NCBI GenBank assembly: GCA_964520225.1
Contig: CAZFNV010000001.1
Location: forward strand, 72,210 to 136,209
From: an uncultured Candidatus Saccharibacteria bacterium
Lineage (GTDB): Bacteria > Patescibacteriota > Minisyncoccia > Phycocordibacterales > UBA9973
Direction of reading: 5' to 3'
Length of the DNA stretch: 64,000 nucleotides
Below are positions 1 through 64,000 of this stretch, piece by piece. The position numbers and the translations under genes are program-made. Below the pieces are notes generated by a model. That model was not told the origin of the DNA and searched no databases. It was given only the letters and a program-made list of their open reading frames with translations. Positions within the stretch are counted from its first letter, which is position 1. Each line of letters starts with the position of its first letter.

Positions 1-1159
1 CAACTGTTTGTGCAGTGTTAGGTGAGATTGCTCCATTGGCACCTGCTGATGGGGTGACGGTGTATTGGTTGGTAGCACAAGTAGAACCATTCCAGGTGGT
101 GTTAGGCGCACAAGATGCAGCTACTTGCGATTGCGCGAGCTCAATACTATTGTTGTATAAAAAAAAGTAACGCCCACCATAGGGCACATTAACCAACTGA
201 TTACCAGACTGCGGAGTGGCAAGAGTATTAGTTACAGTTATATCCGTCATGCCACTAGCAGTAATTTTAGTAGGAGTTGCCTTAGTATTGGTTATACCCC
301 AAGCTAAAGTCACATTACAGGTGCTTGCTCCGGATGCGATTTGACAAGAAGTGGTAGCCGGAGTAAGAGTTCCCGTCATTAAAAGAAAGTTTGCCGTACA
401 AGACTTATTAGCATTCATCGTCACCGAGCCGTCAGTACAGTCAGCATCTCCACTCCAGCTCGAGAAAACAGAGTTTGAGGCTGGAGTTTGAGTTAGAGTG
501 ACTGAAGTGCCTCCATTATATGTGCCCGCAGGTCCTGCCGTACCAGAACCTGAACCGGCAGTTCCTACAGAAAGGGTGTAAGTTTTAGTTTCTGAACAAG
601 AAGCGTCACTTCCTCCGTTTGAGCCCGCGCATGTCCATGTCCAAGAAGAAGTACCGCTGGCGTTATTTGTACTAGTACCTGCGTTACAGTTGTAGTGTGT
701 AGCTGAACATGAGCCGTTCACTGGCCTTGCTTCTGAACAAGGGGCGTCACTTCCACCACCCTGTCCGTAACAAGTCCAGTACCACCAGTTTGGAGTTTGC
801 GAAGTATTGCCCGAAGTACCCGCATCACAGTTGTAGTGTGTAGCTGAACATGAACCGTTAGTTATTGTAGGTGGGGTAGTATCTTCGTCTTCGGGTATAC
901 AAACACACATTTCTGGATAAATTATTGAGTACCCCTCTTCCTGCTCAGCTCCTCCCCAAACACATGAAGCTATCTCGGTTCCACAATCACAAGTATACGT
1001 TGCAGGATTGTTGGGATAAAAATTTTCCCCATCATCATAGCCACCATTGGAACACTGTATGCTGTCTGCAGAGACCAAACTTGGAGCAAGGAGAAAACCG
1101 AAGACCGCAAAAAGTCCCATTAAAAACAAAAGCAAACTCCCGTGATATTTGATGGTCAT
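1..1159 (-). CDS. Secreted repeat protein, partial (C-terminal part runs off the window start). It has an N-terminal signal/TM segment, two tandem ~50-aa NGSCSATHYNC[DN]AGTS repeats, and a module resembling the divergent InlB B-repeat.
   Basis: The minus-strand reading frame is open from the ATG at 1159 to position 1 (hand translation MTIKYHGSLLLFLMGLFAVFGFLLAPSLVSADS...). The start overlaps the upstream stop by 4 nt (ATGA). The track omits it because there is no in-window stop. Confidence 0.6.
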   Translation of the reverse strand, partial: MTIKYHGSLLLFLMGLFAVFGFLLAPSLVSADSIQCSNGGYDDGENFYPNNPATYTCDCGTEIASCVWGGAEQEEGYSIIYPEMCVCIPEDEDTTPPTITNGSCSATHYNCDAGTSGNTSQTPNWWYWTCYGQGGGSDAPCSEARPVNGSCSATHYNCNAGTSTNNASGTSSWTWTCAGSNGGSDASCSETKTYTLSVGTAGSGSGTAGPAGTYNGGTSVTLTQTPASNSVFSSWSGDADCTDGSVTMNANKSCTANFLLMTGTLTPATTSCQIASGASTCNVTLAWGITNTKATPTKITASGMTDITVTNTLATPQSGNQLVNVPYGGRYFFLYNNSIELAQSQVAASCAPNTTWNGSTCATNQYTVTPSAGANGAISPNTAQTV

Positions 1160-1686
1160 TTTGTGTATATTTCTATTAAAATGCTAGTTTGACCTTCTGA
1201 CAATTGCGTAGCGTTGAAACGATATAAATAATCTGAACTTTCTGCTTCTATGAATCCAAAGTTATTGGCGCGACTCGCTTTTTTAATGTCAAACTGAGCA
1301 TTCGAGAGTTGCACCAGTAGCTTCTGGTGAAATTCCGACAACGGTTTTTGAACTTTGAGATCTACCGTAAACGCGTTTCTGTCTTTAGACTGTTTTATCT
1401 CAACATCATAAGCCTCAGGATCTAAGAACTTATTTATTTCATCAGGCAAACTATTTGAGTCTATGGCTCCGAAAGTCTCTTTGGGTAAATCAGGCAAAAT
1501 AGAGTCTTTAAGGAGGACAGCCTTTACTTGTTCAACCGTAGGGCTTTCTTGCTCTTGCTCCGGATCGTTTGTATAAGTATCTTTCTTCGTAAATACAAAA
1601 AGTATTACTCCAAGCGTAATTAATAAAACTACAATAAGCCCAAAATGAGAATTTTTTGACTCAGTGGTCAAGTTATCACCTTCCAT
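1156..1686 (-). CDS. Hypothetical membrane-anchored protein (single N-terminal TM)
   Basis: 176-aa ORF with a hydrophobic segment HFGLIVVLLITLGVILFVF; it is translationally coupled to the downstream gene. Confidence 0.5.
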   Translation of the reverse strand: MEGDNLTTESKNSHFGLIVVLLITLGVILFVFTKKDTYTNDPEQEQESPTVEQVKAVLLKDSILPDLPKETFGAIDSNSLPDEINKFLDPEAYDVEIKQSKDRNAFTVDLKVQKPLSEFHQKLLVQLSNAQFDIKKASRANNFGFIEAESSDYLYRFNATQLSEGQTSILIEIYTK

Positions 1687-1833
1687 ATTAGAAAATTATA
1701 CCACTTATATAAAAATATACACAAATAAAAAAGGTGTGGAAAAGTTTTTTGGCAACAAAAAAGGAGCCGAACGCTACTTTTTTACAAGTGGAACGTCCAG
1801 CTCCAGATGGAACTAAACAAGAACAAGGAGTGC

Positions 1834-1863
1834 GGGCGGAGGGGTTCTGTACCCCCTCCGCCC
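1834..1863 (-). terminator. Perfect 11-bp GC hairpin (GGGCGGAGGGG/CCCCTCCGCCC) 12 nt after the metallopeptidase stop codon, followed by a U-rich tract on the minus strand
   Basis: The inverted repeat was read directly from the sequence. Confidence 0.5.
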
Positions 1864-1874
1864 CCTGGGCCCGA

Positions 1875-2696
1875 CTACTGATGGTCGAAGGTCAGGGTAT
1901 ACGATCCCGCCCTCGACTGGAAGGACGTCATCCCGGGCGGGAGCGTGCCTTCCGCGAGACGGAACATCATCTCACGGTTATCGGCTTCAGCCTTGGAGAG
2001 GAGCTGATCCTGGGTCTTTCCCCAGACCCCAGACATCAACCCTCCAGGGTCGTTGCTGTGGCACAAGCCGATCACAGCGTGACCAAGTTCGTGCCGGAAG
2101 GACGAAACGTAAACCCCGTTGGGACCGAAACGAACCCTCCCACTGGTGATTAGGTTGTTGTCCACCTGAACCCAGGCAGACCCCCAGCCAGTGTAGGAAG
2201 GATCGCGGATCACGTTCACGACCCCTTGACCCTCAAGCTGACCGTAAACGAGCTCAAGGGGAACGTTAAGCTGAGCCCGAAACTCTGGACTCAAAGCGCG
2301 CTCCATGACTTCACGTTCTCCCGCCGAGAAATCCGGCGAGATAGCGATGGTCATCGGCCCCATTGGCTTCCGAAGAGGACGGACGCCCCCGTTCTCGCCA
2401 GCGCTGAGCACTCCCTTGCCACAGAACGAAAGCAGCATGGCAGTCTCGACGGAATTGGCGCCACGGATGCCCCAGAGGGGGAGCTCGCTCGGCGGGACGG
2501 AAAACAGCTCCGGCCCCACCGACACGAACTGGAACGACGAGGGCAGAGCCGCAGGCGTCGGGGTAACGGTCGACTGGGCGCCGACGACCTTGCCGGTCGT
2601 GGTGGTAGTCGTCGCCGACGGCGCGACGGGAGAGTCCCCGCCGCACGCCACGCTGATGGCCGCGAGAGCCACCAGTACGAACATCTTCTTCAACAT
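1875..2696 (-). CDS. Secreted zinc metallopeptidase lipoprotein (HELGHAVIGLCH, a metzincin-like HExxHxxxGxxH motif with an LMSG Met-turn-like segment). High-GC coding sequence that looks foreign.
   Basis: The internal start MLKKMFVLVALAAISVAC at 2696 has a lipobox and a strong SD (AAAGGAGGG) 8 nt upstream. GC3 is strongly G/C, unlike the neighbouring genes. Confidence 0.6.
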   Translation of the reverse strand: MLKKMFVLVALAAISVACGGDSPVAPSATTTTTTGKVVGAQSTVTPTPAALPSSFQFVSVGPELFSVPPSELPLWGIRGANSVETAMLLSFCGKGVLSAGENGGVRPLRKPMGPMTIAISPDFSAGEREVMERALSPEFRAQLNVPLELVYGQLEGQGVVNVIRDPSYTGWGSAWVQVDNNLITSGRVRFGPNGVYVSSFRHELGHAVIGLCHSNDPGGLMSGVWGKTQDQLLSKAEADNREMMFRLAEGTLPPGMTSFQSRAGSYTLTFDHQ

Positions 2697-2778
2697 AATG
2701 GCCCTCCTTTCAGGCCATGCTCGCGGTTGAGCCACGAGCGAACACAGAAAAATTGTGAGGTACGATGATTTCGAGATG

Positions 2779-2787
2779 ATTATACCA
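2779..2787 (-). promoter_or_regulatory. Extended -10 promoter (TGgTATAAT) ~75 nt upstream of the metallopeptidase start
   Basis: Reverse complement of ATTATACCA at 2779-2787. Confidence 0.4.
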
Positions 2788-2974
2788 CAAAACACCCCTT
2801 TTTTGCAAATTTTGTGCATAACTTTGTGGATAAGTCTGCTGGTTTGCAATTATATGTATGCTGTGATAGTATTCTAGGCGTAAGAGTCCTGCAGCAACGG
2901 GGCTTTTATTTTTTAGAAAATAAGGAGTGCAAACGACCATATTTTCTAAAACCCCGTTAAATGATTTCAAATTT

Positions 2975-3238
2975 ATGGGAAAATTTTATTACATATATGT
3001 GCTTAAATCCCAAAAAGATGGCGCACTGTATGTGGGTTACACCGACAATTTGAAATCGCGATTTGAGCAACATTCGAAAGGACGTGTTACTTCGACAAAA
3101 AATCGCAGGCCGCTCGAACTAGTGTACTCTGAAGCTTGTTTAAGTAAACCCGATGCAACACATCGTGAGAGATATTTAAAAACAGCTTGGGGTAAAAAGT
3201 TTTTGAAGAATCGGCTCAAATCTTATTTAATGGGGTAA
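2975..3238 (+). CDS. Small stand-alone GIY-YIG nuclease domain protein (YhbQ-like)
   Basis: FYYIYVLKS..DGALYVGYTDNLKSRFEQH...ERYLK (GIY-YIG motifs). The start is taken at the internal ATG at 2975. Confidence 0.65.
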   Translation: MGKFYYIYVLKSQKDGALYVGYTDNLKSRFEQHSKGRVTSTKNRRPLELVYSEACLSKPDATHRERYLKTAWGKKFLKNRLKSYLMG

Positions 3239-3325
3239 TATTAAAAAATTTAATAGCGAGCAAGAGGTTAGTAAAATACCCCAATGAAATGCTCAAGCCT
3301 TGCTTGAGCCAAAAATTTCACGGGG

Positions 3326-3365
3326 TGACGATTTTAATAATCGCTTCGCTCATTTAAAATCGTCA
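3326..3365. promoter_or_regulatory. 12-bp perfect inverted repeat (TGACGATTTTAA/TTAAAATCGTCA) whose right arm ends in the A of the nusA ATG
   Basis: Seen directly in the sequence; 16-nt spacer. Confidence 0.4.
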
Positions 3366-4510
3366 TGTTAGATCTAAAAACATTCAAATCCGCGCTAGAA
3401 CAACTAGAAGAAGAGCGCAAAATTCCAAAAGAAAAAATTCTCGACGCCATTGAGCAGGCTATGGCTGCCGCGTATAAGAAAGATTACGGCAAGAAGGGTC
3501 AGATAATTCGCGCCAAGTTCGACCTCGAAACTGGTAAAACTGATTTTTATCAAATCAAGATAGTGGTAGATGAAAGCATCGCCATACTCGACGACAGCGA
3601 GGAGCCAGCAGATAGCGATGAGCGTGTGTACTTCAACAGCGAGCACCACATCCTGCTCGCAGATGCGAAGAAGATAAAGAGCGATGCCGAGCTTAATGAT
3701 GAGATAGTTTTCCCTCTCGAGGCGAAAGATGACTACGGTCGCATAGCTGCCCAAACAGCCAAGCAAGTTATAATCCAGAAAATCCGCGAAGCAGAACGCA
3801 CCTCTATTATGGACGAATACGGCGGTCGCGAAGGCGAGGTTATCTCTGGCGTAGTTCAGAAGATAGAGAGAGGCAATGTGTACGTAGACTTCAGCCGTGC
3901 TACTGGTATCTTGCCCGCAGAAGAGCAGATCCCAGGGGAGTATCTAGAGCAAGGTCAGCGCCTACGTGCATATCTCTACTCAGTAGAGGACGGTCCACGT
4001 GGTATCAACCTTCGCCTATCCCGCACCCATCCTAAATTTATTGAAAAACTCTTTGCAGCTGAAGCGCCCGAGATAGAAGACGGCACTGTAGAGATAAAAT
4101 CTGTAGCTCGCGAAGCTGGCGCACGATCCAAGATAGCCGTACATTCTAGCGATGAACATATCGACGCAGTCGGATCTTGTGTGGGACAAAAAGGAACTCG
4201 GGTAAATACTATCACCAGCGAGCTTCACGGCGAGAAAATCGACATAATCCCTTGGTCCGAAGATCCGAAAGTTTTCGTCGGCAACGCTCTTTCTCCTGCA
4301 AAAATAATTTCTATTGAAATAGATGAGGCAGAACACCGAGCTATCGTAGAAGTAGCCGAGGATCAACTGTCACTCGCCATCGGTAAAGGCGGGCAAAACG
4401 TGCGCCTAGCGGCCAAGCTCACTGGCTGGAAAATAGACATCAAGAGCAATAAATCTGGAGAGGAAACAGAAGAACAGGAAAGCGCAGAAGAAACAACTGA
4501 AGAGAAATAA
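3365..4510 (+). CDS. nusA: Transcription termination/antitermination factor NusA
   Basis: N-terminal domain, S1 and tandem KH regions (GKGGQNVRLAAKLTGWKIDIKS) are recognisable across the full length. Confidence 0.9.
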   Translation: MLDLKTFKSALEQLEEERKIPKEKILDAIEQAMAAAYKKDYGKKGQIIRAKFDLETGKTDFYQIKIVVDESIAILDDSEEPADSDERVYFNSEHHILLADAKKIKSDAELNDEIVFPLEAKDDYGRIAAQTAKQVIIQKIREAERTSIMDEYGGREGEVISGVVQKIERGNVYVDFSRATGILPAEEQIPGEYLEQGQRLRAYLYSVEDGPRGINLRLSRTHPKFIEKLFAAEAPEIEDGTVEIKSVAREAGARSKIAVHSSDEHIDAVGSCVGQKGTRVNTITSELHGEKIDIIPWSEDPKVFVGNALSPAKIISIEIDEAEHRAIVEVAEDQLSLAIGKGGQNVRLAAKLTGWKIDIKSNKSGEETEEQESAEETTEEK

Positions 4511-4572
4511 ACCTTCAATACTCGATTTAAATCCTGGCTTGAAAAAGCCAGGAAAAAGAATATACTTGTGAT

Positions 4573-5160
4573 ATGGCAAACATAAATCACAAACCATCCA
4601 AGTACATGCTGAATTTACTGCATGTTTTACCTCCATTCGTGGATGAAAAGAAAGGTGTAATAAATACAATCGTTGAGATAAACGCTGGTAGTATTAATAA
4701 GTACGAAACCATCACAGAATCTGGCCAGCTCAAGCTAGACCGAGTCGGATATTCTTCACTGGCATATCCGTTCGCATATGGTGCCATCCCGCAGACATGG
4801 GACTACGATGGCGATCCGCTAGATGTGGAGATAGTAAACGTCATCGAACCCCTCGTTCCGGGATGTCTGGTCGAGGCAAGAATAATCGGAGTCATGAAAT
4901 TCGAAGACAGTGGTGAAGTTGATGATAAAATAATTGCCGTACTCTCCGACGACAAGAGGAGTGACCATATTCAGTCTATTGAAGACTTAAGCGAACAGTT
5001 TAAAAAAGAAACAACCTACTTCTGGGAACATATCAAGTTTCTAAAGAAGCCAGGCACCGGTGTAACAAAAGGATTCTTTGATAAAAACGAAGCCCTAAGG
5101 GTTGTCAAAGAATGCGAGGAACGATACAAAGAACTCTATTCGCCCAAATTGAGTGAGTAG
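4573..5160 (+). CDS. ppa: Inorganic pyrophosphatase (family I)
   Basis: EINAGSINKYE...YPFAYGAIPQTWDYDGDPLDV motifs. The promoter is leaderless (TTGAAA-16-TATACT, then 6 nt to the ATG). Confidence 0.85.
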   Translation: MANINHKPSKYMLNLLHVLPPFVDEKKGVINTIVEINAGSINKYETITESGQLKLDRVGYSSLAYPFAYGAIPQTWDYDGDPLDVEIVNVIEPLVPGCLVEARIIGVMKFEDSGEVDDKIIAVLSDDKRSDHIQSIEDLSEQFKKETTYFWEHIKFLKKPGTGVTKGFFDKNEALRVVKECEERYKELYSPKLSE

Positions 5161-5202
5161 ATTTGAATTTTATTAGCTTATTAGTATTAATAAATAAAAA
5201 TT

Positions 5203-5901
5203 ATGAAAAAATATTTTGGTTTACTAATGGTTCTGGGTTTACTACTAGGCGGAAGCGTGGTAAAAGCCGAAGAAGATTTTGTGGCTTGCACCATGGACGC
5301 AAAACAGTGCCCTGACGGCTCTTTCGTAGGACGCCAAGGCCCTAGGTGTGAATTCGCTCCATGCCCTGGAGTTGCCGAAAAACGCGAAGCAGTGAGAGAA
5401 GGGTTTGCGAAAAAAAGAGAGGTAATGAAAACCGAAATGGAAAAAAGGCGTGAAGAGTTTATGAAAGAAGTGCAGGCCAAGAAAGAGGCTTTCCGCAACG
5501 CTGACAGCAAAGCAAAAACTGGCTTTTGCCAAGCCGCACGAGCAATGACCGAACAAAGATTCGAGTCTGCTACCACTAACCTGGACAAACTATACACTAG
5601 GATTACAAACGTAGTCGCAAAGTTTGAGGCTGATGGTAAAGATACCTCTACAGCAGAAGCATCTCTCGACAGCGCATCTGTGAAAATCAATGAGGCTAAA
5701 GACAAGACTGAAGAAATTAAAACCTTCATACCAGAATCCTGTGAAGAAGTAACTCCGGAGATTTTCGAACAGGTGAAAATTCTAGCCCGTGAAGCAAAAG
5801 ATCTATTGCAAGAAGCAAGGAGCTATTTGCGAGAAGCTGTGTCAGCACTCAAAGTATTGCGTGAAGATAGCGATAGCGCGACCGAAACAGATCAAAATTA
5901 A
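5203..5901 (+). CDS. Secreted Lys/Glu-rich coiled-coil protein, hypothetical
   Basis: Signal peptide MKKYFGLLMVLGLLLGGSVVKA; no recognisable motif. Confidence 0.5.
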   Translation: MKKYFGLLMVLGLLLGGSVVKAEEDFVACTMDAKQCPDGSFVGRQGPRCEFAPCPGVAEKREAVREGFAKKREVMKTEMEKRREEFMKEVQAKKEAFRNADSKAKTGFCQAARAMTEQRFESATTNLDKLYTRITNVVAKFEADGKDTSTAEASLDSASVKINEAKDKTEEIKTFIPESCEEVTPEIFEQVKILAREAKDLLQEARSYLREAVSALKVLREDSDSATETDQN

Positions 5902-5961
5902 TTAAGCCTTTGTTTTTAATTTAGATAAAGGTTACGACATTGAGTAATTAACTAAAAAACT

Positions 5962-6183
5962 ATGGAATCAGATCAAAAATCAAATGGTGCTTTCGTGAGT
6001 TCAATAATTATCATCATCATACTCATCGTCGGAGGTATATATCTTTTCAAGAAAACGCCAGCAAACGCTCCTACTCCTCAAAATGGCACTGAGGCTCTAC
6101 TCGAGTCAGACCTAAACTCTACCGCCGACCTAGAAGCTGAACTAGAAGGCATAGATTTAGAGAACTTGGATTCAGAAATATAA
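5962..6183 (+). CDS. Small membrane protein, hypothetical
   Basis: 73 aa with a single TM (IIIIIILIVGGIYLF); a terminator follows. Confidence 0.4.
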   Translation: MESDQKSNGAFVSSIIIIIILIVGGIYLFKKTPANAPTPQNGTEALLESDLNSTADLEAELEGIDLENLDSEI

Positions 6184-6207
6184 ACAAGATTCAATCTCAA
6201 AAATAAA

Positions 6208-6239
6208 ATCCCCGCCCATAGTAGCGGGGATTTTATTTT
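6208..6239 (+). terminator. Rho-independent terminator (ATCCCCGC / GCGGGGAT stem followed by TTTTATTTT)
   Basis: Seen in sequence. Confidence 0.7.
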
Positions 6240-6272
6240 GACAAAATCAACTTACGAATATAAGATAATGAA
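6238..6272 (+). promoter_or_regulatory. Leaderless promoter for tig: TTGACA-17-TAAGAT, then 6 nt to the ATG
   Basis: Seen in sequence. Confidence 0.45.
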
Positions 6273-7328
6273 ATGTCAAAAACTAAAGTCACAAAGTTAC
6301 CAAAAAGCGAAGTGGAGATAGAGGGCGAGCTTGCCGAAAACATATTTGAAGCGTATTTCCCTTTGGCGCTCAAGAGAATATTTGAGGACTTAGAGATAGA
6401 TGGCTTCCGCAAAGGCAAAGCACCGGAACATGTAGTACTTTCTAGGGTTCCTGAAAAAGTTATCTTGGAAGAAATGGCAGAAATGGCTCTACGGGAACAC
6501 TATCCAAAAATTCTCGAAGATGAAAAGATCGACGCTATAAGTCAGCCGGAAATTGCGATAACCAAGCTCGCCCGCAAGAACCCGCTCGGTTTTAAAATCA
6601 AGACTGCAGTTTTACCTGAAGTGAAATTGCCTGACTACAAAGCTCTAGCTAAAAAAATTCTTTCTTCCTTATCGGATAAGGACAAGGACACTTCCGTTAG
6701 TGATGAGGAAGTCGAAAACACAATACTCGACATCCGAAAATCTCGCGCACCGAAGAAGCATGTAACCGAAGGCGCAGAAGAAAAAGAGCTAGAAGGCAAA
6801 GAAGAACTGCCAGAGTGGAATGATGAGTTCGTAAAAGGGCTTGGACCTTTCGACAGTGTGGAAGATTTCAAAACCAAGCTCAAAGAAAATCTAAAAATAG
6901 AAAAAGCCAATCTCCAGAAAGAAAAAACTCGCATCAAAATAATAGAGGGTGTCATTGAGGACTCTGAGCTTGAAGTACCCGACATTCTGGTCGAGCTTGA
7001 ACTCAATAAAATTCTGGCTCGAATGGAGTCGGACATTACCCAAATGGGACTCAAGTTTGAAGACTATCTAAAACATTTGAACAAAACTGCGGAAGACTTG
7101 CGTAAAGAATTTCGCAAAGATGGCGAGAAGAAAGCCAAACTCGCCCTCATACTAAATGCAATAGCTAAAGCTGAGAAAATTGTTGCCGACCAGGCTAAAG
7201 TTGAACAAGAAGTGGAACAAATACTCGCTCACTACAAAGACGCTGACCCTGACCGCGCTCGTGCCCATGTGGAAGAAGTGCTCACTAACGAGCTCATATT
7301 TGCGTTACTCGAGAAAGACTCTGCTTAA
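6273..7328 (+). CDS. tig: Trigger factor, short form (the PPIase region appears reduced)
   Basis: Trigger-factor N-terminal signature GFRKGKAP; it lies next to clpP as in the tig-clpP arrangement. Confidence 0.8.
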   Translation: MSKTKVTKLPKSEVEIEGELAENIFEAYFPLALKRIFEDLEIDGFRKGKAPEHVVLSRVPEKVILEEMAEMALREHYPKILEDEKIDAISQPEIAITKLARKNPLGFKIKTAVLPEVKLPDYKALAKKILSSLSDKDKDTSVSDEEVENTILDIRKSRAPKKHVTEGAEEKELEGKEELPEWNDEFVKGLGPFDSVEDFKTKLKENLKIEKANLQKEKTRIKIIEGVIEDSELEVPDILVELELNKILARMESDITQMGLKFEDYLKHLNKTAEDLRKEFRKDGEKKAKLALILNAIAKAEKIVADQAKVEQEVEQILAHYKDADPDRARAHVEEVLTNELIFALLEKDSA

Positions 7329-7369
7329 GAACGACTTGAAAAATCGTTCAATATAAATATAATACTCGT

Positions 7370-7975
7370 ATGCTTATACCTACAGTGATAGAGAAAAGTC
7401 AGTTTGGTGAACGGGCGTATGATATATATTCTCGCCTTTTGCGCGAGCGGATAATATTTCTCGGTGGGCCGATAGACGACCACACTGCGAACATCGTCAT
7501 TGCCCAGTTGCTTTTCCTGGAATCTGAAGATCCTAAGAAAGATATATTTTTGTATGTGAACTCCCCTGGCGGTTCAGTGACCTCGACCATGGCTATTGTG
7601 GACACCATGAACCACGTACGCCCAGATGTAGCGACTTTCTGTGTTGGGCTCGCAGCTTCCGGCGGAGCGATAATCCTCTCTTCTGGTAAAAAGGGCAAGC
7701 GCTACATCCTACCAAACGCAGAAGTTATGATTCACCAACCACTCGGCGGTGTAGAGGGCCAAGCTACCGACATTGCAATATCGGCAAAGCATATTTTGAA
7801 AACTCGAGATAATTTAAATAAATTGCTAGCAAAAAATACAGGCAAATCCTTAACCCAAATCGAAAAAGACGTAGAACGCGACTTCTTTATGGACGCTGAA
7901 GAGGCTAAAAAGTACGGCCTGGTGGACGAAATAGTCACCAAATCTAAGAATAAACTCGAGAAATCCGCTGAGTAG
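7370..7975 (+). CDS. clpP: ATP-dependent Clp protease proteolytic subunit
   Basis: [10 protein letters not shown]...[10 protein letters not shown]...MIHQPLGG catalytic Ser and His contexts. Leaderless TTGAAA-16-TATAAT promoter. Confidence 0.9.
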
Positions 7976-8164
7976 ACAAAATCAAAATCATTTGTTATAC
8001 TAAAATTGTTGAAACAATTATTTGATTTAATCGTGCCAGTCTTAAGAGAACATACCTTATATTTATGAATTCTATCAGGGAAAATATGAAGAGGAGTATT
8101 GCAAATTTCGCTAGGGTCTTCGTCTTTCTGAAAACAAAGTCACAAATATAGTTGTGTGTGCTCT

Positions 8165-8187
8165 CATAAGCTGGAAGTAAGCTTATG
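8165..8187. promoter_or_regulatory. 8-bp inverted repeat CATAAGCT/AGCTTATG whose right arm contains the rny ATG
   Basis: Seen in sequence. Confidence 0.35.
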
Positions 8188-9717
8188 AACATAACCTTAA
8201 CAATAGTTTTACTAGGCACCGGGGTGTTACTCTTTGGTGTTTTAGTCGGTTATTACCTACGCTTCATTATCGCGCTCGGCAAACGCCGATCTATTGAGAT
8301 AGACATCAAGCAAATGATGGTCAGCGCCAAAGAAGAAGCGCAGAGAATATTAGACGAGGCCAAGAAAAAGTCTGAGGAACAGTTGGCCAGCTTGCGAGAA
8401 GAAGAACGCAAGAAGGTACAGGAGTTTAAAGAAACAGAAAAAAGGCTGGTGAAGAAGGACGAATTTCTGGATGCACGTCAACTGGAAATAGACAAAGAGG
8501 TAGAGAATATAAAGCTCAAAGTAGAAGAGATAAAGAAAATCCAAGAAAAAGTCACACGAATTGAGGAAGATAAAATAAAAGAACTAGAGAGGGTGGCTGG
8601 ATTATCAGAGAGTAACGCAAAAGAAGAACTGCTAAAAGATATTCAGAGGAAATACGGAGAGGATCTGGTAACGCAGATGCAGAAGCTAGAAAGTAGCAAT
8701 GGCGAGAAGTTAGAAGCCCGAGCTAAAGAAATATTGGCGACATCTGTCCAGCGTCTAGCGGCAAGTACCGCTTCTGAGCTGATGACGACCTCGGTCGCAA
8801 TAGCCAACAACGAAATAAAGGGTAAAATAATTGGTAAAGAAGGTCGCAACATTCGAGCCTTCGAACGAGCTGCTGGTGTAGAACTCATAGTGGACGACAC
8901 CCCGGGCTCTATCGTCATATCATCCTTCGATCCAATACGCCGACAAGTTGCCCGTCTTGCTCTTGAGAACTTAATTCTAGATGGACGCATACAACCAGCC
9001 AAGATTGAGGAGCTAGTAGAAAAAGCAAAAGAAGATATAAATAAAATAATAAAAGAAAAAGGCGAACAGGCAGTCTATGAATGCGGAATATTCAACTTTG
9101 ACCCGCGCATAGTTGCCATCATTGGTCGGCTTTATTTTCGCTCGAGTTATGGACAAAACGTGCTCCAGCATTCCATTGAAGCAGCCCATATTGCTGGCAT
9201 GATAGCGGAAGAGATTGGTGCCGATGTAGCGATAGCTAAAGCTGGGGCCCTAGTACACGATATAGGTAAGGCTCTCGACCACGAAGTGCAGGGTACGCAC
9301 GTGGAAATAGGTATGCGCATACTGCAAAAGTTCGGTGCAGATGAACGCATTGTGACAGCCATGAAGAGCCACCACGAGGACTACCCATATGAAACCATCG
9401 AGGCTAGAATAGTCCAAACAGCAGATGCTATATCAGGCGGTCGCCCAGGCGCAAGACGCGACTCAGTAGAGAATTATCTAAAGAGATTGCAAGAACTCGA
9501 GGCCCTAGTGAACGCCTTCCCTGCTGTTGAGAAATCTTATGCCCTCCAAGCTGGGCGCGAGATCCGCATATTTGTCACTCCAGAGAAAATTTCTGACGCT
9601 GAAGCCAAGATGATGGCTCGTGACATAGCAGTAAAAATAGAGCAAGAGCTCAAATACCCTGGTGAAATCAAGGTTACCATGATTCGTGAGACCAGAATCG
9701 TGGAATATGCTAGGTAA
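8185..9717 (+). CDS. rny: Ribonuclease Y
   Basis: N-terminal TM, coiled coil, a KH domain (GKIIGKEGRNIRAFE) and an HD domain (HSIEAAHIAGMIAEE...VHDIGKA). Confidence 0.9.
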   Translation: MNITLTIVLLGTGVLLFGVLVGYYLRFIIALGKRRSIEIDIKQMMVSAKEEAQRILDEAKKKSEEQLASLREEERKKVQEFKETEKRLVKKDEFLDARQLEIDKEVENIKLKVEEIKKIQEKVTRIEEDKIKELERVAGLSESNAKEELLKDIQRKYGEDLVTQMQKLESSNGEKLEARAKEILATSVQRLAASTASELMTTSVAIANNEIKGKIIGKEGRNIRAFERAAGVELIVDDTPGSIVISSFDPIRRQVARLALENLILDGRIQPAKIEELVEKAKEDINKIIKEKGEQAVYECGIFNFDPRIVAIIGRLYFRSSYGQNVLQHSIEAAHIAGMIAEEIGADVAIAKAGALVHDIGKALDHEVQGTHVEIGMRILQKFGADERIVTAMKSHHEDYPYETIEARIVQTADAISGGRPGARRDSVENYLKRLQELEALVNAFPAVEKSYALQAGREIRIFVTPEKISDAEAKMMARDIAVKIEQELKYPGEIKVTMIRETRIVEYAR

Positions 9718-9807
9718 TTGACCAAAATTCTCTACGAGGTATAATGAAAAGGTATTAAATAAGAGGGTACTTGGTCGAACTAATTACAAAACTAACCAAC
9801 ACACTCT

Positions 9808-10080
9808 ATGAACAAACAAGCATTAGCGGAACTGGTGCACGGCAAGCTAGGTGGCACTAAGGTCCAAGCTGAAGAGGTAGTGGACAGCATCTTCGATGCT
9901 ATTATCTCTACCTTGAAAAAAGGAGACGAAGTGTCCATAGCTGGTTTCGGTATATTCTCAGTTAAACAGAGAGCAGCTCGTACGGCTCGCAATCCAAAAA
10001 CTGGGGAACAAGTTAAAGTAGAAGCTAAGAGAGTGCCTAAATTCCGACCTGCAAAAGGTTTAAAGGATTCTGTTTCATAA
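9808..10080 (+). CDS. hup: DNA-binding protein HU/IHF family
   Basis: GFGIFSVKQRAARTARNPKTGE arm motif. Confidence 0.9.
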   Translation: MNKQALAELVHGKLGGTKVQAEEVVDSIFDAIISTLKKGDEVSIAGFGIFSVKQRAARTARNPKTGEQVKVEAKRVPKFRPAKGLKDSVS

Positions 10081-10110
10081 AAATTCTTTTCGCGCGAGAA
10101 GAATTAATCA

Positions 10111-10140
10111 AAAACCCGCCACTGGCGGGTTTTTGATTTT
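10111..10140 (+). terminator. Rho-independent terminator (ACCCGCC / GGCGGGT followed by TTTTGATTTT)
   Basis: Seen in sequence. Confidence 0.7.
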
Positions 10141-10145
10141 AGTAT

Positions 10146-10370
10146 TTATTTTTTATACAAAACAAAGAATGGGATTTTGTCTATGCCAATATAATTAAAC
10201 ATTTTGTAGTTCGCGCGACGAGCAGTCGGTGAGAGTTGATGCATCTTTAAATTGATTTTGGGCACGAAAGGATAGAATCTTACTTCTTGATGATGCGCAC
10301 CCCTATCATTCCATTTAAAGTTAGTGATTAATGGTGGAACCATATAGCCCGATTCCTTACTTTTAGACAT
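10146..10370 (-). CDS. Small hypothetical ORF (74 aa)
   Basis: ORF only; no SD and no recognisable motif. Confidence 0.2.
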   Translation of the reverse strand: MSKSKESGYMVPPLITNFKWNDRGAHHQEVRFYPFVPKINLKMHQLSPTARRANYKMFNYIGIDKIPFFVLYKK

Positions 10371-10462
10371 GCGGACATTAGATCATTTTTAGATCATGAG
10401 CGCAAGAAATGGTCATTGTTGTGACAAGTTGCAAGAATATATTAATGTTATATAATAGAAAA

Positions 10463-10551
10463 AGGCATTTGTGAGGAGTTCGCTTCTCTCGCGGTTAAAA
10501 TCAAACTGCAGCCAAATGCCATCAAAACATCTGCCGAAAGGCGGATTTTTT
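10463..10551 (+). ncRNA. Candidate small RNA (~90 nt). It has a TATAAT box at 10451-10456, an internal GGCATTTG/CAAATGCC helix, and a 3-prime hairpin CTGCC-GAAA-GGCGG followed by a U-run. The hairpin could equally be a bidirectional terminator of the minus-strand lexA operon.
   Basis: Promoter-like box, paired segments and terminator were read directly; there is no downstream plus-strand gene for ~3.6 kb. Confidence 0.25.
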
Positions 10552-10555
10552 GATT

Positions 10556-11044
10556 TCAGTCGTATTCTGGACTACCGCTATGCATGATTCTTTCCCCCTG
10601 TTTACTGAGACCCCAGAAAGGAATAATGCTTAGAAAAAATTTTTCTCCTCCATGAACCTGTTTCACAATTACTTTCACTCTAACTTTCGAATTATGAGAT
10701 TCCATTATCGCGATGAATTCATAGTAAGTGGTTACCTTCATAACACTCTGCCATTCCCCGTCTTTTTTCTTTATACGTTCGAACTTTTCTTTAGTTAAAA
10801 TACCTTGAAGTGTTCTTGATTGCTTAATAACTTCTGGCGCTAATTTTATATGCCTTAATCTATTATACTGATCCTTTATAGGCCTAGCACTATTCCAAGT
10901 TTTAAAAATTAAATGATCCCAGCCCTTAGTGTTAAAATGAATTTTTTCGTTCTTAAAATAAGAAGAGGAGACCTTCCCGATGTTTTGATAAAACTCCTCA
11001 GCATCTCTTTTAACTTTATTGAATTGTTCAACACTGAACTCCAT
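10556..11044 (-). CDS. Hypothetical protein, the distal gene of the lexA operon (candidate SOS-controlled cargo)
   Basis: 162-aa ORF lying 12 nt downstream of lexA on the same strand; no recognisable family. Confidence 0.5.
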   Translation of the reverse strand: MEFSVEQFNKVKRDAEEFYQNIGKVSSSYFKNEKIHFNTKGWDHLIFKTWNSARPIKDQYNRLRHIKLAPEVIKQSRTLQGILTKEKFERIKKKDGEWQSVMKVTTYYEFIAIMESHNSKVRVKVIVKQVHGGEKFFLSIIPFWGLSKQGERIMHSGSPEYD

Positions 11045-11055
11045 CTTTGATGATT

Positions 11056-11622
11056 TTAGTATTTCCTTATCACAGCTTTAAGCGTGGCAACAACCTTTAG
11101 GCTATATTCTGGGTAAATAGGCTTGTAGTTTTTGTTCGCGGGTTCGAGCCAACGCTTACCTGCCCGCTCGCGCAAATACTTCATCGTATATTCTCCATCC
11201 ACCTCGGCGATAACTATTTCACCATCACGAGCTGTGTTCGCCCGCTCTACCAGCACCATGTCCCCTTTCTCAATATGTGCATCTATCATAGAGTCGCCAT
11301 CAACTTCGAGCATATAAGTCAGTGATTTATTTTTTACTAGCAAGCTATCGAGCGATACCGTGTCGGTCATCTCTTCATCCACCGTCGCTGGTAGCCCAGC
11401 AGTCACCAGACCAAGCATTGGAACTTCACCGAAAGAGTTGGCAGGAATCAACCTACCTAGGTGATCCTTGGCCACGAGCCCTGCCTCAATTAATTTGTTC
11501 ACAACTTTGAAAACCGCATTCTTGGATTTGAAGCCGAAGAGCTTGGCCATCTCCGCATATGTGGGCATACGGTTGTGTTTACCGTAAAAGGATTCTAGCT
11601 CGGATTGATATTGATTACGCAT
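11056..11622 (-). CDS. lexA: LexA repressor (wHTH plus S24 peptidase)
   Basis: N-terminal HTH, VPMLGLVTAG cleavage region, GDSMIDAHIEKGD...K catalytic Ser/Lys. Confidence 0.85.
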   Translation of the reverse strand: MRNQYQSELESFYGKHNRMPTYAEMAKLFGFKSKNAVFKVVNKLIEAGLVAKDHLGRLIPANSFGEVPMLGLVTAGLPATVDEEMTDTVSLDSLLVKNKSLTYMLEVDGDSMIDAHIEKGDMVLVERANTARDGEIVIAEVDGEYTMKYLRERAGKRWLEPANKNYKPIYPEYSLKVVATLKAVIRKY

Positions 11623-11830
11623 GAGTGTTTAGAATGTCTCTGCGGAAAAATAAATCTACAAAACGATTAGTGAAACTCTTGTGAGTGTGGAAGCGAACTT
11701 TCTGCAGAAGCAACCTATGATCTCTCGCCTCTTTCCTGTAATCCAAGCCTCGTAGAATTTTCAAATCTATTTTTTTATTTATCTTCTGGATTTCTCTATC
11801 TAGCATTTTTAAATATTGTGATTGTGACAT
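11615..11830 (-). CDS. Small basic hypothetical ORF (71 aa) overlapping the lexA start by 8 nt; the first gene downstream of the LexA box
   Basis: ORF and operon position only. Confidence 0.35.
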   Translation of the reverse strand: MSQSQYLKMLDREIQKINKKIDLKILRGLDYRKEARDHRLLLQKVRFHTHKSFTNRFVDLFFRRDILNTHA

Positions 11831-11887
11831 TTTTTTAAGCTAGCTAGCTGGTTACCTAATAGCTGAGCAGCTGTGTGTAGTATAAGT

Positions 11888-11899
11888 GAACGAGCGTTC
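11888..11899. promoter_or_regulatory. LexA operator of the Cheo-box type, GAAC-N4-GTTC (GAACGAGCGTTC), 58 nt upstream of the lexA operon
   Basis: Exact match to the Gram-positive-type LexA box core; position relative to lexA. Confidence 0.55.
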
Positions 11900-11929
11900 A
11901 CCTGTCAACGTATCACCTGTGGAAAACTA

Positions 11930-13480
11930 TCAATTCACTTTCGGCCTATATTGGATGGCCTCTAAAATATGTCCGGATTTTATTTCGGGCGATCTTTCGA
12001 GGTCAGCAATCGTGCGTGCTATTTTAATAACCCGATGATATGCCCGCGCAGAGAGTCCTAGACGCTCAGCACTGCTATCTAAAATTTCTCGCACTTCTTT
12101 ATCTAACTTGATAATACTCGATAAATCTTTCACATTCATTTCACTATTCGTACTGATGGGCCTGCTGAGTTTCGTAAATCTTTTTTTCTGAATTTCCCGC
12201 GCCTGAGCTACTCGTTCTTTTATTTTCTCACTGCCCTCCCCGCTCGCTTCTCCGCCCAACTTTTTGAAATCCACATTGCCAACAGAAACCCACAAATCAA
12301 TACGGTCCATTATAGGGCCCGACAGCTTCCTTTTATATCTATCAAGGTCGGAAGGTTTACAGATACAATCTTTGGTTTTTGAGCCAGCATTTCCGCATGG
12401 ACAAGGATTCATCGCCGCGACTAGTATAAAATTGGATGGAAAAACAGCAGTTCCTTTCGCCCGAGAGATTGATACAATATTGTCCTCAAGTGGTTGACGT
12501 AAAGACTCGATTACTCTCTTTTCAAATTCCGGAAATTCATCAAGGAAAAGCACCCCGCGATGCGCGAGCGTCACCTCACCAGGCTTCGGATATGTTCCCC
12601 CGCCAATCATCGACACGTATGACGACGTATGATGTGGGGCACGAAATGGAGACACGGCTACGAGCTCGCCTGACGTAGCACCCGCCACAGAATGTATCCC
12701 GGTAATTTCCAAAACTTCATCAGTAGATAAGTCTGGCAGGAGCCCAGAGAAAACTCGCGCCAGCATCGTTTTACCTGTGCCGGGTGGTCCATACATAGCA
12801 ATGTTATGCCCACCTGCTGCTGCTATCTCGAGCCCGCGCTTGGCCCCTTCCTGCCCGCGAATATCTGAAAAGTCGCCGATTTTTGAATTTTTTTTGAAGT
12901 TTATTTTGGTTTTTGGTTGAGAAGTAATTTTTTTATAAGAAGGTTTGGCAGTTTTTGGATTTAGTGATAACAAATGCTCTATCACTTCCTTCAAACTCCC
13001 CGCGCCGAAGACTTGGAGCCCCTCCACAAGCGCGGCCTCTTCGGCATTTTCACTCGGCAGATATATTTCCTCGAAACCTCGCCTCTTGGCCTCCTGCGCG
13101 AGTGGTAGGGCGCCCCTAATTCGACGCAGAGTGCCATCGAGCCCGAGCTCACCAAGAAAAATTTTCTTATCTGGGTTAAATTTTATATCTCCTGCCGATA
13201 GCATGTAGCACAGCGCGATGCCTAAATCAAAAAACGGCCCCTCTTTTTTGAGGTCGGCCGGTGAAAGTGAAACGACAATCTTCTGGTTCTGGGCTTTTGG
13301 AGACTTATAGCCAGAATTCTTTATAGCACTACTCACTCTATCGCGCGATTCATCTACCGCCTTGTCGGGTAACCCTACAATACTGAAAGCATGCAACCCG
13401 CGCGAAAGATCAACCTCAATGGCAACAATTGCGCCCGAGAGTAGATTCACTTGAGCTGAATAAACTTTGGCGAAAGACAT
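11930..13480 (-). CDS. comM: Mg-chelatase-like AAA+ ATPase ComM/YifB family
   Basis: N-terminal Lon-protease-like domain, Walker A GPPGTGKT, and the ChlI-like C-terminal region. Confidence 0.85.
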   Translation of the reverse strand: MSFAKVYSAQVNLLSGAIVAIEVDLSRGLHAFSIVGLPDKAVDESRDRVSSAIKNSGYKSPKAQNQKIVVSLSPADLKKEGPFFDLGIALCYMLSAGDIKFNPDKKIFLGELGLDGTLRRIRGALPLAQEAKRRGFEEIYLPSENAEEAALVEGLQVFGAGSLKEVIEHLLSLNPKTAKPSYKKITSQPKTKINFKKNSKIGDFSDIRGQEGAKRGLEIAAAGGHNIAMYGPPGTGKTMLARVFSGLLPDLSTDEVLEITGIHSVAGATSGELVAVSPFRAPHHTSSYVSMIGGGTYPKPGEVTLAHRGVLFLDEFPEFEKRVIESLRQPLEDNIVSISRAKGTAVFPSNFILVAAMNPCPCGNAGSKTKDCICKPSDLDRYKRKLSGPIMDRIDLWVSVGNVDFKKLGGEASGEGSEKIKERVAQAREIQKKRFTKLSRPISTNSEMNVKDLSSIIKLDKEVREILDSSAERLGLSARAYHRVIKIARTIADLERSPEIKSGHILEAIQYRPKVN

Positions 13481-13492
13481 TTCCGCTTAATT

Positions 13493-13843
13493 CTATAAAT
13501 GTTCCTTGCAAGTCCGCGCAGCTGGGTTAGCTTCCAAGCGCGCAGGTTCTATTTCCCCCTTACAAACCTCGCATTTACCGAAAGATTCTTTACTTATTCT
13601 TTTCAGAGCGCCAAGTATATCCTTTAAACGTGGAGACAGCGCCTTCAACATAGAGCTTCGAGACTCAAAATCCTCAAAACGATCCGCCACGTCATTCTGG
13701 TCGGCCTCTGGCGCCTGCTGTTCCTCTGGAGTAGCCTCCCATTCCCCTGTTTCCGGATCAAGCTTACCCATTCCACTCAGCTCTTCTACCAGCATATCCC
13801 GCTCCTTCTCCAGTTTTTCTTTAATTTTCTTTTTATCTATCAT
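13493..13843 (-). CDS. DksA/TraR family C4 zinc-finger protein
   Basis: CEVCKGEIEPARLEANPAARTCKEHL C4 finger after a coiled coil. The start is taken at the internal ATG at 13843 (MIDKKKIKEK). Confidence 0.65.
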   Translation of the reverse strand: MIDKKKIKEKLEKERDMLVEELSGMGKLDPETGEWEATPEEQQAPEADQNDVADRFEDFESRSSMLKALSPRLKDILGALKRISKESFGKCEVCKGEIEPARLEANPAARTCKEHL

Positions 13844-14186
13844 AATGTTACCCAAATAATAGCACAAAAAAAATTTATAGCTAGTTTTTAGTAAAAAGAT
13901 AGGTGGATTGACTTTTGACCCTTTTTGGGCTAAACTACGGTTACGGTTAGATGGAAGCAAAAAGTCCAATTTTTCAGAAAAAACAGCCCCGACAGTAACC
14001 ATCGTGAGAATTCTTTCTACCCTGCCCTATGGCGGGGATGAATGCAGAATAATTTGGTCGCCAATAATTCTGCCCTTATAAAATAAGGCTAAAATAGAAT
14101 CCTTGCGGTAGCAATCTTGTTTTATAAAACCTCTATTTAAAATATCCCGTGATTTTTTCTGCCTAATCCTCGCCTCTGGGGCGATT

Positions 14187-15182
14187 TTGTTGCCTCTACC
14201 CGCTGAGGCTATTTCCCTGCCATCCATATCTTCAGTATTTGGTGGCCAAGCCCTAGCCCAAGAAGAAAACCCCCGCCCTGTGGACAATTTACAGACTATG
14301 GCCTTACTCCAGCCCACCCCAGCATCTATACGCACCGCGAGCGATGAAGAGATAAACAGCAGTATGGTAGCAGACAATAACGCTCTAGTGCCTTCCTCGA
14401 ATGCAGTGGAGGCCATCACCGGATCTCCGGCACAGAACATATTTTCAGGAGAAACAAGCATATATGTGGTTAGAGGTGGAGATACCTTGGATCAAATCGC
14501 CAAAATGTTCGGTGTTACTGTAGATACAATACTTTCTGCCAACGATCTCAAGAAGGGCGCCAAGCTAAAGGAGGGTGATATTTTGCTTATTTTGCCTTAT
14601 TCCGGCGTAGAATACACTGTAGTAAAGGGAGACACCCTAGAAAGCATAGCTAAAAAGCATAAAGTGGCCCTAAACGACATACTTTCTGCTAACGATATTG
14701 ATTCAGGCACTAAGATTTTACCTGGGGAAAAGCTCATGATCCCGGGTGCAAGTATGCTAGTGGAGGCTCCTAAATCTACTGGTTCTACTTCTTCAAAATC
14801 CTCTACGGGATCATCGGGGGCTACCGTAGACACAACTGGATACTTCTCTCACCCACTACCAGGCGCACGCAGAACCAGAGGTATAATTCCTCGTGTTCAC
14901 AAGGGTGTCGACCTAGCTGCTCGCGCTGGCACACCAATACTCGCTGCCGCAGATGGAACAGTAGAAATAGCTCGTTACGGTTGGAATGGAGGCTTCGGTA
15001 ACTATGTGGTTATAAAACATTCTAACGGCACTCGCACCCTATATGCACATATGTCCAAACTAGGAACATCTTATGGCACAAAAGTAGAAAAAGGTGAAGT
15101 TATAGGATACGTTGGTAACACCGGCAGATCTCGTGGAGACCACCTGCACTTCGAAGTCCTCGGTGGAAAAAATCCTTTCTAA
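14187..15182 (+). CDS. Secreted peptidoglycan hydrolase: two LysM domains plus an M23 peptidase
   Basis: YVVRGGDTLDQIAK and YTVVKGDTLESIAK LysM motifs; HKGVDLAA...GNTGRSRGDHLHFEV (M23 HxxxD...HxH). Confidence 0.85.
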   Translation: MLPLPAEAISLPSISSVFGGQALAQEENPRPVDNLQTMALLQPTPASIRTASDEEINSSMVADNNALVPSSNAVEAITGSPAQNIFSGETSIYVVRGGDTLDQIAKMFGVTVDTILSANDLKKGAKLKEGDILLILPYSGVEYTVVKGDTLESIAKKHKVALNDILSANDIDSGTKILPGEKLMIPGASMLVEAPKSTGSTSSKSSTGSSGATVDTTGYFSHPLPGARRTRGIIPRVHKGVDLAARAGTPILAAADGTVEIARYGWNGGFGNYVVIKHSNGTRTLYAHMSKLGTSYGTKVEKGEVIGYVGNTGRSRGDHLHFEVLGGKNPF

Positions 15183-15204
15183 ATAAGGAAAATCTCCTTC
15201 CATA

Positions 15205-15522
15205 AATAGCTTGACTTACTGATGGGCAAGGAGTAGTGTGTAATGAAGTCGAGTTCTTCGAAGAAATTATTCCCGCGAACCTAGCATGTGGATTAGACAC
15301 CCTCGTGTTAGTCGCCAGGCTTTTCATGTCACACGTAGTGAAAGTCTGACTCAGCCTCAAGCGTGGTTCACGCAAGAGCAAGTACAGGGAGAAGCTGACG
15401 TATAATGGGCTTGTAACCACTGCGGCGTCGCAACGGCGCCGGCCCATGGCTAAAGCGAAGAGCTTGACTTTTTTCACTCATCATAAATTCGGCACCCCTC
15501 GGGGTGCCTTTCGTTTTTTAAG
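15205..15522 (+). ncRNA. Candidate structured RNA of unknown class: a GC-enriched (~52%) non-coding island ending in a strong terminator (15491-15519, GGCACCC-CUCG-GGGUGCC plus a U-run)
   Basis: No ORF of 60 aa or more on either strand, local GC well above the flanks, and several helices. I could not match the conserved cores of RNase P RNA, tmRNA or SRP RNA. Confidence 0.3.
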
Positions 15523-15896
15523 TAAATAAATTCACAGTAAATGCTTCCGGCGAAACGCATATCCTGAACTTGACTTCAAGTATTTTTCAAACATTAGCGC
15601 TGTTTCTTTTGACGCAAATGCGCAATACCAAACTAATTTATATTTACCATTTTTCGTAGTTTCTACTTGGCCTTGATTATGGTAAATAAGTCTATCTTTC
15701 AGATTGTTGGACTAACCAACATAATATTCTTGCTTATCTGCATTAAATAAAATATAAGTGTAGTACATATTTTTTGCCCCACTCCATCAAGATTGCGCGA
15801 GGCCACTTCGCTTTCGTGTTTTTTATTATATCAATTTCAATATAGAGTTTTGTGGTGCTTGCACCGCGAAGCTCCTGATTCGTCAGGAGCGCAGTG

Positions 15897-15915
15897 GTGC
15901 GGGATAGGAGAATCG
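15897..15915 (-). repeat. 19-nt direct repeat of the 3-prime end (T-loop/acceptor) of tRNA-Gly(UCC), followed by an encoded CCA. The other copy is the genuine tRNA 3-prime end at 16018-16036.
   Basis: GTGCGGGATAGGAGAATCG occurs twice, 121 nt apart. The upstream copy reads ...ATCCCGC-A-CCA on the tRNA strand. Confidence 0.6.
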
Positions 15916-16018
15916 GCTACTACATAGCCAGGTGCTTTTCCGTCTCACCATACTCACAAGGAAAAGCCTTTCGATTCCCTACGCAAGCAAAGCAGTTTGC
16001 TTACTATCCCTTACTCTG

Positions 16019-16089
16019 TGCGGGATAGGAGAATCGAACTCCTAACCTCAGTTTGGAAAACTGATATTTTACCATTAAACTAATCCCGC
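16019..16089 (-). tRNA. tRNA-Gly (anticodon UCC), 71 nt, CCA not encoded
   Basis: Hand-folded cloverleaf: acceptor GCGGGAT/ATCCCGC, D-stem GTTT/AAAT, anticodon stem TCAGT/ACTGA with loop TTTCCAA, T-arm AGGAG-TTCGATT-CTCCT. Confidence 0.8.
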
Positions 16090-16171
16090 CTTCTTTCGCA
16101 ATTACTGAACGCCGCTCGAACCTTTTTTGAACGAAATCCCGAATGATGCCGCGCGGCGCATTATCAATCAA

Positions 16172-17425
16172 TTATAAACTATCCTCGGGAAAACCAATAG
16201 TGTCTTTCCCCATGTACGATCTCAACACCTCAGGAATAAGAATTGTCCCGTCCTCTTGTTGGTAATTTTCCAATATAGCGATAAGTGTTCTCGAGACAGC
16301 TATTGCTGTACCATTTAGCATATGCAGAAATTCTACCTTACCGTCTTTTCTGCGAACTTTAATATTTAGATTTCTTGCCTGATAATCGGTACAGTTTGAT
16401 GTTGAAGTTACTTCACCATAATCGTTTCGACCTGGCATCCATGCCTCAATATCATATTTTCTTGCTGCAATTGCCCCAAGATCTCCTGTGCACATCTCTA
16501 AAACTCGATACGGAATATTCAATTTTTGATAAATCCTCTCCTCAAGCTCCAATAGATACTTGTGCATTGAGTCAGATTGTTCTGGAAGACAATAAATGAA
16601 CATCTCTGCTTTCGTAAACTGATGCACACGATAGAGGCCGTGAGAATATTTTCCATACGCACCAGCTTCTTGCCTGAACGCATGAGAGTAACCAATATAT
16701 TTCAATGGTAATTTATCCTCTGGAATAATCTCGTCAGCATGCAACCCAGCAATAGTGACTTCAGCGGTTGCGATTAAACCAAGATCGTGACCGTCAATAG
16801 CATAAATTTGTGCCTCGTTTCCTTTTGGTAAATATCCAGTACCTAAATAAAATCTTGATTTTGCCAGATCGGGAGTTATCACTGGCACATACCCCTCTTG
16901 AATAAGCAATTTAAATGCGTACTGCACTAAAACTAATTCGAGTAATGCCAGATCACCAAGAAGAAAGTAAAATTGTGAGCCGGCCACTTTTGCACCGCCC
17001 TCAAAGTTAAGCATGCCAAGTCCTGTTCCCAACTCAAAATGTGTTTTCGGTTTAAATTTAAAGTTGGGTTTATCGCCCCATATTCTGATTACTTTATTAT
17101 CTGTTTCTGTTTTACCAATTGGCACATTATCAAAGGGTAGGTTCGGTATACCATTAAGTAATTTAGAAACATTTTCCTTAATTTCTAAAAGATTTTTTTC
17201 AACTTTTTGAAGGGTAATCTTAATTTGTTTCGCCTCTTCTCGTTTAGTATTATCTTTTGAAAGCTGATTACGTTGACTCCGTAAATTTTCGGATTCGGCC
17301 AGCATTTTTCGATATTCTTTATCTAATGACAAAAGTTGGTCAACAATCGACGGATCGTATCCCTTTGTGGTAATTCTGCTTCTAACTAATTCTGGATTTT
17401 CTCTTACAATTTTAATGTCTATCAT
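16172..17425 (-). CDS. serS: Seryl-tRNA synthetase
   Basis: N-terminal coiled-coil arm and the class II motifs (FRQEAGAYGKYSHGLYRVHQFTKAEMF). Confidence 0.9.
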   Translation of the reverse strand: MIDIKIVRENPELVRSRITTKGYDPSIVDQLLSLDKEYRKMLAESENLRSQRNQLSKDNTKREEAKQIKITLQKVEKNLLEIKENVSKLLNGIPNLPFDNVPIGKTETDNKVIRIWGDKPNFKFKPKTHFELGTGLGMLNFEGGAKVAGSQFYFLLGDLALLELVLVQYAFKLLIQEGYVPVITPDLAKSRFYLGTGYLPKGNEAQIYAIDGHDLGLIATAEVTIAGLHADEIIPEDKLPLKYIGYSHAFRQEAGAYGKYSHGLYRVHQFTKAEMFIYCLPEQSDSMHKYLLELEERIYQKLNIPYRVLEMCTGDLGAIAARKYDIEAWMPGRNDYGEVTSTSNCTDYQARNLNIKVRRKDGKVEFLHMLNGTAIAVSRTLIAILENYQQEDGTILIPEVLRSYMGKDTIGFPEDSL

Positions 17426-17427
17426 AG

Positions 17428-18723
17428 TTATTTTATTGTAGCGAGTAATATCGCTAAACTATTATTAAATCTATCAGCTGAATCCTCTAACACTCTTTTA
17501 ATATTGACCTCCTTGACTTCCACATTACCAATCACATTTATTTTTTCGAATAGAGGGTCGAAAAATAAATGAACCTCCTCAGGATATAACTCTTTCGTGA
17601 GGTGTAAAACATTAACAAATATTGGCTTAATTTCATCATTCCAAAAATCACGAGATTCTTGCGATAACATGTTTAATTTATCTGTTATTTCAGGCACCTC
17701 ATGGAATTTATAGGGGAGACTGGAAAGGGTTTTCCATATTTTATCGTCGCTTAAAATACCTTCTAAAAGAAGAATAATGCCTGGCACCAATAGAACTGAA
17801 GGGTTGTCGAGGTATCTCATTTCGATATAATCTTTTATGCGTATGTCGGTAAAAATAGTGGAATTATGGAATATATATGAATCGAGATTGGCATTATTTA
17901 AAAAACTCCGAAAAGGTAGCTCGCCGTGCAAAACCTTATATTCCCTATTTAATACATCAAAAATCGTCGGCGCGTCTAAAACTTTCTCAATGTAATCTTC
18001 GATTGCCCAGCGACCTTTTGCCCAAAAATCATTTCCGGGATCCCCGCATCTTTTCGGATCGGTATCGCGCCATACCATCTCTCGAAAAGAACGATACTTC
18101 TGAGTCTTGTCATTATAGACATGCGAATGAGACGAAAGAGCAAGCAACAATGGCTTCAAAAAAAGCAGACGGTTAACTTTTTCTTCTAAATCATTTTTTG
18201 AATTAAAATTAAAAGTGAGTTGCAGAGAAGTGGTGTCCCTCATCATGATTCTGCCAAGGGCGCCGGTGCCTTGAAAGTAGGTATCCATTATCTGGTAACG
18301 ATCCACAGGAAGAAGCGGCACGGAATTTACATCACCAATAGGAAATAAAGAAACATCACTAAAATTTATACCAAACTTTTCGGATAAAACTCTATAGGTT
18401 TGAAGTAGGTTCAAAAACTGTTTAACTAAAGACTGGGCATTTCCACTTCGGCAAGCGCTATACTCGAGCTGAGAACCTGGCTCCAGTGTAAATCTGACTC
18501 CATCTTTTTCAAAACCTACGGTTTTTCCAAATGGTGATGTTTTAAAACCCTTTTCGTAAACCAAATAATCAAAGATTTTTCTTAATCCTGAAATTTCTTT
18601 TCCGTTGTAAAAAAATAATCTCTGCTTATTTTTATCTAGGCAGAAAACTTCATATTCAAAGCCACAAGTTTTTTCATCTTGACCGGCGGTATGGTATTTT
18701 AGAATTTGCTGATAGGTAAGCAT
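17428..18723 (-). CDS. Glutamate-cysteine ligase family 2 / carboxylate-amine ligase (GshA/YbdK-like)
   Basis: FTLEPGSQLEYS resembles the GCS2 ITLEPGGQ.ELS signature. Gene order places it downstream of an ATP-grasp ligase and a DegT aminotransferase. Confidence 0.55.
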   Translation of the reverse strand: MLTYQQILKYHTAGQDEKTCGFEYEVFCLDKNKQRLFFYNGKEISGLRKIFDYLVYEKGFKTSPFGKTVGFEKDGVRFTLEPGSQLEYSACRSGNAQSLVKQFLNLLQTYRVLSEKFGINFSDVSLFPIGDVNSVPLLPVDRYQIMDTYFQGTGALGRIMMRDTTSLQLTFNFNSKNDLEEKVNRLLFLKPLLLALSSHSHVYNDKTQKYRSFREMVWRDTDPKRCGDPGNDFWAKGRWAIEDYIEKVLDAPTIFDVLNREYKVLHGELPFRSFLNNANLDSYIFHNSTIFTDIRIKDYIEMRYLDNPSVLLVPGIILLLEGILSDDKIWKTLSSLPYKFHEVPEITDKLNMLSQESRDFWNDEIKPIFVNVLHLTKELYPEEVHLFFDPLFEKINVIGNVEVKEVNIKRVLEDSADRFNNSLAILLATIK

Positions 18724-18725
18724 GG

Positions 18726-19715
18726 CTATTTAGATTTAATCTTTTCAATTTCGGCGAGGATTAATTTATAAAATTCTTCAGCAGGGTCGCGCCCCGCTTC
18801 TTTAAAAATTTCTTCATAATAACCGGGGAACGTATTTTCATCAACAATAACCGGTTTTCCATTATGAAATATCATATCAAAACCTATAACTTCGACACCG
18901 ATTGCCTTATAAGCTCTTAACGCCTCTTCTCGACATACTTGAGGCACTTCGCAACTATCAACTTCTCCGCCTATTTCGTTTGCGTCGTATACTTTCGTGG
19001 TTCCGTTTCCCATATCAGCCAACTTATTTTCTCTTTTCCTGTAACCATACATTATCTCACCATTGATAAGAGTTACACTGACCCATTCTTCGAGTTTATT
19101 TTCATAATATCTTTCCAATAGATATGCTTTGTCTGGCGTGGTTCTTGTAGTGCTGTCAATATAATCTGTAATATCACGTAGTGCAGCAAAGCTGTTTATT
19201 AAAGTGACCCCCTTGCCGAATCCGCCACGCCGCGGCTTCAAAACCGCCGCGCCCCATTCTTTCATAACGCGTTCGATATAGTGAAGATTTTTATAATCAA
19301 ATAAAACTGTTTCAGCTACCGAACCTCCGGCTTTTTTAATTGCCAAATGAGAAGCGTATTTATCCAATCCAATTTCAAAACCCATCGGATTGATTACCAC
19401 CTTAGTATCTTTGGATAATGTCTTCAACACATCAAGATCGTAACTACCTACACTTCTATCAACCTCGCAATACCAAAAGAAAATATCTAGATCATTTAAA
19501 CAAAAATTATCTACATATATCTTACCATCCTGAATAAAAGATTTTCTGAAATTTAAATCCCAATAAATATCCGCATCCTTAATGTCATTGATCATTTTTT
19601 CTAATTTTTGCTGTGTAGCCTTAGGTAAGCGTCCAATCCCGCCAAAATGGATTGAGGCACTTTGACCTTTCGATACTGGCGCCGGTATACAAAATCCTAC
19701 TTTAATTTTTTTCAT
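18726..19715 (-). CDS. ATP-grasp ligase (RimK / glutathione-synthetase-like)
   Basis: KPRRGGFGKGV ATP-grasp glycine-rich loop, with the C-terminal Mg/ATP-binding region. Confidence 0.6.
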   Translation of the reverse strand: MKKIKVGFCIPAPVSKGQSASIHFGGIGRLPKATQQKLEKMINDIKDADIYWDLNFRKSFIQDGKIYVDNFCLNDLDIFFWYCEVDRSVGSYDLDVLKTLSKDTKVVINPMGFEIGLDKYASHLAIKKAGGSVAETVLFDYKNLHYIERVMKEWGAAVLKPRRGGFGKGVTLINSFAALRDITDYIDSTTRTTPDKAYLLERYYENKLEEWVSVTLINGEIMYGYRKRENKLADMGNGTTKVYDANEIGGEVDSCEVPQVCREEALRAYKAIGVEVIGFDMIFHNGKPVIVDENTFPGYYEEIFKEAGRDPAEEFYKLILAEIEKIKSK

Positions 19716-20908
19716 ACTTTAATATCTATTAAGGTCGAAATAATAGTTTCTGCGATATAATCAAGATGATTCTTACGAAAGAAAACAGGCAACCTCATAT
19801 CGCACGCGAATTCAAGCATTACTTTTGTTTTCTCCAATGAAGGAATTTTTCCGATATATTTCCAATTCCAAAAAACTCTCGCATTGTCTGGATGAACACC
19901 AAAAACATATAGTGAGATACCGCATCTTCGTACTCTATCCATGAATGTTTTTGTTTGACTTAGTGTTAGTCCCTCAAGATTAAATTGGATAGAATCCGGA
20001 GCCATTCTTTCTCTTGAGTCAGGTTTTGGTATTTTTATATTTTGAGACATGGAAAGCTTGCTTACTAAATAACGATAGTTTTCGTTATAGATAGCAACTT
20101 TTTTCTCTATTTCTTTAATTTGACATCTAATGATTGCCGCAGAAACATTATTCATTCTTAGGTTAAAAGCTGGAAGAATATTTTTATATCGTTCAAAAAG
20201 CTTACTGTTCATAAAATGTTTTTCGTACATCTTTTCGTATGCACCGGACAGATAAATTGCTTTTACTATAATTTCTTCATCATCAGTGACCAACAGACCT
20301 CCCTCGCCTGCATTGATAATTTTATATGATTGAAAACTATAACAGCCAACTCTTCCAAAAGTTCCCACTGGTTTGTTATTCCACAAAACGCCTAAACTAT
20401 GCGCGGAATCCTCAATAAGAATAATCCCGTTATCTTTACACAATTTAACGATACGATCCATATCCGAAGTGTGACCCCTCATATGAGACAGAAGTAAAAC
20501 TTTTGTTTCTGCGGATATTTTTTTCTTTAAATCTTCTATATCTACGACGTATCTTTTATCGCACTCAACAAGTATAGGTATTGCGCCAACATGTAGTATG
20601 GCACTAGGAACAGCGGTAAAGGTAAAGGCAGGCACTAAAACTCTATCGCCAGGCTTAACACCACAACTAATAAGCGCGAGAAACATTGCGCTGCTGCAAG
20701 AGTTAAGAGCAAGGGCATATTTAACTCCAAGATATTTCGTAAAATCTTTTTCCAGTAAGGCCGCCTCTGAGTCTTGTGGCTTATCGCCAATATATCGGAA
20801 TAAATTTCCACTTTTTAAAATTTGGCTGACCCGCACAAGAGCCTCTTTTGGTATAGGATCAGCTCGATGAAAATCACTGATAGAAAGTCTGAATTTTTTA
20901 CTTTTCAT
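19712..20908 (-). CDS. DegT/DnrJ/EryC1/StrS-family PLP-dependent aminotransferase
   Basis: IEDSAHSLG..., FSFQSYKII (PLP lysine) and the overall fold-type I pattern. Confidence 0.75.
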   Translation of the reverse strand: MKSKKFRLSISDFHRADPIPKEALVRVSQILKSGNLFRYIGDKPQDSEAALLEKDFTKYLGVKYALALNSCSSAMFLALISCGVKPGDRVLVPAFTFTAVPSAILHVGAIPILVECDKRYVVDIEDLKKKISAETKVLLLSHMRGHTSDMDRIVKLCKDNGIILIEDSAHSLGVLWNNKPVGTFGRVGCYSFQSYKIINAGEGGLLVTDDEEIIVKAIYLSGAYEKMYEKHFMNSKLFERYKNILPAFNLRMNNVSAAIIRCQIKEIEKKVAIYNENYRYLVSKLSMSQNIKIPKPDSRERMAPDSIQFNLEGLTLSQTKTFMDRVRRCGISLYVFGVHPDNARVFWNWKYIGKIPSLEKTKVMLEFACDMRLPVFFRKNHLDYIAETIISTLIDIKV

Positions 20909-21038
20909 ATTATTTCAGCAAATCTTACATGGAAACGCTCAACGCTCTGGTGATTTTCGCCCAAGTTCGAGCGCCTAGCTTATTCACTGCACTACTTTCA
21001 TCCTTCATGGATGTAGTGTATTTAATATCCGCCTTCTT

Positions 21039-21109
21039 TCGGGCCGCCGCGAATCGAACGCGGTCTAAACGGTCCCAAACCGCTTGTACTACCGGTATAC
21101 TACGGCCCG
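21039..21109 (-). tRNA. tRNA-Pro (anticodon UGG), 71 nt
   Basis: Hand-folded: acceptor CGGGCCG/CGGCCCG, anticodon stem AGCGG/CCGTT with loop TTTGGGA (G37), T-arm CCGCG-TTCGATT-CGCGG. The track ORF 20925..21116 overlaps it and is spurious. Confidence 0.8.
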
Positions 21110-21134
21110 CTCTCACGTTAACTTGCGCAGTATA

Positions 21135-21545
21135 TCATAAAATTATATCGCTTACCACTTTTACACGGGCAGTTTTATTTTTCATATCCATATACACCAC
21201 CAGCAGGTCTACTTGCCACTCCGTGTCATCAGGAATATTCTTAGACAGCAAGTAGGTTTGGACTGTTCTTGATAGGCGTTTCATTTTCCACGGATGCATA
21301 TTATCTTCTGGCTTATACCCAGACGTTTCACGAATAACTTCCCCCTTAAAAATATCAGTCGAAACACTCTTTACCTCCACAAAGTGTATTTTGCCTAACT
21401 TCTGAGCCACTACATCTATTTCTCCCCACTTTTTTGTGTAATTTCTCTCTATTATAGAAAAATCATGTTTCATAAGAAACTTTACGGCAATATTTTCGCC
21501 AGTTTCGCCTATTTTTTGTTTCTCTGAAGTAAAAACTTTAGGCAT
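21135..21545 (-). CDS. yraN: YraN family (UPF0102) endonuclease
   Basis: GEIDVVAQKLGKIHFVEVKS core. Confidence 0.6.
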   Translation of the reverse strand: MPKVFTSEKQKIGETGENIAVKFLMKHDFSIIERNYTKKWGEIDVVAQKLGKIHFVEVKSVSTDIFKGEVIRETSGYKPEDNMHPWKMKRLSRTVQTYLLSKNIPDDTEWQVDLLVVYMDMKNKTARVKVVSDIIL

Positions 21546-21773
21546 AATAGCCAGGTTTCATGAAAAACATATCTTTTATATGTTTCACATGAAACAAAGT
21601 AGTGATTTTTTGTGTCTTTTACTATTATAACCTTATTTTATAAGGATATTTTTAATAAAAAGCACTTTAAAGACAGATTTGCAAACTGTCCTTTATAAAC
21701 ATTACAAACATAGTTATCCCCAGAAACTGGGTAAAACCTTGCTTTATAAGGAATAATTTAAAAGGACATTGTT

Positions 21774-21848
21774 TGGTGCACCCGGAGGGATTCGAACCCC
21801 CAATGACAGTTCCGAAGACTGTAGTGATATCCATTTCACCACGGGTGC
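21774..21848 (-). tRNA. tRNA-Arg (anticodon UCG), 75 nt with encoded CCA
   Basis: Hand-folded: acceptor GCACCCG/CGGGTGC perfect, D-stem GTGA/TCAC, anticodon stem ACAGT/ACTGT with loop CTTCGGA, T-loop TTCGAAT. Confidence 0.75.
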
Positions 21849-21986
21849 ATTATATAGAAAATACAACAATAATTATATATCATAATACTAAATTAGTAAA
21901 ATATCCTTGTATTATAAAGCTAAGTTTGAAATTGCAAAATCTTTATAAAAATATTATAATCTCTGTAGTCATTATAAATAATGCTG

Positions 21987-22057
21987 GCGGTCATGGTTTA
22001 GTGGTAGAACACGTCCTTGCCAAGGATGAGACGGGAGTTCGATTCTCCCTGGCCGCA
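21987..22057 (+). tRNA. tRNA-Gly (anticodon GCC), 71 nt
   Basis: Hand-folded: acceptor GCGGTCA/TGGCCGC, anticodon stem CGTCC/GGATG with loop TTGCCAA, T-arm GGGAG-TTCGATT-CTCCC. The track ORF starting at 22017 begins inside it. Confidence 0.8.
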
Positions 22058-22061
22058 CAAA

Positions 22062-23609
22062 ACAAAATTGGACAAAAGGACAGATTTAATATCCAGGGTT
22101 CCAGAAAAAGTTTCATATGTAACCAGCACTCTGGAAAAAGCTGGTTTTGAAGCCTATCTAGTGGGTGGGTGTGTGCGAGATCTAGTTTTGGGCAGGGAAC
22201 CGAAAGATTGGGATGTGACAACAAATGCCAAGCCAGAACAGATAATAGAGCTATTCGAAAAAACAGTGTATGAAAACACATTTGGCACAGTGGGGGTGTG
22301 TGTTATTCGTGAAACAGCTAAAAATAGCGTTATTCATGAAACACCGGAGTATGAGATCATTGAGGTTACTCCTTACAGAATAGAAGGTAAATATAGCGAT
22401 TTTAGACACCCAGAGGAGGTGAAATTCGCAGATAAGATAGAAGAAGACCTAAAAAGACGTGATTTCACGGTAAACGCCCTAGCTCTAGACTCTAAAGGAC
22501 ACTTAGTAGACTTGTTTGAGGGTATAAAGGACATAAAAGATTCTTCGTTACGGACAGTGGGGGAGCCGGTGGACAGGTTTACCGAAGATCCTCTGCGCAT
22601 GCTCCGCGCTGTGCGCTTTGCCTGCCAACTAAACTTTTCGATATCCAACGAAACTTCTGAATGTATTGCAAAAAACTCGGAGTTGATAGGAAAAATATCT
22701 TCGGAAAGAATACGCGACGAGTTCACAAAAATATTAATGACGGAAAATGCTAGTATGGGTATAGTTCTACTTCAAAAGCTTGGCTTATTGAAGCATTTTA
22801 TTCCTGAGTTTGAGGAAGGAATAGGTTGCATGCAAGAAGGGGAACACATCTATGATGTATGGGGGCACCTGCTCACTTCACTCCAACACTCTGCTAATAA
22901 AAACTGGCCACTTGAGACAAGACTCTCCGCACTTTTTCATGACATAGGCAAGCCCCGCACTAGACGAATCTCTGGTAGCGCCACCAAGAAGAAATACACC
23001 TTCTACGGCCATGAAGTAGTGGGCGCCCGCATGACAGAAAAGATACTTGAAAGATTAAAATTTCCCAGAAAAGAAATAGAGCTAGTAACTAAAATGGTTC
23101 GCCATCACATGTTCTTTTCTGATACGGAACAAATCACCCTGTCAGCAGTGAGGCGCATAATAACCAAAGTAGGCAGAGACAACATTTGGCTTCTAATGAA
23201 TGTGCGTGAGTGCGACAGAGTAGGCACAAATAAGAAAGAAACTTCTTATCGCCTTCGCAAATATTTCGCCATGATCGAAGAAGCTCTGCGTGACCCTATA
23301 TCAGTGGCTCAACTCAAAATAAATGGGGAATACATGATAAAGGAACTCGGCATCACGCCAGGTCCCAGAATGGGGTACATATTAAACGCCCTACTCGAAG
23401 AGGTGCTGGACGCGCCAGAAAAAAATACAGTAGAACACCTTTCAGAACTAGTGAGATCACTCGACATGCTCGGCGACAAAGAGTTGAAGGCCCTCGGCGA
23501 CCGCGGAAAAGAAAAGAAAGAAGAACTCGAAGAGCAAGAGGTGGAGAAATTACATCAAAAACACGGAGTGAGCTCGGGCAAGGGAACCGAACGCAAGGCC
23601 GGAGCCTGA
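22062..23609 (+). CDS. cca: CCA-adding tRNA nucleotidyltransferase with HD domain and a Lys/Glu-rich C-terminal tail
   Basis: GGCVRDLVLGREPKDWDV head-domain motif and LFHDIGKP HD motif. The track start (TTG 22017) lies inside tRNA-Gly; the likely start is the in-frame TTG at 22062 just after the tRNA (start uncertain). Confidence 0.7.
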   Translation, partial: TKLDKRTDLISRVPEKVSYVTSTLEKAGFEAYLVGGCVRDLVLGREPKDWDVTTNAKPEQIIELFEKTVYENTFGTVGVCVIRETAKNSVIHETPEYEIIEVTPYRIEGKYSDFRHPEEVKFADKIEEDLKRRDFTVNALALDSKGHLVDLFEGIKDIKDSSLRTVGEPVDRFTEDPLRMLRAVRFACQLNFSISNETSECIAKNSELIGKISSERIRDEFTKILMTENASMGIVLLQKLGLLKHFIPEFEEGIGCMQEGEHIYDVWGHLLTSLQHSANKNWPLETRLSALFHDIGKPRTRRISGSATKKKYTFYGHEVVGARMTEKILERLKFPRKEIELVTKMVRHHMFFSDTEQITLSAVRRIITKVGRDNIWLLMNVRECDRVGTNKKETSYRLRKYFAMIEEALRDPISVAQLKINGEYMIKELGITPGPRMGYILNALLEEVLDAPEKNTVEHLSELVRSLDMLGDKELKALGDRGKEKKEELEEQEVEKLHQKHGVSSGKGTERKAGA

Positions 23610-23670
23610 CGAGGCGAGGAGGGTTCGCAAGATTTTTCAGCAGAAAAATACTTGTGAAAGGAAATAAAAC

Positions 23671-25350
23671 TTACGAAACTTCTTGCTGATAACAAGGCTC
23701 GCAGTAGATTATTTCTTTACGGTCGGGGGAGTAAGCTGTTTCGAATTCTGTTCTACATTTTTCAGCGCCGTGAATATGATTTTTTAGATCACACATGCAA
23801 GCGCGAGCCCAGAGTTTACGTGGGTTGCGTTTTTTCATACGGTCTTGATGCCGGCACTCGAAGTCTTTGCGTGGCAGGGGAATGTTCATCCGCCTGTAAA
23901 AGGCGAGCTCACCGCGAGTAATGCGAAAATTCTTTTTACAATCTTGACACACTAGTACTTGGCTTAAAATATCATCACTAACTTCGCCTATAGTTCCCGG
24001 CATCGCATCTTCAGTAACAGTTTCTTGGCCATAGGTGCCGGTAGTTTTTTCTTGCCAATTGAACCCTCGCGCCCTGGCTTCTGCCTCGGTGATTTTGTAG
24101 TGATCGAAGCCAAGAGTCTCGTTAAAACCAAAAGGAGAGAAGGTGGAAGGGAAAAATTGGCCGTAAGTTCCATCTTTTTTCATGGTTTCGTAAATATCAT
24201 TTCTGATTTGCTCATATTCTTCTTTCGAATATTCTTTATTCAAAACCATATATTGACCCTTGCGAATAGCATTGCACCCGATAGCACTGGATAGGTTGTG
24301 ACAATTTTCAGAATACTCAACTTCATTGCAGTAAAAAATATATGCGCAATTTTTTGACTTACTGCACTGTAGCGCACCCATAATGTTGTAGCAAAGTTCG
24401 TTTTTGTAATAAAAGTTATTACAATCCATGCTGTCCATAGACTCTTCGGTGTCTGCAACATATGAACAATTTTTAGACCCAGTAGTGTCAAAAATTCTGA
24501 CGCCATCGTGGCAATTATGCATATAGTCTCCAGTGACATTATTACATTTTGTTTGTGAGGAGAACTTGAAAATACTTTTTTTCTTCAGCTCTTCAAATTG
24601 CTGTTTGGCTTTTTGTATATTTTCATAACTTGAAAAGATTTCCTGCTTTTTCTTTTCGAATTCTTCTTTGGAATATTTGACGTTTAAAATAGCGTTTGAT
24701 AAGTTGCGCCCATTTACACAAAAGATACAGTTGTTGGAGTTACGGACGTTATAACAGAAAACAAGATCAGAGGAGGATTGGCATTGCTCAGAGTACATAC
24801 ACTTGAAACATTCACGCGTATCTACACACTCATAGCATAATTCAGACTGATGTATGAAGGCGCAGTCAACACAAGATTTGCATTTCTGGATCAAGCGACT
24901 GTACATACAGTCTTCATTGTACTCAGCGGCGAAAATTAAGTAGCAGTCTTTGTTGTCAGAAGCGCCATTCGTATATTCACTACGAACAGAGTTAAGGGCC
25001 ACCAATGCAAGACGAGGAACTTTGAGCTGAAGCTCTCTGTACTGTTCAAAAAAAGGTGCGCCTTTCTTATATTCTTGCCCGAAATCTTTCGGATCCCACT
25101 TATCACTCCACCAGCACTCATGACAGTACACAGGGAATTGTGAATCCTTCGCATAGAGAGAAACAATATCCTTGGAACACATATCGCACGATCGCTTGTA
25201 AAAAGTTCTTTCGTTTCTGAAAGCCAAGCGCTTCATGGCCCTACAATCAGGACAGTCGACTGGTGGAGGAACTTTAACTTGCTCGTAAAAAATCGTATCG
25301 GCTTTTCTTATCTCAAACCCATTCCCGCAAGTTTTACAATTTTTTTGCAT
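23671..25350 (-). CDS. Large cysteine-rich protein (~60 Cys) with homologous zinc-ribbon modules at both termini and a central array of degenerate Cys-containing repeats; unknown function
   Basis: N-terminal CKTCGNGFEI...PVDCPDCRAMKRLAFRNERTFYKRSC..C and C-terminal CQDCKKNFRI...FECRHQDRMKKRNPRKLWARACMC align with each other. The centre has repeated ~14-aa NC..-type units. No signal peptide. Confidence 0.55.
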   Translation of the reverse strand: MQKNCKTCGNGFEIRKADTIFYEQVKVPPPVDCPDCRAMKRLAFRNERTFYKRSCDMCSKDIVSLYAKDSQFPVYCHECWWSDKWDPKDFGQEYKKGAPFFEQYRELQLKVPRLALVALNSVRSEYTNGASDNKDCYLIFAAEYNEDCMYSRLIQKCKSCVDCAFIHQSELCYECVDTRECFKCMYSEQCQSSSDLVFCYNVRNSNNCIFCVNGRNLSNAILNVKYSKEEFEKKKQEIFSSYENIQKAKQQFEELKKKSIFKFSSQTKCNNVTGDYMHNCHDGVRIFDTTGSKNCSYVADTEESMDSMDCNNFYYKNELCYNIMGALQCSKSKNCAYIFYCNEVEYSENCHNLSSAIGCNAIRKGQYMVLNKEYSKEEYEQIRNDIYETMKKDGTYGQFFPSTFSPFGFNETLGFDHYKITEAEARARGFNWQEKTTGTYGQETVTEDAMPGTIGEVSDDILSQVLVCQDCKKNFRITRGELAFYRRMNIPLPRKDFECRHQDRMKKRNPRKLWARACMCDLKNHIHGAEKCRTEFETAYSPDRKEIIYCEPCYQQEVS

Positions 25351-25360
25351 AAAATTAAAT

Positions 25361-27052
25361 CTATCTCGAGTGTTGCTGACGTTCTTCTAGGTACTTTAAA
25401 TGTTTTTGTTTTTCCTCCTCAAAAGCTTCGGCTCGAACACCGTGGTTCTGAACCATACCTGAAGCATACTGAGCACCCAGGTATTGAGGCATAACCACAA
25501 AAGACGCACCGTGTTCGTAGAGCTCTTTCGTGTTTTGGATATCATGCGAAACCACAATTATAATCCCATTAGGGTTGTGATTGTGGTAGTAGGTCACTAA
25601 TCCAAGATTCGTTTTAAAATCCGGTATAGTGGAAATTACTATTTCTGCATCTCGCATTTTTATTTCTTCTAAAAAGTTCACATCATCTGCATCACCATAG
25701 CGATGGGGGATACCACTAGCTCGCATCTTTTCTATCGAACCCGGGTCGAAATCAACGACCAGATGTTTGCTGTGCATCCGCTCAGCCACGTTCACGAAGT
25801 CATATCCCACTCGATCATAACCAAAAATAATCATATTATAAACCTCCGAAACATCGGTATCCTCGCCTTCGGCAAAATTTTTACGAAATTCTAAAAGTTT
25901 TAATATAGGCCTAACTCGAGAATATATTTTGTCAGCATACAAAATCAAATATGTTGAACCACCGATAGTTACGATACCTACGAGAGTGACTAATGAGACT
26001 ACCTCCTGACTAATGTGTCCGAAGGAGAAACCGAGCGCCATTAAGATAAGAGAGAACTCACTAATCTGGGCTACTGTAAGTCCAGCTAAAAAACCTGTCC
26101 GACTCTTATAGCCGAGCAGATTCATAAGGACAATCACGATAATAGGATTACCTATCAAAATAAATAAGGAAAGGATAAGGGCTGGAACTATTAGGGTAGC
26201 TACATTTGAAATAACGATCTGCGAACCAAGCACCACAAAGAATAGTAGGACGAAAAAATCCCGCAGAGGTTTCAGGCGCGAACCTATTTCCTGTGAAAAT
26301 GGAGAAACTGAAAGCAAAACACCTGCCACTAAAGCGCCGATCTCCAAAGAAAAACCGAGGTGATAAAAAACCCCAGCCATACCCAAACCCCAAGTTATCG
26401 AGAAAAGAAAAAGCGCTTCTTGTGATTTAGCTAAAAAGGTGGAGAGTTTAGGCAAAACATATCTACTAATTAAGTATAAAAACAGGAAGAACAATAGCCC
26501 TCGCAAAAACATCAGAGTAATATTCTGATCTGCACCCTTGGCCGAAGAACCATATAGCGAAACAAGGAGGAGAATAGCTGTAGCTATTATGTCTTGTACC
26601 AGAAGAAAACCAACCGATATCTTGCCGTAAAGCTTCTGCAAATCTCCTTTATCTGACAGAAGCTTCAAGATGATTATGGTGCTACTGAAAGTCAGCGCTA
26701 TGCCGGCATATAGAGAAGCCGTAACTCCGAATCCTAACACTCGCATAAGCATGAAACCAAAAATAGAAGTAACAACAACTTGCCCAAGTCCAGTAATGAG
26801 TGACACTTTACCGACCTCCCTTATTATGTCCGGCCTTAAGCTTAGCCCCACCACAAACAACAGTATGGCAATGCCAAGCTTCGAAAAGAGTTCAATATAT
26901 TCAATACTGGTAATTATGTTGAGCGCATATGGTCCAACCAGTATTCCGCTTAAGATGTACCCCACGATCAGAGGCTGTCGCAGAAATCTCATCAACACAG
27001 AAACCACCGTAGCAACACCTAAGATAAGAACAATTTCTGTAAATACATACAT
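25361..27052 (-). CDS. Kef-type monovalent cation:proton antiporter (CPA2) with C-terminal RCK/TrkA-N domain
   Basis: A 12-13 TM Na/H-exchanger domain followed by IIFGYDRVGYDF (Rossmann GxGxxG-like RCK). Confidence 0.8.
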   Translation of the reverse strand: MYVFTEIVLILGVATVVSVLMRFLRQPLIVGYILSGILVGPYALNIITSIEYIELFSKLGIAILLFVVGLSLRPDIIREVGKVSLITGLGQVVVTSIFGFMLMRVLGFGVTASLYAGIALTFSSTIIILKLLSDKGDLQKLYGKISVGFLLVQDIIATAILLLVSLYGSSAKGADQNITLMFLRGLLFFLFLYLISRYVLPKLSTFLAKSQEALFLFSITWGLGMAGVFYHLGFSLEIGALVAGVLLSVSPFSQEIGSRLKPLRDFFVLLFFVVLGSQIVISNVATLIVPALILSLFILIGNPIIVIVLMNLLGYKSRTGFLAGLTVAQISEFSLILMALGFSFGHISQEVVSLVTLVGIVTIGGSTYLILYADKIYSRVRPILKLLEFRKNFAEGEDTDVSEVYNMIIFGYDRVGYDFVNVAERMHSKHLVVDFDPGSIEKMRASGIPHRYGDADDVNFLEEIKMRDAEIVISTIPDFKTNLGLVTYYHNHNPNGIIIVVSHDIQNTKELYEHGASFVVMPQYLGAQYASGMVQNHGVRAEAFEEEKQKHLKYLEERQQHSR

Positions 27053-27082
27053 GCCTTTAAATATAGCACGTGAACAAGAAAA

Positions 27083-27871
27083 TTATAACTCAATCATCAC
27101 TGGGCAATGGTCGGAGCCCATGACTTCGGGCAGAATTTTGGCAGATTTTATTTTGTTAGCCAGCTTATTACTCACGAATATATAGTCTATGCGCCAGCCT
27201 ATGTTGCGCGTGCGAGCGTTCGCAAAGTGGCTCCACCAGGTATAGTGGCCATTGCCTTTAGTTTTCGTACGGAAGGTGTCTATGAAACCGGCATCGACTA
27301 TGTTTTGCGCGCCCGCGCGCTCCTCCGTGGTGAAACCTTTTTTACCAATGTTTTCTTTCGGCCGAGCCAAATCGTCTTCAGTGTGTGCCACATTCAAATC
27401 GCCACAGAAAATAACTGGCTTCTTCTTTTCTAAACTCTTAACATATTCTAAAAATGCAGGGTCCCAACCTTTGTGTCGCAAGGGTAGGCGAGTAAGGTCG
27501 TCTTTCGCATTCGGAGTATAAACACATACAACAAAAAAATTTTTAAACTCGGCGGTGATTACTCGCCCCTCGGCGTTCGTGTCACCATACTTATCACTTA
27601 GTTTATATTTTTCGGCTATTGTATCCGGTAAATTATTTTGCACTGAAATAGGATCTTCCTTGGAAAAAATAGCCGTGCCGCTGTAACCCTTCTTCTCCGC
27701 TGAGTTCCAGAATTCTTTGTAATCAGGCAAATCTACTTCACTTTGACTCCTCTCGGCCTTGGTTTCTTGTAAACATAGAATATACGGCTCTGATTTTTTA
27801 ATAAAAGGCAGAAACAACCCCTTCCTGTGTACCGCCCTTATGCCATTTACGTTCCAAGAAATTATTCGCAT
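27083..27871 (-). CDS. xth: Exodeoxyribonuclease III (EEP family AP endonuclease)
   Basis: MRIISWNVNGIRA...LQETK...GSDHCPV motifs. Confidence 0.9.
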   Translation of the reverse strand: MRIISWNVNGIRAVHRKGLFLPFIKKSEPYILCLQETKAERSQSEVDLPDYKEFWNSAEKKGYSGTAIFSKEDPISVQNNLPDTIAEKYKLSDKYGDTNAEGRVITAEFKNFFVVCVYTPNAKDDLTRLPLRHKGWDPAFLEYVKSLEKKKPVIFCGDLNVAHTEDDLARPKENIGKKGFTTEERAGAQNIVDAGFIDTFRTKTKGNGHYTWWSHFANARTRNIGWRIDYIFVSNKLANKIKSAKILPEVMGSDHCPVMIEL

Positions 27872-27872
27872 G

Positions 27873-28838
27873 TTATTTTTTGTTATGAAACTTTTTATGT
27901 ACTTCTTTTAAATGTTTGTCAGTAACGTGGGTGTAAATCTGGGTAGTCACGATGCTGGCATGGCCGAGGAGGGCTTGCACTGATCGTATGTCTGCGCCGT
28001 TTGAGAGGAGGTCGGTAGCGAAGGAGTGGCGGATAGTGTGCGGAGTAACCTTCTTCGACATACCAGACTTCGTAGCATACTCACGCACTATCCGCTCTAT
28101 CGAGTGGCGATTAAGCGCGCCGCTCGCAGTTATTCTGTCTCTGCTTTTTTTGTTTTTATCGTTTTCACGATCAACCCGCACAAACATTGCCTCGTCCATA
28201 TCTTTTCGTTCTGCTAAATATTTTTTCACAGCGTTTCGCGCTTTTTCGGAAATGAAAACTACGCGAATCTTACTACCCTTACCTCGCACTGAAAGTTCAT
28301 CAGCATCGATGTTGATATCACGGGCGAGGGAACACAGCTCTGTCACGCGGAGCCCGGTAGAAAAAAGTAGCTCGAGTATGGCTTTGTCGCGCAGGGATTT
28401 GAGGTCATTACCATTCGGGGCCTTGAGTAGTGCTTCGAGCTCTTCGCTAGTTATAAGGTCTAGGTGTCGCTCAGGAACTTTGGCCAGCTCAATACGTTCC
28501 GCAGGAAGAGTTTTCACTTCACGGCGGGCTAGATATTTGAGAAACGCGCGAAGGGCTATCAAATAATAGTTCTGTGTTTTTTTAGAAAGGGTTTGTTCGT
28601 AGCCTACGTTGCGAGCATTAAAGCCGCGCGATTTCCAAGGCAGGTTAGATTGGCGGTTCAGCCACAGCCTAAACTCGCGCACAGTGTCATCAGTAATGCG
28701 CGCAGGTTCATCGTTCTTGATAAAGCTTAAAAAGCGCGAAAGGTAGCGGTCGTAATTCTCAACTGTTTTGAGCGACCGCCCTTTTTCTATTTCAATATAT
28801 TCCAAAAATTGAGTTTTGAGAGCTTTTAGAGATGCCAT
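27873..28838 (-). CDS. xerC: Tyrosine recombinase XerC/XerD family
   Basis: C-terminal R..HxxR...Y catalytic context (TPHTIRHSFATDLL...LLGHASIVTTQIYTH). The start is taken at the internal ATG at 28838 (MASLKAL), which is leaderless after a TATACT box. Confidence 0.8.
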   Translation of the reverse strand: MASLKALKTQFLEYIEIEKGRSLKTVENYDRYLSRFLSFIKNDEPARITDDTVREFRLWLNRQSNLPWKSRGFNARNVGYEQTLSKKTQNYYLIALRAFLKYLARREVKTLPAERIELAKVPERHLDLITSEELEALLKAPNGNDLKSLRDKAILELLFSTGLRVTELCSLARDINIDADELSVRGKGSKIRVVFISEKARNAVKKYLAERKDMDEAMFVRVDRENDKNKKSRDRITASGALNRHSIERIVREYATKSGMSKKVTPHTIRHSFATDLLSNGADIRSVQALLGHASIVTTQIYTHVTDKHLKEVHKKFHNKK

Positions 28839-28980
28839 GTAAAAAGTATAGCAGGTTGAATGTATCAAAATCTCTATTTACAAAAATAAAATTTTATTGT
28901 AAAAATTAGTGCAGATTAGCCCTTAAATAGGGTATGGTTTTTTGACAACCCTTCTAAAGGAGGACAAAAATGATCATCCT

Positions 28981-29619
28981 TTACTTTAGATTGAATCTTT
29001 TTTTGAAATAGTTGTATTTATATTTTTTATATTCAAAAACTTCGTTGGCTTGTTTATTCAACTTCACGACATATGCAAAGAACTCATTTTTGTTAAAAAT
29101 CTTTAACCCTAAATCACGGCATACTTTCTCTACCTCCTCAGTTATTTTATTTAGATTTTTGTTTCCTACCGCCATTTTTTCGGCTTCGTAGTAGTAGCTG
29201 TGACCTGGAACCTCTACCAGGGCAAACTCAATACCTTTATAATCAAATACTTTACTTTTACGGACACACAACATCCCCTTGGTAAGTCCAATTTCCCCGA
29301 ATATTTCAACCAAGGTATCAAAGGTTCCTCGCTCAGTGAAAATTCCTATTTCTTTTCTTTGTTCTTTTTCGCCCCATTTACCGACCTTAATAATGATTTC
29401 TGGAATATTGTTTGTAACTCGCAGGCGTATATCTTTTTGCCTATTCCTAACTCCACCTTTCAAAAAGGTAGAATAATCTATCAAAACCCGATCCTTTTCA
29501 GCTTTTTTCACGCCATGTTTAGAGAAAAATCTAACAAGAGCTTGAAATTCTTTTTTAGACAAGGGGCCGCGGGTTTCTACTTCTATATTTTTTTTCATAA
29601 TATTATTTAGTTTAATCAT
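28981..29619 (-). CDS. CYTH-like domain protein (triphosphate tunnel metalloenzyme family)
   Basis: N-terminal NIEVETRG (ExExK-like) and the overall size; tentative. Confidence 0.4.
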   Translation of the reverse strand: MIKLNNIMKKNIEVETRGPLSKKEFQALVRFFSKHGVKKAEKDRVLIDYSTFLKGGVRNRQKDIRLRVTNNIPEIIIKVGKWGEKEQRKEIGIFTERGTFDTLVEIFGEIGLTKGMLCVRKSKVFDYKGIEFALVEVPGHSYYYEAEKMAVGNKNLNKITEEVEKVCRDLGLKIFNKNEFFAYVVKLNKQANEVFEYKKYKYNYFKKRFNLK

Positions 29620-29731
29620 AAGAAAATTTACTTTACTAGCATTGTAACACGGCCAAGGGTCTTGCCACCACGCCTATATATATGTGTGCGGGGGCTTGCA
29701 ATTTTTATTATTTTATGCTAGTATATTAAGT

Positions 29732-29995
29732 ATGTTAGCTAAGAAGAAAAAGCAGTTAGTTATAAAGAAAAATCAAATACACGATAAAGATACTGGATCT
29801 CCAGAGGTACAGGTGGCTGTTTTGTCTACAAAAATAGACGAACTGGCTAAACATTTGAAGAAACACAAGAAGGATAATCACTCACGTCGTGGCCTCATCA
29901 AGATGGTAGCTGACCGACGCAAACATTTGAAATATTTAGAGCGCAAAGACAAATCTCGACACGGTGTTTTGGTAAAGAAAATGGAGCTTGCCTAA
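29732..29995 (+). CDS. rpsO: 30S ribosomal protein S15
   Basis: GSPEVQVAVLS...HLKKHKKDNHSRRGLIKMV. The start is taken at the internal ATG at 29732; leaderless after TTGCAA-17-TAGTAT. Confidence 0.9.
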   Translation: MLAKKKKQLVIKKNQIHDKDTGSPEVQVAVLSTKIDELAKHLKKHKKDNHSRRGLIKMVADRRKHLKYLERKDKSRHGVLVKKMELA

Positions 29996-30105
29996 ATTCT
30001 AATGGAATCAAACACCCCGAAGGAAAGCATAGCTTCCTACGGGGCGAGAAGTGGTATAATATCTCTGGGTAAAATTTTTAATATTTTGTAATTATTTTTT
30101 TATTT

Positions 30106-30615
30106 ATGACTGTTATCAAGCATGAAGAACAGCGGGTGGGTGTTTTTATTGATACTCAAAACCTCTACCACTCGGCTAGGCATTTATACAAAGCGCGGGT
30201 CAACTTCGGCGCAGTCCTCAAGGAAGTTGTAGCTGGACGCAAACTCGTACGCGCAGTGGCTTATGTCATTACCACCGAAGCAGGGGACGAGAAGAATTTC
30301 TTTGAAGCTCTGCAGAAGCAAGGTATCGAAACCAAAACTAAAGATTTACAAATATTTCAGGGTGGCGCCAAGAAAGCTGACTGGGATGTGGGCCTCGCAG
30401 TAGACGCTATTAAAATGGCGCCTAGGCTTGACTCTGTAATCATAGTGTCTGGGGATGGCGACTTCATTCCGCTAGTAGAATATCTGCAGACCATCGGCAT
30501 ACAGGTAGAAGTGGCATCTTTTGGTCAATCAACTTCTTCGAAACTACGCGAAGTAGTGGACGAGTTCGTAGATCTTTCAGCTAGCCCTAGGAAGTTTTTG
30601 ATAGGGGTAAGGTAA
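30106..30615 (+). CDS. NYN-domain (LabA-like) protein inserted between rpsO and pnp
   Basis: VGVFIDTQNLYHSAR...IVSGDGDFIPLVEYLQ (NYN catalytic Asp pattern). Confidence 0.7.
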   Translation: MTVIKHEEQRVGVFIDTQNLYHSARHLYKARVNFGAVLKEVVAGRKLVRAVAYVITTEAGDEKNFFEALQKQGIETKTKDLQIFQGGAKKADWDVGLAVDAIKMAPRLDSVIIVSGDGDFIPLVEYLQTIGIQVEVASFGQSTSSKLREVVDEFVDLSASPRKFLIGVR

Positions 30616-30764
30616 ATATTGCCTTTGTGAGAAAAAATGCTATTCTGTTTAAAGTTTATCAGTTAACTTGGTTCGTCTTTAGATAGAGCTAATGTTTCAC
30701 TTCAAAGTGGCACACTACTTTATTCTGAAGATGAACTCGGTCTCGTTACAGGCGAGACATATAT

Positions 30765-32900
30765 ATGCAACAAAAAGAATATAGTTTAGAGATCGGAGGC
30801 AAGACGCTAACGGCGACTTTCTCTGATTTAGCTGACCAAGCTCACGGCTCGGTCTTGGTGCGTTATGGTGAGACTGTGGTGCTCGCCACCGCGTGCATGT
30901 CGCCAGACAAGAAGGAGGGTCTAGGATTTTTTAACCTTACAGTAGATTACATAGAGAGGTACTACGCCTCCGGTAAAATTTCTGGTAGTCGCTTCGTAAA
31001 ACGTGAAGGCAAGCCATCCGATGACGCCATCTTAGCGAGCCGAATCATCGACCGCACCCTGCGCCCGCTCTTCGACCAATCTATCAGGAACGCAGTACAG
31101 GTGATAGTCACAGTGCTTTCGCTTGATGAAAATGATTCGGTAATCCTCGCGGTTAATGCGGCGTCGCTCGCGCTTATGGTTTCTGACATTCCTTGGTCTG
31201 GACCTGTCGGCGCAGTACGTATCGGAAAGTATGATGATAATAACTTTAAAATAAATCCGCCCGCTTCACTCCGAAGCGAAGAAGCACAGTATAAATACGA
31301 TCTAGCGGTTTGCGGTAAAAATGGAAACATAAATATGATCGAAGCCTCTGCTCGGGAAGTAAAAGAGGAGGAGCTTGAGCTCGCTCTCACAGAAGCAAGC
31401 AAAGAAATAACTCGCCTGGAAGAATTTCAGAAGAAGATAGCCGAGGAGATAGGTAAGAAGAAGAGGGTAGTGGAGAAAGAAGAAATTTCCGCGGAATCAA
31501 AGAAGCTTTTTGAGGAAAATATTCTACCTAAAATGGAAAGCGCGCTTATGTCAGGCCGAGCCGGCAAAGATGAGATAGATGCTCTACACACAGAGTGGAA
31601 TGACATGGTCCGAGAAAAATTTCCAGACCAAAAAGACTTTTCCGCTGAAGATGCTATTTTCGACGACACAGAGAATGACATATTGCACGAAAAAGCAATC
31701 AAGGAAAACAGGCGCGCAGATGGCAGGCGAATGGATGAAGTACGCGCCATCTTTGCCCAAGCGGGTGGTGTATCGAAAGTATTGCATGGTTCTGGAATAT
31801 TTTATCGCGGGGGAACCCATGTATTCTCAGCACTAACTCTCGGTGGACCAGAAGACAAACACATGGTAGACGGCATGCAAGGTGAGAAGGAGCTACGCTT
31901 CATGCACCATTACAACTTCCCACCATATTCGAGCGGAGAGACTGGTCGCGCAGGATTTACAAACCGCAGGGAAGTAGGACACGGCGCACTCGCAGAAAAA
32001 GCGCTAGCTATGGTACTACCCCCTGTTACAGAATTTCCTTACACCATTCGTGTAGTTTCTGAATCGATGGCATCGAACGGTTCTACTTCACAAGCCTCTA
32101 TCTGTGCATCAACACTAGCGCTAATGGACGGCGGTGTACCTATCAAAGCACCAGTCGCTGGTATTGCGATGGGCTTAATGTATAAAAATGACAACGAGTA
32201 TAAAGTTCTCACCGACATCCAGGGGCCGGAAGACCACCATGGTGATATGGATTTCAAAGTAGCTGGCACGGCAGAGGGGGTAACTGCGATACAGCTCGAT
32301 GTAAAAGTAGAGGGCGTACCGATAAAAATTCTCGGAGAAGCAATGCGTCAGGCAAAAACTGCCCGCACCCAGATACTCGAAGTAATGAAGAGCGCCATCA
32401 GCGCTCCACGCGCAAATATTTCAGCTAGCGCGCCGAAAATATTAATGATGAAAATTAATCCAGATAAGATCGGTCTTGTGATCGGCGGCGGCGGAAAAAC
32501 AATCAAAGAGATAATGGAGAGAACTGGCGCTGAAATAAACATAGAAGATGATGGTTCTGTATTCCTCACAGGTAAAGCTGACGGTCCAGAAAAAGCTCGC
32601 GCCATAATTGAGGAAATGACTCATGAATATACGGTAGGCGACATGCTAAAGGGTGAAGTGGTAAAGATAGCAGACTTCGGCGCATTCGTCCGACTCAATT
32701 CATCGACTGACGGTATGGTACATATTTCCGAGCTTGCCCCATTCCGTGTAGAGCGAGTTAGCGATATAATAAAAGAGGGTATGATCGTACCAGTGAAAGT
32801 TATCAAAGTGGATACAGAGCGAGGAAAAATAAGCTTGTCCATCCGCGAAGCTGATAAAAATTTCTTCGCGCCGAAAACTTCTGCTGGTAGTCCTGCCTAA
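30765..32900 (+). CDS. pnp: Polyribonucleotide nucleotidyltransferase (PNPase)
   Basis: Two RNase PH domains with KH and S1 domains at the C-terminus (GKVVKIADFGAFVRL). Confidence 0.9.
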   Translation: MQQKEYSLEIGGKTLTATFSDLADQAHGSVLVRYGETVVLATACMSPDKKEGLGFFNLTVDYIERYYASGKISGSRFVKREGKPSDDAILASRIIDRTLRPLFDQSIRNAVQVIVTVLSLDENDSVILAVNAASLALMVSDIPWSGPVGAVRIGKYDDNNFKINPPASLRSEEAQYKYDLAVCGKNGNINMIEASAREVKEEELELALTEASKEITRLEEFQKKIAEEIGKKKRVVEKEEISAESKKLFEENILPKMESALMSGRAGKDEIDALHTEWNDMVREKFPDQKDFSAEDAIFDDTENDILHEKAIKENRRADGRRMDEVRAIFAQAGGVSKVLHGSGIFYRGGTHVFSALTLGGPEDKHMVDGMQGEKELRFMHHYNFPPYSSGETGRAGFTNRREVGHGALAEKALAMVLPPVTEFPYTIRVVSESMASNGSTSQASICASTLALMDGGVPIKAPVAGIAMGLMYKNDNEYKVLTDIQGPEDHHGDMDFKVAGTAEGVTAIQLDVKVEGVPIKILGEAMRQAKTARTQILEVMKSAISAPRANISASAPKILMMKINPDKIGLVIGGGGKTIKEIMERTGAEINIEDDGSVFLTGKADGPEKARAIIEEMTHEYTVGDMLKGEVVKIADFGAFVRLNSSTDGMVHISELAPFRVERVSDIIKEGMIVPVKVIKVDTERGKISLSIREADKNFFAPKTSAGSPA

Positions 32901-32905
32901 TAAAA

Positions 32906-33808
32906 ATGACAGGGGAAGAAAATCAAAAAAATAATTTTGATTCCACAAATACTGAAACAAAAGTTATTAAAACCTTCGCGGATGACATGGCGGAGGTTAT
33001 TGAAGGTGACAAAGAAGGTCTGGTCAAGAAAATCATAGATCAAGAAGAAGCGCGCGAAGCTGAGAGATTAGCGATGTCACCGGAGTCAGGCCAGAATAAA
33101 TTATTTATAGTGCTAGGCTTTTTACTGATACTCGCCACCTTTGTGATACTTACACTATCCTTCATGAGAAAAGAGCCTAGTGTTGTGAATGTAGAGAACA
33201 GTTTTACCCCCATGATATTTAGCGATGAGAGCGCTTTTGTAGAAATATCTGACCTGAATAGAGATGAAATCATAGAATCCATTAACAATAGAATCGACGC
33301 CACTGAGCTCAGGGAAGAAGAGCTCCTTGGCCTGTATCTGACAGATAGTAATACGATAGTCGGGTTAGAAGAATTCTTGCGATTAATAAAAGGGGGCTTG
33401 GTAATACCTAAACTCGAGGGGCTGGGTGGGTTAATAAGCGACAATTTCCTAATAGGCGCTGCGGTTAAAAATAGAGAAAAAAACTTTTTTATTTTACTTA
33501 AAGTCCGCTCGACCACAGATGTCTTCGGTAGCTTGCGCGAGTGGGAGGGTAAAATATTTGCCGACTTGCATAAATTTTTTGGTTTTGAATTATCGTCCGA
33601 GACAGAATCTTTACTTCGAAAGAGTTTTACCGACCAGATCATTGCCAACAAAAATGCACGAGTGCTCTACACGAAAGACGATGAAACTTATGAAAACATC
33701 GCCATTATGTATGTATTTGCGAATGACAACCACGTGATAATAGCGCGAGACCCGCTAGTTGTGAATGAGGTGCTCGCCCGCCTGGCTTCAGGGAGAGTGA
33801 AGAAATAG
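32906..33808 (+). CDS. Hypothetical single-TM protein
   Basis: ORF with a TM segment LFIVLGFLLILATFVILTLSF; no recognisable motif. Confidence 0.45.
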   Translation: MTGEENQKNNFDSTNTETKVIKTFADDMAEVIEGDKEGLVKKIIDQEEAREAERLAMSPESGQNKLFIVLGFLLILATFVILTLSFMRKEPSVVNVENSFTPMIFSDESAFVEISDLNRDEIIESINNRIDATELREEELLGLYLTDSNTIVGLEEFLRLIKGGLVIPKLEGLGGLISDNFLIGAAVKNREKNFFILLKVRSTTDVFGSLREWEGKIFADLHKFFGFELSSETESLLRKSFTDQIIANKNARVLYTKDDETYENIAIMYVFANDNHVIIARDPLVVNEVLARLASGRVKK

Positions 33809-33810
33809 GA

Positions 33811-35454
33811 TTACGCCTCCGGCAACTCTACATAGAAAGTTGAACCTTTGCCTGCGCCTTCAGACTCGGCCCAGACCCGGGACTTGTGCGCATCGAGTAT
33901 AAGCTTGACCGAGTATAGGCCATAGCCCGTGGAGTCTACATTTATTTTTACTGAATCTTTACCACGGCCACCTTCGGTAAATAGCTTCTGCTTGTCTTCC
34001 TCTGTTAGACCGACACCAGTGTCTTTGACACTAAGTAATATTTTATTATTTTGTTTTTGAAGTCGCACAGTAATGAGACCTTCTTTAGTATAAACAACAG
34101 AATTACCCACCAGATTATTCACCACCTCTTTGAGCCAGATAGGGTCACCGGTAGTTGCGAAGTCTCCTTCACCTATCTCTTTTTCTATCTTGAGCCCTTT
34201 AGCTTCCGCGGGGCCAGCCTTTTCTTCTATAACTTTTTCAACTAATTCTTTAAAATTGACCGACCTCATATCATACTGTATTTTACCTTCGCCCATATTG
34301 AATGCATTTAGAACTAGATCAACTGTCATGATACCTGCATTATCAGATTCGAGCCCAGCCTTGGCCATCCTGGTGAGATCAGGAGTAATATTGCCGAAGC
34401 TACCGTCAAGCATCCCAGAGAAAATATATTTCGAACGGGTGAAAGAACCCTTAACCTTGTGGTTGATAAGATGCATGAGCGACTCACGCTGCTTGAGTAG
34501 GTCTTGAAGCTTGAAGTTAAGCTTAGCTAACTGTTCACGCTGTTCAATCTCGCGTTTTACAGACCTAATAAGATATCTGCCTAAAATAACCGCTGTTGCA
34601 AAACCTAAACCGTTTAGAACGAAATTGGTCCGCTCTTTAATAAAAAAGAATTGGGAACCGATCAGAAAAACCAAACCCCACACCATAGCCTGGGCAGCGA
34701 AGAGTTTTATATGAAAAGTTTGATAACGAACAGATAAAATACTTATGTATATCATGAACACCACCATGCCAACTAAACCATAGAGCTCGATCTGAGAATC
34801 CGGCAATAATCCAAGTTTTGTAAAATACGTGGCCACGAACTCCATACCAAAAAAAGAGAAAAGAAATAGTTCGATTCCAACCCCCATGAGCAGTATCTGC
34901 CTCCTAAGATCGTAATCAGCGCTTTTATATCGGACAATAAAGAGGATTAATATCCAAACCATTGCCAGGAATCCTAATGCTGACCCGTAAGACTTGAAGG
35001 AGAGAGACTCAAATTCAAAAGCATCGCAGTTCGTAATATTAAAACCCGCTAAATTAGAATGACCTGCTGCAAAAATCACAATGGGTAGCAACAGCGCCAG
35101 AAGCAACACCTTGAGAGGCAAAGATATGTCCTTCTTGTTTAAGAAAACATGCGCAAAATAAATACAGAAAACTGCAATCAGTCCAAGAATAAAGGTAAAG
35201 AAAGACCACACAAAAGCTATAAATTCTCCATTCACATTTGTCCACGCGATTAATGTCCCTAGCACCCATACGGCAAAAGTAACAGAGATAAATAAGAGTA
35301 GCTTGTTAAGTAAATATTTTCTGTCCCTTGAAAATATGTAGAACCCCAACCACAAGGCAACCATGGTGGCCGGAATCTGCGCATAGTAAAGCAAAGATGG
35401 GACATCAGGGGAAAAAATAAAATATGATGGTTCTGTAAAAAGATAGCAGATCAT
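33811..35454 (-). CDS. Orphan sensor histidine kinase with an N-terminal multi-TM sensor domain
   Basis: About 8 TM helices, a dimerisation region, and an HATPase_c domain (N-box NLVGNSVVYT, DTGVGL, GYGLYSVKLILDAH). There is no adjacent response regulator. Confidence 0.7.
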   Translation of the reverse strand: MICYLFTEPSYFIFSPDVPSLLYYAQIPATMVALWLGFYIFSRDRKYLLNKLLLFISVTFAVWVLGTLIAWTNVNGEFIAFVWSFFTFILGLIAVFCIYFAHVFLNKKDISLPLKVLLLALLLPIVIFAAGHSNLAGFNITNCDAFEFESLSFKSYGSALGFLAMVWILILFIVRYKSADYDLRRQILLMGVGIELFLFSFFGMEFVATYFTKLGLLPDSQIELYGLVGMVVFMIYISILSVRYQTFHIKLFAAQAMVWGLVFLIGSQFFFIKERTNFVLNGLGFATAVILGRYLIRSVKREIEQREQLAKLNFKLQDLLKQRESLMHLINHKVKGSFTRSKYIFSGMLDGSFGNITPDLTRMAKAGLESDNAGIMTVDLVLNAFNMGEGKIQYDMRSVNFKELVEKVIEEKAGPAEAKGLKIEKEIGEGDFATTGDPIWLKEVVNNLVGNSVVYTKEGLITVRLQKQNNKILLSVKDTGVGLTEEDKQKLFTEGGRGKDSVKINVDSTGYGLYSVKLILDAHKSRVWAESEGAGKGSTFYVELPEA

Positions 35455-35891
35455 ATTGGTATTTCTTCTTGGTTTAATTCTAAGTCTTGAATCTCAACAG
35501 GGTTTTCTTCTTGGTTTTGCAGGTGCTCACAAGACCCCTGCGCAGAATCGGGGGTACAATATTCTATGTAACACTCAGTCTCACCAGGTAAACACACGCT
35601 TGCGTTTTCGCAATCAGTCACATCATTGCCACAGAATTCATATAAATTCTTTGCGTGTTTTTTCACAAGAGAATAGTAATACTCCTCGGAACATTCTTCA
35701 TCCAGACAACCCACAAAACAGCTCTCTGAAAATGGGTCGCATACCCCTTCGTAGCCCACCAGATAATCCTGCTCTATAAAAAACCGATCATAAGACAAAA
35801 CCATTATCCAAAGAGTAAAAATAAATATTATGTAAAAAAAGAAATTGTCGCGAAGGTGAGTAAGCATGATATGTTCTGCGTAAAATCGCAC
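35451..35891 (-). CDS. Small membrane-anchored 12-Cys protein, hypothetical, overlapping the histidine kinase start by 4 nt
   Basis: A TM segment (FFFYIIFIFTLWIMVL) followed by a Cys-rich acidic ectodomain. Confidence 0.45.
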   Translation of the reverse strand: MRFYAEHIMLTHLRDNFFFYIIFIFTLWIMVLSYDRFFIEQDYLVGYEGVCDPFSESCFVGCLDEECSEEYYYSLVKKHAKNLYEFCGNDVTDCENASVCLPGETECYIEYCTPDSAQGSCEHLQNQEENPVEIQDLELNQEEIPI

Positions 35892-35939
35892 AAATGAATT
35901 ATAACACAGGCAAGCTGCAATGGCCCACTCTGTAATAAA

Positions 35940-36857
35940 CTAAAGGGCGAGAAGCATGTATGTGCCCACACCAGTGATGCTAATAGCAATGAGTTTTTGA
36001 TACAAATACCTAGCTTGTATTTTTTCAACGCTAATCTTTGGGAAAAATAAGGTTAAGAATATGCCGATAGCTAACACAAAGATCGGCTGGAAGGACTCAG
36101 TGACCAACACCAGAGCCACGGGCACAAGCATATAAGCATAAGAAAAGGCGAAGTTGCCGAGCATAAACAGCACCTCGTTTAAAATATTTAATGATAAGAT
36201 TGATGTCGAATTTTCTTTTATCGCAAGCAAAAAATGCTCACGATAGGAGCGCACACCAACAAAAAGAATTATTCCTATAACAACCAGAGTAAGATGTTCC
36301 CAAAAAAGGGACCGCCAAAGATTTTCCTCTAGCGCCACCATCTTAAAGACCACTGAGCCGGCTGCCCAGAAAAAGGAGGCCGCCACCATATAGGGAACTG
36401 TTTTGCGACGAAGTTTTAATTTATTCTCCGAGTCTATTTCGAAGGAAATTATAGTAGTACCTAGAATAATTATTGCCATAGACAATATTTGCATCTGGGT
36501 AAGCGTTTCGTTTAGTATAAAATAACCCAAAACATATCCAAACACCGGTACCAGCTGATAAAAAACAATTGTAACAGAAGCCTCCTCGTCTTGGAGGGCG
36601 ACAAGGTAACACCACAGAACAAGAAAATTTAAGATACCGACGACAGCCATCACTGCTATGTTCTGCGGGTCTATATCCAATATTGTTGTGTCTGCTAAAA
36701 AAAATAGTGGTAACGGTAATGCTGAGACTAGCGCTGAAAACAAAAGTAGAGTTCCGACCCCGCTTTGTTTGAAATATTTTTCAAGTAAAATTTTATCAAT
36801 ATGGTTCGTCAGAGCGTAAAGGAACGGTCCAGACAATGCAATCAAAAACCAAATCAT
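35940..36857 (-). CDS. EamA/DMT superfamily transporter
   Basis: 10-TM architecture with duplicated EamA-like halves. Confidence 0.65.
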   Translation of the reverse strand: MIWFLIALSGPFLYALTNHIDKILLEKYFKQSGVGTLLLFSALVSALPLPLFFLADTTILDIDPQNIAVMAVVGILNFLVLWCYLVALQDEEASVTIVFYQLVPVFGYVLGYFILNETLTQMQILSMAIIILGTTIISFEIDSENKLKLRRKTVPYMVAASFFWAAGSVVFKMVALEENLWRSLFWEHLTLVVIGIILFVGVRSYREHFLLAIKENSTSILSLNILNEVLFMLGNFAFSYAYMLVPVALVLVTESFQPIFVLAIGIFLTLFFPKISVEKIQARYLYQKLIAISITGVGTYMLLAL

Positions 36858-36884
36858 TCTAGAATTATACTGTATAATAAGGGT

Positions 36885-37802
36885 TTAATCAACGGTTATA
36901 CGCAAGCCCAACTTGTATTTCTTTAAAAATTGGATGGGGCGGTAACTCATTTTGGATCTTTTGATTTCTTGTATACCCAAATCCTGCTGCCAATTCCATT
37001 CCTCAACTCCTCGTTCATAGAGATAAGTAGCTATATTTCTGTTTAGGAATTCCGCACCTCCTCTGTACTGTTTATCTACCTTGAAAAAGTGTGAGACCGC
37101 ATAGCCAAATGACAATATTTCTTCCACGGCAAATCCTACTATTCTATCGCCGACCATAATACAAGGGAACAGTATGTTTCTATGCTTGTCTGGCTCGCTC
37201 AATAGGGCATGGAAGGCCTTCTCCTCATGTAGGGCATCGTTGTCTTTGTTTTTCTTCCAATCATTAAAAACGCTTTTTATCTGATCATGCATTACACTGT
37301 CACCTAGGTGATGTAGGACAAATTTGGCGTCTGGATATTTATCTAAAAAATTTTCTGCTAAATGTCTTTTGGTTTTAAAAGCTACACCTCTTAGATCTTT
37401 GAGTAGAGAAACTGAAAATACATAATCAAAGTTATCTCTATCTTCCTCTATTATAAAATCAGACTTGTCTAGATCTTTTACAACCTCCTCTGTTACCAAT
37501 TTCAGAACGGGAGAAATACTCGCCTGTTCGGCAAATTTTATAAGCTCACGAGCAGTATCCTCGGGTTTAATGTTGCCAAAAAAAGAAAAGAAGTGGTCTC
37601 CGGACAAGTAATCGGTAAATCTAACAACAAGATTTCCGTTCAGCTTAGAAATCAGCCTTTCTTTCTTGGTATCCCAAGCCCACATACTAGTAAAGTTAAA
37701 ATCAGAGTAGGGGAGAAGATTTGAAGTAAACTCTTCTATTTCAGGCTTGTCCTCTAGGTCTATGCTCTTAAATTCTGGAAATGTAGGAATCATGAGAGAC
37801 AA
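36885..37802 (-). CDS. Hypothetical protein, possibly a DUF2156/MprF-C-like acyltransferase fold (tentative)
   Basis: Weak resemblance only; it is not membrane-bound. Confidence 0.3.
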   Translation of the reverse strand: MSLMIPTFPEFKSIDLEDKPEIEEFTSNLLPYSDFNFTSMWAWDTKKERLISKLNGNLVVRFTDYLSGDHFFSFFGNIKPEDTARELIKFAEQASISPVLKLVTEEVVKDLDKSDFIIEEDRDNFDYVFSVSLLKDLRGVAFKTKRHLAENFLDKYPDAKFVLHHLGDSVMHDQIKSVFNDWKKNKDNDALHEEKAFHALLSEPDKHRNILFPCIMVGDRIVGFAVEEILSFGYAVSHFFKVDKQYRGGAEFLNRNIATYLYERGVEEWNWQQDLGIQEIKRSKMSYRPIQFLKKYKLGLRITVD

Positions 37803-37910
37803 AGCAAAACAAAATACATAATCAATATACCAAAAAATATGCTTTTAAACAAACATTGTATTTGGAATAAAAAACATACGCTTTACCTTAAAAAGGGGGA
37901 GGCCTCGCCA

Positions 37911-37939
37911 TTGACAAAATGCAAAAAATATGCTAATCA
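37911..37939 (+). promoter_or_regulatory. Sigma70-like promoter TTGACA-17-TAATCA with a TGc extended -10, driving the first high-GC gene; SD AAAGGTAG
   Basis: It shares TTGACA-N8-AAAATATGCTAAT with the promoter at 39571. Confidence 0.45.
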
Positions 37940-37974
37940 GATGAGGAAAGTTCATTAAAAAGAAAGGTAGAAAA

Positions 37975-39420
37975 ATGAAGAGCAAGCTGACCTTCGTGGC
38001 CGCGTTCGTGCTGGTGCTGGTGGCGATCCTCGCCATCGGGTTCTGGACCTCCGAGGTCCAGGCTCAAGAGGTTGCCCCCATGGAGTGGGGGACGATCGAA
38101 GGTGCCAAGGGGACGGCCAACTTGGCCGAGCTCCAAAAGGAGATCAAACGGCTCTCTACGGAGCTTGAAGCAGTTCGTAGAGAAGTGGCCAAGCTCCCTC
38201 AGCTACAACGGGAGCTAAACGAGCTCAAAGCGAGAGGGCAAGCGCCACCATCTGCAACCGCCATCGATGCTTCGCCGCGCATGAGCGCGGCGGCTGAGAC
38301 TGTCCCGAAGGATGAGGCGCGACCTCAGGTCCTCGGCCTCACCTGGGGCCAAGCTGCTCTAGTGGCGCTGTTTCTCGGGTCGGCTTGGGCTTACTACTGG
38401 TGGAGACAACACAAGCCAGAAGAAGTAACTCCAGCAAGACCGAGCGGGATGCCTGGCCTCGCCAGCATCTTTCCGCCAGATCACACAGAAGATCCGTCGG
38501 AGACAGTCGCCTACAATCATGAAAAGAGGCGGCCGCAGTTTCCGCCCGAAAAGAAAGGATGGCGGGAAAAAATGCCTGAGGTGGTACAAAATTGGCTGAG
38601 AGCCAACTTCCCGGGTGCGGGATGGGTCATCCTCCTCGCGCTCATGGGCTCCGCCCAGGCGCAGGAGGCCGGCATCCCGCCGTGCAAGATCGGTCCGATC
38701 TTGGCTGGCGGACTCGTCACCGCTGGGCAGGAGAAGCAAATCCAGATCTCCGTCCGCGGATGCGGAGAGGTGAAGGGGATCAAAACCACAGGAAGCGCTG
38801 TCAGGTTCGGTACGGTGTCTCGTGACGGCAGCATCATCACCACTTCGGCCGTAGTGGAAGAAGATGCGTCTGCATCCACTAGGCCGATCCGTCTCGTTCT
38901 GGAGAACGGAAGCGAGGTGGAGGCTCCGAGAGGGGTCTTCATCATCGTTCGCTCGAAGAGCGAGGAAGACATCCGCCGTGAAGCTGCAGCGGCTACGGCC
39001 AAAGTCAACACGAGAGTGTCCTCCCTGCGGGAGGAGATGATCGCCGGGTTCGCCGAGCTCCGTAAGGAATCTGGCCAGCCTCGCACGGTGGTGCCCCTCG
39101 AGGCATCACCCTCACCCAACCACAAATTGGTCGAGGCAGCCCTCCCGAGCTTGCTCGAGCGGATCGACCGTCTCGAGAAGGCTCCTGTGACGACGTCCAC
39201 ACCAGTCAGCTCGGCCGAGCTGGAGGAGTTGCGAAAGGACATTCGCAAGCTCTTCCATCTCGTCGACGAATTGGCAGAGAATGACCGCCGAATCGCCCGG
39301 ATTCAGGTCGTAGACAAGAAATACTTCGGCCTGAAAAGAACACAGCGGATGTTCAGTCAGCCGACGTTTGACTCGGCCACGGCAATACAGTTGTCGGTCA
39401 GAAAGGAGACGAAGAAGTAA
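37975..39420 (+). CDS. High-GC (foreign-like) secreted membrane protein: signal peptide, coiled coil, TM, second hydrophobic segment, ~100-aa Cys-pair beta domain and a C-terminal coiled coil. Paralog of 39784..40959.
   Basis: Full-length ORF with GC-rich third codon positions and an N-terminal signal peptide MKSKLTFVAAFVLVLVAILAIG. The beta-domain motif IQISVRGCGEVKG...RLVLENGSEV...VFIIVRS aligns with the downstream gene. Confidence 0.6.
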   Translation: MKSKLTFVAAFVLVLVAILAIGFWTSEVQAQEVAPMEWGTIEGAKGTANLAELQKEIKRLSTELEAVRREVAKLPQLQRELNELKARGQAPPSATAIDASPRMSAAAETVPKDEARPQVLGLTWGQAALVALFLGSAWAYYWWRQHKPEEVTPARPSGMPGLASIFPPDHTEDPSETVAYNHEKRRPQFPPEKKGWREKMPEVVQNWLRANFPGAGWVILLALMGSAQAQEAGIPPCKIGPILAGGLVTAGQEKQIQISVRGCGEVKGIKTTGSAVRFGTVSRDGSIITTSAVVEEDASASTRPIRLVLENGSEVEAPRGVFIIVRSKSEEDIRREAAAATAKVNTRVSSLREEMIAGFAELRKESGQPRTVVPLEASPSPNHKLVEAALPSLLERIDRLEKAPVTTSTPVSSAELEELRKDIRKLFHLVDELAENDRRIARIQVVDKKYFGLKRTQRMFSQPTFDSATAIQLSVRKETKK

Positions 39421-39487
39421 TGAAGCTTGGGTAGCCCGGTGACACCCTAAGATCACCGGCAGGTGAAGGCCCTGATCGCCTTCGATA

Positions 39488-39526
39488 GGCCCGGCGCGTT
39501 TTACGCGCTGGGCCTTTAACTTTTCT
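39488..39526 (+). terminator. Rho-independent terminator (GGCCCGGCGCG-UUUUA-CGCGCUGGGCC followed by a U-rich tract)
   Basis: Seen in sequence. Confidence 0.6.
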
Positions 39527-39570
39527 ATAAAAAACCAAAACACACATATTTTAAATAAGCAATAATATTC

Positions 39571-39599
39571 TTGACATTTTAGGTAAAATATGCTAATAT
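39571..39599 (+). promoter_or_regulatory. Sigma70-like promoter TTGACA-17-TAATAT (TGcTAATAT extended -10) in the AT-rich spacer between the two high-GC genes
   Basis: Seen in sequence. Confidence 0.5.
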
Positions 39600-39783
39600 A
39601 TTAAGATATAGTTCTTTGACTTTTTACTTCTAAAATCCCGTAGTAGATCCTAATAGCTTTAGGATTCACTACAGGATATATTCTACCTACATATATTTGG
39701 ACGAGGCAGATAGCGCCCCTAAGGGGCATTACCTGCTTCGCCCAAATTTTTTGGGTGATAGAAACTTCCTGAGGAGGAAGACC

Positions 39784-40959
39784 ATGACGAAGATCATGTC
39801 GTTCGTTCTCGCGCTCGTGCTGTCGTCGTTCGTCGCCGGCGCCCAGGAGGTCCCCGTCCGGGACTTTCCGCCCGAGACGACGCCGACGGCGTCGCCCACG
39901 GCCACGCCCCGCCCCACCCCGGCCGCCAACGCGGTGGCCCCGACTCCCGAGAAGGAGGAGGAGTCCTGGCCGTGGTGGATGCTCCCAATCGGAGTTTTGA
40001 GCGGGATCGTAGCGATCGGAGGCGGGATCTGGTTCTTCTTCTGGCGCAAGCCGAAGGAGAAACCGGCGCCTCGTCGCCCCATCGGGCACGAGGATGCGGA
40101 TGAGCCGCCGCACCACCACGGTGGTGGGCACGGCACGGCCATCGCCCTCTTGCTCAGCCTGACCCTCGTGGGTCAGGTCTGGGCACAGACGCCCGCGCCC
40201 TCGCCGACCGCTACGCCGGCTTCGCCGGCGTGCGAGATCGTGAAGGTCATCAGTGAGCACACCGTGGTTCGGAGCGTTCCGAACCCGGTGACCAAACCGG
40301 CGGACGTCGAGTTCCGTCTCGCCGTCCGGGGTTGCGAAACCCCGGCGGTGAAGGGGGTCGAGGCCGCCGCACGCGGCGTCTCGTTCACCGACGTCACCCG
40401 CGAGGGTGACGTGGTCAAGGCGAAGGTGGTCGTCACCACCGACGCCGAGACGGGCCCTGCCCGCCTTCGCCTCGTCCTCGCGGACGGGTCGAAGGTAAAG
40501 AGCCTGGAGAACGTTTTCATCGACGTTCGTTCGGCCGAGGTCGCCGCGGCCCACAAGGTCGCGATGGCCGAAATCTCCCGTGCGTCCTCCGTCGCTCACA
40601 AGGCGGCGAAGGACGTCGCGACGATCCGAACCGAGCTCGCTCGGGTCGAGGCGGACCTCGGGCGGCAGCTCGCTTCCGTGGAGGCTTCGGCCTTGACGGA
40701 GGCGCAGGTGCGCGCGATCGTCGTCGAGGCCCTGTCTCCTTTGTACAAGGAGATCCAGGTTCTCGCGCGGGTGGACGATGCCATCGCTGGCAATCTCCAC
40801 GAGCTCGCCTCCGCCACCGAGTTGGTGGCCAAGGAGAAGGTGAAGAAAAGCACCTTCGGGGGTAAGAAGCCCCACAACCTCGAGGCCGCCAAGATGGCGG
40901 AGGAGATCAGGAAGAACCTCTCGCTGGAAGGTGAGGGAGGAAAGGAGGACGAATCGTAG
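39784..40959 (+). CDS. High-GC (foreign-like) secreted membrane protein, paralog of 37975..39420: signal peptide, Pro/Thr linker, TM, His/Gly-rich loop, second hydrophobic segment, Cys-pair beta domain, coiled coil
   Basis: The start is taken at the ATG at 39784 (MTKIMSFVLALVLSSFVAGAQE) with SD GAGGAGGA. Beta domain FRLAVRGCETPAVKG...RLVLADGSKV...VFIDVRS. The long antisense ORF 39601..40986 is a GC artefact. Confidence 0.6.
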   Translation: MTKIMSFVLALVLSSFVAGAQEVPVRDFPPETTPTASPTATPRPTPAANAVAPTPEKEEESWPWWMLPIGVLSGIVAIGGGIWFFFWRKPKEKPAPRRPIGHEDADEPPHHHGGGHGTAIALLLSLTLVGQVWAQTPAPSPTATPASPACEIVKVISEHTVVRSVPNPVTKPADVEFRLAVRGCETPAVKGVEAAARGVSFTDVTREGDVVKAKVVVTTDAETGPARLRLVLADGSKVKSLENVFIDVRSAEVAAAHKVAMAEISRASSVAHKAAKDVATIRTELARVEADLGRQLASVEASALTEAQVRAIVVEALSPLYKEIQVLARVDDAIAGNLHELASATELVAKEKVKKSTFGGKKPHNLEAAKMAEEIRKNLSLEGEGGKEDES

Positions 40960-41129
40960 AAGTAGTAAGGGGTGAGGTCGCGACACCCAAAGTTCGCGAC
41001 AACGGTAGTGGATCCCGATGATCTACAATATCAAGAGCCAGCACGTACCCCAAGAAAGGAGGAACGCTGGCTCTTTAACATTTATGGGCAACACTAGCGA
41101 GAAAATTTTTTAAATAATATAATTAATAA

Positions 41130-43577
41130 ATGCCAAAACTATCTTTAGATTTAAGTAGTCAACCAATCGCAAAAAGTAAAGACGTTCCGCCGCAAAAAGG
41201 GCTGGAAGAAAAATTGAAAAAATTTAAGGCAGAAACTTTAGAAATACTTCAGGCAAATGTGAATGATGTAGGTTTTCTAGTTGAAAAAAAGAAGAGTGAA
41301 TGGTTCGCGAAGCAGTTCGCAGAACTTTCCACCAAAGCACCAAAAGGAACATTGGGGAGATTTCTAAAAGGGCTCGAAAAGTCATTTAAGTCAGATGCGG
41401 AAGTTGCTAAAAAGAAGCTGGATGCGGAAAACAAAGGAGTGCTAACAAAGGTCTCGAGCGTGGCACATTTGGCAAAAAATGTTTTACGTCCGATTCGCCT
41501 TATAATGGATGTCACAGGAATGTCGCCAGCTGGAGCACAAAGGCTAGTAATGGCCGGAGGGATGCTAACTTCACGAGTACTCGGCGCAAGTAAGGAGGCT
41601 CGTTTTGCGAATGAAAAACTCATAGAACAAACTCGCGGTGGTACCACAGAAGCGGATATCCAAAAAGCTGAAGAAGAAGCCTGGAGAATATACAATCGGG
41701 CTAGGTTAGATTCTGGTGTTCAAATTCCACCTGAAGATGTTGAATATTATAAAAGCGGAGAAGCGGGGGTAAAACACAATGTTACAGTTGATGCGCTCAA
41801 GAAAGCGTATTTAAAAGGTATTCCAAAAGATTTACAAGAAAGACTCAAAAAAGACACAGGAGCAGTTTATGATCTCACTCAAAGAATTTTAAGAAGGTCT
41901 TTAGAGCTGAGTGTTGCCAAGTTGAATAATAATATAAGAAAAATAAAGGAGAATAAAAAACTTTCGGCTGAAAAAAAGAAGGCGAAGACGGAAGAGCTTT
42001 TGCGTTGGTGGGAAAGGGGGCTTATGGATTATGATCGCGCCTTAACACAGGCAGGTACAGTAGACAAATTTGCAGTTCTCGCGCGCTACGGAGAAACAGC
42101 CGCAAAAACATTAGTCCGTGCAGCGACATTGCAAACAGCCTACCTAACCCTAGAGAAAGTTTGGGAAGGGCTGGCAAAGATAGGAGCAAGTCTGGCATCA
42201 CAAGACGATTTTAGCGCGTATGATCTAAAGGCAAATCTGAAAGTAAAAGAACTGGCCACGGCAAGGTTAACAAAAATTGCAGAGAAAGCCGAGCTCGCAC
42301 AAAAAAATTTAGAAGCAAATAAGGCAGCAGAAGCAAGGTGGCGAGCTGATACAATGTGGGGACAACCGACAAAGGTACCCATGGCACCTGCGACAACAGA
42401 AGTCGAAACACCACAAACAACAACTCCGACAGGACCTACTCCTACTCTAGAGTCTACTCCAGAGGGAGCACAAGTAAAAACAGAAATCTCAGAGGAAAAA
42501 CCTGAGGTTAATGTTACACCAACAGAAGCAACACATGGGGTAGAAGAAACTCCAGAAAAGCCTCGAGAATTTGCGGACGAAGAAGATACAGAAGTTGCCC
42601 CTACTGAAACAAAGGCAGAAGAAGTGGTAACACCAACTGCGCCAGCAGAAACACCAGCAACGCCAGAAGAAATGACCGAAGAGCCTAGAGATTTTTCTGA
42701 GGAGGAGGAAGTAATGAAAATTCCTATGGGTGGCAATGAAAACCCACTAAGAACTGAAAGCTTAGAAGAGTTAGAAGCATCAGACGAAGACACAACCAAA
42801 GAGGAGCTAGGTGATAAACATAAGAAGTTTGGTTTTGAGGTTAATAAACGAGAGGAAGTAAAATTACATCCAGAACAAACAGAGTACTTGAGAGGTATCG
42901 GTGTACCTGAGGAAAAAATGGGCGACCCTGAAGCTATACGCCAATACTTAGAAGGAGATGTGCCAGAATCTGATGAGGCGCCAATACACATGACGGCTGA
43001 ATATAATCCAGGAAACATATCTGCGGATGTAGACACTACTGAAGAAATTGCTGGAGAAGAAACCACACCAAAAAATAGTATAGAAAAAGTAATAAAAAAG
43101 TTGGAGCACGCATATGGAGAGCCTGGGAAAATAGAAACTGAGTACTTAGAAGACAAGGAGATAGTCCCAGAGCAAGCCGAGATGGTAGAAGAGGCTCCAG
43201 TCCAAGAAAACATTACAGAAGAGATTGCAGGGAATAGGTACGACCTGTCGCCCGAGGCTCTACAAGAAGTAGATACGGCATACAACGATGCCCTACACAA
43301 GCTTGCTTATGGTGAAGAAACGAAACTTGCAGGAACAAAGATATCTACATTCCTACCAAAAAATCCAAAAATAATTGCCGAGGGTTTTGATATGGAAGGG
43401 GTTAAAACTCCAGTGCATTCCTATCTCGAAAAAGTTCGCGCCATAACTGGAGTAAAGCCCAAGCTTGGTGGATGGTTTAGTAGGGAAGAAAATGTAGAAA
43501 AATATCTTGCGCGCGCGCTACAATACGCTGCAGCAAGGAATGACGGCACCCTGGAAAAACTCAAGATAGTCGGCTAG
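41130..43577 (+). CDS. Large (815 aa) acidic hypothetical protein with a Thr/Pro/Glu-rich low-complexity centre; no TM
   Basis: ORF spanning the whole interval and tightly spaced to uvrD. Confidence 0.5.
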   Translation: MPKLSLDLSSQPIAKSKDVPPQKGLEEKLKKFKAETLEILQANVNDVGFLVEKKKSEWFAKQFAELSTKAPKGTLGRFLKGLEKSFKSDAEVAKKKLDAENKGVLTKVSSVAHLAKNVLRPIRLIMDVTGMSPAGAQRLVMAGGMLTSRVLGASKEARFANEKLIEQTRGGTTEADIQKAEEEAWRIYNRARLDSGVQIPPEDVEYYKSGEAGVKHNVTVDALKKAYLKGIPKDLQERLKKDTGAVYDLTQRILRRSLELSVAKLNNNIRKIKENKKLSAEKKKAKTEELLRWWERGLMDYDRALTQAGTVDKFAVLARYGETAAKTLVRAATLQTAYLTLEKVWEGLAKIGASLASQDDFSAYDLKANLKVKELATARLTKIAEKAELAQKNLEANKAAEARWRADTMWGQPTKVPMAPATTEVETPQTTTPTGPTPTLESTPEGAQVKTEISEEKPEVNVTPTEATHGVEETPEKPREFADEEDTEVAPTETKAEEVVTPTAPAETPATPEEMTEEPRDFSEEEEVMKIPMGGNENPLRTESLEELEASDEDTTKEELGDKHKKFGFEVNKREEVKLHPEQTEYLRGIGVPEEKMGDPEAIRQYLEGDVPESDEAPIHMTAEYNPGNISADVDTTEEIAGEETTPKNSIEKVIKKLEHAYGEPGKIETEYLEDKEIVPEQAEMVEEAPVQENITEEIAGNRYDLSPEALQEVDTAYNDALHKLAYGEETKLAGTKISTFLPKNPKIIAEGFDMEGVKTPVHSYLEKVRAITGVKPKLGGWFSREENVEKYLARALQYAAARNDGTLEKLKIVG

Positions 43578-43595
43578 CTGTGTTATATTATCTAG

Positions 43596-45770
43596 GTGCA
43601 GGGGAAAAATCATCTAGACGAACTAAATCCTAAACAAAGAGAAGCGGCCATCCACAAAGACGGGCCGCTTTTGGTCGTGGCCGGCGCAGGTGCGGGTAAA
43701 ACTAAAACCATAACTCACCGCATAGTGAACTTGATAAATGAGGGTGTCGCGCCAGATAGCATACTCGCAGTAACTTTTACCAATAAAGCAGCAAAGGAAA
43801 TGCGGGAAAGAATATTGAAAGCTTTAGAAGAACGAAGAGCGGAACATCCTCCTCGCTTTCCTCGCCAGCCCAGCGTGCCGGCTCAGGGTTTCGCCCTCAC
43901 TACCGAGCCGAGCTCGGACCATGCTATTGAGGGCTCAAAACCCGCTGCGGAGGGTGTTCCGCCCTTCGTCTCTACCTTTCATTCGCTCGGTGTACATATA
44001 TTGAAAGAGAATGCGCGCAGGCTAGGGCTCAGCCGATATTTCAGCATACTAGATGAGGGTGATGTGGTGAGTATGATCCGCGAAATACAGAAGGAGCTAG
44101 GTATTGATCCAAAACAATATGAACCAAGGAAAATACGCGGAGCAATCTCGCGCGAGAAAGGTAAGTTTGCACATATTGATGAATACGCAGGCGCCAATAT
44201 GAACCCGTTCGGCCGAATAGTCACAGAAGTCTGGCGCAAATATGAAGACAGAAAAGCGGGGGAGAATGCGCTCGACTTCGACGACCTGCTACTTAAAACA
44301 GTAAAGCTCTTGAAGGAGCACGAGGATGTTCGAGAACATTATCAAAGCCGCTGGCAATACATACACGTAGATGAATATCAGGATACGAATGAAGTGCAGT
44401 ACCTCCTGACCAAACTCCTCGCAGAGAAACATCAGAATATTTGTGTGGTAGGGGATGGCGATCAAAACATATACAGCTGGCGCGGAGCAAATTTGAAAAA
44501 TATTTTGAACTTTGAGAAGGATTATAAAAATGCGAAGGTAGTGCTCTTGGAAGAGAATTATAGATCGACGCAAAATATTCTAGAAGCAGCGAATGAAGTG
44601 ATAAAGAAAAATCAATTTCGCGTAGAGAAAAATCTTTTCACTCGCAATGACACGGGGGAGAAGATCGGGTTATATGAAGCGCTCTCTGAAGCAGAAGAAG
44701 CCGACTTCGTAGCGACGAAAATTTTGGAAATTATAGACAGCGGAGCCACTGATGCTTTCGAGGGACTTGGGAGCGCGACGGCGCGAGCACGAGGAATTTT
44801 TCAGCAGAAAAATATCCGTACCCTAGAAAGTATTAGTGGCGACGCAGATTCTTCGGATATAAAAATTCTATCATCTGCTCCGCCTGATTTTTCTGACATT
44901 GCAGTTCTTTACCGCACTAATTTCCAGTCACGAGTGCTTGAAGAAGCGATGCTCCGCTACAATATTCCATATCAAGTGCTCGGAGTAAAATTCTTTGAAC
45001 GTAAAGAGGTGAAGGACACGCTAGCCTACCTCCGCGCAGCATTAAACCCTGAAAGTTTGTCAGACATAAAAAGAATAATAAACTTTCCAAAGCGAGGCAT
45101 AGGTAAGGCAACACTAGATAAAGTGTTTGCAAAAAATCTAGAGAGTTTGCCTGCCAGCACGAGAGTTAAAATAAATTCTTTCTACCAACTACTCACGGAG
45201 ATAAAAGAAAAGATAGAGACAGTAAGTGCAGAAGAGGCGATAAAATTCACAGTGAAAAAGTCAGGAATTGAACGAGAGTTGTTAGAAGGTGGTGAAGATG
45301 ATGCAGAAAGACTAGCCAACATTAAAGAGCTGGCTACGCTCGCGCTTAAATATGAAGAGCTCGAGCCACCACGTGGAATTGAAAAATTATTAGAGGAGGC
45401 ATCGCTTGCTACTGATCAAGATTCGCTAACAGAAAAAAGTGCAAAAAAAGATAAGTTTGGAGTGAAGCTCATGACTGTACACGCATCGAAGGGGCTAGAA
45501 TTTAAATATGTATTCGTGGTTGGGCTTGAAGATGGACTTTTCCCAGCTTCGGCAAGAGGTGGTGAGAAAAGAGATGATGAAGAAGAACGCCGACTTTTCT
45601 ATGTAGCTCTCACTCGCGCACGACATAAAATATTTTTGTCTTTCGCAAATTTTCGCACCATATTCGGCTCTCGCCAGATAAACGCACCATCAGAATTCTT
45701 AAGCGACATACCTGCCGACCTACTCGAACGCGAAAGGGACAAAAGCGGAGTAAAAACGATTTATATATAG
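43596..45770 (+). CDS. uvrD: UvrD/PcrA-type ATP-dependent DNA helicase (GTG start) carrying a ~47-aa GC-rich Pro/Ala-rich insertion after motif Ia
   Basis: VVAGAGAGKTKT (motif I), TFTNKAAKEM (Ia), DEYQDTN (II), and later helicase motifs. Confidence 0.85.
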   Translation: MQGKNHLDELNPKQREAAIHKDGPLLVVAGAGAGKTKTITHRIVNLINEGVAPDSILAVTFTNKAAKEMRERILKALEERRAEHPPRFPRQPSVPAQGFALTTEPSSDHAIEGSKPAAEGVPPFVSTFHSLGVHILKENARRLGLSRYFSILDEGDVVSMIREIQKELGIDPKQYEPRKIRGAISREKGKFAHIDEYAGANMNPFGRIVTEVWRKYEDRKAGENALDFDDLLLKTVKLLKEHEDVREHYQSRWQYIHVDEYQDTNEVQYLLTKLLAEKHQNICVVGDGDQNIYSWRGANLKNILNFEKDYKNAKVVLLEENYRSTQNILEAANEVIKKNQFRVEKNLFTRNDTGEKIGLYEALSEAEEADFVATKILEIIDSGATDAFEGLGSATARARGIFQQKNIRTLESISGDADSSDIKILSSAPPDFSDIAVLYRTNFQSRVLEEAMLRYNIPYQVLGVKFFERKEVKDTLAYLRAALNPESLSDIKRIINFPKRGIGKATLDKVFAKNLESLPASTRVKINSFYQLLTEIKEKIETVSAEEAIKFTVKKSGIERELLEGGEDDAERLANIKELATLALKYEELEPPRGIEKLLEEASLATDQDSLTEKSAKKDKFGVKLMTVHASKGLEFKYVFVVGLEDGLFPASARGGEKRDDEEERRLFYVALTRARHKIFLSFANFRTIFGSRQINAPSEFLSDIPADLLERERDKSGVKTIYI

Positions 45771-45782
45771 ATATTAGGATGC

Positions 45783-46628
45783 TTAACTTTCTTTCTTGAA
45801 TATATACTCAAGGACAGATTTTACCTTGGCACTACCGTCGATTTTATCTAAGTTGGAATAAACTTCGTCGAGCTTATCCTTTAGCATGCTCTTTACTTGC
45901 TCCTCTCCAAACCGGTAGACGCTTGTATTCTTGTCTTTATCTACCCCCGTCGGCTTACCGGTTAAAGTAGAGTTTTTCAAGTCTCTCAAATCATCAAACA
46001 GCTGATAAGCAAGTGCAAGATCATTACCAATCTTTTCGAATACATTTAAAAGGTTCTGTTTTTTTAATAGATGAACGGGTAGAAGCACGGCTAAAAACAG
46101 CATACTATTCTTGAGTTGCATAGAAGATATGAGATCGTTGTCATTTTTCTTAATATCAAGATCCAGCTCCTGGCCCAGGAGGACATTTTTTATCGCCTGA
46201 TTTATTAAAACATCAGCCTGCATAACTTCCTGGACATCACCCAGGTGATCCTGTATAGCCTCGTTCAATAATTTTCTACCTTCTTCTTGTAAGAAGAGCC
46301 CCGCAAAGATAGCGTTTGATTCTCCGTACTCCAAATGAACTGATGGCTTACCTTTTCGGAGAGGCGCATTGTCAATAGAGGGCAAATCATCAAAAATCAG
46401 AGACGACTGATGCAGAAACTCCAGCGCTACAATAGCTTTATCGTACCGACCGTCAGCACCACCCAACAATCTGTAAATCTCCATCGCAATAATGGCTCTA
46501 TATCTCTTGCCTTCAGGTAATATGGAATACCTAGCAGCCAGTAGGTGCTGATAGCGTCGGTTAACATCTAAATAGGCACTGATCTTAGAATCAACATAGC
46601 TCTTTTGGATCCTAAAAAAGTCGTCCAT
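45783..46628 (-). CDS. Polyprenyl diphosphate synthase (trans-IPPS)
   Basis: First DDxxD region LIFDDLPSIDNAPLRKGKPS and second YQLFDDLRD. Confidence 0.75.
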   Translation of the reverse strand: MDDFFRIQKSYVDSKISAYLDVNRRYQHLLAARYSILPEGKRYRAIIAMEIYRLLGGADGRYDKAIVALEFLHQSSLIFDDLPSIDNAPLRKGKPSVHLEYGESNAIFAGLFLQEEGRKLLNEAIQDHLGDVQEVMQADVLINQAIKNVLLGQELDLDIKKNDNDLISSMQLKNSMLFLAVLLPVHLLKKQNLLNVFEKIGNDLALAYQLFDDLRDLKNSTLTGKPTGVDKDKNTSVYRFGEEQVKSMLKDKLDEVYSNLDKIDGSAKVKSVLEYIFKKES

Positions 46629-46714
46629 CAGTTAATCGTAGCACTTAGAGGCTGAGTTTCATAGACAAAACAGTAAACTAGCAACCCCCAATCGCCCTGT
46701 GTTATAGTTTTCTT

Positions 46715-48310
46715 GTGGAAATATTCAGAAAAATACGCCTATATATACAGTCTACGCCAATCACATTGGAATCCTGGTTAGTGTCTTTTGTCGGAATTGT
46801 GCTAGTAAGGATTTCTTTTGAGCAATTTTCGAGCTATCTACCCCGACATTTTGTGCTTTTAGACTTGCCGACAATTATGCACTACGCGTACGCCTTCCTC
46901 GCGATCAGTGCTCTATTTATGGTGATCATGAGAATTTTCACCAATCTAAGCCTCCACGAGATAATCGTAAGCTCGACTTTTGCACTGCTAATAATATGGA
47001 TCCCCCCGGTATTCGACTTAGCGTCGAGCGGAATAGGTGGACACACTATTGGTTATATTTTTGTGTCGGGACCAGAGCTGTTAGCCAGGTTCACAATGTT
47101 CTTCGGCGCCAACACCACCACTGGAGCCACTTTGGGTGTTCAGCTAGAAATAATTTTGGCCCTGATTATATGTTTCACGTACATTTTTCTTATCACTAAA
47201 AATATCTGGCGTAGCTTGGGAGCAACGATTTCTTTCTACTGCGCTATTTTTTTCTTATTTAATTTACCTTCATTCATAGCCCTGGCGTTACCAGCAGGCG
47301 CCACGCCATTTGATACCATAGCCAGAGCGCTCGCCGATTCTAATATAATCCAAAACAATATTCACCCTGAGTGGAGCACAACGCGCCTAGCGCTAGTGCA
47401 TCTTGGATTCAATAAAGCAATGGCTGGCGTACACATTATAATTGTGATGCTTTCGGTGGTTCTACTGGCTTATCTAGACATGCGTACCAAGTTTATTGCT
47501 GTAGCTAAAAATAGCCGAGTACTCCGACTAGCTTGCTACTGTCTGATGTTTGTTTTCGGAAGCCTACTGGCTGGTGAGAATCTTGGAGGCTGGGTAGATA
47601 TTCAGGGTTATATTTTGGCGCTCATATCTATAGTTTGCGCTTGTATATTCAGCATATGCCAGAACGACCTTCACGACGAAGAGATCGACAGGATTTCTAA
47701 TGCTTCTCGCCCACTCGTATCTGGGAAATTATCACGAGAGGATATGTCCTTGGTTTCAAAAATATTTTTATTGTTCAGCCTTATGACCGCCTATGTGGCT
47801 GGTCATTATGTGTTGGTGTTCATTTCCATTTTTATACTTCTCTACTATATTTATTCCAACCCGCCCCTGCGCCTCAAAAGAATTCCGATACTTAGCTCTT
47901 TATTGATAGGCCTAGCATGTATGTCGCTAATAATGGCAGGGTTTTTTTTGATGAGTGAAGACAAAAACATTGTCGCTTTTCCGGTAGAATTAATTTTACC
48001 CACAATACTATTATTTACATTGGCATCCAGCATACGAGATATAAAGGACGTAGAAGGAGATAGTGCTTCTGGCATATACACCCTGCCCGTACTGCTTGGC
48101 GTAGAAAAAACAAAAAAATTACTCGGGGGACTAATGTTCATACCAATACTTATTTCACCTGTGTTTTTTGACTCGGCAACTTTATGGTTACCAGCCATCG
48201 TGACCAGTATACTTTCTTGGTATTTTATAAATGCCAAGAATTATGCGGAGTGGAAAATTTTTGTTTTATATATTATATATTTCACAATAATTATTGTGAG
48301 TGTATTTTAA
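46715..48310 (+). CDS. UbiA-family prenyltransferase fused to an additional N-terminal multi-TM domain (GTG start)
   Basis: NDLHDEEIDRISNASRPLVSG (UbiA NDxxDxxxD) in the C-terminal half; about 14 TM segments in total. Confidence 0.6.
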   Translation: MEIFRKIRLYIQSTPITLESWLVSFVGIVLVRISFEQFSSYLPRHFVLLDLPTIMHYAYAFLAISALFMVIMRIFTNLSLHEIIVSSTFALLIIWIPPVFDLASSGIGGHTIGYIFVSGPELLARFTMFFGANTTTGATLGVQLEIILALIICFTYIFLITKNIWRSLGATISFYCAIFFLFNLPSFIALALPAGATPFDTIARALADSNIIQNNIHPEWSTTRLALVHLGFNKAMAGVHIIIVMLSVVLLAYLDMRTKFIAVAKNSRVLRLACYCLMFVFGSLLAGENLGGWVDIQGYILALISIVCACIFSICQNDLHDEEIDRISNASRPLVSGKLSREDMSLVSKIFLLFSLMTAYVAGHYVLVFISIFILLYYIYSNPPLRLKRIPILSSLLIGLACMSLIMAGFFLMSEDKNIVAFPVELILPTILLFTLASSIRDIKDVEGDSASGIYTLPVLLGVEKTKKLLGGLMFIPILISPVFFDSATLWLPAIVTSILSWYFINAKNYAEWKIFVLYIIYFTIIIVSVF

Positions 48311-48312
48311 AT

Positions 48313-49086
48313 ATGAAAAATCATCGGGCGAAAAAATCTCTAGGGCAAAATTTCTTGAAATCCACTAGCGCCTTGCGGGCGATAGTAGAAGCAGGAGAGA
48401 TAAAGAGTGGAGAAACTGTGCTTGAAATTGGCCCCGGCAAAGGAGCGCTTACAGAACAGCTTCTAGCTAGTAGCACTCAGGTGATAGCTGTCGAGAAAGA
48501 CAGACAACTTGTAGAACTATTAAAAAATAAATTCGCAAAAGAAATCGAAGCCGGGAAATTAGTGCTAATTAATGATGATATTTTAGAATTTCTTCCTAGC
48601 GCCTACAGCCTAAAGCCTAGTGCCTACAAAGTTATCGCCAACATTCCGTACAACATCACCGGCGCCATAATAAAAAAATTCCTAACTGGAAACGAACAAC
48701 CTGAGAGGATGGTACTCATGGTGCAAAACGAAGTTGCGAAAAGGATCGTAGCTTCTGATAAAAAGGAGAGCCTTCTTTCTGTTTCAGTGAAAGCATACGG
48801 AAACCCTGAAATAATTCTGAAGGTGCCAGCGCGGTACTTCTCTCCAGCGCCTCAAGTAGATTCGGCGGTAATAGTGATCAAAAACATTTCCCGTGAATTT
48901 TTCACAGAAAATAAAATTTCTGAAGCACGATTCTGGGAGGTGGCACATGCCGGATTTGCCCATAAACGCAAAAAGCTTTCTGGCAACCTAAAGGGGATAG
49001 TAAGTGAAGACTCACAAAGATCTATAGGTGATAAGCGGGCAGAAGACCTGTCTCTTTCAGACTGGGTTAAAATATGTCGAGCATAA
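48313..49086 (+). CDS. rsmA: 16S rRNA (adenine1518/1519-N6)-dimethyltransferase
   Basis: LGQNFL, VLEIGPGKGALTE (SAM binding) and NIPYNIT motifs. The start is taken at the ATG at 48313. Confidence 0.85.
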   Translation: MKNHRAKKSLGQNFLKSTSALRAIVEAGEIKSGETVLEIGPGKGALTEQLLASSTQVIAVEKDRQLVELLKNKFAKEIEAGKLVLINDDILEFLPSAYSLKPSAYKVIANIPYNITGAIIKKFLTGNEQPERMVLMVQNEVAKRIVASDKKESLLSVSVKAYGNPEIILKVPARYFSPAPQVDSAVIVIKNISREFFTENKISEARFWEVAHAGFAHKRKKLSGNLKGIVSEDSQRSIGDKRAEDLSLSDWVKICRA

Positions 49087-49087
49087 T

Positions 49088-50047
49088 TTGCTACTGTGCA
49101 CTAAAACAGTGTATAATTTCTGTATTAATAAATTATTTTGGGCGAAAAACAAGATAGCTATCTTGGTTGCCTTAGCGGTAATCTTTTTGGCTGGTTTGTT
49201 TTGGAGCAAAAATCAAACTGAGTTTAGTAACCCTGATAATATGAGGGGTCTAGTGTATAGCAACACCCCCCTTGAGGATCTTGTGACTAAAGACACAGAC
49301 GGAGACGGGGTGCTCGATTGGGAAGAAGCACTCTGGGGCACAGACCCAACCAAAACGGATACTGATGGTGACGGGATAACAGACAAAGAAGAAATAGAGG
49401 GGCTCAAGGCAGAGGCGGGCGTGGATCCAGATTCTATAATATTCTCAGCTAACGCAGAAAACCTAACTGAAACTGACAAATTTGCACGCGAACTTTTTAC
49501 CACAGCAGCGGCCCTTAGCCAGGGAGGCGCATTAGATGAAGAGACTATCGACGCAATTGGTAATTCTTTAGCAGAAAACTTTTATACATCGAAACAAAGG
49601 AAAATTTTTACTATAACCGACATAAAGACGATTGATAATGAGAGTAAAGAGACAACCCTAGAATACGGAAAACAGTTGGGCACAATACAAGAAAAATACC
49701 CCCTCGGCAAGGCTGAAGATGTGGCCTTTACATTATTAAACTCCATAACCCCTGAGGGCGAAACTGATGTTGCGGCACTAAACAAACTCGACCCAACAAT
49801 AAACCAGTTGAATAATATAGTGAGAGAACTCGCAATTACAGATACGCCTAGATATATAGCGCCCATGCATCTATTGATTATAAATGAATTTCAGCATCTT
49901 TCTGAAAACATCTCCGATATGAAGAAAATAGAAGATGACCCGGTGGTGGCGTTGGGAGCGATAAATACATATGAAGAGAATTTAAGCGAGATATCTATAT
50001 ACTTAAGACAGCTTTTTATGTTGATAAATATGAAATTGAATAGTTGA
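49088..50047 (+). CDS. Membrane-anchored protein with thrombospondin-type-3-like Ca-binding DxDGDG repeats; first gene of the T4SS-like locus (start uncertain: TTG 49088 or GTG 49109)
   Basis: TM segment IAILVALAVIFLAGLFW followed by DTDGDGVLDWEE and DTDGDGITDKEE. Confidence 0.45.
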   Translation: MLLCTKTVYNFCINKLFWAKNKIAILVALAVIFLAGLFWSKNQTEFSNPDNMRGLVYSNTPLEDLVTKDTDGDGVLDWEEALWGTDPTKTDTDGDGITDKEEIEGLKAEAGVDPDSIIFSANAENLTETDKFARELFTTAAALSQGGALDEETIDAIGNSLAENFYTSKQRKIFTITDIKTIDNESKETTLEYGKQLGTIQEKYPLGKAEDVAFTLLNSITPEGETDVAALNKLDPTINQLNNIVRELAITDTPRYIAPMHLLIINEFQHLSENISDMKKIEDDPVVALGAINTYEENLSEISIYLRQLFMLINMKLNS

Positions 50048-50076
50048 CAATAGCGTTCTATAATTAGAGTAACATT

Positions 50077-51837
50077 ATGCTAAAGAAGCTGATAAAAAAA
50101 TGGAGGGTTGAAAAGTTTATAGCTGGGCTAATGATATGCGCTATCCTCACGCCTGTGTTCGCAACCTTTATGGCACCGCGACAGGTGGAAGCCCAGTATG
50201 TTGACCCCTTTAATGCTGGCGCCTGGATTAAAGATTTGATAAACCAGACATTTAAACAAATAAAAATGCACGTGGGGAGAATACTACTCAACAGGCTCAA
50301 CCAAAGCGTTACGAAATGGATAGCTTCAGGATTCCACGGCAACCCCTTCTACCTAGAGAATTCGAAGTCGTTTTTCAAAGATATAGTTAAATATGAGGTG
50401 AAGAATATAGTAGATACTTATGCATACAATAGGGACAAGTTCCCGTTCGGGCGTAGTTTTGCTTTAAACACAATCTCTGCTTATCAACGCAACCTAGAAG
50501 ACAACACAGCCTACACTCTCAGCCGAGTTATTAATGACCCGGTTTTCCTGGAAAACTATAGAAATGATTTCAATGTGGGTGGATGGGATGGATTCTTCAT
50601 CAACACCCAGTATCCGCAGAACAACTATATAGGCTTTCAGATGCTCGCAACAGAAGAGTTGGCGCGCAAGCTAGACGGAACCGCTCAAACTGCAGCCCAG
50701 AAAGTAAACACTATACTTGAGCAAAGTGGAGGATTTTTAGCTCCGCAGGTATGTGCAGACCCTGGCACAAAATACAACAATGGTAAAAACGAATTCTTGC
50801 AACCAAGATTTGATATGGCAAAATTTGAAAGAGACAATCCTTATAACTGTGATTCCTCTGATTCTCTGGGTTTCGCAATTTGTAATGACCAATGGAACGC
50901 AAAGCTTGAAAAAGAAAAAGCCGACTGGGCGAAAGATAACACTTGTAAAAACTTAGTGACCACGACCCCTGGGAGTGTGGTAGCTAACCAGATAGAAACA
51001 ACCCTGCAATCCAAGATAAGACAAACAGAGCTAGCTGCTGCTATGGGTAACGCTCTGGCAACAGGATTCGGACTTTTGTTAGACAGCCTTCTTCAGAAAG
51101 GCCTGACCAAGTTAGGAGGTGTGCTAGATTCCACGGCAGGCACAGATACGGTTAACCTTAGACCTAATGCTGTAGGGGGAAGTGGGGTAAATGTAGAAAC
51201 GTGCCAGAGCGTGGGCTCAAGCATCGCAACAGGTAACGCATCCGGCTACACCCAAGAAGGCGAGTACCTGAACCTAGACATCGAACTAAACAACTCCGGA
51301 GCAAGCGAATCTTGCACTAGCGTAAGCGTGCCAGGAGGAACACCGCCAGATTTGTCGGAATTTAATCGATACCCCATTCCTGGCGGTGGCAGTGTAGATA
51401 ACCCTCCTCCGGCTGGTGGCTGTGGTGGAGGCGACAACGAACATTGCACCTGTAAAGCCAATAACGATCTAGATGGTTTGGGGCTGGGTATATTCTCGAA
51501 ATACAGAGCGGCTGTGGTGGCAGCGAGAGATGCAGTACATGCTAACCCAAGCCCAGCAGTCGGACTTGATGCCAACGGCAACTTCCTAGGCTATTCATAT
51601 GGTGACACTTATGCTAAAGCCATAGTCTGCGAGCTTCGCAAAGCAGGCTACCTAGCCGACGGAGTGAACGATGAGATAGGTGTGGCGCGAACAGGTGACA
51701 CCTTCCAAGAAAACTTCGATGTATATTCTAGCATCGGGCTCGTCAATGTCCGCTTCATGGCGTTCTGCACCAGCTTAAATGGCGATGGAGCCTACCCAGA
51801 ATTCAGCACTAGCGGCCGAGGATTCACTTGCCAGTAA
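50077..51837 (+). CDS. Secreted hypothetical protein (586 aa) with Cys pairs and Gly/Pro-rich segments
   Basis: Signal peptide IAGLMICAILTPVFATFMAPRQVEAQ. Confidence 0.5.
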   Translation: MLKKLIKKWRVEKFIAGLMICAILTPVFATFMAPRQVEAQYVDPFNAGAWIKDLINQTFKQIKMHVGRILLNRLNQSVTKWIASGFHGNPFYLENSKSFFKDIVKYEVKNIVDTYAYNRDKFPFGRSFALNTISAYQRNLEDNTAYTLSRVINDPVFLENYRNDFNVGGWDGFFINTQYPQNNYIGFQMLATEELARKLDGTAQTAAQKVNTILEQSGGFLAPQVCADPGTKYNNGKNEFLQPRFDMAKFERDNPYNCDSSDSLGFAICNDQWNAKLEKEKADWAKDNTCKNLVTTTPGSVVANQIETTLQSKIRQTELAAAMGNALATGFGLLLDSLLQKGLTKLGGVLDSTAGTDTVNLRPNAVGGSGVNVETCQSVGSSIATGNASGYTQEGEYLNLDIELNNSGASESCTSVSVPGGTPPDLSEFNRYPIPGGGSVDNPPPAGGCGGGDNEHCTCKANNDLDGLGLGIFSKYRAAVVAARDAVHANPSPAVGLDANGNFLGYSYGDTYAKAIVCELRKAGYLADGVNDEIGVARTGDTFQENFDVYSSIGLVNVRFMAFCTSLNGDGAYPEFSTSGRGFTCQ

Positions 51838-51910
51838 GATATTGCTGACAAAGCAATGGGTTATAAAGTGTAAAGTTGAAAATTGTAAGGTTTGTGATAT
51901 AATACAGCAC

Positions 51911-52129
51911 ATGAAATCGCGAAATTTTACAGCCCTATTTAAGAAAGTTGGCAAGTTCTATGCCGCTTGGGTAGAGGAAGTGCCTGGAGTAAACACCCAA
52001 GGCAAAACTCTGAATGAAGCTCGCGAGAATCTAAAAGAAGCTTTGATGTTAGTCCTAGAAACTCAGCGGCACATAGTCCAAAAAGAAGCAGGCGCTGGCT
52101 ATATAAAAAGAGAAGTGCTCTTTGCATAA
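51911..52129 (+). CDS. hicB: HicB-family antitoxin (UPF0150)
   Basis: FTALFKKVGKFYAAWVEEVPGVNTQGKTLNEARENLKEAL. The start is taken at the internal ATG at 51911. Confidence 0.65.
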   Translation: MKSRNFTALFKKVGKFYAAWVEEVPGVNTQGKTLNEARENLKEALMLVLETQRHIVQKEAGAGYIKREVLFA

Positions 52130-52138
52130 AAACCCCTT

Positions 52139-52333
52139 ATGAAACGCACCGACTTAATAACACACCTGAGAAAAAACGGTGTGATCTTTTTGAGAGAGGG
52201 AAATTCTCATAGTGTTTACTATAATCCAGAAAATGGCCGGGCTTCTACCATACCGAGACACTCCGAGATAAACACTTTCACTGGCCGAAAAATCTGTCGA
52301 GACCTTGGTGTACCTTTGATCCAAATGAGGTAA
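52139..52333 (+). CDS. hicA: HicA-family mRNA interferase toxin
   Basis: KRTDLITHLRKNGVIFLREGNSHSVYYNPENGRASTIPRHSEIN...LGV pattern; 9 nt after hicB. Confidence 0.65.
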   Translation: MKRTDLITHLRKNGVIFLREGNSHSVYYNPENGRASTIPRHSEINTFTGRKICRDLGVPLIQMR

Positions 52334-52434
52334 CTTCTATTCAGAAGACACCGAAAAGCAAAAGGCTGTACACTTAAAATAAAAATAGTGTTAAAATAAA
52401 GAGGTGGGTCCCGTAGTAGATTTTTATTACGATT

Positions 52435-52704
52435 ATGTTCTATGTATACATAATTGAAAGTGTAGTCGGGAAAAACTTATATATCGGCTTCACTAAAGAT
52501 CTCAAGAAAAGACTACTGGAACATAATCAAGGGTTAAATTTTTCTACTAAAAGATATGGTAAATGGAACATTATATACTACGAAGCCTGCGCAGAAGAAA
52601 GCGATGCTAGGCGCAGAGAAAAATACCTAAAAACAACACAAGGAGGGAGGTTGAGAAAAAGAAGAATAAAGGATTATTTATATAAATTGAAAAATTTAAC
52701 ATAA
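52435..52704 (+). CDS. Small stand-alone GIY-YIG nuclease domain protein (second copy)
   Basis: FYVYIIESVVGKNLYIGFTKDLKKRLLEHN...EKYLK. Confidence 0.65.
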   Translation: MFYVYIIESVVGKNLYIGFTKDLKKRLLEHNQGLNFSTKRYGKWNIIYYEACAEESDARRREKYLKTTQGGRLRKRRIKDYLYKLKNLT

Positions 52705-52721
52705 TAAAAATTCACTACAGG

Positions 52722-52811
52722 ATGAAAAGGGTCTGGTTAACAATTCCAATATTCGCACTCGTGCTCTTTTTTGCTTTCTTTGGTGGAGTAAGCGATGCGG
52801 GGGCGGAGGAG
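52722..52811 (+). pseudogene. Duplicated 5-prime end (signal-peptide coding, 30 codons and then a stop) of the TrbL/VirB6-like gene. It is about 90% identical to 53446-53530 and forms an ~89-bp direct repeat flanking the NYN gene.
   Basis: MKRVWLTIPIFALVLFFAFFGGVSDAGAEE* compared with MKRYLLTIPIFALVLFFAFFGGVSDAGAQ... in the downstream gene. Confidence 0.6.
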
Positions 52812-52822
52812 TAAAATAAAAA

Positions 52823-53362
52823 ATGGATAAAGAGCAAGCAAAAAACATAGCTTTCATAGATGGCCAAAATTTATATATGGCAACAAAAGAAAGCGTGGAG
52901 CCTTGGTCTGTCGATTTTACTCGTTTTCGTATTTACTTATTACAAAAGTATGGCGTTGAACGTGCGTATTACCATCTGGGATATTTAGATGAAGAAAATC
53001 AAGATTTATACGAACAAATTCAAAATGCAGGATTTATTTTAGTATTTAAAAAACATAATCCTGCTATGATGGGTAAGAAGAAGGGAAACGTCGATTCTGA
53101 CATAATTTTTTCTGCCATGAGACGCGTCTATAAAAAAGAGAATTTCGATAAAGTTATATTTGTTTCAGGAGATGGTGATTATAAGGCTTTGGTAGATTTC
53201 TTGATTGAAGAGAACAGGTTTGCAAAAATACTCTTCCCAAGCAGGAGAAACTATTCGTCTCTATATAAAGCACTATCAAATAATTTTTTCGCTTTCCTAG
53301 ATAATCCAGACACAAAAGATAAAATAGAGCATAAAAAAGAAAAGGGTGCCTTAGGTAATTAA
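52823..53362 (+). CDS. NYN-domain (LabA-like) protein (second copy), lying between the two copies of the TrbL 5-prime repeat
   Basis: IAFIDGQNLY...VIFVSGDGDYKALVDFL. Its SD (GAGGAG) is supplied by the end of the upstream repeat copy. Confidence 0.7.
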   Translation: MDKEQAKNIAFIDGQNLYMATKESVEPWSVDFTRFRIYLLQKYGVERAYYHLGYLDEENQDLYEQIQNAGFILVFKKHNPAMMGKKKGNVDSDIIFSAMRRVYKKENFDKVIFVSGDGDYKALVDFLIEENRFAKILFPSRRNYSSLYKALSNNFFAFLDNPDTKDKIEHKKEKGALGN

Positions 53363-53445
53363 CCTTTCGGACCCCTTTTCGTCGTAATATATACATGTTA
53401 GCAGATAGATAAAAAAAGTCAACAGTGTTAAAATATAATCACCGG

Positions 53446-55914
53446 ATGAAAAGATACTTGTTAACAATTCCAATATTCGCGCTCGTGCTCTTTTTTGCTT
53501 TCTTTGGCGGAGTAAGCGATGCGGGGGCGCAGACGACAACATCCGCACCGAATGAAGTTGTGGGAACTTGCACGGTAACTTACTATGTAATCGTGGCTGG
53601 TGGTGGAATCTCAAAAATTGGCACACAAACACTACCTAATATGACAGTAAGTGAGTGCGACCTCTTTAAAGAACCGAGCAATGGCAGCATCCCGTCTGTG
53701 GTTGGTGCTAAATATACCACAGCGGTAAATGACCGCATACGCACTAAGCCTGGGGACGTAACACCTACTGGCATAGTGCCAACCAGCAACTCCGAAGATC
53801 CTAACGCCTTTCAAAACAGCATCAACGAGGGATGCCCTAGTATAATAAGAGGCACTCTAACTGGCTGTCTTTTAAAATTTATTTACTATTTTTACTTCCA
53901 ACTACCAACATTCATTTTGTATGTTGCGGCGTATGTTTTTAATATATTAATGTCGCTGGTGATACAAGACTCAATGTATCAGCATGATTTTATTAACAAC
54001 GCATGGAGCGTGGTACGAGATCTTTCAAATGTATTCTTTATATTGATACTACTTTATATCGGAATAAAAACTGTGCTTGGTATGGGCGGACATGAAACAA
54101 AAAAGGTTATTACATCAGTTGTGCTCATGGCGCTACTAATAAACTTTTCGATGTTCTTCACGCGTATTGTGATCGACTCGTCCAACATGCTGGCATTAAT
54201 ATTTTATCGTGAGTTAGACACTAAATATGAAACAGAAACTGGAGAAAAGGTGGAAAGGCCGTTCACATCTGTTACGCCAGGTAAAGAAAAGGACGCAGCG
54301 GGTGCATTATATTCAAAATTTGATGCCACGCGCTTAATGAGACAAGAGGTTGTAAGTCAGATTGGTGCAACTACCGTTAATAGCATACCTGTGCTGGGAA
54401 ATCTAGAAAGCTTTGGAATAAAGTTCGGGATCATTGTTGTTTCAGGAACCATCATGATAGTCGCGGCGTATGTGTTTTTTGTTTCGGGGATTTTCTTCCT
54501 AGGAAGGATTATTGACCTGTGGATACTGATGATCACTGCACCGTTTGCATTTATGTCTTACGCATTACCGAGCCTTGCGCACACAGAATACGGCTGGAGT
54601 AAGTGGACCGAGAAGCTAATTTCAGTAGCATTTATGGCCCCGGCGTTTATGTTTTTCTTGTATTTAATATTTTTAATACTTGGAACGAAAAATTTCTTTA
54701 GTGGCTTCATAGACCCTAGCAACACATCGTGGATTGGAATACTTATGGGGATATTCCTTCCCGCGGCAATAATTCTTGGCTTACTACTAAAAGCAAAAGA
54801 CTTAGCCAAAAAGGCTGGAGGACAATTTGGAGAGACCGTTATGTCGGGAGCTAAATTGGCGGGAGGTCTTGCGCTTGGCGCTACTGGCGCCGGAGTGGCA
54901 GCTTTGGGAACTAGATATGTTGGAGGCGCTGCAATGAAAACTCTCGCCGACAAAGGGTTACGAGAAAGGGCGCTGAGTGGAGACACTGCTGCTCAAAAAG
55001 AGATAGAGCGAGCGGGAAGAAATGTGAATAGAAGTTTCGACTTCCGCGACACCAAGCTAGGTAAATTTGTGGCCGATAAATCTGGTGTCAAATTTACTGA
55101 AGGAAGAATATCTTCCATGCTGGGTCTTGATACTCATGCATTTGAAGGCGGAATAGCCGGACAAATCAAGCATGCCAAAGAGCATGAGGAGAAAAATATA
55201 AAAGCATATATGCTGAGCGCGGGCGAAGCTAATGAGCAAGACACAAAGGCTGAGATTGCAAATAAGGAAATAGAAGAGAGGCAGAAACAATACAACAAGG
55301 AACTCAAGAAGGCAAGAGAGACAGACCCACTATTGGATGAAGATAAATTCAAAGAAGAATTTGTTAAAAACAACGGTAGCCTAGAGAAAGTGGCGACAGC
55401 GAAAGATATTAATGACGATATAAAGAGAAGATACTTTGCTCAGAAAGAAAGCCACCACGACGCAGAGGGATTAAAGGCGGCAATGAAAGATTTAGTAAAG
55501 GCATTAAAAACAACAGGTAAGGCGTCTGGGGCAGGTATGGCAGGATCAGCGGCAATGGGGGCTTATACCGGAGGCGCCGCTGGGGCTCTTGGTGCAGTAA
55601 CAGTAACTGGGGCTGTGCTTGGAACCGGTATACCGATAGCAGGTGGAATGTTCTTGAAAAAATTGAAAAATGTCTTGAAGAACGAAGGCGCTATACATGC
55701 CTACGGATTAGCAGAAGCAAAGAGACCGAAAAGCAATAAAGAGAAATTAGCGGAAGCAGTTAAAGAACTAGGACTTGATAATAAGAAAGAGAGTCATGGA
55801 GGCGGTGGTGGGCACGCACCGTCACATTCCGCACCGCCACACAAAGAAGAATCTCATGGTCCAACTGGAGGCGACCACGGCAGTGGAGGAGATCATGGTA
55901 ATGGCCATAACTAA
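53446..55914 (+). CDS. TrbL/VirB6-like polytopic membrane protein of the T4SS-like system, with a secreted N-terminal domain and a Gly/Ala/His-rich C-terminal tail
   Basis: Signal peptide followed by ~6-7 TM helices in the TrbL-like arrangement (FILYVAAYVFNIL..., LILLYIGIKTVLG, VVLMALLINFSMFF, IVVSGTIMIVAAYVFFVSGIFFLG, WILMITAPFAFMSYAL, FMAPAFMFFLYLIFLILG). The start is taken at the ATG at 53446; leaderless after TATAAT. Confidence 0.6.
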   Translation: MKRYLLTIPIFALVLFFAFFGGVSDAGAQTTTSAPNEVVGTCTVTYYVIVAGGGISKIGTQTLPNMTVSECDLFKEPSNGSIPSVVGAKYTTAVNDRIRTKPGDVTPTGIVPTSNSEDPNAFQNSINEGCPSIIRGTLTGCLLKFIYYFYFQLPTFILYVAAYVFNILMSLVIQDSMYQHDFINNAWSVVRDLSNVFFILILLYIGIKTVLGMGGHETKKVITSVVLMALLINFSMFFTRIVIDSSNMLALIFYRELDTKYETETGEKVERPFTSVTPGKEKDAAGALYSKFDATRLMRQEVVSQIGATTVNSIPVLGNLESFGIKFGIIVVSGTIMIVAAYVFFVSGIFFLGRIIDLWILMITAPFAFMSYALPSLAHTEYGWSKWTEKLISVAFMAPAFMFFLYLIFLILGTKNFFSGFIDPSNTSWIGILMGIFLPAAIILGLLLKAKDLAKKAGGQFGETVMSGAKLAGGLALGATGAGVAALGTRYVGGAAMKTLADKGLRERALSGDTAAQKEIERAGRNVNRSFDFRDTKLGKFVADKSGVKFTEGRISSMLGLDTHAFEGGIAGQIKHAKEHEEKNIKAYMLSAGEANEQDTKAEIANKEIEERQKQYNKELKKARETDPLLDEDKFKEEFVKNNGSLEKVATAKDINDDIKRRYFAQKESHHDAEGLKAAMKDLVKALKTTGKASGAGMAGSAAMGAYTGGAAGALGAVTVTGAVLGTGIPIAGGMFLKKLKNVLKNEGAIHAYGLAEAKRPKSNKEKLAEAVKELGLDNKKESHGGGGGHAPSHSAPPHKEESHGPTGGDHGSGGDHGNGHN

Positions 55915-55919
55915 AATAT

Positions 55920-56858
55920 ATGGATGAAAACAAAGAAAAAATTATAAAGGAAGGATTTAATAAACTCCCAGAGCGGATTCGGGAATTTATTCTGTCTGAA
56001 TTTTTCGAAACGTCTCTATTAGAGATAGAGCAGAAATATCAACTAAACCCAGAACAATCGAGCCTTTTAGAACAAGATACAACTTTTGTAGTTATGGGCT
56101 TACTTGGACCAGGAGATTATAGAACAGAATTGTCGCGCAACCTGAATTTTGACCAAGTCAAAATAGACCTAGTCGCAAAAGATGTGGAGCAGAAAATATT
56201 TTCTGCTCTAAATAAAGAGGCACTGGAAGTATCGAGCGAACCAACGCCCGATATGTCCGGCGCGCTGGATCCGCGGATACAAAAACTTCCCGAGGGAATA
56301 AAAAAGATTATTGAAGATTCGAAATATCAGTCTGCACTCTACGATGTGGCTCGCGCCCACAAGCTCAGCATCAGCCAGATGGGCACGCTTGAGCGCCTAA
56401 CCACCGACCTAATAACCGGCACCACCCGGCCTGAAGACTTCCAGAAAACCTTGGCGCGAAGTTTTGCTCTACCTCCAGAAGAAATAGCCAAGCTAGCTGA
56501 TGAAGTAAATAATAAAGTCTTCCGTAAAATTCGCGAGGGGCTAATGATAATGTCGGGTAGAAATCCATCAGAGATAGTAGAACAGCCAGTGGAGCTACCA
56601 GCTGAAGACAAGTCACTACTCAAAACTCACGGCATAGAGGTAGTAGATGAGGTGGCGCCAGAAGAGCCCGAGGTGCACCCGCTCATCGCCCAAAAACTTT
56701 CCGCCCCACTCCAAGTGCCGATAATCAAGACAGACCACAGCCCAACTCCGGCGCCAATAGCTACAACAGAGGCTAAATCTGCCCCAGCACCAGCCGCAAA
56801 ACCAGAATCTAAACCTTACGCCAAAGGCTCAGACCCATACAGGGAAATACCGGAATAA
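55920..56858 (+). CDS. Hypothetical cytoplasmic acidic protein with a Pro/Ala-rich C-terminus
   Basis: ORF only. Confidence 0.45.
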   Translation: MDENKEKIIKEGFNKLPERIREFILSEFFETSLLEIEQKYQLNPEQSSLLEQDTTFVVMGLLGPGDYRTELSRNLNFDQVKIDLVAKDVEQKIFSALNKEALEVSSEPTPDMSGALDPRIQKLPEGIKKIIEDSKYQSALYDVARAHKLSISQMGTLERLTTDLITGTTRPEDFQKTLARSFALPPEEIAKLADEVNNKVFRKIREGLMIMSGRNPSEIVEQPVELPAEDKSLLKTHGIEVVDEVAPEEPEVHPLIAQKLSAPLQVPIIKTDHSPTPAPIATTEAKSAPAPAAKPESKPYAKGSDPYREIPE

Positions 56859-56860
56859 TA

Positions 56861-56890
56861 GGCTCTAGGCATTAGGCCCTAGGCACTAGC
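56861..56890. repeat. Left arm of an imperfect ~30-bp inverted repeat built of GCCTA/TAGGC units (GGCTCTAGGCATTAGGCCCTAGGCACTAGC). The right arm is at 57241-57273.
   Basis: The right arm is ~75% identical to the reverse complement of the left arm. A related unit array lies inside rsmA at 48589-48625. Confidence 0.55.
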
Positions 56891-56899
56891 TATAAATAC

Positions 56900-57259
56900 A
56901 TGAAGACTTACCAAGACTTGATAGTTTGGAAGAAATCTATAGAGCTAGTAATCGCTATATATAGCCTTACGGATAAATTCCCAAGAGAAGAAATATTTGG
57001 CATAACTTCACAAATCCGCCGAGCAGCAGTATCAATACCTTCAAATATCGCTGAAGGTAAAATGCGTGGCGGAAATATAGAATTAAAAAGGTTTCTGCTG
57101 ATCGCTTTTGCTTCGGGCGCGGAACTCGAAACTCAGCTTATAATAGCTAGAAAATTACCTAAAATGGTAAATTTAGATTATAATAAAGTGGATCCTCTTT
57201 TAAATGAGGTTATGAGGATGTTAAATAAAATGATTACTCAGCTAGAGCCTAAAGCCTAG
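56900..57259 (+). CDS. Four-helix-bundle protein of the 23S rRNA intervening-sequence protein family
   Basis: YQDLIVWKKSIELVIAIYSLTDKFPREEIFGITSQIRRAAVSIPSNIAEG...ASGAELETQLIIARKL closely matches the family consensus as I remember it. Confidence 0.8.
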   Translation: MKTYQDLIVWKKSIELVIAIYSLTDKFPREEIFGITSQIRRAAVSIPSNIAEGKMRGGNIELKRFLLIAFASGAELETQLIIARKLPKMVNLDYNKVDPLLNEVMRMLNKMITQLEPKA

Positions 57260-57273
57260 TTGCCTAGCGCCTA
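57241..57273. repeat. Right arm of the inverted repeat flanking the four-helix-bundle ORF (GCTAGAGCCTAAAGCCTAGTTGCCTAGCGCCTA)
   Basis: Seen in sequence. Confidence 0.55.
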
Positions 57274-57276
57274 CTC

Positions 57277-57696
57277 ATGCAATTTAAAGTTCCACAATTT
57301 TTGGATATAGAAGATAAAATTTTCGGACCATTTACTTTCCGAGAATTTGTATACCTCGCTGGTGGGGCAGGGCTGTGTTTCGTACTTTACCGCTTGCTCG
57401 GGCTATATGGTGGAGCAATACCAATAATAATCATAGCCGGATTTTCTTTAGCCTTAGCATTTTACAAACCCAACAATAAGCCATTTATAGAAATGCTACA
57501 AGCAGGGAGTAAATATATGCTACAGAGCAAGTTGTACATATGGCAGAGGAGACAAGAAGAGAGGAAAAGGCCACGCATAGAGAACACCGCCAACACCAGC
57601 ACGGAAGGTCGTAACCCCAGACTAACTGGAAGCAAGCTCCGCGACCTAGCCTGGAGCCTAGATGTATTAGATATGGAACAACATAAACACAGCTAA
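57277..57696 (+). CDS. PrgI-like (VirB3-like) small membrane protein of the T4SS-like system
   Basis: N-terminal VPQFLDIEDKIFGPFTFREFVYL followed by two TM segments; it lies immediately upstream of VirB4. Confidence 0.5.
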   Translation: MQFKVPQFLDIEDKIFGPFTFREFVYLAGGAGLCFVLYRLLGLYGGAIPIIIIAGFSLALAFYKPNNKPFIEMLQAGSKYMLQSKLYIWQRRQEERKRPRIENTANTSTEGRNPRLTGSKLRDLAWSLDVLDMEQHKHS

Positions 57697-57701
57697 TAAA
57701 C

Positions 57702-58340
57702 ATGGCCTTAAGCGCAAAGAGAACTCAAGAGTTTGTGCCTATCCGCGAAATCCGTGACGGTATCGTGGTCTTGAAAGATGACAGCCTGCGTGCACTAGTA
57801 CTCGCGAACTCAGTCAATCTATCTTTAAAATCTGCTGATGAGCAAAAAGCCACGATCCTCCAATTCCAAAACTTTCTAAACACTCTGGACTTTCCGGTTC
57901 AGATATCTGTGCAATCCAGGCGCCTCGACATAGGTCCATACTTGATGCTACTCGAAAACCGACTCAAGGTGCAGACCGAGCCTCTACTCAAACTTCAGAC
58001 CAAAGAATACATCGAATTTATAAAGAATTTCACCGAGTCGGTAAGCATAATGACAAAGAGCTTTTTTATAGTGGTACCCTATACTCATGTAAACATACCA
58101 AAACCAAGCGGTGGAATGTTCAGCTTCTTCTCACGACCTAGTGCTGACGAAAAACGCATGAACGAGAAAGCTGAGTTTGAAGAGAAACGTTCCCAGCTTG
58201 AGCAAAGAGTGGGCGTAATACAAAGCGGGCTCGGTAGATGTGGAATAAAGTCTGTCCAGCTAGGCACTGAAGAGGTGATAGAAGTGTTTTACAAAGTTTT
58301 CAACCCGGGACAGACAGAAGGGCATATTAAGTTGGAGTAG
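57702..58340 (+). CDS. VirB4/PrgJ-like ATPase, N-terminal domain fragment (the gene is split; continues at 58376)
   Basis: EFVPIREIRDGIVVLKDDSLRALVLANSVNLSLKSADEQKATILQFQNFLNTLDFPVQI matches the VirB4 N-domain pattern. Confidence 0.6.
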   Translation: MALSAKRTQEFVPIREIRDGIVVLKDDSLRALVLANSVNLSLKSADEQKATILQFQNFLNTLDFPVQISVQSRRLDIGPYLMLLENRLKVQTEPLLKLQTKEYIEFIKNFTESVSIMTKSFFIVVPYTHVNIPKPSGGMFSFFSRPSADEKRMNEKAEFEEKRSQLEQRVGVIQSGLGRCGIKSVQLGTEEVIEVFYKVFNPGQTEGHIKLE

Positions 58341-58375
58341 TAGATAGCGTGCTAGTATATATCTAAACAAAAACG

Positions 58376-60214
58376 ATGGGGATACTTGATAAAATTTTAG
58401 GAAGAAAGCCAATAGACGACACATTAAATGCGTCCACTTTAGCCGTTCTGCCGGAAGAAATATATGAATCGGCGAATCTCGAGCTTCAAGACGTCATAGC
58501 TCCCTCTGCGCTGAAAATTGATTCGAAATCCATCAACCTGGGGGACAAAATAGCCCGCACATTTTTCATAATTTCTTATCCTAGATTCCTAACCGACAAC
58601 TGGTTCTCGCCAGTTATTAACTTGGATAAGGTTTTTGATATCTCCATATTCATCCACCCTATAGACACCTCACTGGTATTGCGACAATTCCAGAAAAAAG
58701 TGGCCGAGGTGCAAAGTCAGATCAATGTTCGAGAGGCGAAAGGAATGGTACGCGACCCAATGCTCGACACGGCATATCAGGATCTCGAAAGTCTGCGCGA
58801 CAACTTAATTCAGGCCCAAGAAAAAATGTTCGATGTGGGTGTGTATATCACCATATACGCAGACAGCGAGCTAGAATTATTCAAAATCGAGACAGAGATC
58901 AAGTCTATGCTCGAAGCTAAACTTATCTATATAAAACCAGCCCTTTTCCAGCAAGAAGACGGCTTCAAGAGTGTGATGCCTACCAACACTGACATTTTAA
59001 ACATCAACCAGAAACTTAATTCTGAACCTTTGTCTAGTATATTTCCATTTGTATCTTTCGACCTCACTTCTGACAAAGGAATACTCTACGGGGTAAATAG
59101 ACACAACTCTAGTTTGGTCATATTCGACCGTTTTTCATTAGAAAATTACAACTCTATTATTTTTGCCAAGTCCGGCTCTGGTAAATCATATACTACAAAG
59201 TTAGAAATACTGCGCAGTCTAATGTTCGATATTGATGTCATGGTGATAGACCCAGAACGCGAATACGAATTCCTGTCCGAAGCTGTGGGTGGGAGGTATT
59301 TCAACATCTCTATTTCATCAGATCACCATATGAATCCTTTCGACCTGCCGATACCTCGCGAAGACGAAACAGCAGAGGACGTGCTCCGCTCTAATATCAT
59401 TAGCCTAGTCGGTCTCTTTCGCATAATGCTCGGAGGGCTAACACCAGAGGAAGACTCTATGATAGACCGCGCCATCTCAGAAACATACGCGATGAAGGAC
59501 ATCACTCCTGATTCAGATTTCCGCAACATAGAACCGCCCCTGCTTTCCGACTTTGAAATGGTGCTCGGGGGTATGGAGGGAAGTGAATCTTTGCTCTCGC
59601 GTCTGACTAAATACACGCGTGGTTCTTGGGCAACATTCCTCAACCGACCGTCCAATGTGGATATTGATAAAAAATTCGTAGTGTTCTCAATCCGCGACAT
59701 GGAAGACGAGCTCAAACCGGTAGCTATGTATATCATCATGCACTACATCTGGAACGCTGTCCGTAAAAACCTGAAGAAGCGCCTCTTGGTGGTGGATGAG
59801 GCTTGGTGGATGATGAAGTCGGAGGACACGGCATCTTTCCTATACTCCATAGCTAAACGCGGAAGAAAATATTATCTAGGCCTGGCCACTATTACTCAAG
59901 ATGCGGCTGACTTTATGAACTCTCCATACGGGGTACCGATAATTACCAACTCTTCCATCCAAATATTACTGAAGCAGTCAGCAACGACCATTGATGTACT
60001 CCAGAGAACCTTCAACCTTACAGATGAAGAAAAATATCTATTATTGGAATCAAACGTAGGAGAGGGTATATTCTTCGCCGGCACTAAACACGTAGCAATA
60101 AAGATGATCGCTTCCTACACCGAAGACCAGATAATAACCTCCGACCCATCCCAAATACTATCTACTCGTAAAGCAAAAGAAGAACACGAGGAAGTAGAAA
60201 TGAACTCCAGGTAG
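58376..60214 (+). CDS. VirB4/TrbE-like T4SS ATPase, C-terminal ATPase part
   Basis: Walker A AKSGSGKS, Walker B LLVVDEAWWMM and the TITQDAADF region. Confidence 0.75.
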   Translation: MGILDKILGRKPIDDTLNASTLAVLPEEIYESANLELQDVIAPSALKIDSKSINLGDKIARTFFIISYPRFLTDNWFSPVINLDKVFDISIFIHPIDTSLVLRQFQKKVAEVQSQINVREAKGMVRDPMLDTAYQDLESLRDNLIQAQEKMFDVGVYITIYADSELELFKIETEIKSMLEAKLIYIKPALFQQEDGFKSVMPTNTDILNINQKLNSEPLSSIFPFVSFDLTSDKGILYGVNRHNSSLVIFDRFSLENYNSIIFAKSGSGKSYTTKLEILRSLMFDIDVMVIDPEREYEFLSEAVGGRYFNISISSDHHMNPFDLPIPREDETAEDVLRSNIISLVGLFRIMLGGLTPEEDSMIDRAISETYAMKDITPDSDFRNIEPPLLSDFEMVLGGMEGSESLLSRLTKYTRGSWATFLNRPSNVDIDKKFVVFSIRDMEDELKPVAMYIIMHYIWNAVRKNLKKRLLVVDEAWWMMKSEDTASFLYSIAKRGRKYYLGLATITQDAADFMNSPYGVPIITNSSIQILLKQSATTIDVLQRTFNLTDEEKYLLLESNVGEGIFFAGTKHVAIKMIASYTEDQIITSDPSQILSTRKAKEEHEEVEMNSR

Positions 60215-60250
60215 CTATATGCTATACTTAAATGGTGTATCTGGGTAGTT

Positions 60251-61255
60251 ATGAATATAGATTATTCTAAATCTTTCGTGCTAAAAATTTTCTTTATGCT
60301 CGTGGCCTTCGGAGGCTCGTATATGTTGAGCGGTTTTTATACGCACGCACAAATCGTAAGTGATGTTTATATAGCTACGATACCAGAAAATCCAGAGCCA
60401 GGAGAAGATGTAACGGTACAAGTAAGTAGTTACACTATCAATGTGGACGGCACACTGATAACCTGGTATGAAAATGGTAAACGAGTTTCCTCGGGGATTG
60501 GACTTAAGTCTCACTCAATGAAGGCTCCAGACTCAGGCAAAGAAACAACCGTTGTAGCAAGACTAGAGACGCTGGAAGATAGTGTTGATGTGTCAGTGGT
60601 AATTCGTCCTTCAGTGATGGTAATACTATGGGAAACTAGTGATTCATATGTGCCCCCTTTCTATAAAGGCAAGGCATTGCTGACTGCAGACAGCGCCGTG
60701 AAGATAGTGGCGATGCCAGAGATAGGCCAAGGAAGCACGCGAGTTAACCCGAAAAATATGGTTTACTCTTGGCGCAAGGATTATAGTAACGACCAGGAAG
60801 CCTCTGGCTATGGTAAAAATTATTTTATTTACACTAGCGACTATCTAGACCCATCGAGCTTCATAGAGGTATCAGCAACCACGGTGGCTGGAGATAAAAC
60901 ATCTTCTGGGGGGACAAATATAGGTACCTACCAACCAAAAGTTCTGTTTTATAAAGTTGATGAAGCACTAGGCACACTCTTTGAAAATGCACTAAAAAGT
61001 GGACACAGAATTGTAAATAAGGAAGTTGTGTTTGTGGCCCCGTATTTTATTTCACCGAGAGACTTGAGAATTCCGAGACTCGACTGGTCTTGGTATATTA
61101 ATGATTCCAGGATAATAAACGAGAACATCCAGCCAAACATCATCCCTCTACAAGTAGAGAGTGGTGTGTCCGGGATGTCTAAACTTAGAATTTTAATAGA
61201 GCACAGAGATAAATTAACCCAAACAGCAAATGGTGAAATACAGTTTGAATTCTAA
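60251..61255 (+). CDS. Secreted or membrane-anchored hypothetical protein
   Basis: N-terminal hydrophobic segment FVLKIFFMLVAFGGSYMLSGF. Confidence 0.45.
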   Translation: MNIDYSKSFVLKIFFMLVAFGGSYMLSGFYTHAQIVSDVYIATIPENPEPGEDVTVQVSSYTINVDGTLITWYENGKRVSSGIGLKSHSMKAPDSGKETTVVARLETLEDSVDVSVVIRPSVMVILWETSDSYVPPFYKGKALLTADSAVKIVAMPEIGQGSTRVNPKNMVYSWRKDYSNDQEASGYGKNYFIYTSDYLDPSSFIEVSATTVAGDKTSSGGTNIGTYQPKVLFYKVDEALGTLFENALKSGHRIVNKEVVFVAPYFISPRDLRIPRLDWSWYINDSRIINENIQPNIIPLQVESGVSGMSKLRILIEHRDKLTQTANGEIQFEF

Positions 61256-61256
61256 A

Positions 61257-62138
61257 ATGCGAAAATATATTTTATACATACTAATACTAGCAACATTTGT
61301 TGGGATATTCGGCCCAGTGGCGCGCATAGAAGCGCAAGGGGGGACAAGTGAGCCTTATAAACTACTTGCACCACTACCTTGTTCTAAGGACACACCGGGA
61401 TGCGAAAGCGGAAAACTGACAACATTTAACCCCACAAATGAAAATGGTTCTGCTTTAGGTAGCTATCTAAACCTTATAGTTCAGCTAGTTATAGGGATAT
61501 CCGCAATACTAGCTGTGGTTATGATAGTAATGGGAGGTATAGAATATATGGGTAGCGAGCTTATATCCAGTAAGGAGGCGGGAAAAGACAGGATTAAGGA
61601 CGCACTACTCGGGCTCTTGATAGCCCTCGGTGCATACGCACTATTGAACACAATCAACCCGAGTTTATTGAAAAGTAATATAAATATTCCTGATGCAAAG
61701 GTTACAGTAGTGGTAGACGATAGCGTGCCCCAGACACCAGTGGGCGGAAAATATAAAAACGGCATAGCGGAAAATACCCCCCTGACAGGCACTCCGACAC
61801 CATTACCACCAGGGGTTACTCTTAACGCAGCACAATGTACTTTCGTTGGACAGCGAGGATGCACGTCTACTATTGGCCTCAATATGAGTCAGGTGCAAGC
61901 AATACAGCGAGGATGTAATTGTAATATTGTTATAACTGGTGGTACAGAGTGGTGGCTACACGGAGGACAATCTGGCAGCACAACACACCAAAATGGTAGT
62001 TCAACTGTAGACTTAAGACCAAACCCTCAATTAAACGCATATCTCAGTGGGGGAAAACCTTTAGTACTAAACTCTCGATATCCTCCACCAAATGGACCTT
62101 ATTATTGGGAAGGAGATCATTGGCACATTGGCAGGTAA
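61257..62138 (+). CDS. Pilin-like (VirB2/TrbC-like) protein: a signal peptide, two hydrophobic helices and a Cys-containing C-terminal extension
   Basis: MRKYILYILILATFVGIFGPVARIEAQ signal, followed by LNLIVQLVIGISAILAVVMIVMGGIEY and ALLGLLIALGAYALL. The start is taken at the ATG at 61257. Confidence 0.45.
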   Translation: MRKYILYILILATFVGIFGPVARIEAQGGTSEPYKLLAPLPCSKDTPGCESGKLTTFNPTNENGSALGSYLNLIVQLVIGISAILAVVMIVMGGIEYMGSELISSKEAGKDRIKDALLGLLIALGAYALLNTINPSLLKSNINIPDAKVTVVVDDSVPQTPVGGKYKNGIAENTPLTGTPTPLPPGVTLNAAQCTFVGQRGCTSTIGLNMSQVQAIQRGCNCNIVITGGTEWWLHGGQSGSTTHQNGSSTVDLRPNPQLNAYLSGGKPLVLNSRYPPPNGPYYWEGDHWHIGR

Positions 62139-62148
62139 TTAAATTTTT

Positions 62149-63468
62149 ATGTCGCAAAGAAACTTTACACTTTTCATAATAACTCTCATCTTGGTAGTAG
62201 CCGGTATTTTTGGATTTTTATATTTTTATCAAGGTCAGAACCAGCAGCCAGGGGAGGGTGGTGGTACAAATTTCTTGTCTAGATTCAACCCTTTCGGTCA
62301 AAGTAACCCCGTAACCCCGACCCCAGAAGAGCCTATAGACATATCCGAACCAGAAACTCCGACTCTGGAAGTGCCACAACTACCAAGCAAGCTCACCCAG
62401 ATATCATCTGTGCCGGTGGCAGGTTATGAGATACTGATGCGAGAACGCCTGAAAGAGATGGTAGAAGTAGCGCCGAGTGAAGCCACACCCGCAACGTCCT
62501 CAACCTCAAAACCAGTAGCGCCTGCTACTGAATTAGTAACCAGCACACGTTATGTAGACCGAGCATCTGGCAATATTTATCAAACTTTCCTAGATCAAGT
62601 AGCTGAGAGACGATTCTCCACTACCACCATACCGAAGGTGTATGAGGCATATTTTGGCAATAAAAACTCTTCCGTAATACTGCGCTATTTAAAGACTGAC
62701 AACAAGACAATCCAGACATTCCAGGGCGCTGTGCCTAAGGAAATACTGGGCGCGGATGCAATGGAAAACGAGCTCACAGGCACCTTCCTACCAGAGGGAA
62801 TTACTGAAATGAGTATTTCGCCAGATGGAAGCAAGATGTTTTATTTGGTTAACGTTGGCGATGTAAGCGTCGGAACAACTTTAAACTTTGCGGACAATAA
62901 AAAAACGCAGATATTTGATTCGCCATTTACTGAATGGTTAGTACAATGGCCAAGCACTAATTTAATCACCCTCAATACTAAACCTTCAGCGTTTATAGAG
63001 GGCCATATGTATTCCTTAAATCCAACAAGTAAAAGCTTTAGTAGAACCCTGGGGGGCGTACTAGGGCTCACGACCCTCACTAGCCCGAGTGGTAAATCGG
63101 TGCTTTATGGCGACAGTAGCTTGTCTTTGAATATTTTAAGTATAGACAAAAACACCAGAACCCCAGCGGGCGTCCGAACACTACCAGAGAAGTGTGTGTG
63201 GGGTAGCGACAGCATAACCCTATACTGCGCTGTGCCAGTATTTCTAGAAGTAGGGCAGTACCCTGACAGCTGGTATCAAGGTGAAGTTTCATTCGCAGAT
63301 CAAATATGGAAAATAGACACAGTAAATGGGACCACTGATCTTATAATAGATACAACTCTGGACGGGAAAAACATAGATGCTATTAAGCTCGCACTAGATA
63401 AAGACAATAAATATATATTGTTTGTAAACAAAAAAGACTCTATGCTCTGGAAGCTGGATTTGGAATAG
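62149..63468 (+). CDS. Membrane-anchored hypothetical protein (439 aa) with a beta-rich ectodomain
   Basis: TM segment FTLFIITLILVVAGIFGFLYFY. Confidence 0.45.
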   Translation: MSQRNFTLFIITLILVVAGIFGFLYFYQGQNQQPGEGGGTNFLSRFNPFGQSNPVTPTPEEPIDISEPETPTLEVPQLPSKLTQISSVPVAGYEILMRERLKEMVEVAPSEATPATSSTSKPVAPATELVTSTRYVDRASGNIYQTFLDQVAERRFSTTTIPKVYEAYFGNKNSSVILRYLKTDNKTIQTFQGAVPKEILGADAMENELTGTFLPEGITEMSISPDGSKMFYLVNVGDVSVGTTLNFADNKKTQIFDSPFTEWLVQWPSTNLITLNTKPSAFIEGHMYSLNPTSKSFSRTLGGVLGLTTLTSPSGKSVLYGDSSLSLNILSIDKNTRTPAGVRTLPEKCVWGSDSITLYCAVPVFLEVGQYPDSWYQGEVSFADQIWKIDTVNGTTDLIIDTTLDGKNIDAIKLALDKDNKYILFVNKKDSMLWKLDLE

Positions 63469-63490
63469 CTCGAGAGTTTAGCTAGTTGGT

Positions 63491-63982
63491 TTATAGCTTT
63501 AAGCTATCGCCAATGTATTTAATAACCACCCGCCTAGTATTTCCTGCGCCTATGGACTCAGTTTCTAGATCTGGGGCGTCAGCTATAAATTCATGTATGA
63601 TCCTGCGCTCAAAAGCGGACATAGGGTCTACCTCAATATTTGATTTGAAATAGCGAGCTCGCTCAGACATCATATGAGCCACTGCACGGACACTATCGAT
63701 GCGCCTTTTTTGAAAATCATTTACGTCCACCAAAACACTTGCGCCAGGAAGCTCGCCCGGGGCAGGGGTTTCTGATTCTTTGGATTCAATAATCCTGCGA
63801 ACCAAGTGATTCAAGGCGTGGAGAGCCTCACCCTCGCGGGCAGTAAAGTGGTGTGGCTCGCTCACTTCAAGAGAAAATATAACACCGGAGTTTTTCTCCT
63901 CTATGGCCTCGATTTTATTCACTAAAATAGTGGTCTTTTCTACTAATTCTTTTATTAGATTTTCTATATCTTGTTTTTTCAT
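63491..63982 (-). CDS. jag: Jag/KhpB-like RNA-binding protein (KH plus R3H)
   Basis: ERRIIHEFIADAPDLETESIGAGNTRRVVIKY R3H motif. Confidence 0.7.
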   Translation of the reverse strand: MKKQDIENLIKELVEKTTILVNKIEAIEEKNSGVIFSLEVSEPHHFTAREGEALHALNHLVRRIIESKESETPAPGELPGASVLVDVNDFQKRRIDSVRAVAHMMSERARYFKSNIEVDPMSAFERRIIHEFIADAPDLETESIGAGNTRRVVIKYIGDSLKL

Positions 63983-64000
63983 AAAATTATATTTCTTCAG

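What the first reader, a model, noticed from the sequence alone, without database searches (positions are those of the whole stretch)
1790..2800. Second foreign-GC gene: a metzincin-like lipoprotein with host-type extended -10 promoter, strong SD and GC-hairpin terminator
The CDS 1875-2696 is ~65% GC, whereas its flanks are AT-rich. It encodes a lipoprotein signal (LAAISVAC) and a zinc-binding HELGHAVIGLCH motif with an LMSG Met-turn-like segment. That suggests a secreted metalloprotease acquired from a high-GC donor. The extended -10 (TGgTATAAT), the AAAGGAGGG SD and the perfect 11-bp hairpin after the stop suggest it is expressed.
Basis: partly seen in the sequence, partly recalled or inferred. 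Interest (0 to 1): 0.6.

Follow-up and report, generated by a model that had tools for sequence, protein, structure and literature searches.

The report
GC-rich, hairpin-dense metalloprotease lipoprotein gene
This is a real gene for a membrane-anchored zinc protease in an ultra-small (CPR/Paceibacteria) bacterium; its high GC content is a conserved trait of the gene family, tied to an excess of RNA/DNA hairpins, and shows no sign of a recent foreign origin.

Summary
Window 1875-2696 (-) encodes a 273-aa lipoprotein with a zinc-binding motif. GC is 62% (GC3 75%) against 35% flanks and a window median GC3 of 42%. Profile searches and a confident AlphaFold model place it in the metzincin fold, nearest MMP-like enzymes. 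It falls below every Pfam threshold and carries one extra residue in the motif (HExxHxxxGxxH).

The "recent import from a high-GC donor" reading is not supported. Only 45 relatives exist among 1.84 billion representative proteins. In all 13 distinct AT-rich Paceibacteria loci recovered, the gene sits in the same three-gene cluster: protease, small membrane protein, large Cys-rich secreted protein. Only the protease is GC-rich (GC3 +0.2 to +0.35). Alleles at the same nusA-adjacent slot share promoter and 5'UTR but only 35-48% protein identity.

All 12 alleles tested fold 8-13% more stably than their own synonymous-codon shuffles (z -2.7 to -5.0). Neighbours and GC-rich genes from GC-rich genomes do not. 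Other GC-rich secreted-protein genes here behave the same way, including 37975-39420 and 39784-40959.

My best reading is a native, hypervariable surface protease whose GC-rich, hairpin-dense coding sequence is actively maintained. The mechanism is unresolved.

The parts
2779..2808 (-). Sigma-70-type promoter: -35 TTGCAA, 18-nt spacer, extended -10 TGgTATAAT
   Evidence: The consensus scan gives 10 of 12 matches plus the TG extension. The extended -10 TGTGGTATAAT is identical, and an upstream hexamer (ACTTGC in the relatives) is retained, in the orthologous loci L001, L003, L085, L084 and L102. This holds even though their CDSs are only 35-48% identical to the window's.
2697..2772 (-). 5' UTR with two hairpins (2739-2719 and 2718-2698) and the SD AAGGAGG at 2709-2703. 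The second hairpin partly sequesters the SD.
   Evidence: RNA fold: -28.4 kcal/mol, z -2.6. A near-identical UTR occurs in L102. The L001/L085 UTR has a comparable stem with changes on both arms, GCTTCG..CGAAGC against GCTCG..CGAGC. The transcription start is inferred from the -10 position, not measured.
1875..2696 (-). CDS of a 273-aa lipoprotein metzincin ('MET'); GC 0.62, GC3 0.75
   Evidence: Homologues. Fold. Excess RNA folding: z -4.3 against synonymous shuffles, -5.0 against dinucleotide shuffles, -3.0 against 40-codon block shuffles.
2643..2696 (-). Signal peptide (residues 1-17) and lipobox Cys18 (ISVAC)
   Evidence: The sequence is MLKKMFVLVALAAISVAC|GG. Cys18 is conserved in 30 of 33 aligned relatives; the other three have no residue at that column. 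NCBIfam gives only weak lipoprotein-leader hits. Lipidation itself is inferred.
2034..2093 (-). Zinc site H202-E203-L-G-H206-A-V-I-G210-L-C212-H213, and Met221 of the Met-turn (2036-2034)
   Evidence: H202, E203, H206, H213 and E237 are invariant, and G210 nearly so, in 33 relatives. One extra residue between H206 and G210 is seen only in the window's subclade, 8 sequences. The segment aligns to MMP-2 HEFGHAMGLEHSQDPGALM. Model pLDDT here is 93-97.
1834..1863 (-). GC-rich 11-bp perfect hairpin just after the stop codon; no U-tract
   Evidence: A hairpin with a similar sequence lies in the same place in L001, L003 and L084.
1757..1804 (-). Second hairpin (about 11 bp plus an inner stem) followed by TTTTTT: the likely intrinsic terminator
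   Evidence: RNA fold of 1750-1880 gives -57 kcal/mol, z -4.1. GGAGCTGAGC...GCTCGGCTCC plus a T-run is conserved in L001, L003, L085 and L084.
1811..2750 (.). GC-rich block (0.62 GC) with sharp edges. It covers the distal 5'UTR, the CDS and the first hairpin, and lies inside the inferred transcript.
   Evidence: The same architecture occurs in L001, L002, L003, L084, L085, L091, L093-L101 and L102.
1156..1686 (-). Cluster partner 1: a 176-aa protein with one N-terminal membrane helix; AT-rich (GC3 0.33); has its own extended -10 promoter
   Evidence: It is the positional counterpart of the 163-179-aa gene that follows MET in every locus long enough to show it. Sequence similarity is weak, 19-25%. 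It shows no excess folding, z +1.3.
1..1159 (-). Cluster partner 2 (5' part; runs off the window): a secreted Cys-rich repeat protein. Its ATG 1159-1157 overlaps the partner-1 stop codon (ATGA).
   Evidence: Translation. Counterparts of 550-1090 aa follow in L001, L085, L084 and L093-L100; the L001 copy has a TSP_1 repeat at E 3.6e-9. GC3 is 0.22-0.42 and there is no excess folding.

Best explanation
What it is. Window 2696-1875 (-) is an expressed, native gene of a Paceibacteria (CPR, 'Nomurabacteria'-like) bacterium. It encodes a zinc endopeptidase of an uncurated, very small metzincin family.

How the protein works (inferred from homology and the model).
- A Sec/lipoprotein signal is cleaved before Cys18, and the lipidated Cys tethers the enzyme to the outside of the cell membrane.
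- A disordered Thr/Pro/Ala linker (residues 19-50) follows.
- A conserved ~55-residue N-terminal segment comes next, carrying the motifs LPLWxLRGxN and NGGxRPLRKPxGP. It is stapled to the zinc loop by a Cys92-Cys212 disulfide.
- The metzincin catalytic domain spans residues ~110-273. His202, His206 and His213 hold the zinc, Glu203 activates the water, and Met221 forms the Met-turn.
- The enzyme probably acts on host or environmental surface proteins, or on the co-encoded Cys-rich secreted protein.

How the locus behaves (shown by comparison). It is the first gene of a conserved three-gene surface cluster. It is hypervariable: alleles at one slot share promoter, UTR and terminator but only 35-48% of residues.

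Why it is GC-rich. The composition is a long-standing property of the gene family, about +1 to +1.5 logit units of GC3 over the host background. It is coupled to an 8-13% excess of local stem-loops created by synonymous codon choice. I infer that a force acting on the nucleic acid maintains it. The most likely force is selection for a heavily base-paired, hence stable or slowly translated, mRNA.
For: Protein.
- Pfam shows only a sub-threshold M10 hit. PDB phmmer aligns residues 201-237 to MMP-2.
- The family profile hits MMP-2 at E 1.9e-5 and myroilysin at 6.6e-5 over 115 residues.
- The AF2 model has pLDDT 83.3, above 90 in the catalytic core, with a five-strand, three-helix topology.
- H202, E203, H206, H213 and E237 are invariant.
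- Cys92 and Cys212 co-occur: 11 both, 21 neither, 1 exception, Fisher p 6e-8.

Native and clustered.
- NusA places the organism among Paceibacteria MAGs.
- MET sits beside GIY-YIG/nusA in W, L001, L003 and L102, and 4 kb from nusA in L084. NusA identity to the window is 86%, 87% and 83% in L001, L102 and L084; L003 holds only the first 59 NusA residues.
- The order MET, ~165-aa TM protein, Cys-rich protein holds in L001, L085, L084 and L093-L100.
- In the close pair L095/L097, MET fourfold sites are as similar (0.63) as its neighbours' (0.62-0.70). MET is therefore co-inherited there.

Hypervariable.
- L001 and L085 flanks are 75-100% identical at the DNA level. The CDS drops to 40-67% from about codon 14 to the first hairpin.
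- Between those two loci the TM protein is 75% identical, the Cys-rich protein 56%, and MET 46%.
- W and L102 have NusA 87% but MET 35%.

GC is maintained.
- MET GC3 exceeds every neighbour in all 13 distinct AT-rich loci.
- W-L001 fourfold sites keep no memory (retention -0.11; C versus G match 0.41 against 0.50 expected) while GC4 stays at 0.76/0.67. Housekeeping genes show 0.46/0.29.
- The shift affects all codon families and all fifths of the gene. It differs from the expression-linked bias, which is confined to NNY codons.

Structure.
- z is -2.7 to -5.0 in all 12 alleles, with 0 of 30-40 shuffles as stable.
- The result is confirmed by dinucleotide shuffles and block shuffles.
- Fourteen ordinary window genes give z -1.6 to +2.2. 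Cluster partners give -0.3 to +1.3.
- GC-rich genes of GC-rich genomes give -2.0 to +0.9, including the family member in a 70%-GC contig at +0.9.
- The excess comes from inverted 6-mers 3-30 nt apart.
Against: - No biochemical or expression data exist. Lipidation, the disulfide, zinc binding and proteolysis are all inferred.
- The extra residue in the zinc motif could alter or abolish third-His coordination.
- Met221 is not conserved in that exact column across the wider family: 19 of 33 have Met there.
- One distant relative lies in a 70%-GC contig, so an ancient transfer from a GC-rich lineage remains possible.
- Neutral amelioration from a donor with GC3 near 1.0 is only marginally excluded by the W-L001 clock.
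- W-L001 MET alleles look older than the genomes. The L001/L085 pair shows cassette replacement, so lateral import of alleles does occur.
- The folding excess is nearly as large on the antisense strand: sense is greater in 7 of 10 genes, with mean excess 39 against 30 kcal/mol. A DNA-level cause is therefore not excluded.
- The neighbouring TM gene is equally hypervariable but AT-rich and unstructured. This argues against a simple link between variability and GC.
- Context is known for only 14 of the ~45 family members.
Confidence: 0.62

Rival explanations
1. One reading: a gene recently acquired by horizontal transfer from a high-GC donor. Host-type promoter and terminator were recruited around it, and the GC content is a not-yet-ameliorated relic.
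For: Composition and codon usage resemble a ~60% GC organism in every codon family. The edges are sharp. The gene is absent next to nusA in several relatives with 81-83% NusA identity, and none of 185,579 species-representative genomes holds a detectable copy. A distant relative lies in a 70%-GC contig.
Against: The same slot, promoter and UTR occur in relatives whose MET is only 35-48% identical. The gene is GC-rich in all 13 distinct AT-rich loci across a family down to ~23% identity, always inside the same cluster with AT-rich partners. Fourfold sites are saturated between alleles. No close homologue is known in any GC-rich genome among 1.84 billion representatives. No integrase, tRNA or flanking repeats are present. 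The folding excess is not seen in the GC-rich-host relative.
Confidence: 0.07
2. Ancient transfer or transfers from GC-rich bacteria, followed by circulation of divergent alleles among Paceibacteria through homologous recombination at the conserved flanks. GC-richness persists because alleles are repeatedly re-imported from GC-richer lineages, such as relatives with genome GC3 ~0.6. The hairpin excess is incidental or was inherited.
For: Cassette-like replacement occurs between L001 and L085. W-L001 alleles have less synonymous similarity than their genomes. HG3 shows the opposite: its synonymous sites are more similar than its flanks between W and L090 (retention 0.42 against 0.08), which suggests recent exchange. 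Close relatives with GC3 0.58-0.64 exist, namely L006, L020, L029 and L032.
Against: No MET copy was found in the GC-richer relatives sampled. In the L095/L097 pair MET is co-inherited with its neighbours and still sits at GC3 0.57-0.59. This model does not explain why synonymous codons are arranged to pair in all 12 alleles. It also does not explain why cluster partners exchanged alongside MET stay AT-rich.
Confidence: 0.18
3. A DNA-level mutational process makes these cassettes GC-rich, palindrome-rich and fast-evolving at once, without selection on the mRNA. Candidates are hairpin-templated (quasi-palindrome) template switching or GC-biased repair of heteroduplexes between divergent alleles.
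For: The excess self-complementarity is short-range (inverted 6-mers 3-30 nt apart) and is present on both strands. The genes concerned are hypervariable. The GC shift is uniform over all codon families, like a mutational or repair bias.
Against: The adjacent TM gene and parts of the Cys-rich gene are just as variable but AT-rich and without excess structure. The AT-rich spacer between the two GC-rich paralogues (39500-39700, GC 0.275) is untouched. Sense-strand excess is larger in 7 of 10 genes. No mechanism is known that would stop at CDS or transcript edges.
Confidence: 0.15
4. The protein is not an active protease. It would be a zinc-less or binding-only metzincin-fold module serving as a variable surface antigen or adhesin.
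For: The window's subclade has a one-residue insertion in the HExxHxxGxxH motif. Hypervariability is more typical of antigens than of enzymes. No curated peptidase model reaches its threshold.
Against: His, Glu, His, His and the helix-C Glu are invariant through 33 sequences that share as little as 18-25% identity. The catalytic region is the best-conserved and most confidently modelled part. Such conservation is not expected without catalysis.
Confidence: 0.1
5. Assembly chimera: a GC-rich fragment from another organism was spliced into an AT-rich contig.
For: There are abrupt composition changes at about 1811 and about 2750.
Against: A second assembly (Logan, SRR15237813) is identical over 11,876 bases spanning both junctions. 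The same architecture appears in more than 15 contigs from unrelated samples and assemblers. Promoter, SD, start codon, stop codon and terminators are all in register with the block.
Confidence: 0.01

Closest known systems
Matrixin-type metzincins (MEROPS M10A / Pfam PF00413), including bacterial karilysin
   Different: It is below the Pfam gathering score, 16.9 against 24 bits. The window's subclade has one extra residue before the Gly. I see no PRCGxPD cysteine-switch motif in the sequence. It has a lipoprotein anchor, and a conserved N-terminal segment tied by a covarying Cys pair. The structural Zn and Ca sites of MMPs were not assessed.
Other small bacterial metzincins: myroilysin, snapalysin (M7), serralysins (M10B), fragilysin, astacins
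   Different: No family-specific feature was found. The third ligand is not the Asp of snapalysin. I see no astacin-type Tyr after the Met-turn in the alignment, and no RTX repeats. All Pfam hits are sub-threshold.
Variable surface lipoprotein loci and balanced surface-antigen polymorphisms (Mollicutes Vlp/Vsa, Borrelia OspC-type loci); comparison from my own knowledge
   Same: A conserved promoter, 5'UTR and signal-peptide start is followed by a highly divergent mature region. Cassette-like allele replacement occurs between close relatives.
   Different: Only one copy per locus was seen, with no silent cassettes or repeats in the 64-kb window. The variable protein keeps an invariant catalytic site. 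The variable part is compositionally distinct from the genome.
Horizontally acquired genomic islands recognised by atypical GC
   Same: There is a sharp compositional discontinuity, atypical codon usage and patchy presence among relatives.
   Different: The block is a single transcription unit with no mobility genes, tRNA or flanking repeats. The anomaly is conserved across the whole family and confined to one gene of a conserved cluster. It is accompanied by excess folding not seen in GC-rich genomes.
Genome-scale ordered RNA structure (GORS) of some RNA viruses, and mobile GC clusters of yeast mitochondrial DNA; recalled, not tested
   Same: The folding-energy excess over sequence-order controls is of similar size, 8-17%. 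Both involve GC-rich hairpins inside an AT-rich genome.
   Different: Here the units are whole bacterial protein-coding genes. No repeated element is shared between them, and the function is unknown.

Membership tests
Metzincin clan (zinc endopeptidases, MA(M)) | Extended zinc motif HExxHxxGxxH/D with exact spacing | tested here: not met
   The window protein reads HELGHAVIGLCH, that is HExxHxxxGxxH, one residue too long. The same insertion occurs in the 8 closest relatives. The other 25 aligned relatives show canonical spacing of the three His, and 24 of them also have the Gly; P0038 has Ser. The family therefore meets the feature while the window's subclade is a spacing variant.
Metzincin clan (zinc endopeptidases, MA(M)) | Conserved Met-turn beneath the zinc site | tested here: met
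   Met221 lies 8 residues after His213, the MMP spacing, and aligns to the MMP-2 'ALM'. Met is present in all 11 closest sequences. It occupies that column in only 19 of 33 family members, and several others have Met one position earlier.
Metzincin clan (zinc endopeptidases, MA(M)) | Catalytic-domain fold: five-stranded sheet, active-site helix, C-terminal helix | tested here: met
Pfam PF00413 Peptidase_M10 (matrixin) | Score at or above the curated gathering threshold (24 bits) | tested here: not met
   The window protein scores 16.9 bits, E 0.0059, over residues 201-235 only. The best of 33 relatives reaches 22.1 bits. It is not filed as M10.
Matrix metalloproteinases proper | Cysteine-switch propeptide motif PRCGxPD | tested here: not met
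   No such motif is present in the 273-aa sequence. The only N-terminal Cys after the lipobox, Cys92 in SFCGKG, covaries with Cys212, which points to a disulfide.
Bacterial lipoproteins | Signal peptide ending in a lipobox with invariant Cys | tested here: met
   The sequence has MLKK, a hydrophobic core, then ISVAC|GG, which fits the permissive lipobox pattern as I recall it. Cys18 is conserved in 30 of 33 aligned relatives; the other three have no residue at that column.
Bacterial lipoproteins | Presence of Lgt and LspA in the same genome, and actual lipidation | not tested
   Only 64 kb of the genome is available, and I did not search it for lgt or lspA.
Intrinsic (Rho-independent) terminator | GC-rich stem-loop immediately followed by a U-tract | tested here: met
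It is met by the second hairpin (1804-1763) with UUUUUU at 1762-1757, which is conserved in relatives.
Diversity-generating retroelement target gene | A template repeat elsewhere that matches a variable region except at adenines, plus a nearby reverse transcriptase | tested here: not met
   No direct or inverted repeat of 35 nt or more involves 1875-2696, 37975-39420 or 39784-40959 within the 64-kb window. Divergence between alleles includes indels and affects the whole CDS. A template outside the window is not excluded.
Recently acquired genomic island | Atypical composition, mobility signatures, and close homologues in a plausible donor | tested here: not met
   Atypical composition is met. 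No integrase, tRNA or flanking repeats are present. No close homologue outside AT-rich Paceibacteria contigs was found among 5.8 billion or 1.84 billion proteins. Orthologous slots exist in relatives.

The most novel reading that the evidence does not exclude
AT-rich Paceibacteria keep a specific class of secreted-protein and lipoprotein genes permanently GC-rich and packed with local stem-loops, through a force acting on the nucleic acid rather than the protein. The class includes this metzincin, the 37975-39420 / 39784-40959 pair, and unrelated lipoproteins in relatives. One candidate force is selection for very stable or slowly translated mRNAs in ribosome-poor ultra-small cells. Another is hairpin-protected single-stranded DNA that favours exchange of surface-gene cassettes. 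If so, what looks like 'foreign GC' would be a native, gene-class-specific sequence architecture, a bacterial analogue of genome-scale ordered RNA structure. It would be coupled to hypervariable alleles at fixed loci.
Probability: 0.4. Interest if true: 0.82.

Novelty: new variant of a known kind. Interest (0 to 1): 0.68.

Why it matters
Atypical GC is the standard first clue for horizontal transfer. Here it would mislead. The same gene is GC-rich in every AT-rich genome that carries it, inside a conserved cluster, and its synonymous codons are arranged to base-pair. If confirmed, three things follow.

1. There would be a gene-class-specific force on base composition and nucleic-acid structure in bacteria. 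It is directly testable through mRNA half-life, structure probing and polarised polymorphisms.
2. A small set of hypervariable surface genes (a lipoprotein protease, its membrane and Cys-rich partners, and the HG2/HG3 pair) would become candidates for the host-contact machinery of uncultured episymbiotic CPR bacteria.
3. An uncurated metzincin family would be added, with a one-residue expansion of the zinc-binding consensus. That expansion is of interest to peptidase classification.

It is also a caution for automated HGT and contamination screens of CPR MAGs, which would flag or remove exactly these genes.

Tried and rejected
- Overlapping or dual coding as a cause of GC-richness. Stop-free lengths in the five alternative frames were compared with synonymous shuffles in 12 alleles. 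No frame was consistently long; the +2 frame had p of 0.03-0.11 in 6 of 12 and was unremarkable in the rest. Rejected.
- Translational selection for optimal codons. Putatively highly expressed window genes shift only NNY codons toward C, whereas the GC-rich genes shift every family, including Lys, Glu and the fourfold boxes. Rejected as the main cause.
- DGR mutagenesis. No template-like repeats were found. Not supported.
- Phage origin. No relative was found in IMG/VR.
- Defence-system membership. No PADLOC hits of note.
- Known RNA families. Only tRNAs reached threshold in the window. A 27-bit BjrC80 match against a gathering score of 80 in the 3' hairpin region is chance.
- Close relatives in GTDB species genomes and JGI metagenomes. 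Pattern scans found none. Two alignments were too divergent to scan with.
- Exact look-up of the window protein and P0001. Not on record.
- Homology of the 497-aa HExxH lipoprotein that fills the same slot in the GC-richer relative L006. Only the signal peptide aligns.
- Correlation between host GC3 and MET GC3 across loci. Inconclusive: r is 0.41 without L089, and the automatic L089 background picked a spurious ORF, so one search should be used for that locus.
- Sense versus antisense folding, to separate RNA-level from DNA-level causes. Inconclusive.
- Literature. Three full-text searches and one paper on hypervariation in a Gracilibacterium found no description of this phenomenon. The search was limited, so this is not proof that none exists.
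- A strict neutral-amelioration test on W-L001. It excludes realistic donors with GC3 of 0.85 or less by about 2-3 standard errors. It does not exclude a donor with GC3 near 1.0.
Full report
**1. What is there**

The minus-strand ORF runs from ATG 2696 to TAG 1875 and encodes 273 aa. Its GC is 0.620 (GC1/2/3 = 0.61/0.50/0.75). Only 5.5% of third positions are A, against 31% in ordinary genes of the window. The flanks are 0.35-0.36 GC, and the GC-rich block spans about 1811-2750. Among 49 ORFs of the window the median GC3 is 0.42 (MAD 0.04). Only three genes stand out: this one, 37975-39420 and 39784-40959.

- The promoter is TTGCAA-18-TGgTATAAT at 2808-2779.
- The SD AAGGAGG lies 6 nt before the ATG.
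- An 11-bp perfect hairpin occupies 1834-1863.

That hairpin lacks a U-tract. A second hairpin (1804-1763) followed by six T's is the canonical terminator. In the predicted 5'UTR fold the SD sits in a small hairpin.

A Logan assembly of SRR15237813 is 100% identical to window 32-11907, across both junctions.

**2. The protein**

Pfam gives only a sub-threshold Peptidase_M10 hit (16.9 bits against a threshold of 24). NCBIfam gives only weak lipoprotein-leader hits. Against PDB sequences, residues 201-237 align to MMP-2 as HEFGHA-MGLEHSQDPGALM, with a one-residue gap.

The word-indexed search of 5.8 billion proteins found three sequences. The exhaustive profile search of 1.84 billion representatives found 45. 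An alignment of 33 of them shows:
- H202, E203, H206, H213 and E237 are invariant.
- G210 and the lipobox Cys are nearly invariant.
- The 25 more distant members have canonical spacing of the three His (24 also keep the Gly). The window protein and its 8 closest relatives have one extra residue, HExxHxxxGxxH.
- Met221 lies 8 residues after the third His, as in MMPs. Met occupies that column in 19 of 33 sequences.
- Cys92 and Cys212 are either both present (11) or both absent (21), with one exception. I read this as a disulfide tying the conserved N-terminal segment to the zinc loop.

Conclusion: this is a lipoprotein zinc endopeptidase of an uncurated metzincin family, MMP-like in its C-terminal half, with a spacing variant of the zinc motif. 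Catalysis, zinc binding, lipidation and the disulfide are inferred, not shown.

**3. The organism and the locus**

The neighbours are GIY-YIG, NusA, inorganic pyrophosphatase, trigger factor and ClpP. NusA is 81-83% identical to 'Candidatus Nomurabacteria', Paceibacterota and Patescibacteria MAGs.

MET homologues lie in the same place in several relatives:

| Locus | Position | NusA identity to window | MET identity to window |
|---|---|---|---|
| L001 | divergent from nusA | 86-88% | 44-48% |
| L003 | same slot | first 59 residues only (95%) | 43-46% |
| L102 | divergent from GIY-YIG/nusA | 87% | 35% |
| L084 | 4 kb from nusA | 83% | 39% |

The promoter, an upstream TCCACAAGT box, the distal 5'UTR hairpin, the second terminator and the next gene's promoter are conserved among these loci. 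The CDS is not.

Between L001 and L085 the flanks are 75-100% identical at the DNA level. Identity falls to 40-67% from about codon 14 of MET to its first hairpin. At the protein level the next two genes are 75% and 56% identical, but MET only 46%. MET therefore behaves as a hypervariable cassette in a fixed slot. Relatives with 81-83% NusA identity lack it there.

**4. A conserved three-gene cluster**

Downstream of MET there is always a 160-180-aa protein with one membrane helix, then a large Cys-rich secreted protein. In the window these are 1686-1156 and 1159-<1, joined by an ATGA overlap. In L001 the Cys-rich protein carries a TSP_1 repeat.

Nine further loci from JGI metagenomes hold distant family members, about 23-30% identical to the window protein. 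They lie in different genomic neighbourhoods but show the same order.

**5. The GC anomaly is a family trait**

In all 13 distinct AT-rich loci, MET GC3 exceeds all of its neighbours:
- MET values are 0.75, 0.69, 0.56, 0.64, 0.64, 0.72, 0.57, 0.38, 0.72, 0.59, 0.57, 0.61 and 0.58.
- Neighbours lie mostly at 0.16-0.45, with single genes reaching 0.51-0.53.
- This corresponds to a logit offset of about 0.9-1.6.
- The two cluster partners have background GC3.

One distant relative lies in a 70%-GC contig and matches its surroundings.

Evidence on timing:
- Between W and L001, fourfold sites of housekeeping genes retain little similarity (retention 0.13). Those of MET retain none (-0.11; C versus G match 0.41 against 0.50 expected).
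- Even so, MET GC4 is 0.76/0.67 against 0.46/0.29 in housekeeping genes.
- With the housekeeping clock, neutral amelioration from a donor of GC3 0.85 predicts about 0.59/0.49. Only a donor near 1.0 comes close.
- In the close pair L095/L097, MET has the same synonymous divergence as its neighbours (0.63 against 0.62-0.70 identical) and still sits at GC4 0.58 against 0.31-0.47. There it is co-inherited.

The shift affects every codon family and every fifth of the gene. It differs from the expression-linked bias of the window, which is limited to NNY codons.

**6. Excess self-complementarity**

Strand folding gave z = -5.0 (W) and -5.5 (L001) against dinucleotide shuffles. I then used a null that keeps the amino-acid sequence and codon usage, permuting synonymous codons.

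| Gene set | z against synonymous shuffles |
|---|---|
| 12 MET alleles | -2.7 to -5.0; no shuffle as stable; 8-13% excess energy |
| 14 ordinary window genes | -1.6 to +2.2 |
| Cluster partners (TM, Cys-rich) | -0.3 to +1.3 |
| GC-rich genes from GC-rich genomes | -2.0 to +0.9 (the 70%-GC MET relative: +0.9) |
| HG3 (W / L090) | -7.7 / -3.1 |
| HG2 (W) | -5.5 |
| L090 210-aa gene | -3.3 |
| L005 / L007 lipoproteins | -4.0 / -5.9 |
| L006 497-aa HExxH lipoprotein, same slot | -6.3 |

The rows from HG3 down are the other GC-rich secreted-protein genes of these bacteria.

Further properties of the signal:
- It survives shuffling within 40-codon blocks.
- It comes from inverted 6-mers 3-30 nt apart. 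For the eight MET alleles pooled, 109 were observed against 64 expected. There is no excess at longer range.
- It is spread along the gene.
- It is present on both strands, somewhat stronger on the sense strand in 7 of 10 genes.

**7. Interpretation**

The protein assignment is well supported. The locus comparison shows a native, hypervariable surface-protein cluster.

For the composition, the data favour a maintained state over a relic. The gene is GC-rich wherever it occurs in AT-rich hosts, its partners are not, synonymous sites are saturated, and codon choice is arranged to pair. I think selection on a heavily base-paired mRNA (stability against RNase Y-type decay, or throttled translation of a secreted protease) is the most likely cause. 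This step is inference.

Rivals that remain are:
- allele import from GC-richer lineages, since cassette replacement does occur;
- a DNA-level hairpin-templated or repair bias, given the both-strand signal. Against this, the equally variable but AT-rich, unstructured TM gene next door is hard to explain.

Recent HGT and mis-assembly are effectively excluded.

**8. Negative results**

- No consistent overlapping ORF was found.
- No DGR-like repeats were found.
- No phage relatives were found.
- No defence-system hits and no Rfam family in the region.
- No detectable homology links MET to the L006 slot-mate beyond the signal peptide.
- No literature description was found in three limited searches.

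**9. Verdict**

The gene is a new variant of a known enzyme kind. Its nucleotide-level behaviour is unusual and shared with other secreted-protein genes of the same bacteria. That behaviour is the most interesting and least explained part.

Noticed in passing
window 37975-39420 (+) and 39784-40959 (+): Two tandem paralogous genes (33% identity over a ~120-aa beta-rich domain) for signal-peptide, coiled-coil and TM proteins. GC is 0.60 and 0.67, GC3 0.70 and 0.86. They are separated by a 0.275-GC spacer. Each has a near-consensus promoter (TTGACA-17-TAATCA / TAATAT, sharing ATATGCTAAT) and GC-rich terminator hairpins. Only one other homologue turned up among 5.8 billion proteins. It lies in the syntenic locus of MAG GCA_964366465.1 (L090) and is also GC-rich, together with an extra 210-aa secreted gene. 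All show strong excess folding, z -3.1 to -7.7. HG3 synonymous sites are more conserved than those of its flanks.
   Followed up: partly
window ~2840-2915 (+), between the MET promoter and GIY-YIG/nusA: A conserved intergenic element ends in a terminator-like hairpin plus T-run (GAGTCCTGNNGNAACGGGGCTTTTATTTTT). It is shared with L001 and L102. It could be a small RNA or a leader/attenuator upstream of the GIY-YIG-nusA genes. It has no Rfam match.
   Followed up: partly
L006 7966-9459 (-): In a GC-richer close relative (genome GC3 ~0.64, NusA 83%), the slot upstream of GIY-YIG/nusA holds a different 497-aa lipoprotein with an HELSHAIPAVGH motif, followed by a 1292-aa secreted protein. It has no detectable homology to MET beyond the signal peptide, but its folding excess is very strong, z -6.3.
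   Followed up: partly
L005 7484-8743 (-); L007 7542-8855 (+) and 5018-5779 (-): Near nusA in other relatives, unrelated lipoprotein and secreted-protein genes are also GC3 outliers, +0.2 to +0.27 over background. The two tested have excess folding, z -4.0 and -5.9. Nearly all GC3 outliers found in about 35 Paceibacteria loci carry signal peptides.
   Followed up: partly
window 52435-53532: A second small GIY-YIG gene (52435-52704) is followed by a 104-nt direct repeat (52705-52808 and 53429-53532, 88% identical). The repeat brackets a 179-aa ORF (52823-53362). This may be the footprint of a small mobile insertion.
   Followed up: no
window 674-718 and 815-859; L001 11300-12800 against L085: The Cys-rich partner gene contains 45-nt direct repeats that encode the GSCSATHYNC(D/N)AGTS motif. 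Between L001 and L085 it shows a mosaic of conserved (85-98%) and highly divergent (36-55%) segments, as expected for a recombining surface protein.
   Followed up: no
window 2698-2718 (-); L001 ~9515-9532: The Shine-Dalgarno sequence of MET lies inside a small hairpin in both the window (AUGGCCU-GAAAGGA-GGGCCAU) and L001 (GAGCC-AGGA-GGCUC). This may limit translation initiation.
   Followed up: no
L102 8487-8588: A ~100-nt G-rich tract with N's lies right after the MET stop codon in MAG GCA_964366465.1. It is probably a poly-G sequencing or scaffolding artefact at the GC-rich hairpin. It created a spurious 70-aa ORF call.
   Followed up: no
L013 3790-5904 (+): A 704-aa secreted protein has a GC-rich C-terminal half (0.61 in a 0.46 genome). 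From recall only, that half resembles C-terminal domains common in Acidobacteria. It may be a genuine case of domain acquisition by HGT in the same clade.
   Followed up: no

What the first reader, a model, noticed from the sequence alone, without database searches (positions are those of the whole stretch)
15897..16089. tRNA-Gly(UCC) with a 19-nt direct repeat of its 3-prime end, bearing CCA, 121 nt downstream: att-site-like scar
GTGCGGGATAGGAGAATCG (T-loop through acceptor end) occurs at the genuine tRNA 3-prime end and again 121 nt away. The second copy is followed by CCA, while the functional tRNA is followed by CAG. That is the signature left by integrase-mediated insertion into a tRNA 3-prime end (attL and attR), but only ~100 bp lie between the copies. 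It suggests an excised or decayed element, or a recombination hotspot, next to a tRNA-flanked segment (serS to DegT).
Basis: seen in the sequence. Interest (0 to 1): 0.5.

Follow-up and report, generated by a model that had tools for sequence, protein, structure and literature searches.

The report
Mini tRNA-mimic insert behind tRNA-Gly
The repeated tRNA tail is real, but it is not a dead prophage scar: it marks an intact copy of an apparently undescribed, roughly 105-base, folded non-coding insert that sits behind tRNA genes of tiny Patescibacteria, carries a copy of the tRNA's tail, and is gained and lost between near-identical strains.

Summary
tRNA-Gly(UCC) lies on the minus strand (16089-16019). 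Its last 19 nt (T-loop C56 to C74) recur exactly 121 nt downstream. The copy in the tRNA is followed by AG; the distal copy completes CCA.

The 102 nt between the copies are not debris. They belong to a family of about 30 copies that I recovered from Patescibacteria contigs. Every copy sits directly 3' of a tRNA-Gly, tRNA-Pro or tRNA-Arg gene, and most end in a copy of that tRNA's own tail.

The family has a conserved fold. On 12 distinct copies, 95.9% of cells are paired and 22 of 35 pairs show compensatory changes. Two internal strands change with the host tRNA so that they pair with the copied tail, imitating the acceptor/T-stem helix. G·U outnumbers A·C 24 to 6 on the tRNA-sense strand.

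No ORF, Rfam family, integrase, transposase or reverse transcriptase goes with it. Strains with near-identical flanks differ by empty site, two different occupied alleles, or one versus two tandem copies.

Best reading: a non-autonomous, tRNA-derived structured mini-element transcribed as the tRNA trailer. How it moves is inferred, not shown. No empty allele was found for the window's own locus.

The parts
16019..16089 (-). tRNA-Gly(UCC), intact, CCA not encoded (A73 is followed by CAG)
   Evidence: ARAGORN; Rfam RF00005 at 71.1 bits
16018..16036 (-). Proximal copy of the 19-nt repeat: tRNA positions C56-A73 plus C74
15916..16017 (-). Body of the insert (102 nt), a member of the structured family modelled as R1. 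The model hit spans 15895-16015.
   Evidence: cmsearch 110.2 bits, E 1.3e-23; only real copy in the window
16004..16010 (-). H1 5' strand GGGATAG. It pairs with CTATCCC of the distal copy and resembles the tRNA's own 5' acceptor strand (GGGATTAG). The positions equivalent to pairs 1:72 and 2:71 are mismatched (AA).
   Evidence: sequence
15983..16004 (-). H2: 9-bp hairpin GTAAGCAAA-ctgc-TTTGCTTGC, conserved across the Gly, Pro and Arg types
   Evidence: 100% of cells paired; 6 of 9 pairs with changes on both sides
15972..15980 (-). H3 5' strand AGGGAATCG. It pairs with T-loop and T-stem 3' nucleotides (CGATTCTCCT) of the distal copy, and it changes with the host tRNA in other copies.
15934..15968 (-). 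H4 hairpin (conserved base GCTTTTCC/GGAAAAGC, variable tip), preceded by the invariant junction AAAG
   Evidence: 98-99% of cells paired; 8 of 13 pairs with changes on both sides
15930..15933 (-). Junction ACCT between H4 and H5, near-invariant in the family
   Evidence: alignments A1 and A3
15915..15929 (-). H5 hairpin GGCTA-TGTAG-TAGCC, the most conserved sequence of the family. It abuts the distal repeat.
   Evidence: 96.7% of cells paired; 4 of 5 pairs with changes on both sides
15895..15915 (-). Distal copy of the tRNA tail (15915-15897) completed to CCA (15897-15895). It forms the 3' strands of H3 and H1.
15871..15890 (-). Hairpin GCTCCTGA-cgaa-TCAGGAGC, 4 nt after the CCA. Probably the 3' flank of the tRNA unit. 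It is only weakly terminator-like, with no U run.
   Evidence: (I9)

Best explanation
The 19-nt repeat is the tRNA-like 3' end of a small, non-coding, non-autonomous insertion element of about 105 nt plus the copied tail. The element is derived from, and specific for, the top half of its host tRNA.

Shown:
- The element sits immediately after the discriminator of tRNA-Gly(UCC).
- It belongs to a family found only at that position behind tRNA-Gly, tRNA-Pro and tRNA-Arg genes of Patescibacteria.
- It has a conserved fold on the tRNA-sense strand: hairpin H2, plus a three-way junction H3/H4/H5 with invariant AAAG and ACCU joints.
- Two internal strands are complementary to the host tRNA's positions 56-72. 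With the copied tail they form a 15-17 bp look-alike of the acceptor/T-stem stack.
- Copies are gained, lost or doubled between strains whose flanks are near-identical.

Inferred:
- The element is transcribed as the 3' trailer of the tRNA.
- Because the insert displaces any encoded CCA, the tRNA is matured by a cut after A73 and by the CCA-adding enzyme encoded at 22017-23609.
- The trailer folds on itself, so the spare tail is paired within the element rather than left free to pair with the tRNA body.
- The element has no enzyme of its own. It spreads by recombination that uses the conserved tRNA as the left homology arm and its own tRNA-like tail, or mere microhomology, for the right join. 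Slippage between the direct repeats makes tandem copies or deletes the element.
For: Family and position:
- nhmmer and a covariance model recover 8 copies in the first set of contigs and 21 more in contigs fetched through the neighbouring YraN gene. Every inspected copy lies directly 3' of a tRNA, or of another insert behind a tRNA.
- The window has exactly one copy.

Structure:
- RNAalifold on 7 copies gives 17 of 35 pairs with compensatory changes.
- On 12 distinct copies, 95.9% of cells are paired. 22 of 35 pairs change on both sides, against 10.4 +/- 1.9 in shuffles (0 of 500 reach it) and 4-7 for slid registers.
- G·U outnumbers A·C 24 to 6 on the tRNA-sense strand.
- No reading frame is open in all copies.

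Target matching:
- H3 has 9-11 bp and H1 5-8 bp with the host tRNA tail in every copy.
- Summed duplex energies are -19.9 (own tRNA), -18.1 (same tRNA type) and -14.0 kcal/mol (other type).
- Single-base changes in the tRNA (G57A in L101, U59C in L123/L125, A67G between L112 and L101, U65C in L142) are matched in the internal strands.

Gain and loss:
- L122/L124/L128/L129 have tRNA-Pro-CCA followed directly by the next gene, while L123 and L125 carry the element.
- L122 and L123 have 0 mismatches in 2,265 nt downstream and only an 11-mismatch cluster about 2 kb upstream.
- Empty and occupied alleles occur on both downstream haplotypes.
- The two occupied alleles differ by 7 substitutions, including a compensatory pair in H5, and have different, unclean right junctions.
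- L143 has two identical tandem copies where L142 and L145 have one. L087 also has a tandem pair.
- L098/L099/L100 have tRNA-Pro-CATT-tRNA-Gly, whereas L112 and L101 have the element in between.

No mobility enzyme: Pfam and NCBIfam scans of 50 window ORFs give only a Xer-type recombinase at 27873-28868.

CCA-adding enzyme: encoded at 22017-23609. Two other tRNAs in the window also lack an encoded CCA.
Against: - There is no expression data, so transcription and processing are inferred from position alone.
- No empty allele exists for the window's own locus.
- Spread by homologous or illegitimate recombination does not by itself explain why H2, H4 and H5 are kept by compensatory changes. That points to a function, or a mobility requirement, that I could not identify.
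- It is unexplained how three separate tRNA-specific segments were swapped between the Gly, Pro and Arg types while the modules between them stayed conserved.
- The distal acceptor strand has decayed in 5 of 12 copies (L100, L101, L123, L125, L132). Self-pairing with the copied tail therefore cannot be essential.
- In the computed minimum-energy fold of the whole transcript, the tRNA body pairs with the distal tail instead.
- The covariation counts were made on an alignment fitted to the model's structure, which leans towards that structure.
- 19-20 nt is short for RecA-dependent recombination (my own knowledge).
Confidence: 0.55

Rival explanations
1. It is a host-beneficial tRNA-like non-coding RNA gene (a top-half or minihelix mimic of the neighbouring tRNA). 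It might act as a decoy or adaptor for a protein that recognises the acceptor/T-stem of particular tRNAs. Presence/absence would reflect ordinary gene loss and recombination rather than mobility of the element itself.
For: There is strong purifying selection on structure, including compensatory changes between alleles in near-identical strains and between tandem copies. Junction nucleotides and the H5 loop are conserved. The acceptor-like helix ends in A73-CCA in the window and in L111. Every copy has mismatches at the top or middle of the acceptor-like helix, as if to avoid being treated as a real tRNA.
Against: Only 3 of 32 loci with this exact tRNA-Gly 3' half carry an insert of this kind: two that the model recognises (the window and L087) and the long variant in L111. 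It is dispensable within a population. The distal acceptor strand decays in 5 of 12 copies while the rest is kept. Tandem duplicates and stacking of different insert types behind one tRNA (L132) look like insertion dynamics. No partner protein gene is linked.
Confidence: 0.2
2. It is a miniature site-specific integrative element, analogous to a cis-mobilisable element. A tyrosine recombinase encoded elsewhere (an integrase of a larger relative, or the host Xer enzyme) moves it in trans, and the two 19-nt copies are attL and attR.
For: The identity block runs from the T-loop to the 3' end, as for integrases that cross over in the T-loop (my own knowledge of tRNA att sites). The general picture of partial tRNAs flanking integrated elements, tandem integrations and remnants is described for tycheposons (bioRxiv 10.1101/2020.12.28.424599). 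Head-to-tail tandem copies exist (L087, L143). A Xer-type recombinase is present in the window. The folded strand imitates the duplex of its target, as folded single-stranded recombination sites do (resemblance from memory).
Against: No integrase lies in or beside any of about 30 copies. The core 19-mer has no match in 2.9 million viral contigs, and the conserved H5 motif has only a chance match. The element has no match in the phage or plasmid collections. There is no inverted-repeat core at the distal junction (TAGCC|GATTC). The two independent gains in L123 and L125 have ragged, different right junctions and delete the host CCA. G·U-rich covariation points to RNA rather than protein-binding DNA arms.
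Confidence: 0.15
3. It is an intervening sequence in the T-loop. The real 3' end of the tRNA would be the distal, CCA-bearing copy, and the 121 nt (proximal tail plus body) would be removed from the precursor.
For: The minimum-energy fold of the whole transcript pairs the tRNA body with the distal tail and the internal strands with the proximal tail. The distal copy carries CCA in the window, L111 and L025. Introns are common in Patescibacteria tRNA genes (PMC13011429).
Against: The proximal tRNA is intact in every case, whereas the distal tail is often mutated or truncated, so splicing cannot be required. There is no match to group I or II intron models or to any ribozyme in Rfam at E up to 10. 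The published Patescibacteria tRNA introns are group I introns in the anticodon loop, and that paper does not mention a T-loop or acceptor site.
Confidence: 0.04
4. It is the scar of an excised or deleted prophage or island, or a chance or assembly repeat.
For: A classical-looking case exists at the same tRNA in L088: a 26-nt repeat including CCA around a 620-nt insert with one ORF.
Against: The spacer is a full-length, high-scoring member of a conserved family of constant size and fold. The repeat is absent from shuffles and is reproduced in a second assembly.
Confidence: 0.03

Closest known systems
Integrase-borne elements that insert into tRNA 3' ends, such as tycheposons and classical prophages or islands, and their integrase-less remnants
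   Same: An intact tRNA is followed by the insert and then by a partial copy of the tRNA's 3' part. Tandem stacking occurs at one tRNA, and each lineage is tied to one tRNA (bioRxiv 10.1101/2020.12.28.424599; PMC9897764).
   Different: This insert is about 105 nt, against kilobases for those elements. It has no integrase or any other gene. The insert itself is conserved as a folded RNA-like unit whose internal strands complement the copied tRNA tail. The right junctions of fresh gains are ragged.
Small non-autonomous bacterial repeats (MITEs, REP/BIME, Rickettsia palindromic elements); comparison from my own knowledge
   Same: Roughly 100-nt, non-coding, structured, strain-polymorphic passengers with no enzyme of their own.
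   Different: There are no terminal inverted repeats on the inserted segment and no short fixed target duplication. The element is found only at the discriminator of specific tRNA genes, with target-matched internal segments.
tRNA top-half mimics: the tmRNA tRNA-like domain, viral 3' tRNA-like structures, bacterial Y RNA (YrlA)
   Same: An acceptor/T-stem-like coaxial helix ending in N73-CCA, with the rest of the tRNA replaced by other domains (YrlA: PMC4201824, title and abstract as listed; the others from my own knowledge).
   Different: There is no T-loop. The T-loop position is replaced by a two-hairpin junction. The acceptor-like helix is deliberately imperfect. No Rfam model matches. The mimic copies whichever tRNA lies upstream.
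tRNA-derived SINEs of eukaryotes (from my own knowledge)
   Same: A short non-coding mobile unit with a tRNA-related part and an unrelated conserved body, flanked by long target duplications.
   Different: No reverse transcriptase was seen in the ORFs scanned here. Insertion is site-specific, not dispersed.
Group I introns in Patescibacteria tRNA genes (PMC13011429)
   Same: Extra structured RNA embedded in tRNA loci of the same phylum.
   Different: Those introns interrupt the anticodon loop (for example at 35/36), are self-splicing and match intron models. This unit follows an intact tRNA, is much shorter than a group I intron core (my own knowledge), and matches no intron model.

Membership tests
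Integrase-mediated att scar at a tRNA gene | Direct repeat of the tRNA's 3' segment on both sides of the insert, with an intact tRNA regenerated | tested here: met
   Exact 19-nt repeat C56-C74 and an intact tRNA
Integrase-mediated att scar at a tRNA gene | Integrase gene, or a recognisable fragment of one, in or next to the insert | tested here: not met
   No ORF in the 102 nt. Neighbours are serS and a GIY-YIG pseudogene. The only tyrosine recombinase is Xer-type, 12 kb away.
Integrase-mediated att scar at a tRNA gene | Clean, identical junctions in independent insertions, with the distal copy being host sequence followed by the host flank | tested here: not met
   L123 and L125 versus empty L122/L124: the right junctions differ, the tail is truncated or diverged, and the host CCA is deleted
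Integrase-mediated att scar at a tRNA gene | Free element carrying attP in phage, plasmid or viral collections | tested here: not met
   0 hits for the core 19-mer and 1 chance hit for the H5 motif in viral contigs. No match for the element in phage or plasmid collections. CPR mobile elements are poorly represented there.
MITE | Terminal inverted repeats at the ends of the inserted DNA and a short fixed-length target duplication | tested here: not met
   The ends of the 102-nt segment (AGAGTAAGG... and ...GTAGTAGC) are not inverted repeats. The duplication is 17-20 nt and equals the tRNA tail.
Rfam families (tRNA, tmRNA, Y RNA, group I/II introns, self-cleaving ribozymes and all others) | Match to the family covariance model | tested here: not met
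   Across 15450-16120, cmscan at E up to 10 gives only the tRNA itself plus noise. The same holds for the variants in L025, L111, L145 and L130.
Group I intron in a Patescibacteria tRNA gene | Interrupts the tRNA (anticodon loop), and the tRNA is complete only after splicing | tested here: not met
   The tRNA is complete upstream of the unit. See PMC13011429.
The family defined here (model R1) | Starts 0-9 nt after the discriminator of a tRNA, on the same strand | tested here: met
   The body starts at 16017, one nt after A73-C74
The family defined here (model R1) | H2 hairpin, AAAG-H4-ACCU-H5 junction, and internal strands complementary to host tRNA positions 56-72 | tested here: met
   110.2 bits with all helices formed. 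H3 has 10 bp and H1 has 7 bp with the host tail.
The family defined here (model R1) | Transcribed and folded as RNA | not testable with these tools
   Only indirect evidence: sense-strand G·U excess and position inside tRNA operons (L112, L101)

The most novel reading that the evidence does not exclude
The internal strands may be true guides. On this reading, this is a protein-gene-free mobile RNA/DNA element that finds the 3' end of its cognate tRNA gene, or the tRNA itself, by base pairing. It would be a bacterial counterpart of a tRNA-derived SINE, or a guide-bearing recombination substrate, retargetable by changing two short strands. Alternatively, the RNA may act in trans on the tRNA's 3' half.
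Probability: 0.2. Interest if true: 0.85.

Novelty: new variant of a known kind. Interest (0 to 1): 0.62.

Why it matters
If the reading is right, tRNA genes of Patescibacteria carry a class of tiny structured passengers that annotation misses entirely.
- They change how the host tRNA must be matured, because the encoded CCA is lost.
- They create partial tRNA copies that can be mistaken for prophage scars or pseudo-tRNAs.
- They show that tRNA 3' ends can be insertion hot spots without an adjacent integrase.
- The family is a ready candidate for a new RNA family entry.
- Its target-matched strands offer a concrete system for asking whether base pairing can direct insertion at, or regulation of, a specific tRNA.

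Tried and rejected
- Synteny through serS. 80 genome loci and closer relatives at 93, 86 and 79% SerS identity have no tRNA-Gly after serS, so no empty-site allele for this locus was obtained.
- Viral contigs with the 19-mer core (0 hits) and with the conserved H5 motif (1 hit with no tRNA and no element context, rejected as chance).
- Phage and plasmid collections: no match.
- Rfam at permissive thresholds on four kinds of insert: nothing.
- Coding hypothesis. A 44-aa ORF lies on the opposite strand in the window, but several copies have stops in all six frames. Rejected.
- Hammerhead-type and other ribozyme cores. I compared the junction strands (AAAG, ACCU) with the hammerhead core by eye, and there is no Rfam hit. 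Rejected as members; self-cleavage as such was not tested.
- Primer-binding-site idea. The internal strands do not pair with the terminal GCACCA, so they are not an 18-nt complement of the tRNA 3' end. Rejected.
- GIY-YIG nuclease as the mobilising enzyme. It is adjacent in the window (as a pseudogene) and next to a tRNA-Pro fragment in L162/L168, but absent near most copies. Not supported as a general partner.
- YraN as partner. It is conserved upstream of tRNA-Pro, but so it is in empty loci. This is synteny only.
- L087's Gly-type copy is cut by the end of the stored locus, and the rest of that contig could not be fetched.
- The look-up of the window's first large ORF, to extend the contig, found nothing.
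- My first bracket string for H3 was mis-registered.

Full report
**1. The observation.**
- tRNA-Gly(UCC) lies on the minus strand at 16089-16018 (ARAGORN; Rfam tRNA 71.1 bits at 16019-16089).
- The 19-mer GTGCGGGATAGGAGAATCG (+ strand) occurs exactly at 16018-16036 and 15897-15915. It occurs nowhere else in the window and in none of 100 shuffles, even with three mismatches allowed.
- In tRNA sense the repeat is CGATTCTCCTATCCCGCAC, which is T-loop C56 through discriminator A73 plus one C.
- The tRNA copy continues AG. The distal copy continues CA, giving an encoded CCA, then CTGCG and a 20-nt hairpin.
- A second assembly (Logan, SRR15237813; L081) is identical over 8.4 kb.
The only adjustment is orientation: 'downstream' runs towards lower coordinates.

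**2. Organism and setting.**
- The SerS and YraN proteins place the window in Patescibacteria, in or near the Microgenomates group. The best named relatives are Amesbacteria, Woesebacteria and Pacebacteria.
- The window is ordinary chromosome: NusA, trigger factor, ClpP, RNase Y, PNPase and UvrD-type helicase.
- A CCA-adding enzyme is encoded at 22017-23609.
- Of the four tRNAs in the window, only tRNA-Arg encodes CCA. A tRNA without encoded CCA is therefore normal here.

**3. The spacer is a member of a family.**
- A metagenome scan with the tRNA's 3' half returned 31 loci. In 28 of them the tRNA is followed at once by unrelated DNA. L087 has a homologous spacer with compensatory differences in its hairpins, and L111 has a longer insert of the same design.
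- An nhmmer search with the window spacer then found copies behind tRNA-Pro(UGG) (L087 twice in tandem, L112, L101) and behind tRNA-Arg(UCG) (L092, L100). Each ends in a copy of that tRNA's own tail from C56 onward.
- L098, L099 and L100 show the empty state, tRNA-Pro-CATT-tRNA-Gly. L112 and L101 have the element between the two tRNAs.
- A covariance model built from seven copies finds one copy in the window (110 bits, filters off) and 21 more copies in contigs fetched through the conserved upstream gene YraN.
- A screen of all 142 tRNAs in the loci held at that point, looking for a nearby copy of their own tail, also turned up a second family of different sequence. It lies behind two tRNA-Met genes of a Paceibacterota contig (L025).
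- A third insert type is stacked with an R1-type copy behind tRNA-Pro in L132-L141.

**4. Anatomy.** Read in tRNA sense, the unit is:
- 0-9 nt after the discriminator;
- H1 5' strand, a near copy of the tRNA's 5' acceptor strand;
- AG;
- H2, a 9-bp hairpin;
- GT;
- H3 5' strand, complementary to T-loop positions 56-60 plus the T-stem 3' strand;
- AAAG;
- H4, with a conserved U/A-rich base and a variable tip;
- ACCU;
- H5 (GGCUA-UGUAR-UAGCC);
- the copied tail, which supplies the 3' strands of H3 and H1 and ends in N73, sometimes with CCA.

Window coordinates are in the parts list.

Evidence for the fold:
- On 12 distinct copies, 95.9% of cells form standard pairs.
- 22 of 35 pairs have changes on both sides, against 10.4 +/- 1.9 after shuffling (0 of 500 reach it) and 4-7 for registers slid by 1-3 columns.
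- H2 is 100% paired, H4 99% and 98%, H5 97% and H3 86%.
- Caveat: the alignment was fitted to the model's structure.
- G·U outnumbers A·C 24 to 6 on the tRNA-sense strand, so that strand is the one that folds.
- No frame is open in all copies.
- No Rfam family matches any variant.

**5. The internal strands track the host tRNA.**
- With the genuine upstream tRNA tail, H3 forms 9-11 bp and H1 forms 5-8 bp in every copy.
- Summed duplex energies average -19.9 kcal/mol for a copy's own tRNA, -18.1 within a tRNA type and -14.0 across types.
- Point differences between orthologous tRNAs are mirrored in the strands: CAAU/AUUG in L101 against CGAU/AUCG elsewhere; C59 with G in L123/L125; A67 or G67 with U or C in L112 versus L101; C65 with G in L142 against U65 with A in the window.
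- Every copy keeps a mismatch in the acceptor-like helix: A opposite G in the Pro and Arg types, and AA opposite G71-C72 in the window and L142. L087's Gly copy instead has a C opposite C72 and a bulged A.
- The unit is best described as the top half of the host tRNA. Positions 8-48 are replaced by one hairpin, and the T-loop is replaced by a two-hairpin junction.
- Copies group by tRNA type rather than by genome. L087's Gly-type copy resembles the window's more than it resembles L087's own Pro-type copies.

**6. Gain, loss and copy number.**
- Contigs carrying the identical YraN protein P0133 fall into three alleles. L122, L124, L128 and L129 have tRNA-Pro-CCA, then TCAAATT, then the next gene. 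L123 carries the element. L125, L126, L127 and L130 carry a different allele of it.
- L122 and L123 have no mismatch in 2,265 nt downstream, and upstream only a cluster of 11 mismatches about 2 kb away.
- L123 equals L125 upstream. Empty L124 shares its downstream haplotype with occupied L125.
- The two occupied alleles differ by seven substitutions in about 105 nt, including GGCCA...UGGCC against GGCUA...UAGCC in H5. They share the left junction (A73|ACGGAG) and have lost the host CCA.
- Their right ends differ. One is a tail cut after the T-stem strand. The other is a diverged tail followed by foreign sequence that rejoins the host at AAATT.
- I read this as two separate acquisitions. The left join lies inside tRNA homology, and the right join is illegitimate or microhomology-based.
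- L143 has two identical tandem copies where L142, L144, L145 and L146 have one, with flanks 99.9% identical between L142 and L143.
- The distal tail has diverged from the host tRNA in L100, L101, L123, L125 and L132.

**7. No enzyme.**
- Pfam and NCBIfam scans of 50 window ORFs and of neighbours in L087 and L112 show no integrase, transposase or reverse transcriptase near any copy.
- The one tyrosine recombinase (27873-28868) scores best against XerD, XerC and XerA models, and lies 12 kb away among housekeeping genes.

**8. Mechanism.**

Shown:
- position at the tRNA discriminator;
- a conserved sense-strand fold;
- internal strands matched to the host tRNA tail;
- strain-level polymorphism, tandem copies and decay of the distal tail;
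- absence of a linked enzyme.

Inferred, and the reading I commit to at about 0.55:
- The unit is transcribed as the tRNA's trailer. In L112 and L101 it lies between two tRNAs that are only 4 nt apart in the empty state (L098-L100), so it can hardly escape transcription.
- The tRNA is released by a cut after A73 and completed by the CCA-adding enzyme.
- The trailer folds on itself.
- The element spreads and is lost by recombination, using the tRNA and its own tRNA-like tail as portable homology. Slippage between the repeats gives tandem copies or precise loss.
- What maintains H2, H4 and H5 is not explained. That keeps two rivals alive: a host-useful tRNA-mimic RNA (0.2) and a recombinase-mobilised mini-element (0.15).
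- An intervening-sequence reading is unlikely, because the proximal tRNA is always intact while the distal tail decays.
- The decayed-prophage reading is contradicted by the family evidence.

**9. Comparison and novelty.**
- The duplication pattern is that of elements integrated in tRNA genes (PMC9897764).
- The size and lack of genes recall MITE-like repeats. The fold recalls tRNA top-half mimics.
- The defining features of each were tested and not met: integrase and clean att junctions, terminal inverted repeats, and model matches.
- Four successful literature searches found nothing describing it. The paper on Patescibacteria tRNA introns concerns group I introns in the anticodon loop.
- I rate it a new variant of a known kind: tRNA-targeted small insertions and tRNA-like RNAs. 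There is a 0.2 chance that the target-matched strands act as real guides, which would make it much more unusual.

Noticed in passing
window 16086-21041 (minus strand); repeats at 21041-21029 and 16098-16086: In related contigs, YraN, tRNA-Pro(UGG) and tRNA-Gly(UCC) are adjacent, with the two tRNAs 4-19 nt apart, followed by a ZIP transporter and a convergent LysM-M23 peptidase (L112, L087, L142). In the window, a 4.9-kb block of lower GC (36-37% against 42-45%) sits between the two tRNAs. It holds DegT-type aminotransferase, an ATP-grasp enzyme, a GCS2 ligase and serS. The block is bracketed by an exact 13-nt direct repeat, CGAAAGAAGGCGG, made of the last 3 nt of tRNA-Pro, the spacer and the first 4 nt of tRNA-Gly. 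After the first copy comes what looks like a decayed tRNA-Gly 5' end. Upstream of DegT there is, by eye, a C-terminal remnant of the HTH gene that precedes this cluster in L119-L121. The block therefore looks inserted, even though it carries serS.
   Followed up: partly
window 15532-15768 (minus strand); paralogs at 2927-3238 (+) and about 52420-52701 (+): A small GIY-YIG nuclease gene (Pfam E 8.9e-16) lies just downstream of the element. It has its own extended -10 box (15833-15825) but an in-frame TAG at codon 19, so it is a likely pseudogene. Two intact-looking paralogs lie elsewhere in the window.
   Followed up: partly
L162 and L168, 1905-2370: In strains otherwise like L161, a GIY-YIG gene (2021-2284) lies between an interrupted fragment of the tRNA-Pro 5' half and an intact tRNA-Pro. 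This is a second kind of tRNA-fragment-plus-insert polymorphism, here at the 5' side.
   Followed up: no
L088 (minus strand), tRNA-Gly at 1589-1662 and a repeat 620 nt downstream: A classical-looking duplication at the same tRNA: the 26-nt repeat TTCGATTCTCCTATCCCGCACCACAA, including CCA, surrounds a 620-nt insert with one reverse-strand ORF.
   Followed up: no
L025 9650-9840 (minus) and 11453-11700 (plus): A second insert family of about 165 nt lies behind two tRNA-Met(CAU) genes of a Paceibacterota contig. It consists of a terminator-like hairpin, a continuous strand complementary to the tRNA tail, a conserved body, and the copied tail. One copy has CCA plus a terminator, and the other is tandem.
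   Followed up: partly
L132-L141, e.g. L132 3049-3180; L111 340-558 (minus): A third insert type of about 130 nt, ending in a 13-nt copy of the tRNA-Pro tail, is stacked in front of an R1-type copy. L111 carries a 205-nt variant with the R1 architecture but extended H4 and H5 and an extra 5' hairpin. The model does not detect it.
   Followed up: partly
window 15183-15531: About 350 nt of GC-rich sequence lies between the M23 peptidase gene and the GIY-YIG pseudogene. It has no convincing ORF, no match in other loci, and a strong hairpin (15491-15508) followed by a T run on the + strand.
   Followed up: partly
L114-L121, first about 60 nt after the serS stop: Relatives share a conserved hairpin-like motif after serS (for example GCGCGCCAGTTTTCAACTGGCACGAAAT). 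The window lacks it, and sequence similarity to the 93%-identical relative stops about 25 nt after the stop codon.
   Followed up: no
window 56900-60214: A cluster with a bAvd / 23S-rRNA-intervening-sequence-type protein and with PrgI-like, TraC-like and TraG-type ATPase genes (Pfam marks from the gene table of L171). It looks like a type IV secretion or DNA-transfer apparatus.
   Followed up: no
window 36885-37802 (minus): A protein with the C-terminal domain of phosphatidylglycerol lysyltransferase. Members of that family use aminoacyl-tRNA as donor (my own knowledge). No link to the element was found.
   Followed up: no
window 23593-23694 (+): A weak match to the element model (16.3 bits, E 0.05) lies in the short gap after the CCA-adding enzyme gene. 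It is probably just a hairpin.
   Followed up: no

What the first reader, a model, noticed from the sequence alone, without database searches (positions are those of the whole stretch)
17428..20908. tRNA-flanked three-gene module: DegT aminotransferase, ATP-grasp ligase and GCS2 carboxylate-amine ligase
A PLP-dependent sugar-aminotransferase-type enzyme is followed by two ATP-dependent carboxylate-amine ligases of different folds (ATP-grasp and GCS2), in one operon with serS. The segment is bounded by tRNA-Pro and tRNA-Gly, the latter with an att-like repeat. This looks like a small accessory pathway that aminates a keto-sugar or keto-acid and then ligates amino acids or a gamma-glutamyl-Cys-like dipeptide, which is unusual for a reduced genome.
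Basis: inference. Interest (0 to 1): 0.5.

Follow-up and report, generated by a model that had tools for sequence, protein, structure and literature searches.

The report
Conserved aminotransferase, two-ligase and serS cassette
A tightly packed operon encodes a sugar-type aminotransferase, an uncharacterised ATP-grasp ligase, a rare glutamate-cysteine-ligase-like enzyme and the seryl-tRNA synthetase; it recurs as one block in several small-genome bacteria and most likely makes a glutathione-like gamma-glutamyl compound, though the product has not been identified.

Summary
Four minus-strand genes run with overlaps or 2-nt gaps between tRNA-Pro and tRNA-Gly:
- DegT, 19712-20908
- ATP-grasp, 18726-19715
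- GCS2, 17428-18723
- serS, 16172-17425

Both refutation tests fail. The GCS2 protein keeps the ligase motifs and models as a full plant-type glutamate-cysteine ligase (TM 0.80). The three genes are co-conserved in at least five lineages with different flanks.

New findings:
- The GCS2 clade is rare: 16 word-index hits among 5.8 billion proteins, and about 10 cluster representatives at 37% identity or more in an exhaustive search.
- The ATP-grasp belongs to an uncharacterised family. In 12 of 44 genomes this family sits next to a GCS2-family ligase from several subfamilies, including bona fide cyanobacterial GshA. In 4 more it sits next to an OvoA-like sulfoxide synthase.
- serS stays attached in three different gene orders.

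Best reading (about 0.4): a GshA/GshB-like two-ligase pathway makes a gamma-glutamyl(-cysteinyl) conjugate, and the aminotransferase supplies the amine.

The 19-nt tRNA-Gly repeat is real but does not bracket the module. Substrates and the reason for the serS linkage remain unknown.

The parts
19712..20908 (-). DegT/DnrJ/EryC1/StrS-family PLP aminotransferase (398 aa). It has the Schiff-base Lys196 and PLP-binding Asp167, and belongs to a distinct subfamily with no equivalog match.
   Evidence: PF01041 E 3.6e-67. Best NCBIfam hits are LegC 165 bits and PseC 156 bits, far below their cutoffs of about 420. The best PDB hit is AHBA synthase at 142 bits, with 'SFQSYK196IINAGEGG' and 'ED167SAH' aligned to its catalytic motifs.
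18726..19715 (-). ATP-grasp ligase (329 aa) of an uncharacterised family in the RimK/LysX/GshB/DcsG structural group. Its start overlaps the DegT stop.
   Evidence: Family-invariant residues include K119, K160, E201, D280, D292, N294 and the GYRK motif.
17428..18723 (-). GCS2-family carboxylate-amine ligase (431 aa), a rare divergent clade of the plant-type glutamate-cysteine ligase fold.
   Evidence: PF04107 2e-21 and TIGR01436 143 bits against a cutoff of 463. PDB plant GCL E about 1e-27. AF2 pLDDT 90, TM 0.80 to 2GWC. Invariant E23, E25, E81, E87, R142, Q168, R214, R225, R295, E301, R303, D306. Rarity.
16172..17425 (-). serS, an ordinary type-1 seryl-tRNA synthetase (417 aa). It is the last gene of the operon and part of the conserved block.
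   Evidence: TIGR00414 473 bits, above the 301 cutoff. PDB 2dq3 369 bits. Adjacency is conserved in three gene orders.
20909..21038 (-). 130-nt leader between tRNA-Pro and the DegT start. No recognised riboswitch or T-box; not conserved in relatives.
21039..21109 (-). tRNA-Pro(tgg), the upstream boundary of the block.
   Evidence: ARAGORN; Rfam 53.1 bits. In relative L001 it lies 148 nt from tRNA-Gly(tcc) with nothing in between.
16018..16089 (-). tRNA-Gly(tcc), the downstream boundary of the block, 82 nt after serS.
15897..15915 (-). Exact 19-nt copy of the 3' end of tRNA-Gly(tcc), 121 nt downstream of the original. It looks like an att-like scar or small insertion and lies outside the module.

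Best explanation
The three enzymes form one small-molecule, amide-forming pathway built around a GshA/GshB-like pair of ligases.

- Step 1 (inferred): the GCS2 enzyme activates the gamma-carboxylate of glutamate with ATP. It joins it to cysteine or a similar amine, giving a gamma-glutamyl dipeptide or amide.
- Step 2 (inferred): the ATP-grasp enzyme activates the free carboxylate of that product as an acyl-phosphate. It adds a third building block, as glutathione synthetase or glutathionylspermidine synthetase does.
- Step 3 (inferred): the DegT-type transaminase makes that third building block, or a precursor of it, by aminating a keto compound. Its gene is translationally coupled to the ATP-grasp gene in every lineage.

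The product would be a glutathione-like gamma-glutamyl(-cysteinyl) conjugate.

Shown: fold and family of each enzyme, intact catalytic motifs, operon structure, co-conservation of the genes, and the recurrent pairing of this ATP-grasp family with Glu-Cys-ligase-type genes.

Inferred: every substrate, the order of the steps, and the product.

serS is inherited with the cassette. Its role is unexplained.
For: 1. Tight operon with overlaps or 2-nt gaps. The DegT/ATP-grasp overlap is also present in L004, L056 and L059.

2. DegT-ATP-grasp-GCS2 is conserved in the window, the L001, L004 and L059 lineages, the P0006 contig and L063. Flanks differ in each case where they can be seen.

3. GCS2 keeps the E-x-E, LEPGxQxE, RY, W-DTD-R and R-K-Y-E-R-D motifs of plant GCL and models at TM 0.80 to 2GWC.

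4. The ATP-grasp family partners with GCS2-family ligases across 44 genome loci:
- A GCS2-family gene lies within 300 nt in 12 loci, in both gene orders and from several subfamilies.
- One partner is true cyanobacterial GshA (TIGR02048 628 bits, cutoff 249).
- Another is a plant-type-like GCL in Peribacteria (266 bits).
- Another group is YbdK-like.
- Four further loci have an OvoA-like 5-histidylcysteine sulfoxide synthase (360 bits) plus a GshF-type ATP-grasp.

5. In L040 a two-gene ATP-grasp+GCS2 unit is flanked by opposite-strand genes. L010 also has the adjacent pair.

Against: - No substrate is established.
- GCS2 scores 143 bits against the 463-bit cutoff of the plant-type GCL equivalog, so cysteine specificity is not assured.
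- The ATP-grasp is not a canonical GshB (NF009110 17.8 bits). By sequence it is nearest to alpha-L-glutamate ligases (MptN, RimK).
- About 19 Streptomyces-type loci, and the Nitrolancea, Bacteroidota and some cyanobacterial loci, have the ATP-grasp without any GCS2 nearby.
- L067 has ATP-grasp followed directly by serS, with no GCS2.
- No glutaredoxin, glutathione S-transferase or other glutathione-using gene was seen next to the cassette.
- The model does not explain serS.
Confidence: 0.4

Rival explanations
1. Cell-surface glycan decoration. DegT aminates a nucleotide-4-keto (or similar) sugar, and the two ligases N-acylate the amino sugar with amino acids such as glutamyl or seryl groups. 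This would resemble the amino-acid-decorated sugars of O-antigens and capsules.
For: - DegT's best named matches are sugar aminotransferases: LegC, PseC, perosamine synthase, PglE.
- In L001 and L003 an NDP-sugar epimerase/dehydratase gene is divergently transcribed next to DegT.
- There is a proven pairing of a DegT-family enzyme (Cj1437) with an ATP-grasp amidoligase (Cj1438C) in the Campylobacter capsule (PMC11800379).
Against: - No dehydratase, nucleotidyltransferase, glycosyltransferase or flippase is conserved with the cassette.
- All sugar-specific equivalog scores are less than half their cutoffs.
- Homologs about 50% identical to DegT sit beside tyrosine-catabolism genes and beside a GS-like/amidotransferase/glycerate-kinase cluster, not beside sugar genes.
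- The ATP-grasp family partners with GshA-type genes elsewhere.
- Cj1438C is a TupA-like ATP-grasp, a different family.
Confidence: 0.15
2. Serine-centred pathway in which SerRS is a working member.

- DegT interconverts serine and hydroxypyruvate, or makes a serine-like amine.
- SerRS then either shares the serine pool or supplies activated serine (seryl-AMP or Ser-tRNA) to the ligase-made scaffold.

The second role has precedents: AbmK in albomycin biosynthesis and VlmL in valanimycin biosynthesis.
For: - serS is adjacent in three different gene orders: DegT-AG-GCS2-serS, serS-DegT-AG in L056, and AG-serS in L067 with a 6-nt gap. These lineages have SerRS only 36-59% identical to the window's.
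- tRNA-Ser(gga) abuts the block in L060.
- In Rhodobacteraceae a DegT-subfamily homolog follows a glycerate 2-kinase gene.
- Cluster-encoded SerRS has documented biosynthetic roles (PMC9032320).
Against: - The SerRS is an ordinary type-1 enzyme scoring well above the housekeeping equivalog cutoff.
- In L056 it sits among housekeeping genes: MreBC, PBP2, GreA and another class II aminoacyl-tRNA synthetase (PF00152, tRNA-synt_2).
- The P0006 contig has the three enzymes followed by an opposite-strand gene of about 320 aa rather than a same-strand serS.
- There is no T-box or conserved leader.
- No transferase for aminoacyl-tRNA is present.
Confidence: 0.15
3. There is no common pathway. Unrelated genes share a compact operon, and the block is conserved by descent and local rearrangement rather than by shared function.
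For: - Small genomes often carry long operons of mixed function.
- The window, L001, L004 and L059 lineages are fairly close (DegT 74-77% identical).
- In L001 the block lies only 4 kb from the same tRNA-Pro/tRNA-Gly pair.
Against: - Flanks differ in every lineage while the block stays intact.
- The DegT/ATP-grasp start-stop overlap is conserved.
- The ATP-grasp + GCS2 pairing recurs in phyla as distant as Cyanobacteria, Alphaproteobacteria, Peribacteria and Woesearchaeota, with non-orthologous GCS2 genes.
Confidence: 0.1
4. Compatible-solute synthesis. The ligases build a small gamma-glutamyl or dipeptide osmolyte rather than a redox thiol.
For: - In cyanobacteria and in L010 the ATP-grasp gene sits with an MscS channel gene.
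- Cyanobacterial loci also carry a ProV-like ABC ATPase with CBS domains, an SBF transporter and a SAM methyltransferase.
- There is a weak match to N-acetylglutaminylglutamine synthetase.
Against: - None of these osmotic genes accompanies the cassette in the window's clade.
- The most specific partners are Glu-Cys ligase and OvoA-like enzymes.
Confidence: 0.07
5. The cassette makes a SerRS inhibitor or a toxic serine analogue, and the linked serS is a self-protection copy.
For: - Resistant aminoacyl-tRNA synthetase genes inside biosynthetic clusters are a known pattern. The serS2/abmK gene of the albomycin cluster is one example (PMC9032320).
- The block is found in different contexts in near-identical strains.
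- The block's GC content is lower than that of its surroundings.
Against: - The SerRS looks ordinary.
- There is no evidence of a second serS.
- No exporter gene accompanies the block.
- Relatives of the ATP-grasp and GCS2 genes occur without serS in many phyla.
Confidence: 0.05

Closest known systems
Two-step glutathione synthesis: GshA (plant, alphaproteobacterial or cyanobacterial GCS2-type glutamate-cysteine ligase) plus GshB (ATP-grasp glutathione synthetase)
   Same: - The GCS2 protein has the full plant-GCL fold and motifs.
- Members of this ATP-grasp family sit directly beside true gshA in cyanobacteria.
   Different: - Neither enzyme reaches the equivalog score of GshA or GshB (143 vs 463 bits; 17.8 vs 408 bits).
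- By sequence the ATP-grasp is closer to RimK and MptN.
- A DegT aminotransferase and serS are added.
- Substrates are unknown.
Amino-sugar-based low-molecular-weight thiols (mycothiol, bacillithiol) and glutathionylspermidine
   Same: The concept is the same: a cysteine-containing unit is amide-linked to an amine made by a dedicated enzyme, using ATP-dependent ligases. This comparison rests on my own knowledge of these pathways.
   Different: The enzyme families differ. MshC and BshC are CysRS-like, and no glycosyltransferase or deacetylase is present here. Nothing was tested.
Campylobacter jejuni HS:2 capsule amidation (Cj1437 DegT-family transaminase plus Cj1438C ATP-grasp amidoligase)
   Same: A DegT-family PLP enzyme makes a small amine (serinol phosphate), which an ATP-grasp enzyme then amide-links to a carboxylate (PMC11800379).
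   Different: - Cj1438C is a TupA-like ATP-grasp fused to a glycosyltransferase.
- The PDB entry I take, from memory, to be Cj1437 (7kz3, deposited under a generic PLP-aminotransferase name) matches the window's DegT with only 90 bits.
- No polysaccharide genes are present here.
Cluster-encoded seryl-tRNA synthetases (AbmK in albomycin, VlmL in valanimycin)
   Same: A serS gene is physically linked to PLP enzymes and ligases of a small-molecule pathway (PMC9032320).
   Different: Those are second, divergent serS copies in large Streptomyces genomes. Here the SerRS looks like the housekeeping enzyme, and a second copy has not been shown.
RimK / MptN / CofF alpha-L-glutamate ligases and LysX/ArgX
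   Same: These are the best sequence and structure matches of the ATP-grasp. The chemistry is the same: an acyl-phosphate is attacked by an amino-acid amine.
   Different: - Identity is 18% or less (10-18%; 9-18%).
- The first ~110 residues do not align to RimK.
- The subfamily cutoff is not reached (49 vs 143 bits).
- No S6, LysW-like carrier or cofactor genes are nearby.

Membership tests
DegT/DnrJ/EryC1/StrS aminotransferase family (PF01041) | Profile score above the Pfam gathering cutoff | tested here: met
   227.5 bits vs 19.8.
DegT/DnrJ/EryC1/StrS aminotransferase family (PF01041) | Schiff-base lysine and PLP-pyridine aspartate present, marking an aminotransferase rather than a His-containing dehydratase | tested here: met
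   K196 and D167 align with the catalytic motifs of AHBA synthase 1b9h.
Named sugar aminotransferases (LegC, PseC, WecE, ArnB, DesI, RfbH) | Score at or above the NCBIfam equivalog cutoff | tested here: not met
   The best scores are 165 vs 420 (LegC) and 156 vs 423 (PseC).
ATP-grasp superfamily | Three-domain ATP-grasp fold | tested here: met
   [not shown]
ATP-grasp superfamily | Conserved ATP/Mg2+-binding lysines and acidic/Asn residues | tested here: met
   K119, K160, E201, D280, D292 and N294 are invariant across 35 family members. Assigning them to ATP/Mg binding is by homology.
RimK family alpha-L-glutamate ligases (TIGR00768) | Score at or above the subfamily cutoff | tested here: not met
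   49.2 vs 143.4 bits. Pfam RimK is barely met, at 24.7 vs 21.
Glutathione synthetase GshB | Sequence membership (NCBIfam/Pfam GshB models) | tested here: not met
   NF009110 17.8 vs 408 bits. The A1 profile scores only 24 bits to GshAB.
Glutathione synthetase GshB | Works with a glutamate-cysteine ligase (genomic pairing) | tested here: met
   12 of 44 loci have an adjacent GCS2-family gene, including true cyanobacterial GshA.
Glutathione synthetase GshB | Ligates glycine to gamma-Glu-Cys | not testable with these tools
   Needs an enzyme assay.
GCS2 carboxylate-amine ligase family (PF04107) | Profile score above the gathering cutoff | tested here: met
   77 bits vs 21.
Plant-type glutamate-cysteine ligase (TIGR01436) | Equivalog score | tested here: not met
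   142.8 vs 463 bits.
Plant-type glutamate-cysteine ligase (TIGR01436) | Full-length fold | tested here: met
   Foldseek TM 0.80 to 2GWC over 443 columns; the next best is YbdK at 0.54.
Plant-type glutamate-cysteine ligase (TIGR01436) | Metal-, ATP- and glutamate-binding motifs conserved | tested here: met
   E23, E25, E81, E87, R142, R214, R295, E301 and R303 are invariant and align to the GTEHE, LEPGGQFE, RY and R-K-Y-E-R motifs of plant GCL. Their roles are assigned by homology.
Plant-type glutamate-cysteine ligase (TIGR01436) | Cysteine as the amine substrate | not testable with these tools
   The residue-level determinants could not be retrieved, so an assay is needed.
Seryl-tRNA synthetase type 1 (TIGR00414) | Equivalog score | tested here: met
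   473 vs 301.65 bits; PDB 2dq3 369 bits.
tRNA-targeted integrative island | Direct repeats of the tRNA 3' end bracketing the cargo | tested here: not met
   The only two copies, 15897-15915 and 16018-36, are 121 nt apart and lie outside the module.
tRNA-targeted integrative island | Integrase next to the att site | tested here: not met
   The nearest tyrosine recombinase is at 27873-28868, about 7 kb away. Next to the tRNA-Gly there is only a GIY-YIG-like remnant.
tRNA-targeted integrative island | Deviant composition and variable location | tested here: inconclusive
   - Block GC is 0.36-0.375 and GC3 0.28-0.365, vs window means of 0.43 and 0.43.
- The same tRNA-Pro/tRNA-Gly pair is adjacent in L001.
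- An identical block sits in two contexts in L059 and L060.
- However, serS is part of the block.
Anti-phage defence systems (PADLOC) | Match to any defence-protein model | tested here: not met
   No hits for the three enzymes or the UPF0102 neighbour.

The most novel reading that the evidence does not exclude
The cassette makes a previously unknown low-molecular-weight thiol or gamma-glutamyl conjugate in small-genome (candidate-phyla-type) bacteria. The ATP-grasp enzyme would represent an unrecognised, widespread class of glutathione-synthetase-like ligases that work with GshA-type enzymes. SerRS would be a genuine pathway partner, either supplying activated serine or guarding translation against a serine analogue.
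Probability: 0.15. Interest if true: 0.75.

Novelty: new variant of a known kind. Interest (0 to 1): 0.5.

Why it matters
If the two ligases do make a glutathione-like compound, organisms thought to lack such chemistry would gain a redox or protective small molecule. A family of more than 100 uncharacterised ATP-grasp proteins would also get a function. That family occurs in cyanobacteria, Streptomyces, Alphaproteobacteria, candidate-phyla bacteria and a Woesearchaeota archaeon (L036). The persistent attachment of the seryl-tRNA synthetase gene is unusual outside antibiotic clusters. It offers a concrete, testable link between translation and a small-molecule pathway. The cassette has only four genes and is easy to express, so the question can be settled at the bench.

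Tried and rejected
- Integrative island bounded by the tRNA-Gly repeat: rejected. The two 19-mers are 121 nt apart and outside the module, with no other copy in the window.
- Riboswitch or T-box explaining the serS linkage: none was found at E <= 1, and leaders are not conserved among relatives.
- Anti-phage defence: no PADLOC hit.
- Canonical GshB or RimK identity for the ATP-grasp: equivalog and subfamily cutoffs are not met.
- tRNA-dependent Ser-to-Cys/Sec conversion, with the ATP-grasp as kinase and DegT as a SepCysS-like enzyme: considered and set aside. Homologs of the ATP-grasp (47-49% identical) and of DegT (about 50% identical) occur widely without serS, in small-molecule contexts.
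- Ribosomal-peptide-modifying or LysW-type carrier system: no conserved small ORF accompanies the cassette.
- Literature searches for this gene combination, for alternative GshB enzymes and for glutathione in Patescibacteria returned nothing relevant.
- A search for residue-level determinants of cysteine binding in plant GCL gave nothing usable.
- The organism's name could not be recovered from the protein clusters.

Full report
**What is there**

Four minus-strand ORFs run head to tail:
- DegT, 19712-20908, 398 aa
- ATP-grasp, 18726-19715, 329 aa
- GCS2, 17428-18723, 431 aa
- serS, 16172-17425, 417 aa

The DegT stop overlaps the ATP-grasp start (ATGA). The next two junctions are 2-nt gaps, so this is one operon.

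tRNA-Pro(tgg) lies 130 nt upstream at 21039-21109. tRNA-Gly(tcc) lies 82 nt downstream at 16018-16089.

Domain calls:
- DegT: PF01041, E 3.6e-67.
- GCS2: PF04107, E 2e-21.
- serS: TIGR00414, 473 bits, above its cutoff.
- ATP-grasp: only a marginal Pfam RimK hit (24.7 bits), but NCBIfam MptN 4e-15 and rimK_fam 4.5e-13.

**The three enzymes look functional**

DegT has the Schiff-base lysine (K196) and the PLP aspartate (D167), both aligned to AHBA synthase. It is about equally distant (130-142 bits) from AHBA synthase, PglE, KdnA, inosose aminotransferases and perosamine synthase. It reaches less than half of any NCBIfam equivalog cutoff.

The GCS2 protein keeps every motif shared with plant glutamate-cysteine ligase. 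It models (pLDDT 90) with TM 0.80 to 2GWC over its whole length, against 0.54 for YbdK. It is still not an equivalog of plant-type GCL (143 vs 463 bits), so cysteine specificity is open.

**Co-conservation**

The GCS2 clade is rare:
- The word-index search found 16 hits among 5.8 billion proteins.
- An exhaustive HMMER scan of 1.84 billion cluster representatives found 37 at E <= 1e-30, and only about ten at 37% identity or more.

The closer relatives whose contigs could be read show these arrangements:

| Source | Arrangement |
|---|---|
| L001-3 | DegT-ATP-grasp-GCS2-serS |
| L004-6 and L012 | same |
| L059 and L060 | same, preceded by an HTH_3 gene |
| P0006 contig | DegT-ATP-grasp-GCS2, no serS |
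| L063 | DegT-ATP-grasp-GCS2, contig too short to show more |
| L011 | GCS2 alone, after a prephenate dehydrogenase gene |

Flanking genes differ in every lineage. The second refutation criterion, lack of co-conservation, is therefore also not met.

**The ATP-grasp family and its partners**

This enzyme has more than 110 homologs. They occur in candidate-phyla bacteria, Nitrolancea, Streptomyces, cyanobacteria, Bacteroidota, Myxococcota, Proteobacteria and a Woesearchaeota genome.

I fetched 44 genome loci anchored on it, clustered the neighbouring ORFs and searched them with reference proteins. DegT and serS accompany it only in the window's clade and in a Moraniibacteria genome.

A GCS2-family gene lies within 300 nt in 12 of the 44 loci, in both gene orders. 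These partners are not orthologs of one another:
- Window type: L012.
- Plant-type-like in Peribacteria: L040, 266 bits.
- YbdK-like in Alphaproteobacteria, Bdellovibrionales and Patescibacteria: L041-L046 and L049.
- A divergent archaeal form: L036.
- In two cyanobacteria (L032, L035), the bona fide cyanobacterial GshA (TIGR02048 628 bits, cutoff 249).

Four more loci (L025, L033, L047, L050) carry an OvoA-like 5-histidylcysteine sulfoxide synthase (360 bits). They also carry a second ATP-grasp resembling the glutathione-synthetase half of GshF.

L040 shows a two-gene ATP-grasp+GCS2 unit flanked by opposite-strand genes, and L010 also has the adjacent pair. Repeated, non-orthologous pairing with Glu-Cys-ligase-type and cysteine-using enzymes is the strongest functional clue. 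It points to a GshA/GshB-like two-step pathway.

About 19 Streptomyces-type loci, and several others, show no such partner. I found no paper describing this family or this gene combination. A review notes an analogous case in methanogens: stand-alone GshB-like ATP-grasp genes in synteny with GshA-like genes (PMC7278568).

**DegT**

Its subfamily is large, with 7680 hits at E <= 1e-20 and about a hundred at 49-55% identity.

Two sampled contexts are not sugar clusters:
- Oleiagrimonas: next to MarR and homogentisate-pathway genes.
- Rhodobacteraceae: after two glutamine-synthetase-like ligases, an amidotransferase and glycerate 2-kinase. That cluster resembles a gamma-glutamylation pathway for a small amine.

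Two examples are anecdotal. Together with the absence of conserved sugar-pathway genes, they make a small keto-acid or keto-alcohol substrate at least as likely as a nucleotide sugar.

The DegT/ATP-grasp start-stop overlap recurs in L004, L056 and L059. That argues the two proteins work together.

**serS**

This is the unexpected part. serS is adjacent in three architectures:
- DegT-AG-GCS2-serS in four lineages.
- serS-DegT-AG in Moraniibacteria L056, whose SerRS is only 36% identical to the window's.
- AG-serS with a 6-nt gap and no GCS2 in L067, whose SerRS is 59% identical to the window's.

The SerRS itself is ordinary. No T-box or riboswitch was found, and leaders are not conserved.

Known cases of serS inside biosynthetic clusters are AbmK and VlmL. 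There the synthetase supplies activated serine and/or immunity (PMC9032320). Whether that applies here cannot be decided without complete genomes.

**Mobility**

- The 19-nt repeat of the tRNA-Gly 3' end is real, with 0 expected by chance. Its two copies are 121 nt apart, downstream of the tRNA, so they do not bracket the module. No integrase adjoins it.
- The five genes from serS to the UPF0102 gene have lower GC (0.36-0.375; GC3 0.28-0.365) than the window mean of 0.43.
- In L001 the same tRNA-Pro and tRNA-Gly(tcc) are direct neighbours, with the cassette 4 kb away in the opposite orientation.
- L059 and L060 share an identical 5.4-kb block in two different upstream contexts. A tRNA-Ser lies at one boundary, and there is an 89-nt inverted repeat.

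The block therefore relocates as a unit, but it is not a classical att-bounded island.

**Verdict**

The finding is real and more coherent than a chance cluster.

The best-supported mechanism (about 0.4) has three parts:
- The GCS2 enzyme makes a gamma-glutamyl dipeptide or amide, most simply gamma-Glu-Cys.
- The ATP-grasp enzyme extends it at the free carboxylate.
- DegT provides the amine.

Rivals are glycan decoration (0.15), a serine-centred pathway with SerRS as participant (0.15), no shared function (0.1), osmolyte synthesis (0.07) and a SerRS inhibitor with self-resistance (0.05).

It is a new variant of a known kind of pathway, not a new kind of system. Interest is moderate (0.5). It would rise if the product proves to be a new thiol, or if SerRS takes part in the chemistry.

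Noticed in passing
window 15897-16036 (-): The last 19 nt of tRNA-Gly(tcc) are repeated exactly 121 nt downstream. The 102-nt spacer is strongly structured (the 203-nt region folds with z = -3.5), and the 5' acceptor strand can pair with either copy. The duplication is absent from the tRNA-Gly of relative L001. It could be an integration scar or a tiny insertion in the T-loop.
   Followed up: partly
window 15533-15768 (-): A GIY-YIG-nuclease-like ORF of 78 codons has an in-frame TAG straight after the 'YYVG' motif. It is either a pseudogene or a read-through gene, and it lies just downstream of the tRNA-Gly repeat.
   Followed up: no
window 1875-2849, 37975-39420, 39697-40959: Three long ORFs have 59-66% GC (GC3 0.70-0.85) in a window that averages 43% GC. 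None has a Pfam match, and long ORFs also occur on the opposite strand. Possible explanations are foreign DNA, an assembly chimera or spurious ORFs.
   Followed up: no
L059 8221-13681 and L060 8221-13620: An identical 5.4-kb block sits in two different upstream contexts in two related metagenomes. It comprises a 78-aa ORF, an HTH_3 regulator, DegT, ATP-grasp, GCS2 and serS. tRNA-Ser(gga) lies at the boundary in L060. The end of L059 (13593-13681) is an inverted copy of 8321-8409. Both contigs stop just after serS.
   Followed up: partly
L032 and L035 (cyanobacteria), L018 (Okeania), L010: Homologs of the ATP-grasp sit in operons with an MscS channel, an NmrA-like protein, true gshA and a SAM methyltransferase. 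In Okeania the neighbour is a ProV-like ABC ATPase with CBS domains. This hints at a link to osmotic stress.
   Followed up: partly
L025, L033, L047, L050: A three-gene set recurs in Myxococcota and Gammaproteobacteria: an OvoA-N-terminal-like sulfoxide synthase, a GshF/cyanophycin-synthetase-like ATP-grasp, and this ATP-grasp family. It may be an undescribed thiol-histidine-type pathway.
   Followed up: partly
L058 3204-9182 (Rhodobacteraceae): A DegT-subfamily homolog (51% identical) follows two glutamine-synthetase-like ligases, an amidotransferase and glycerate 2-kinase. The cluster looks like a gamma-glutamylation route for catabolism of a small amine.
   Followed up: partly
window 23671-25350 (-): A 559-aa cysteine-rich ORF with many CxxC pairs has no Pfam match.
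   Followed up: no
window 21774-22058: tRNA-Arg(tcg) and tRNA-Gly(gcc) lie close together on opposite strands just beyond the UPF0102 gene. With them, four tRNA genes fall within 6 kb around the cassette. The 5' end of the CCA-adding-enzyme ORF, as listed, overlaps tRNA-Gly(gcc), so its true start is probably further downstream.
   Followed up: no
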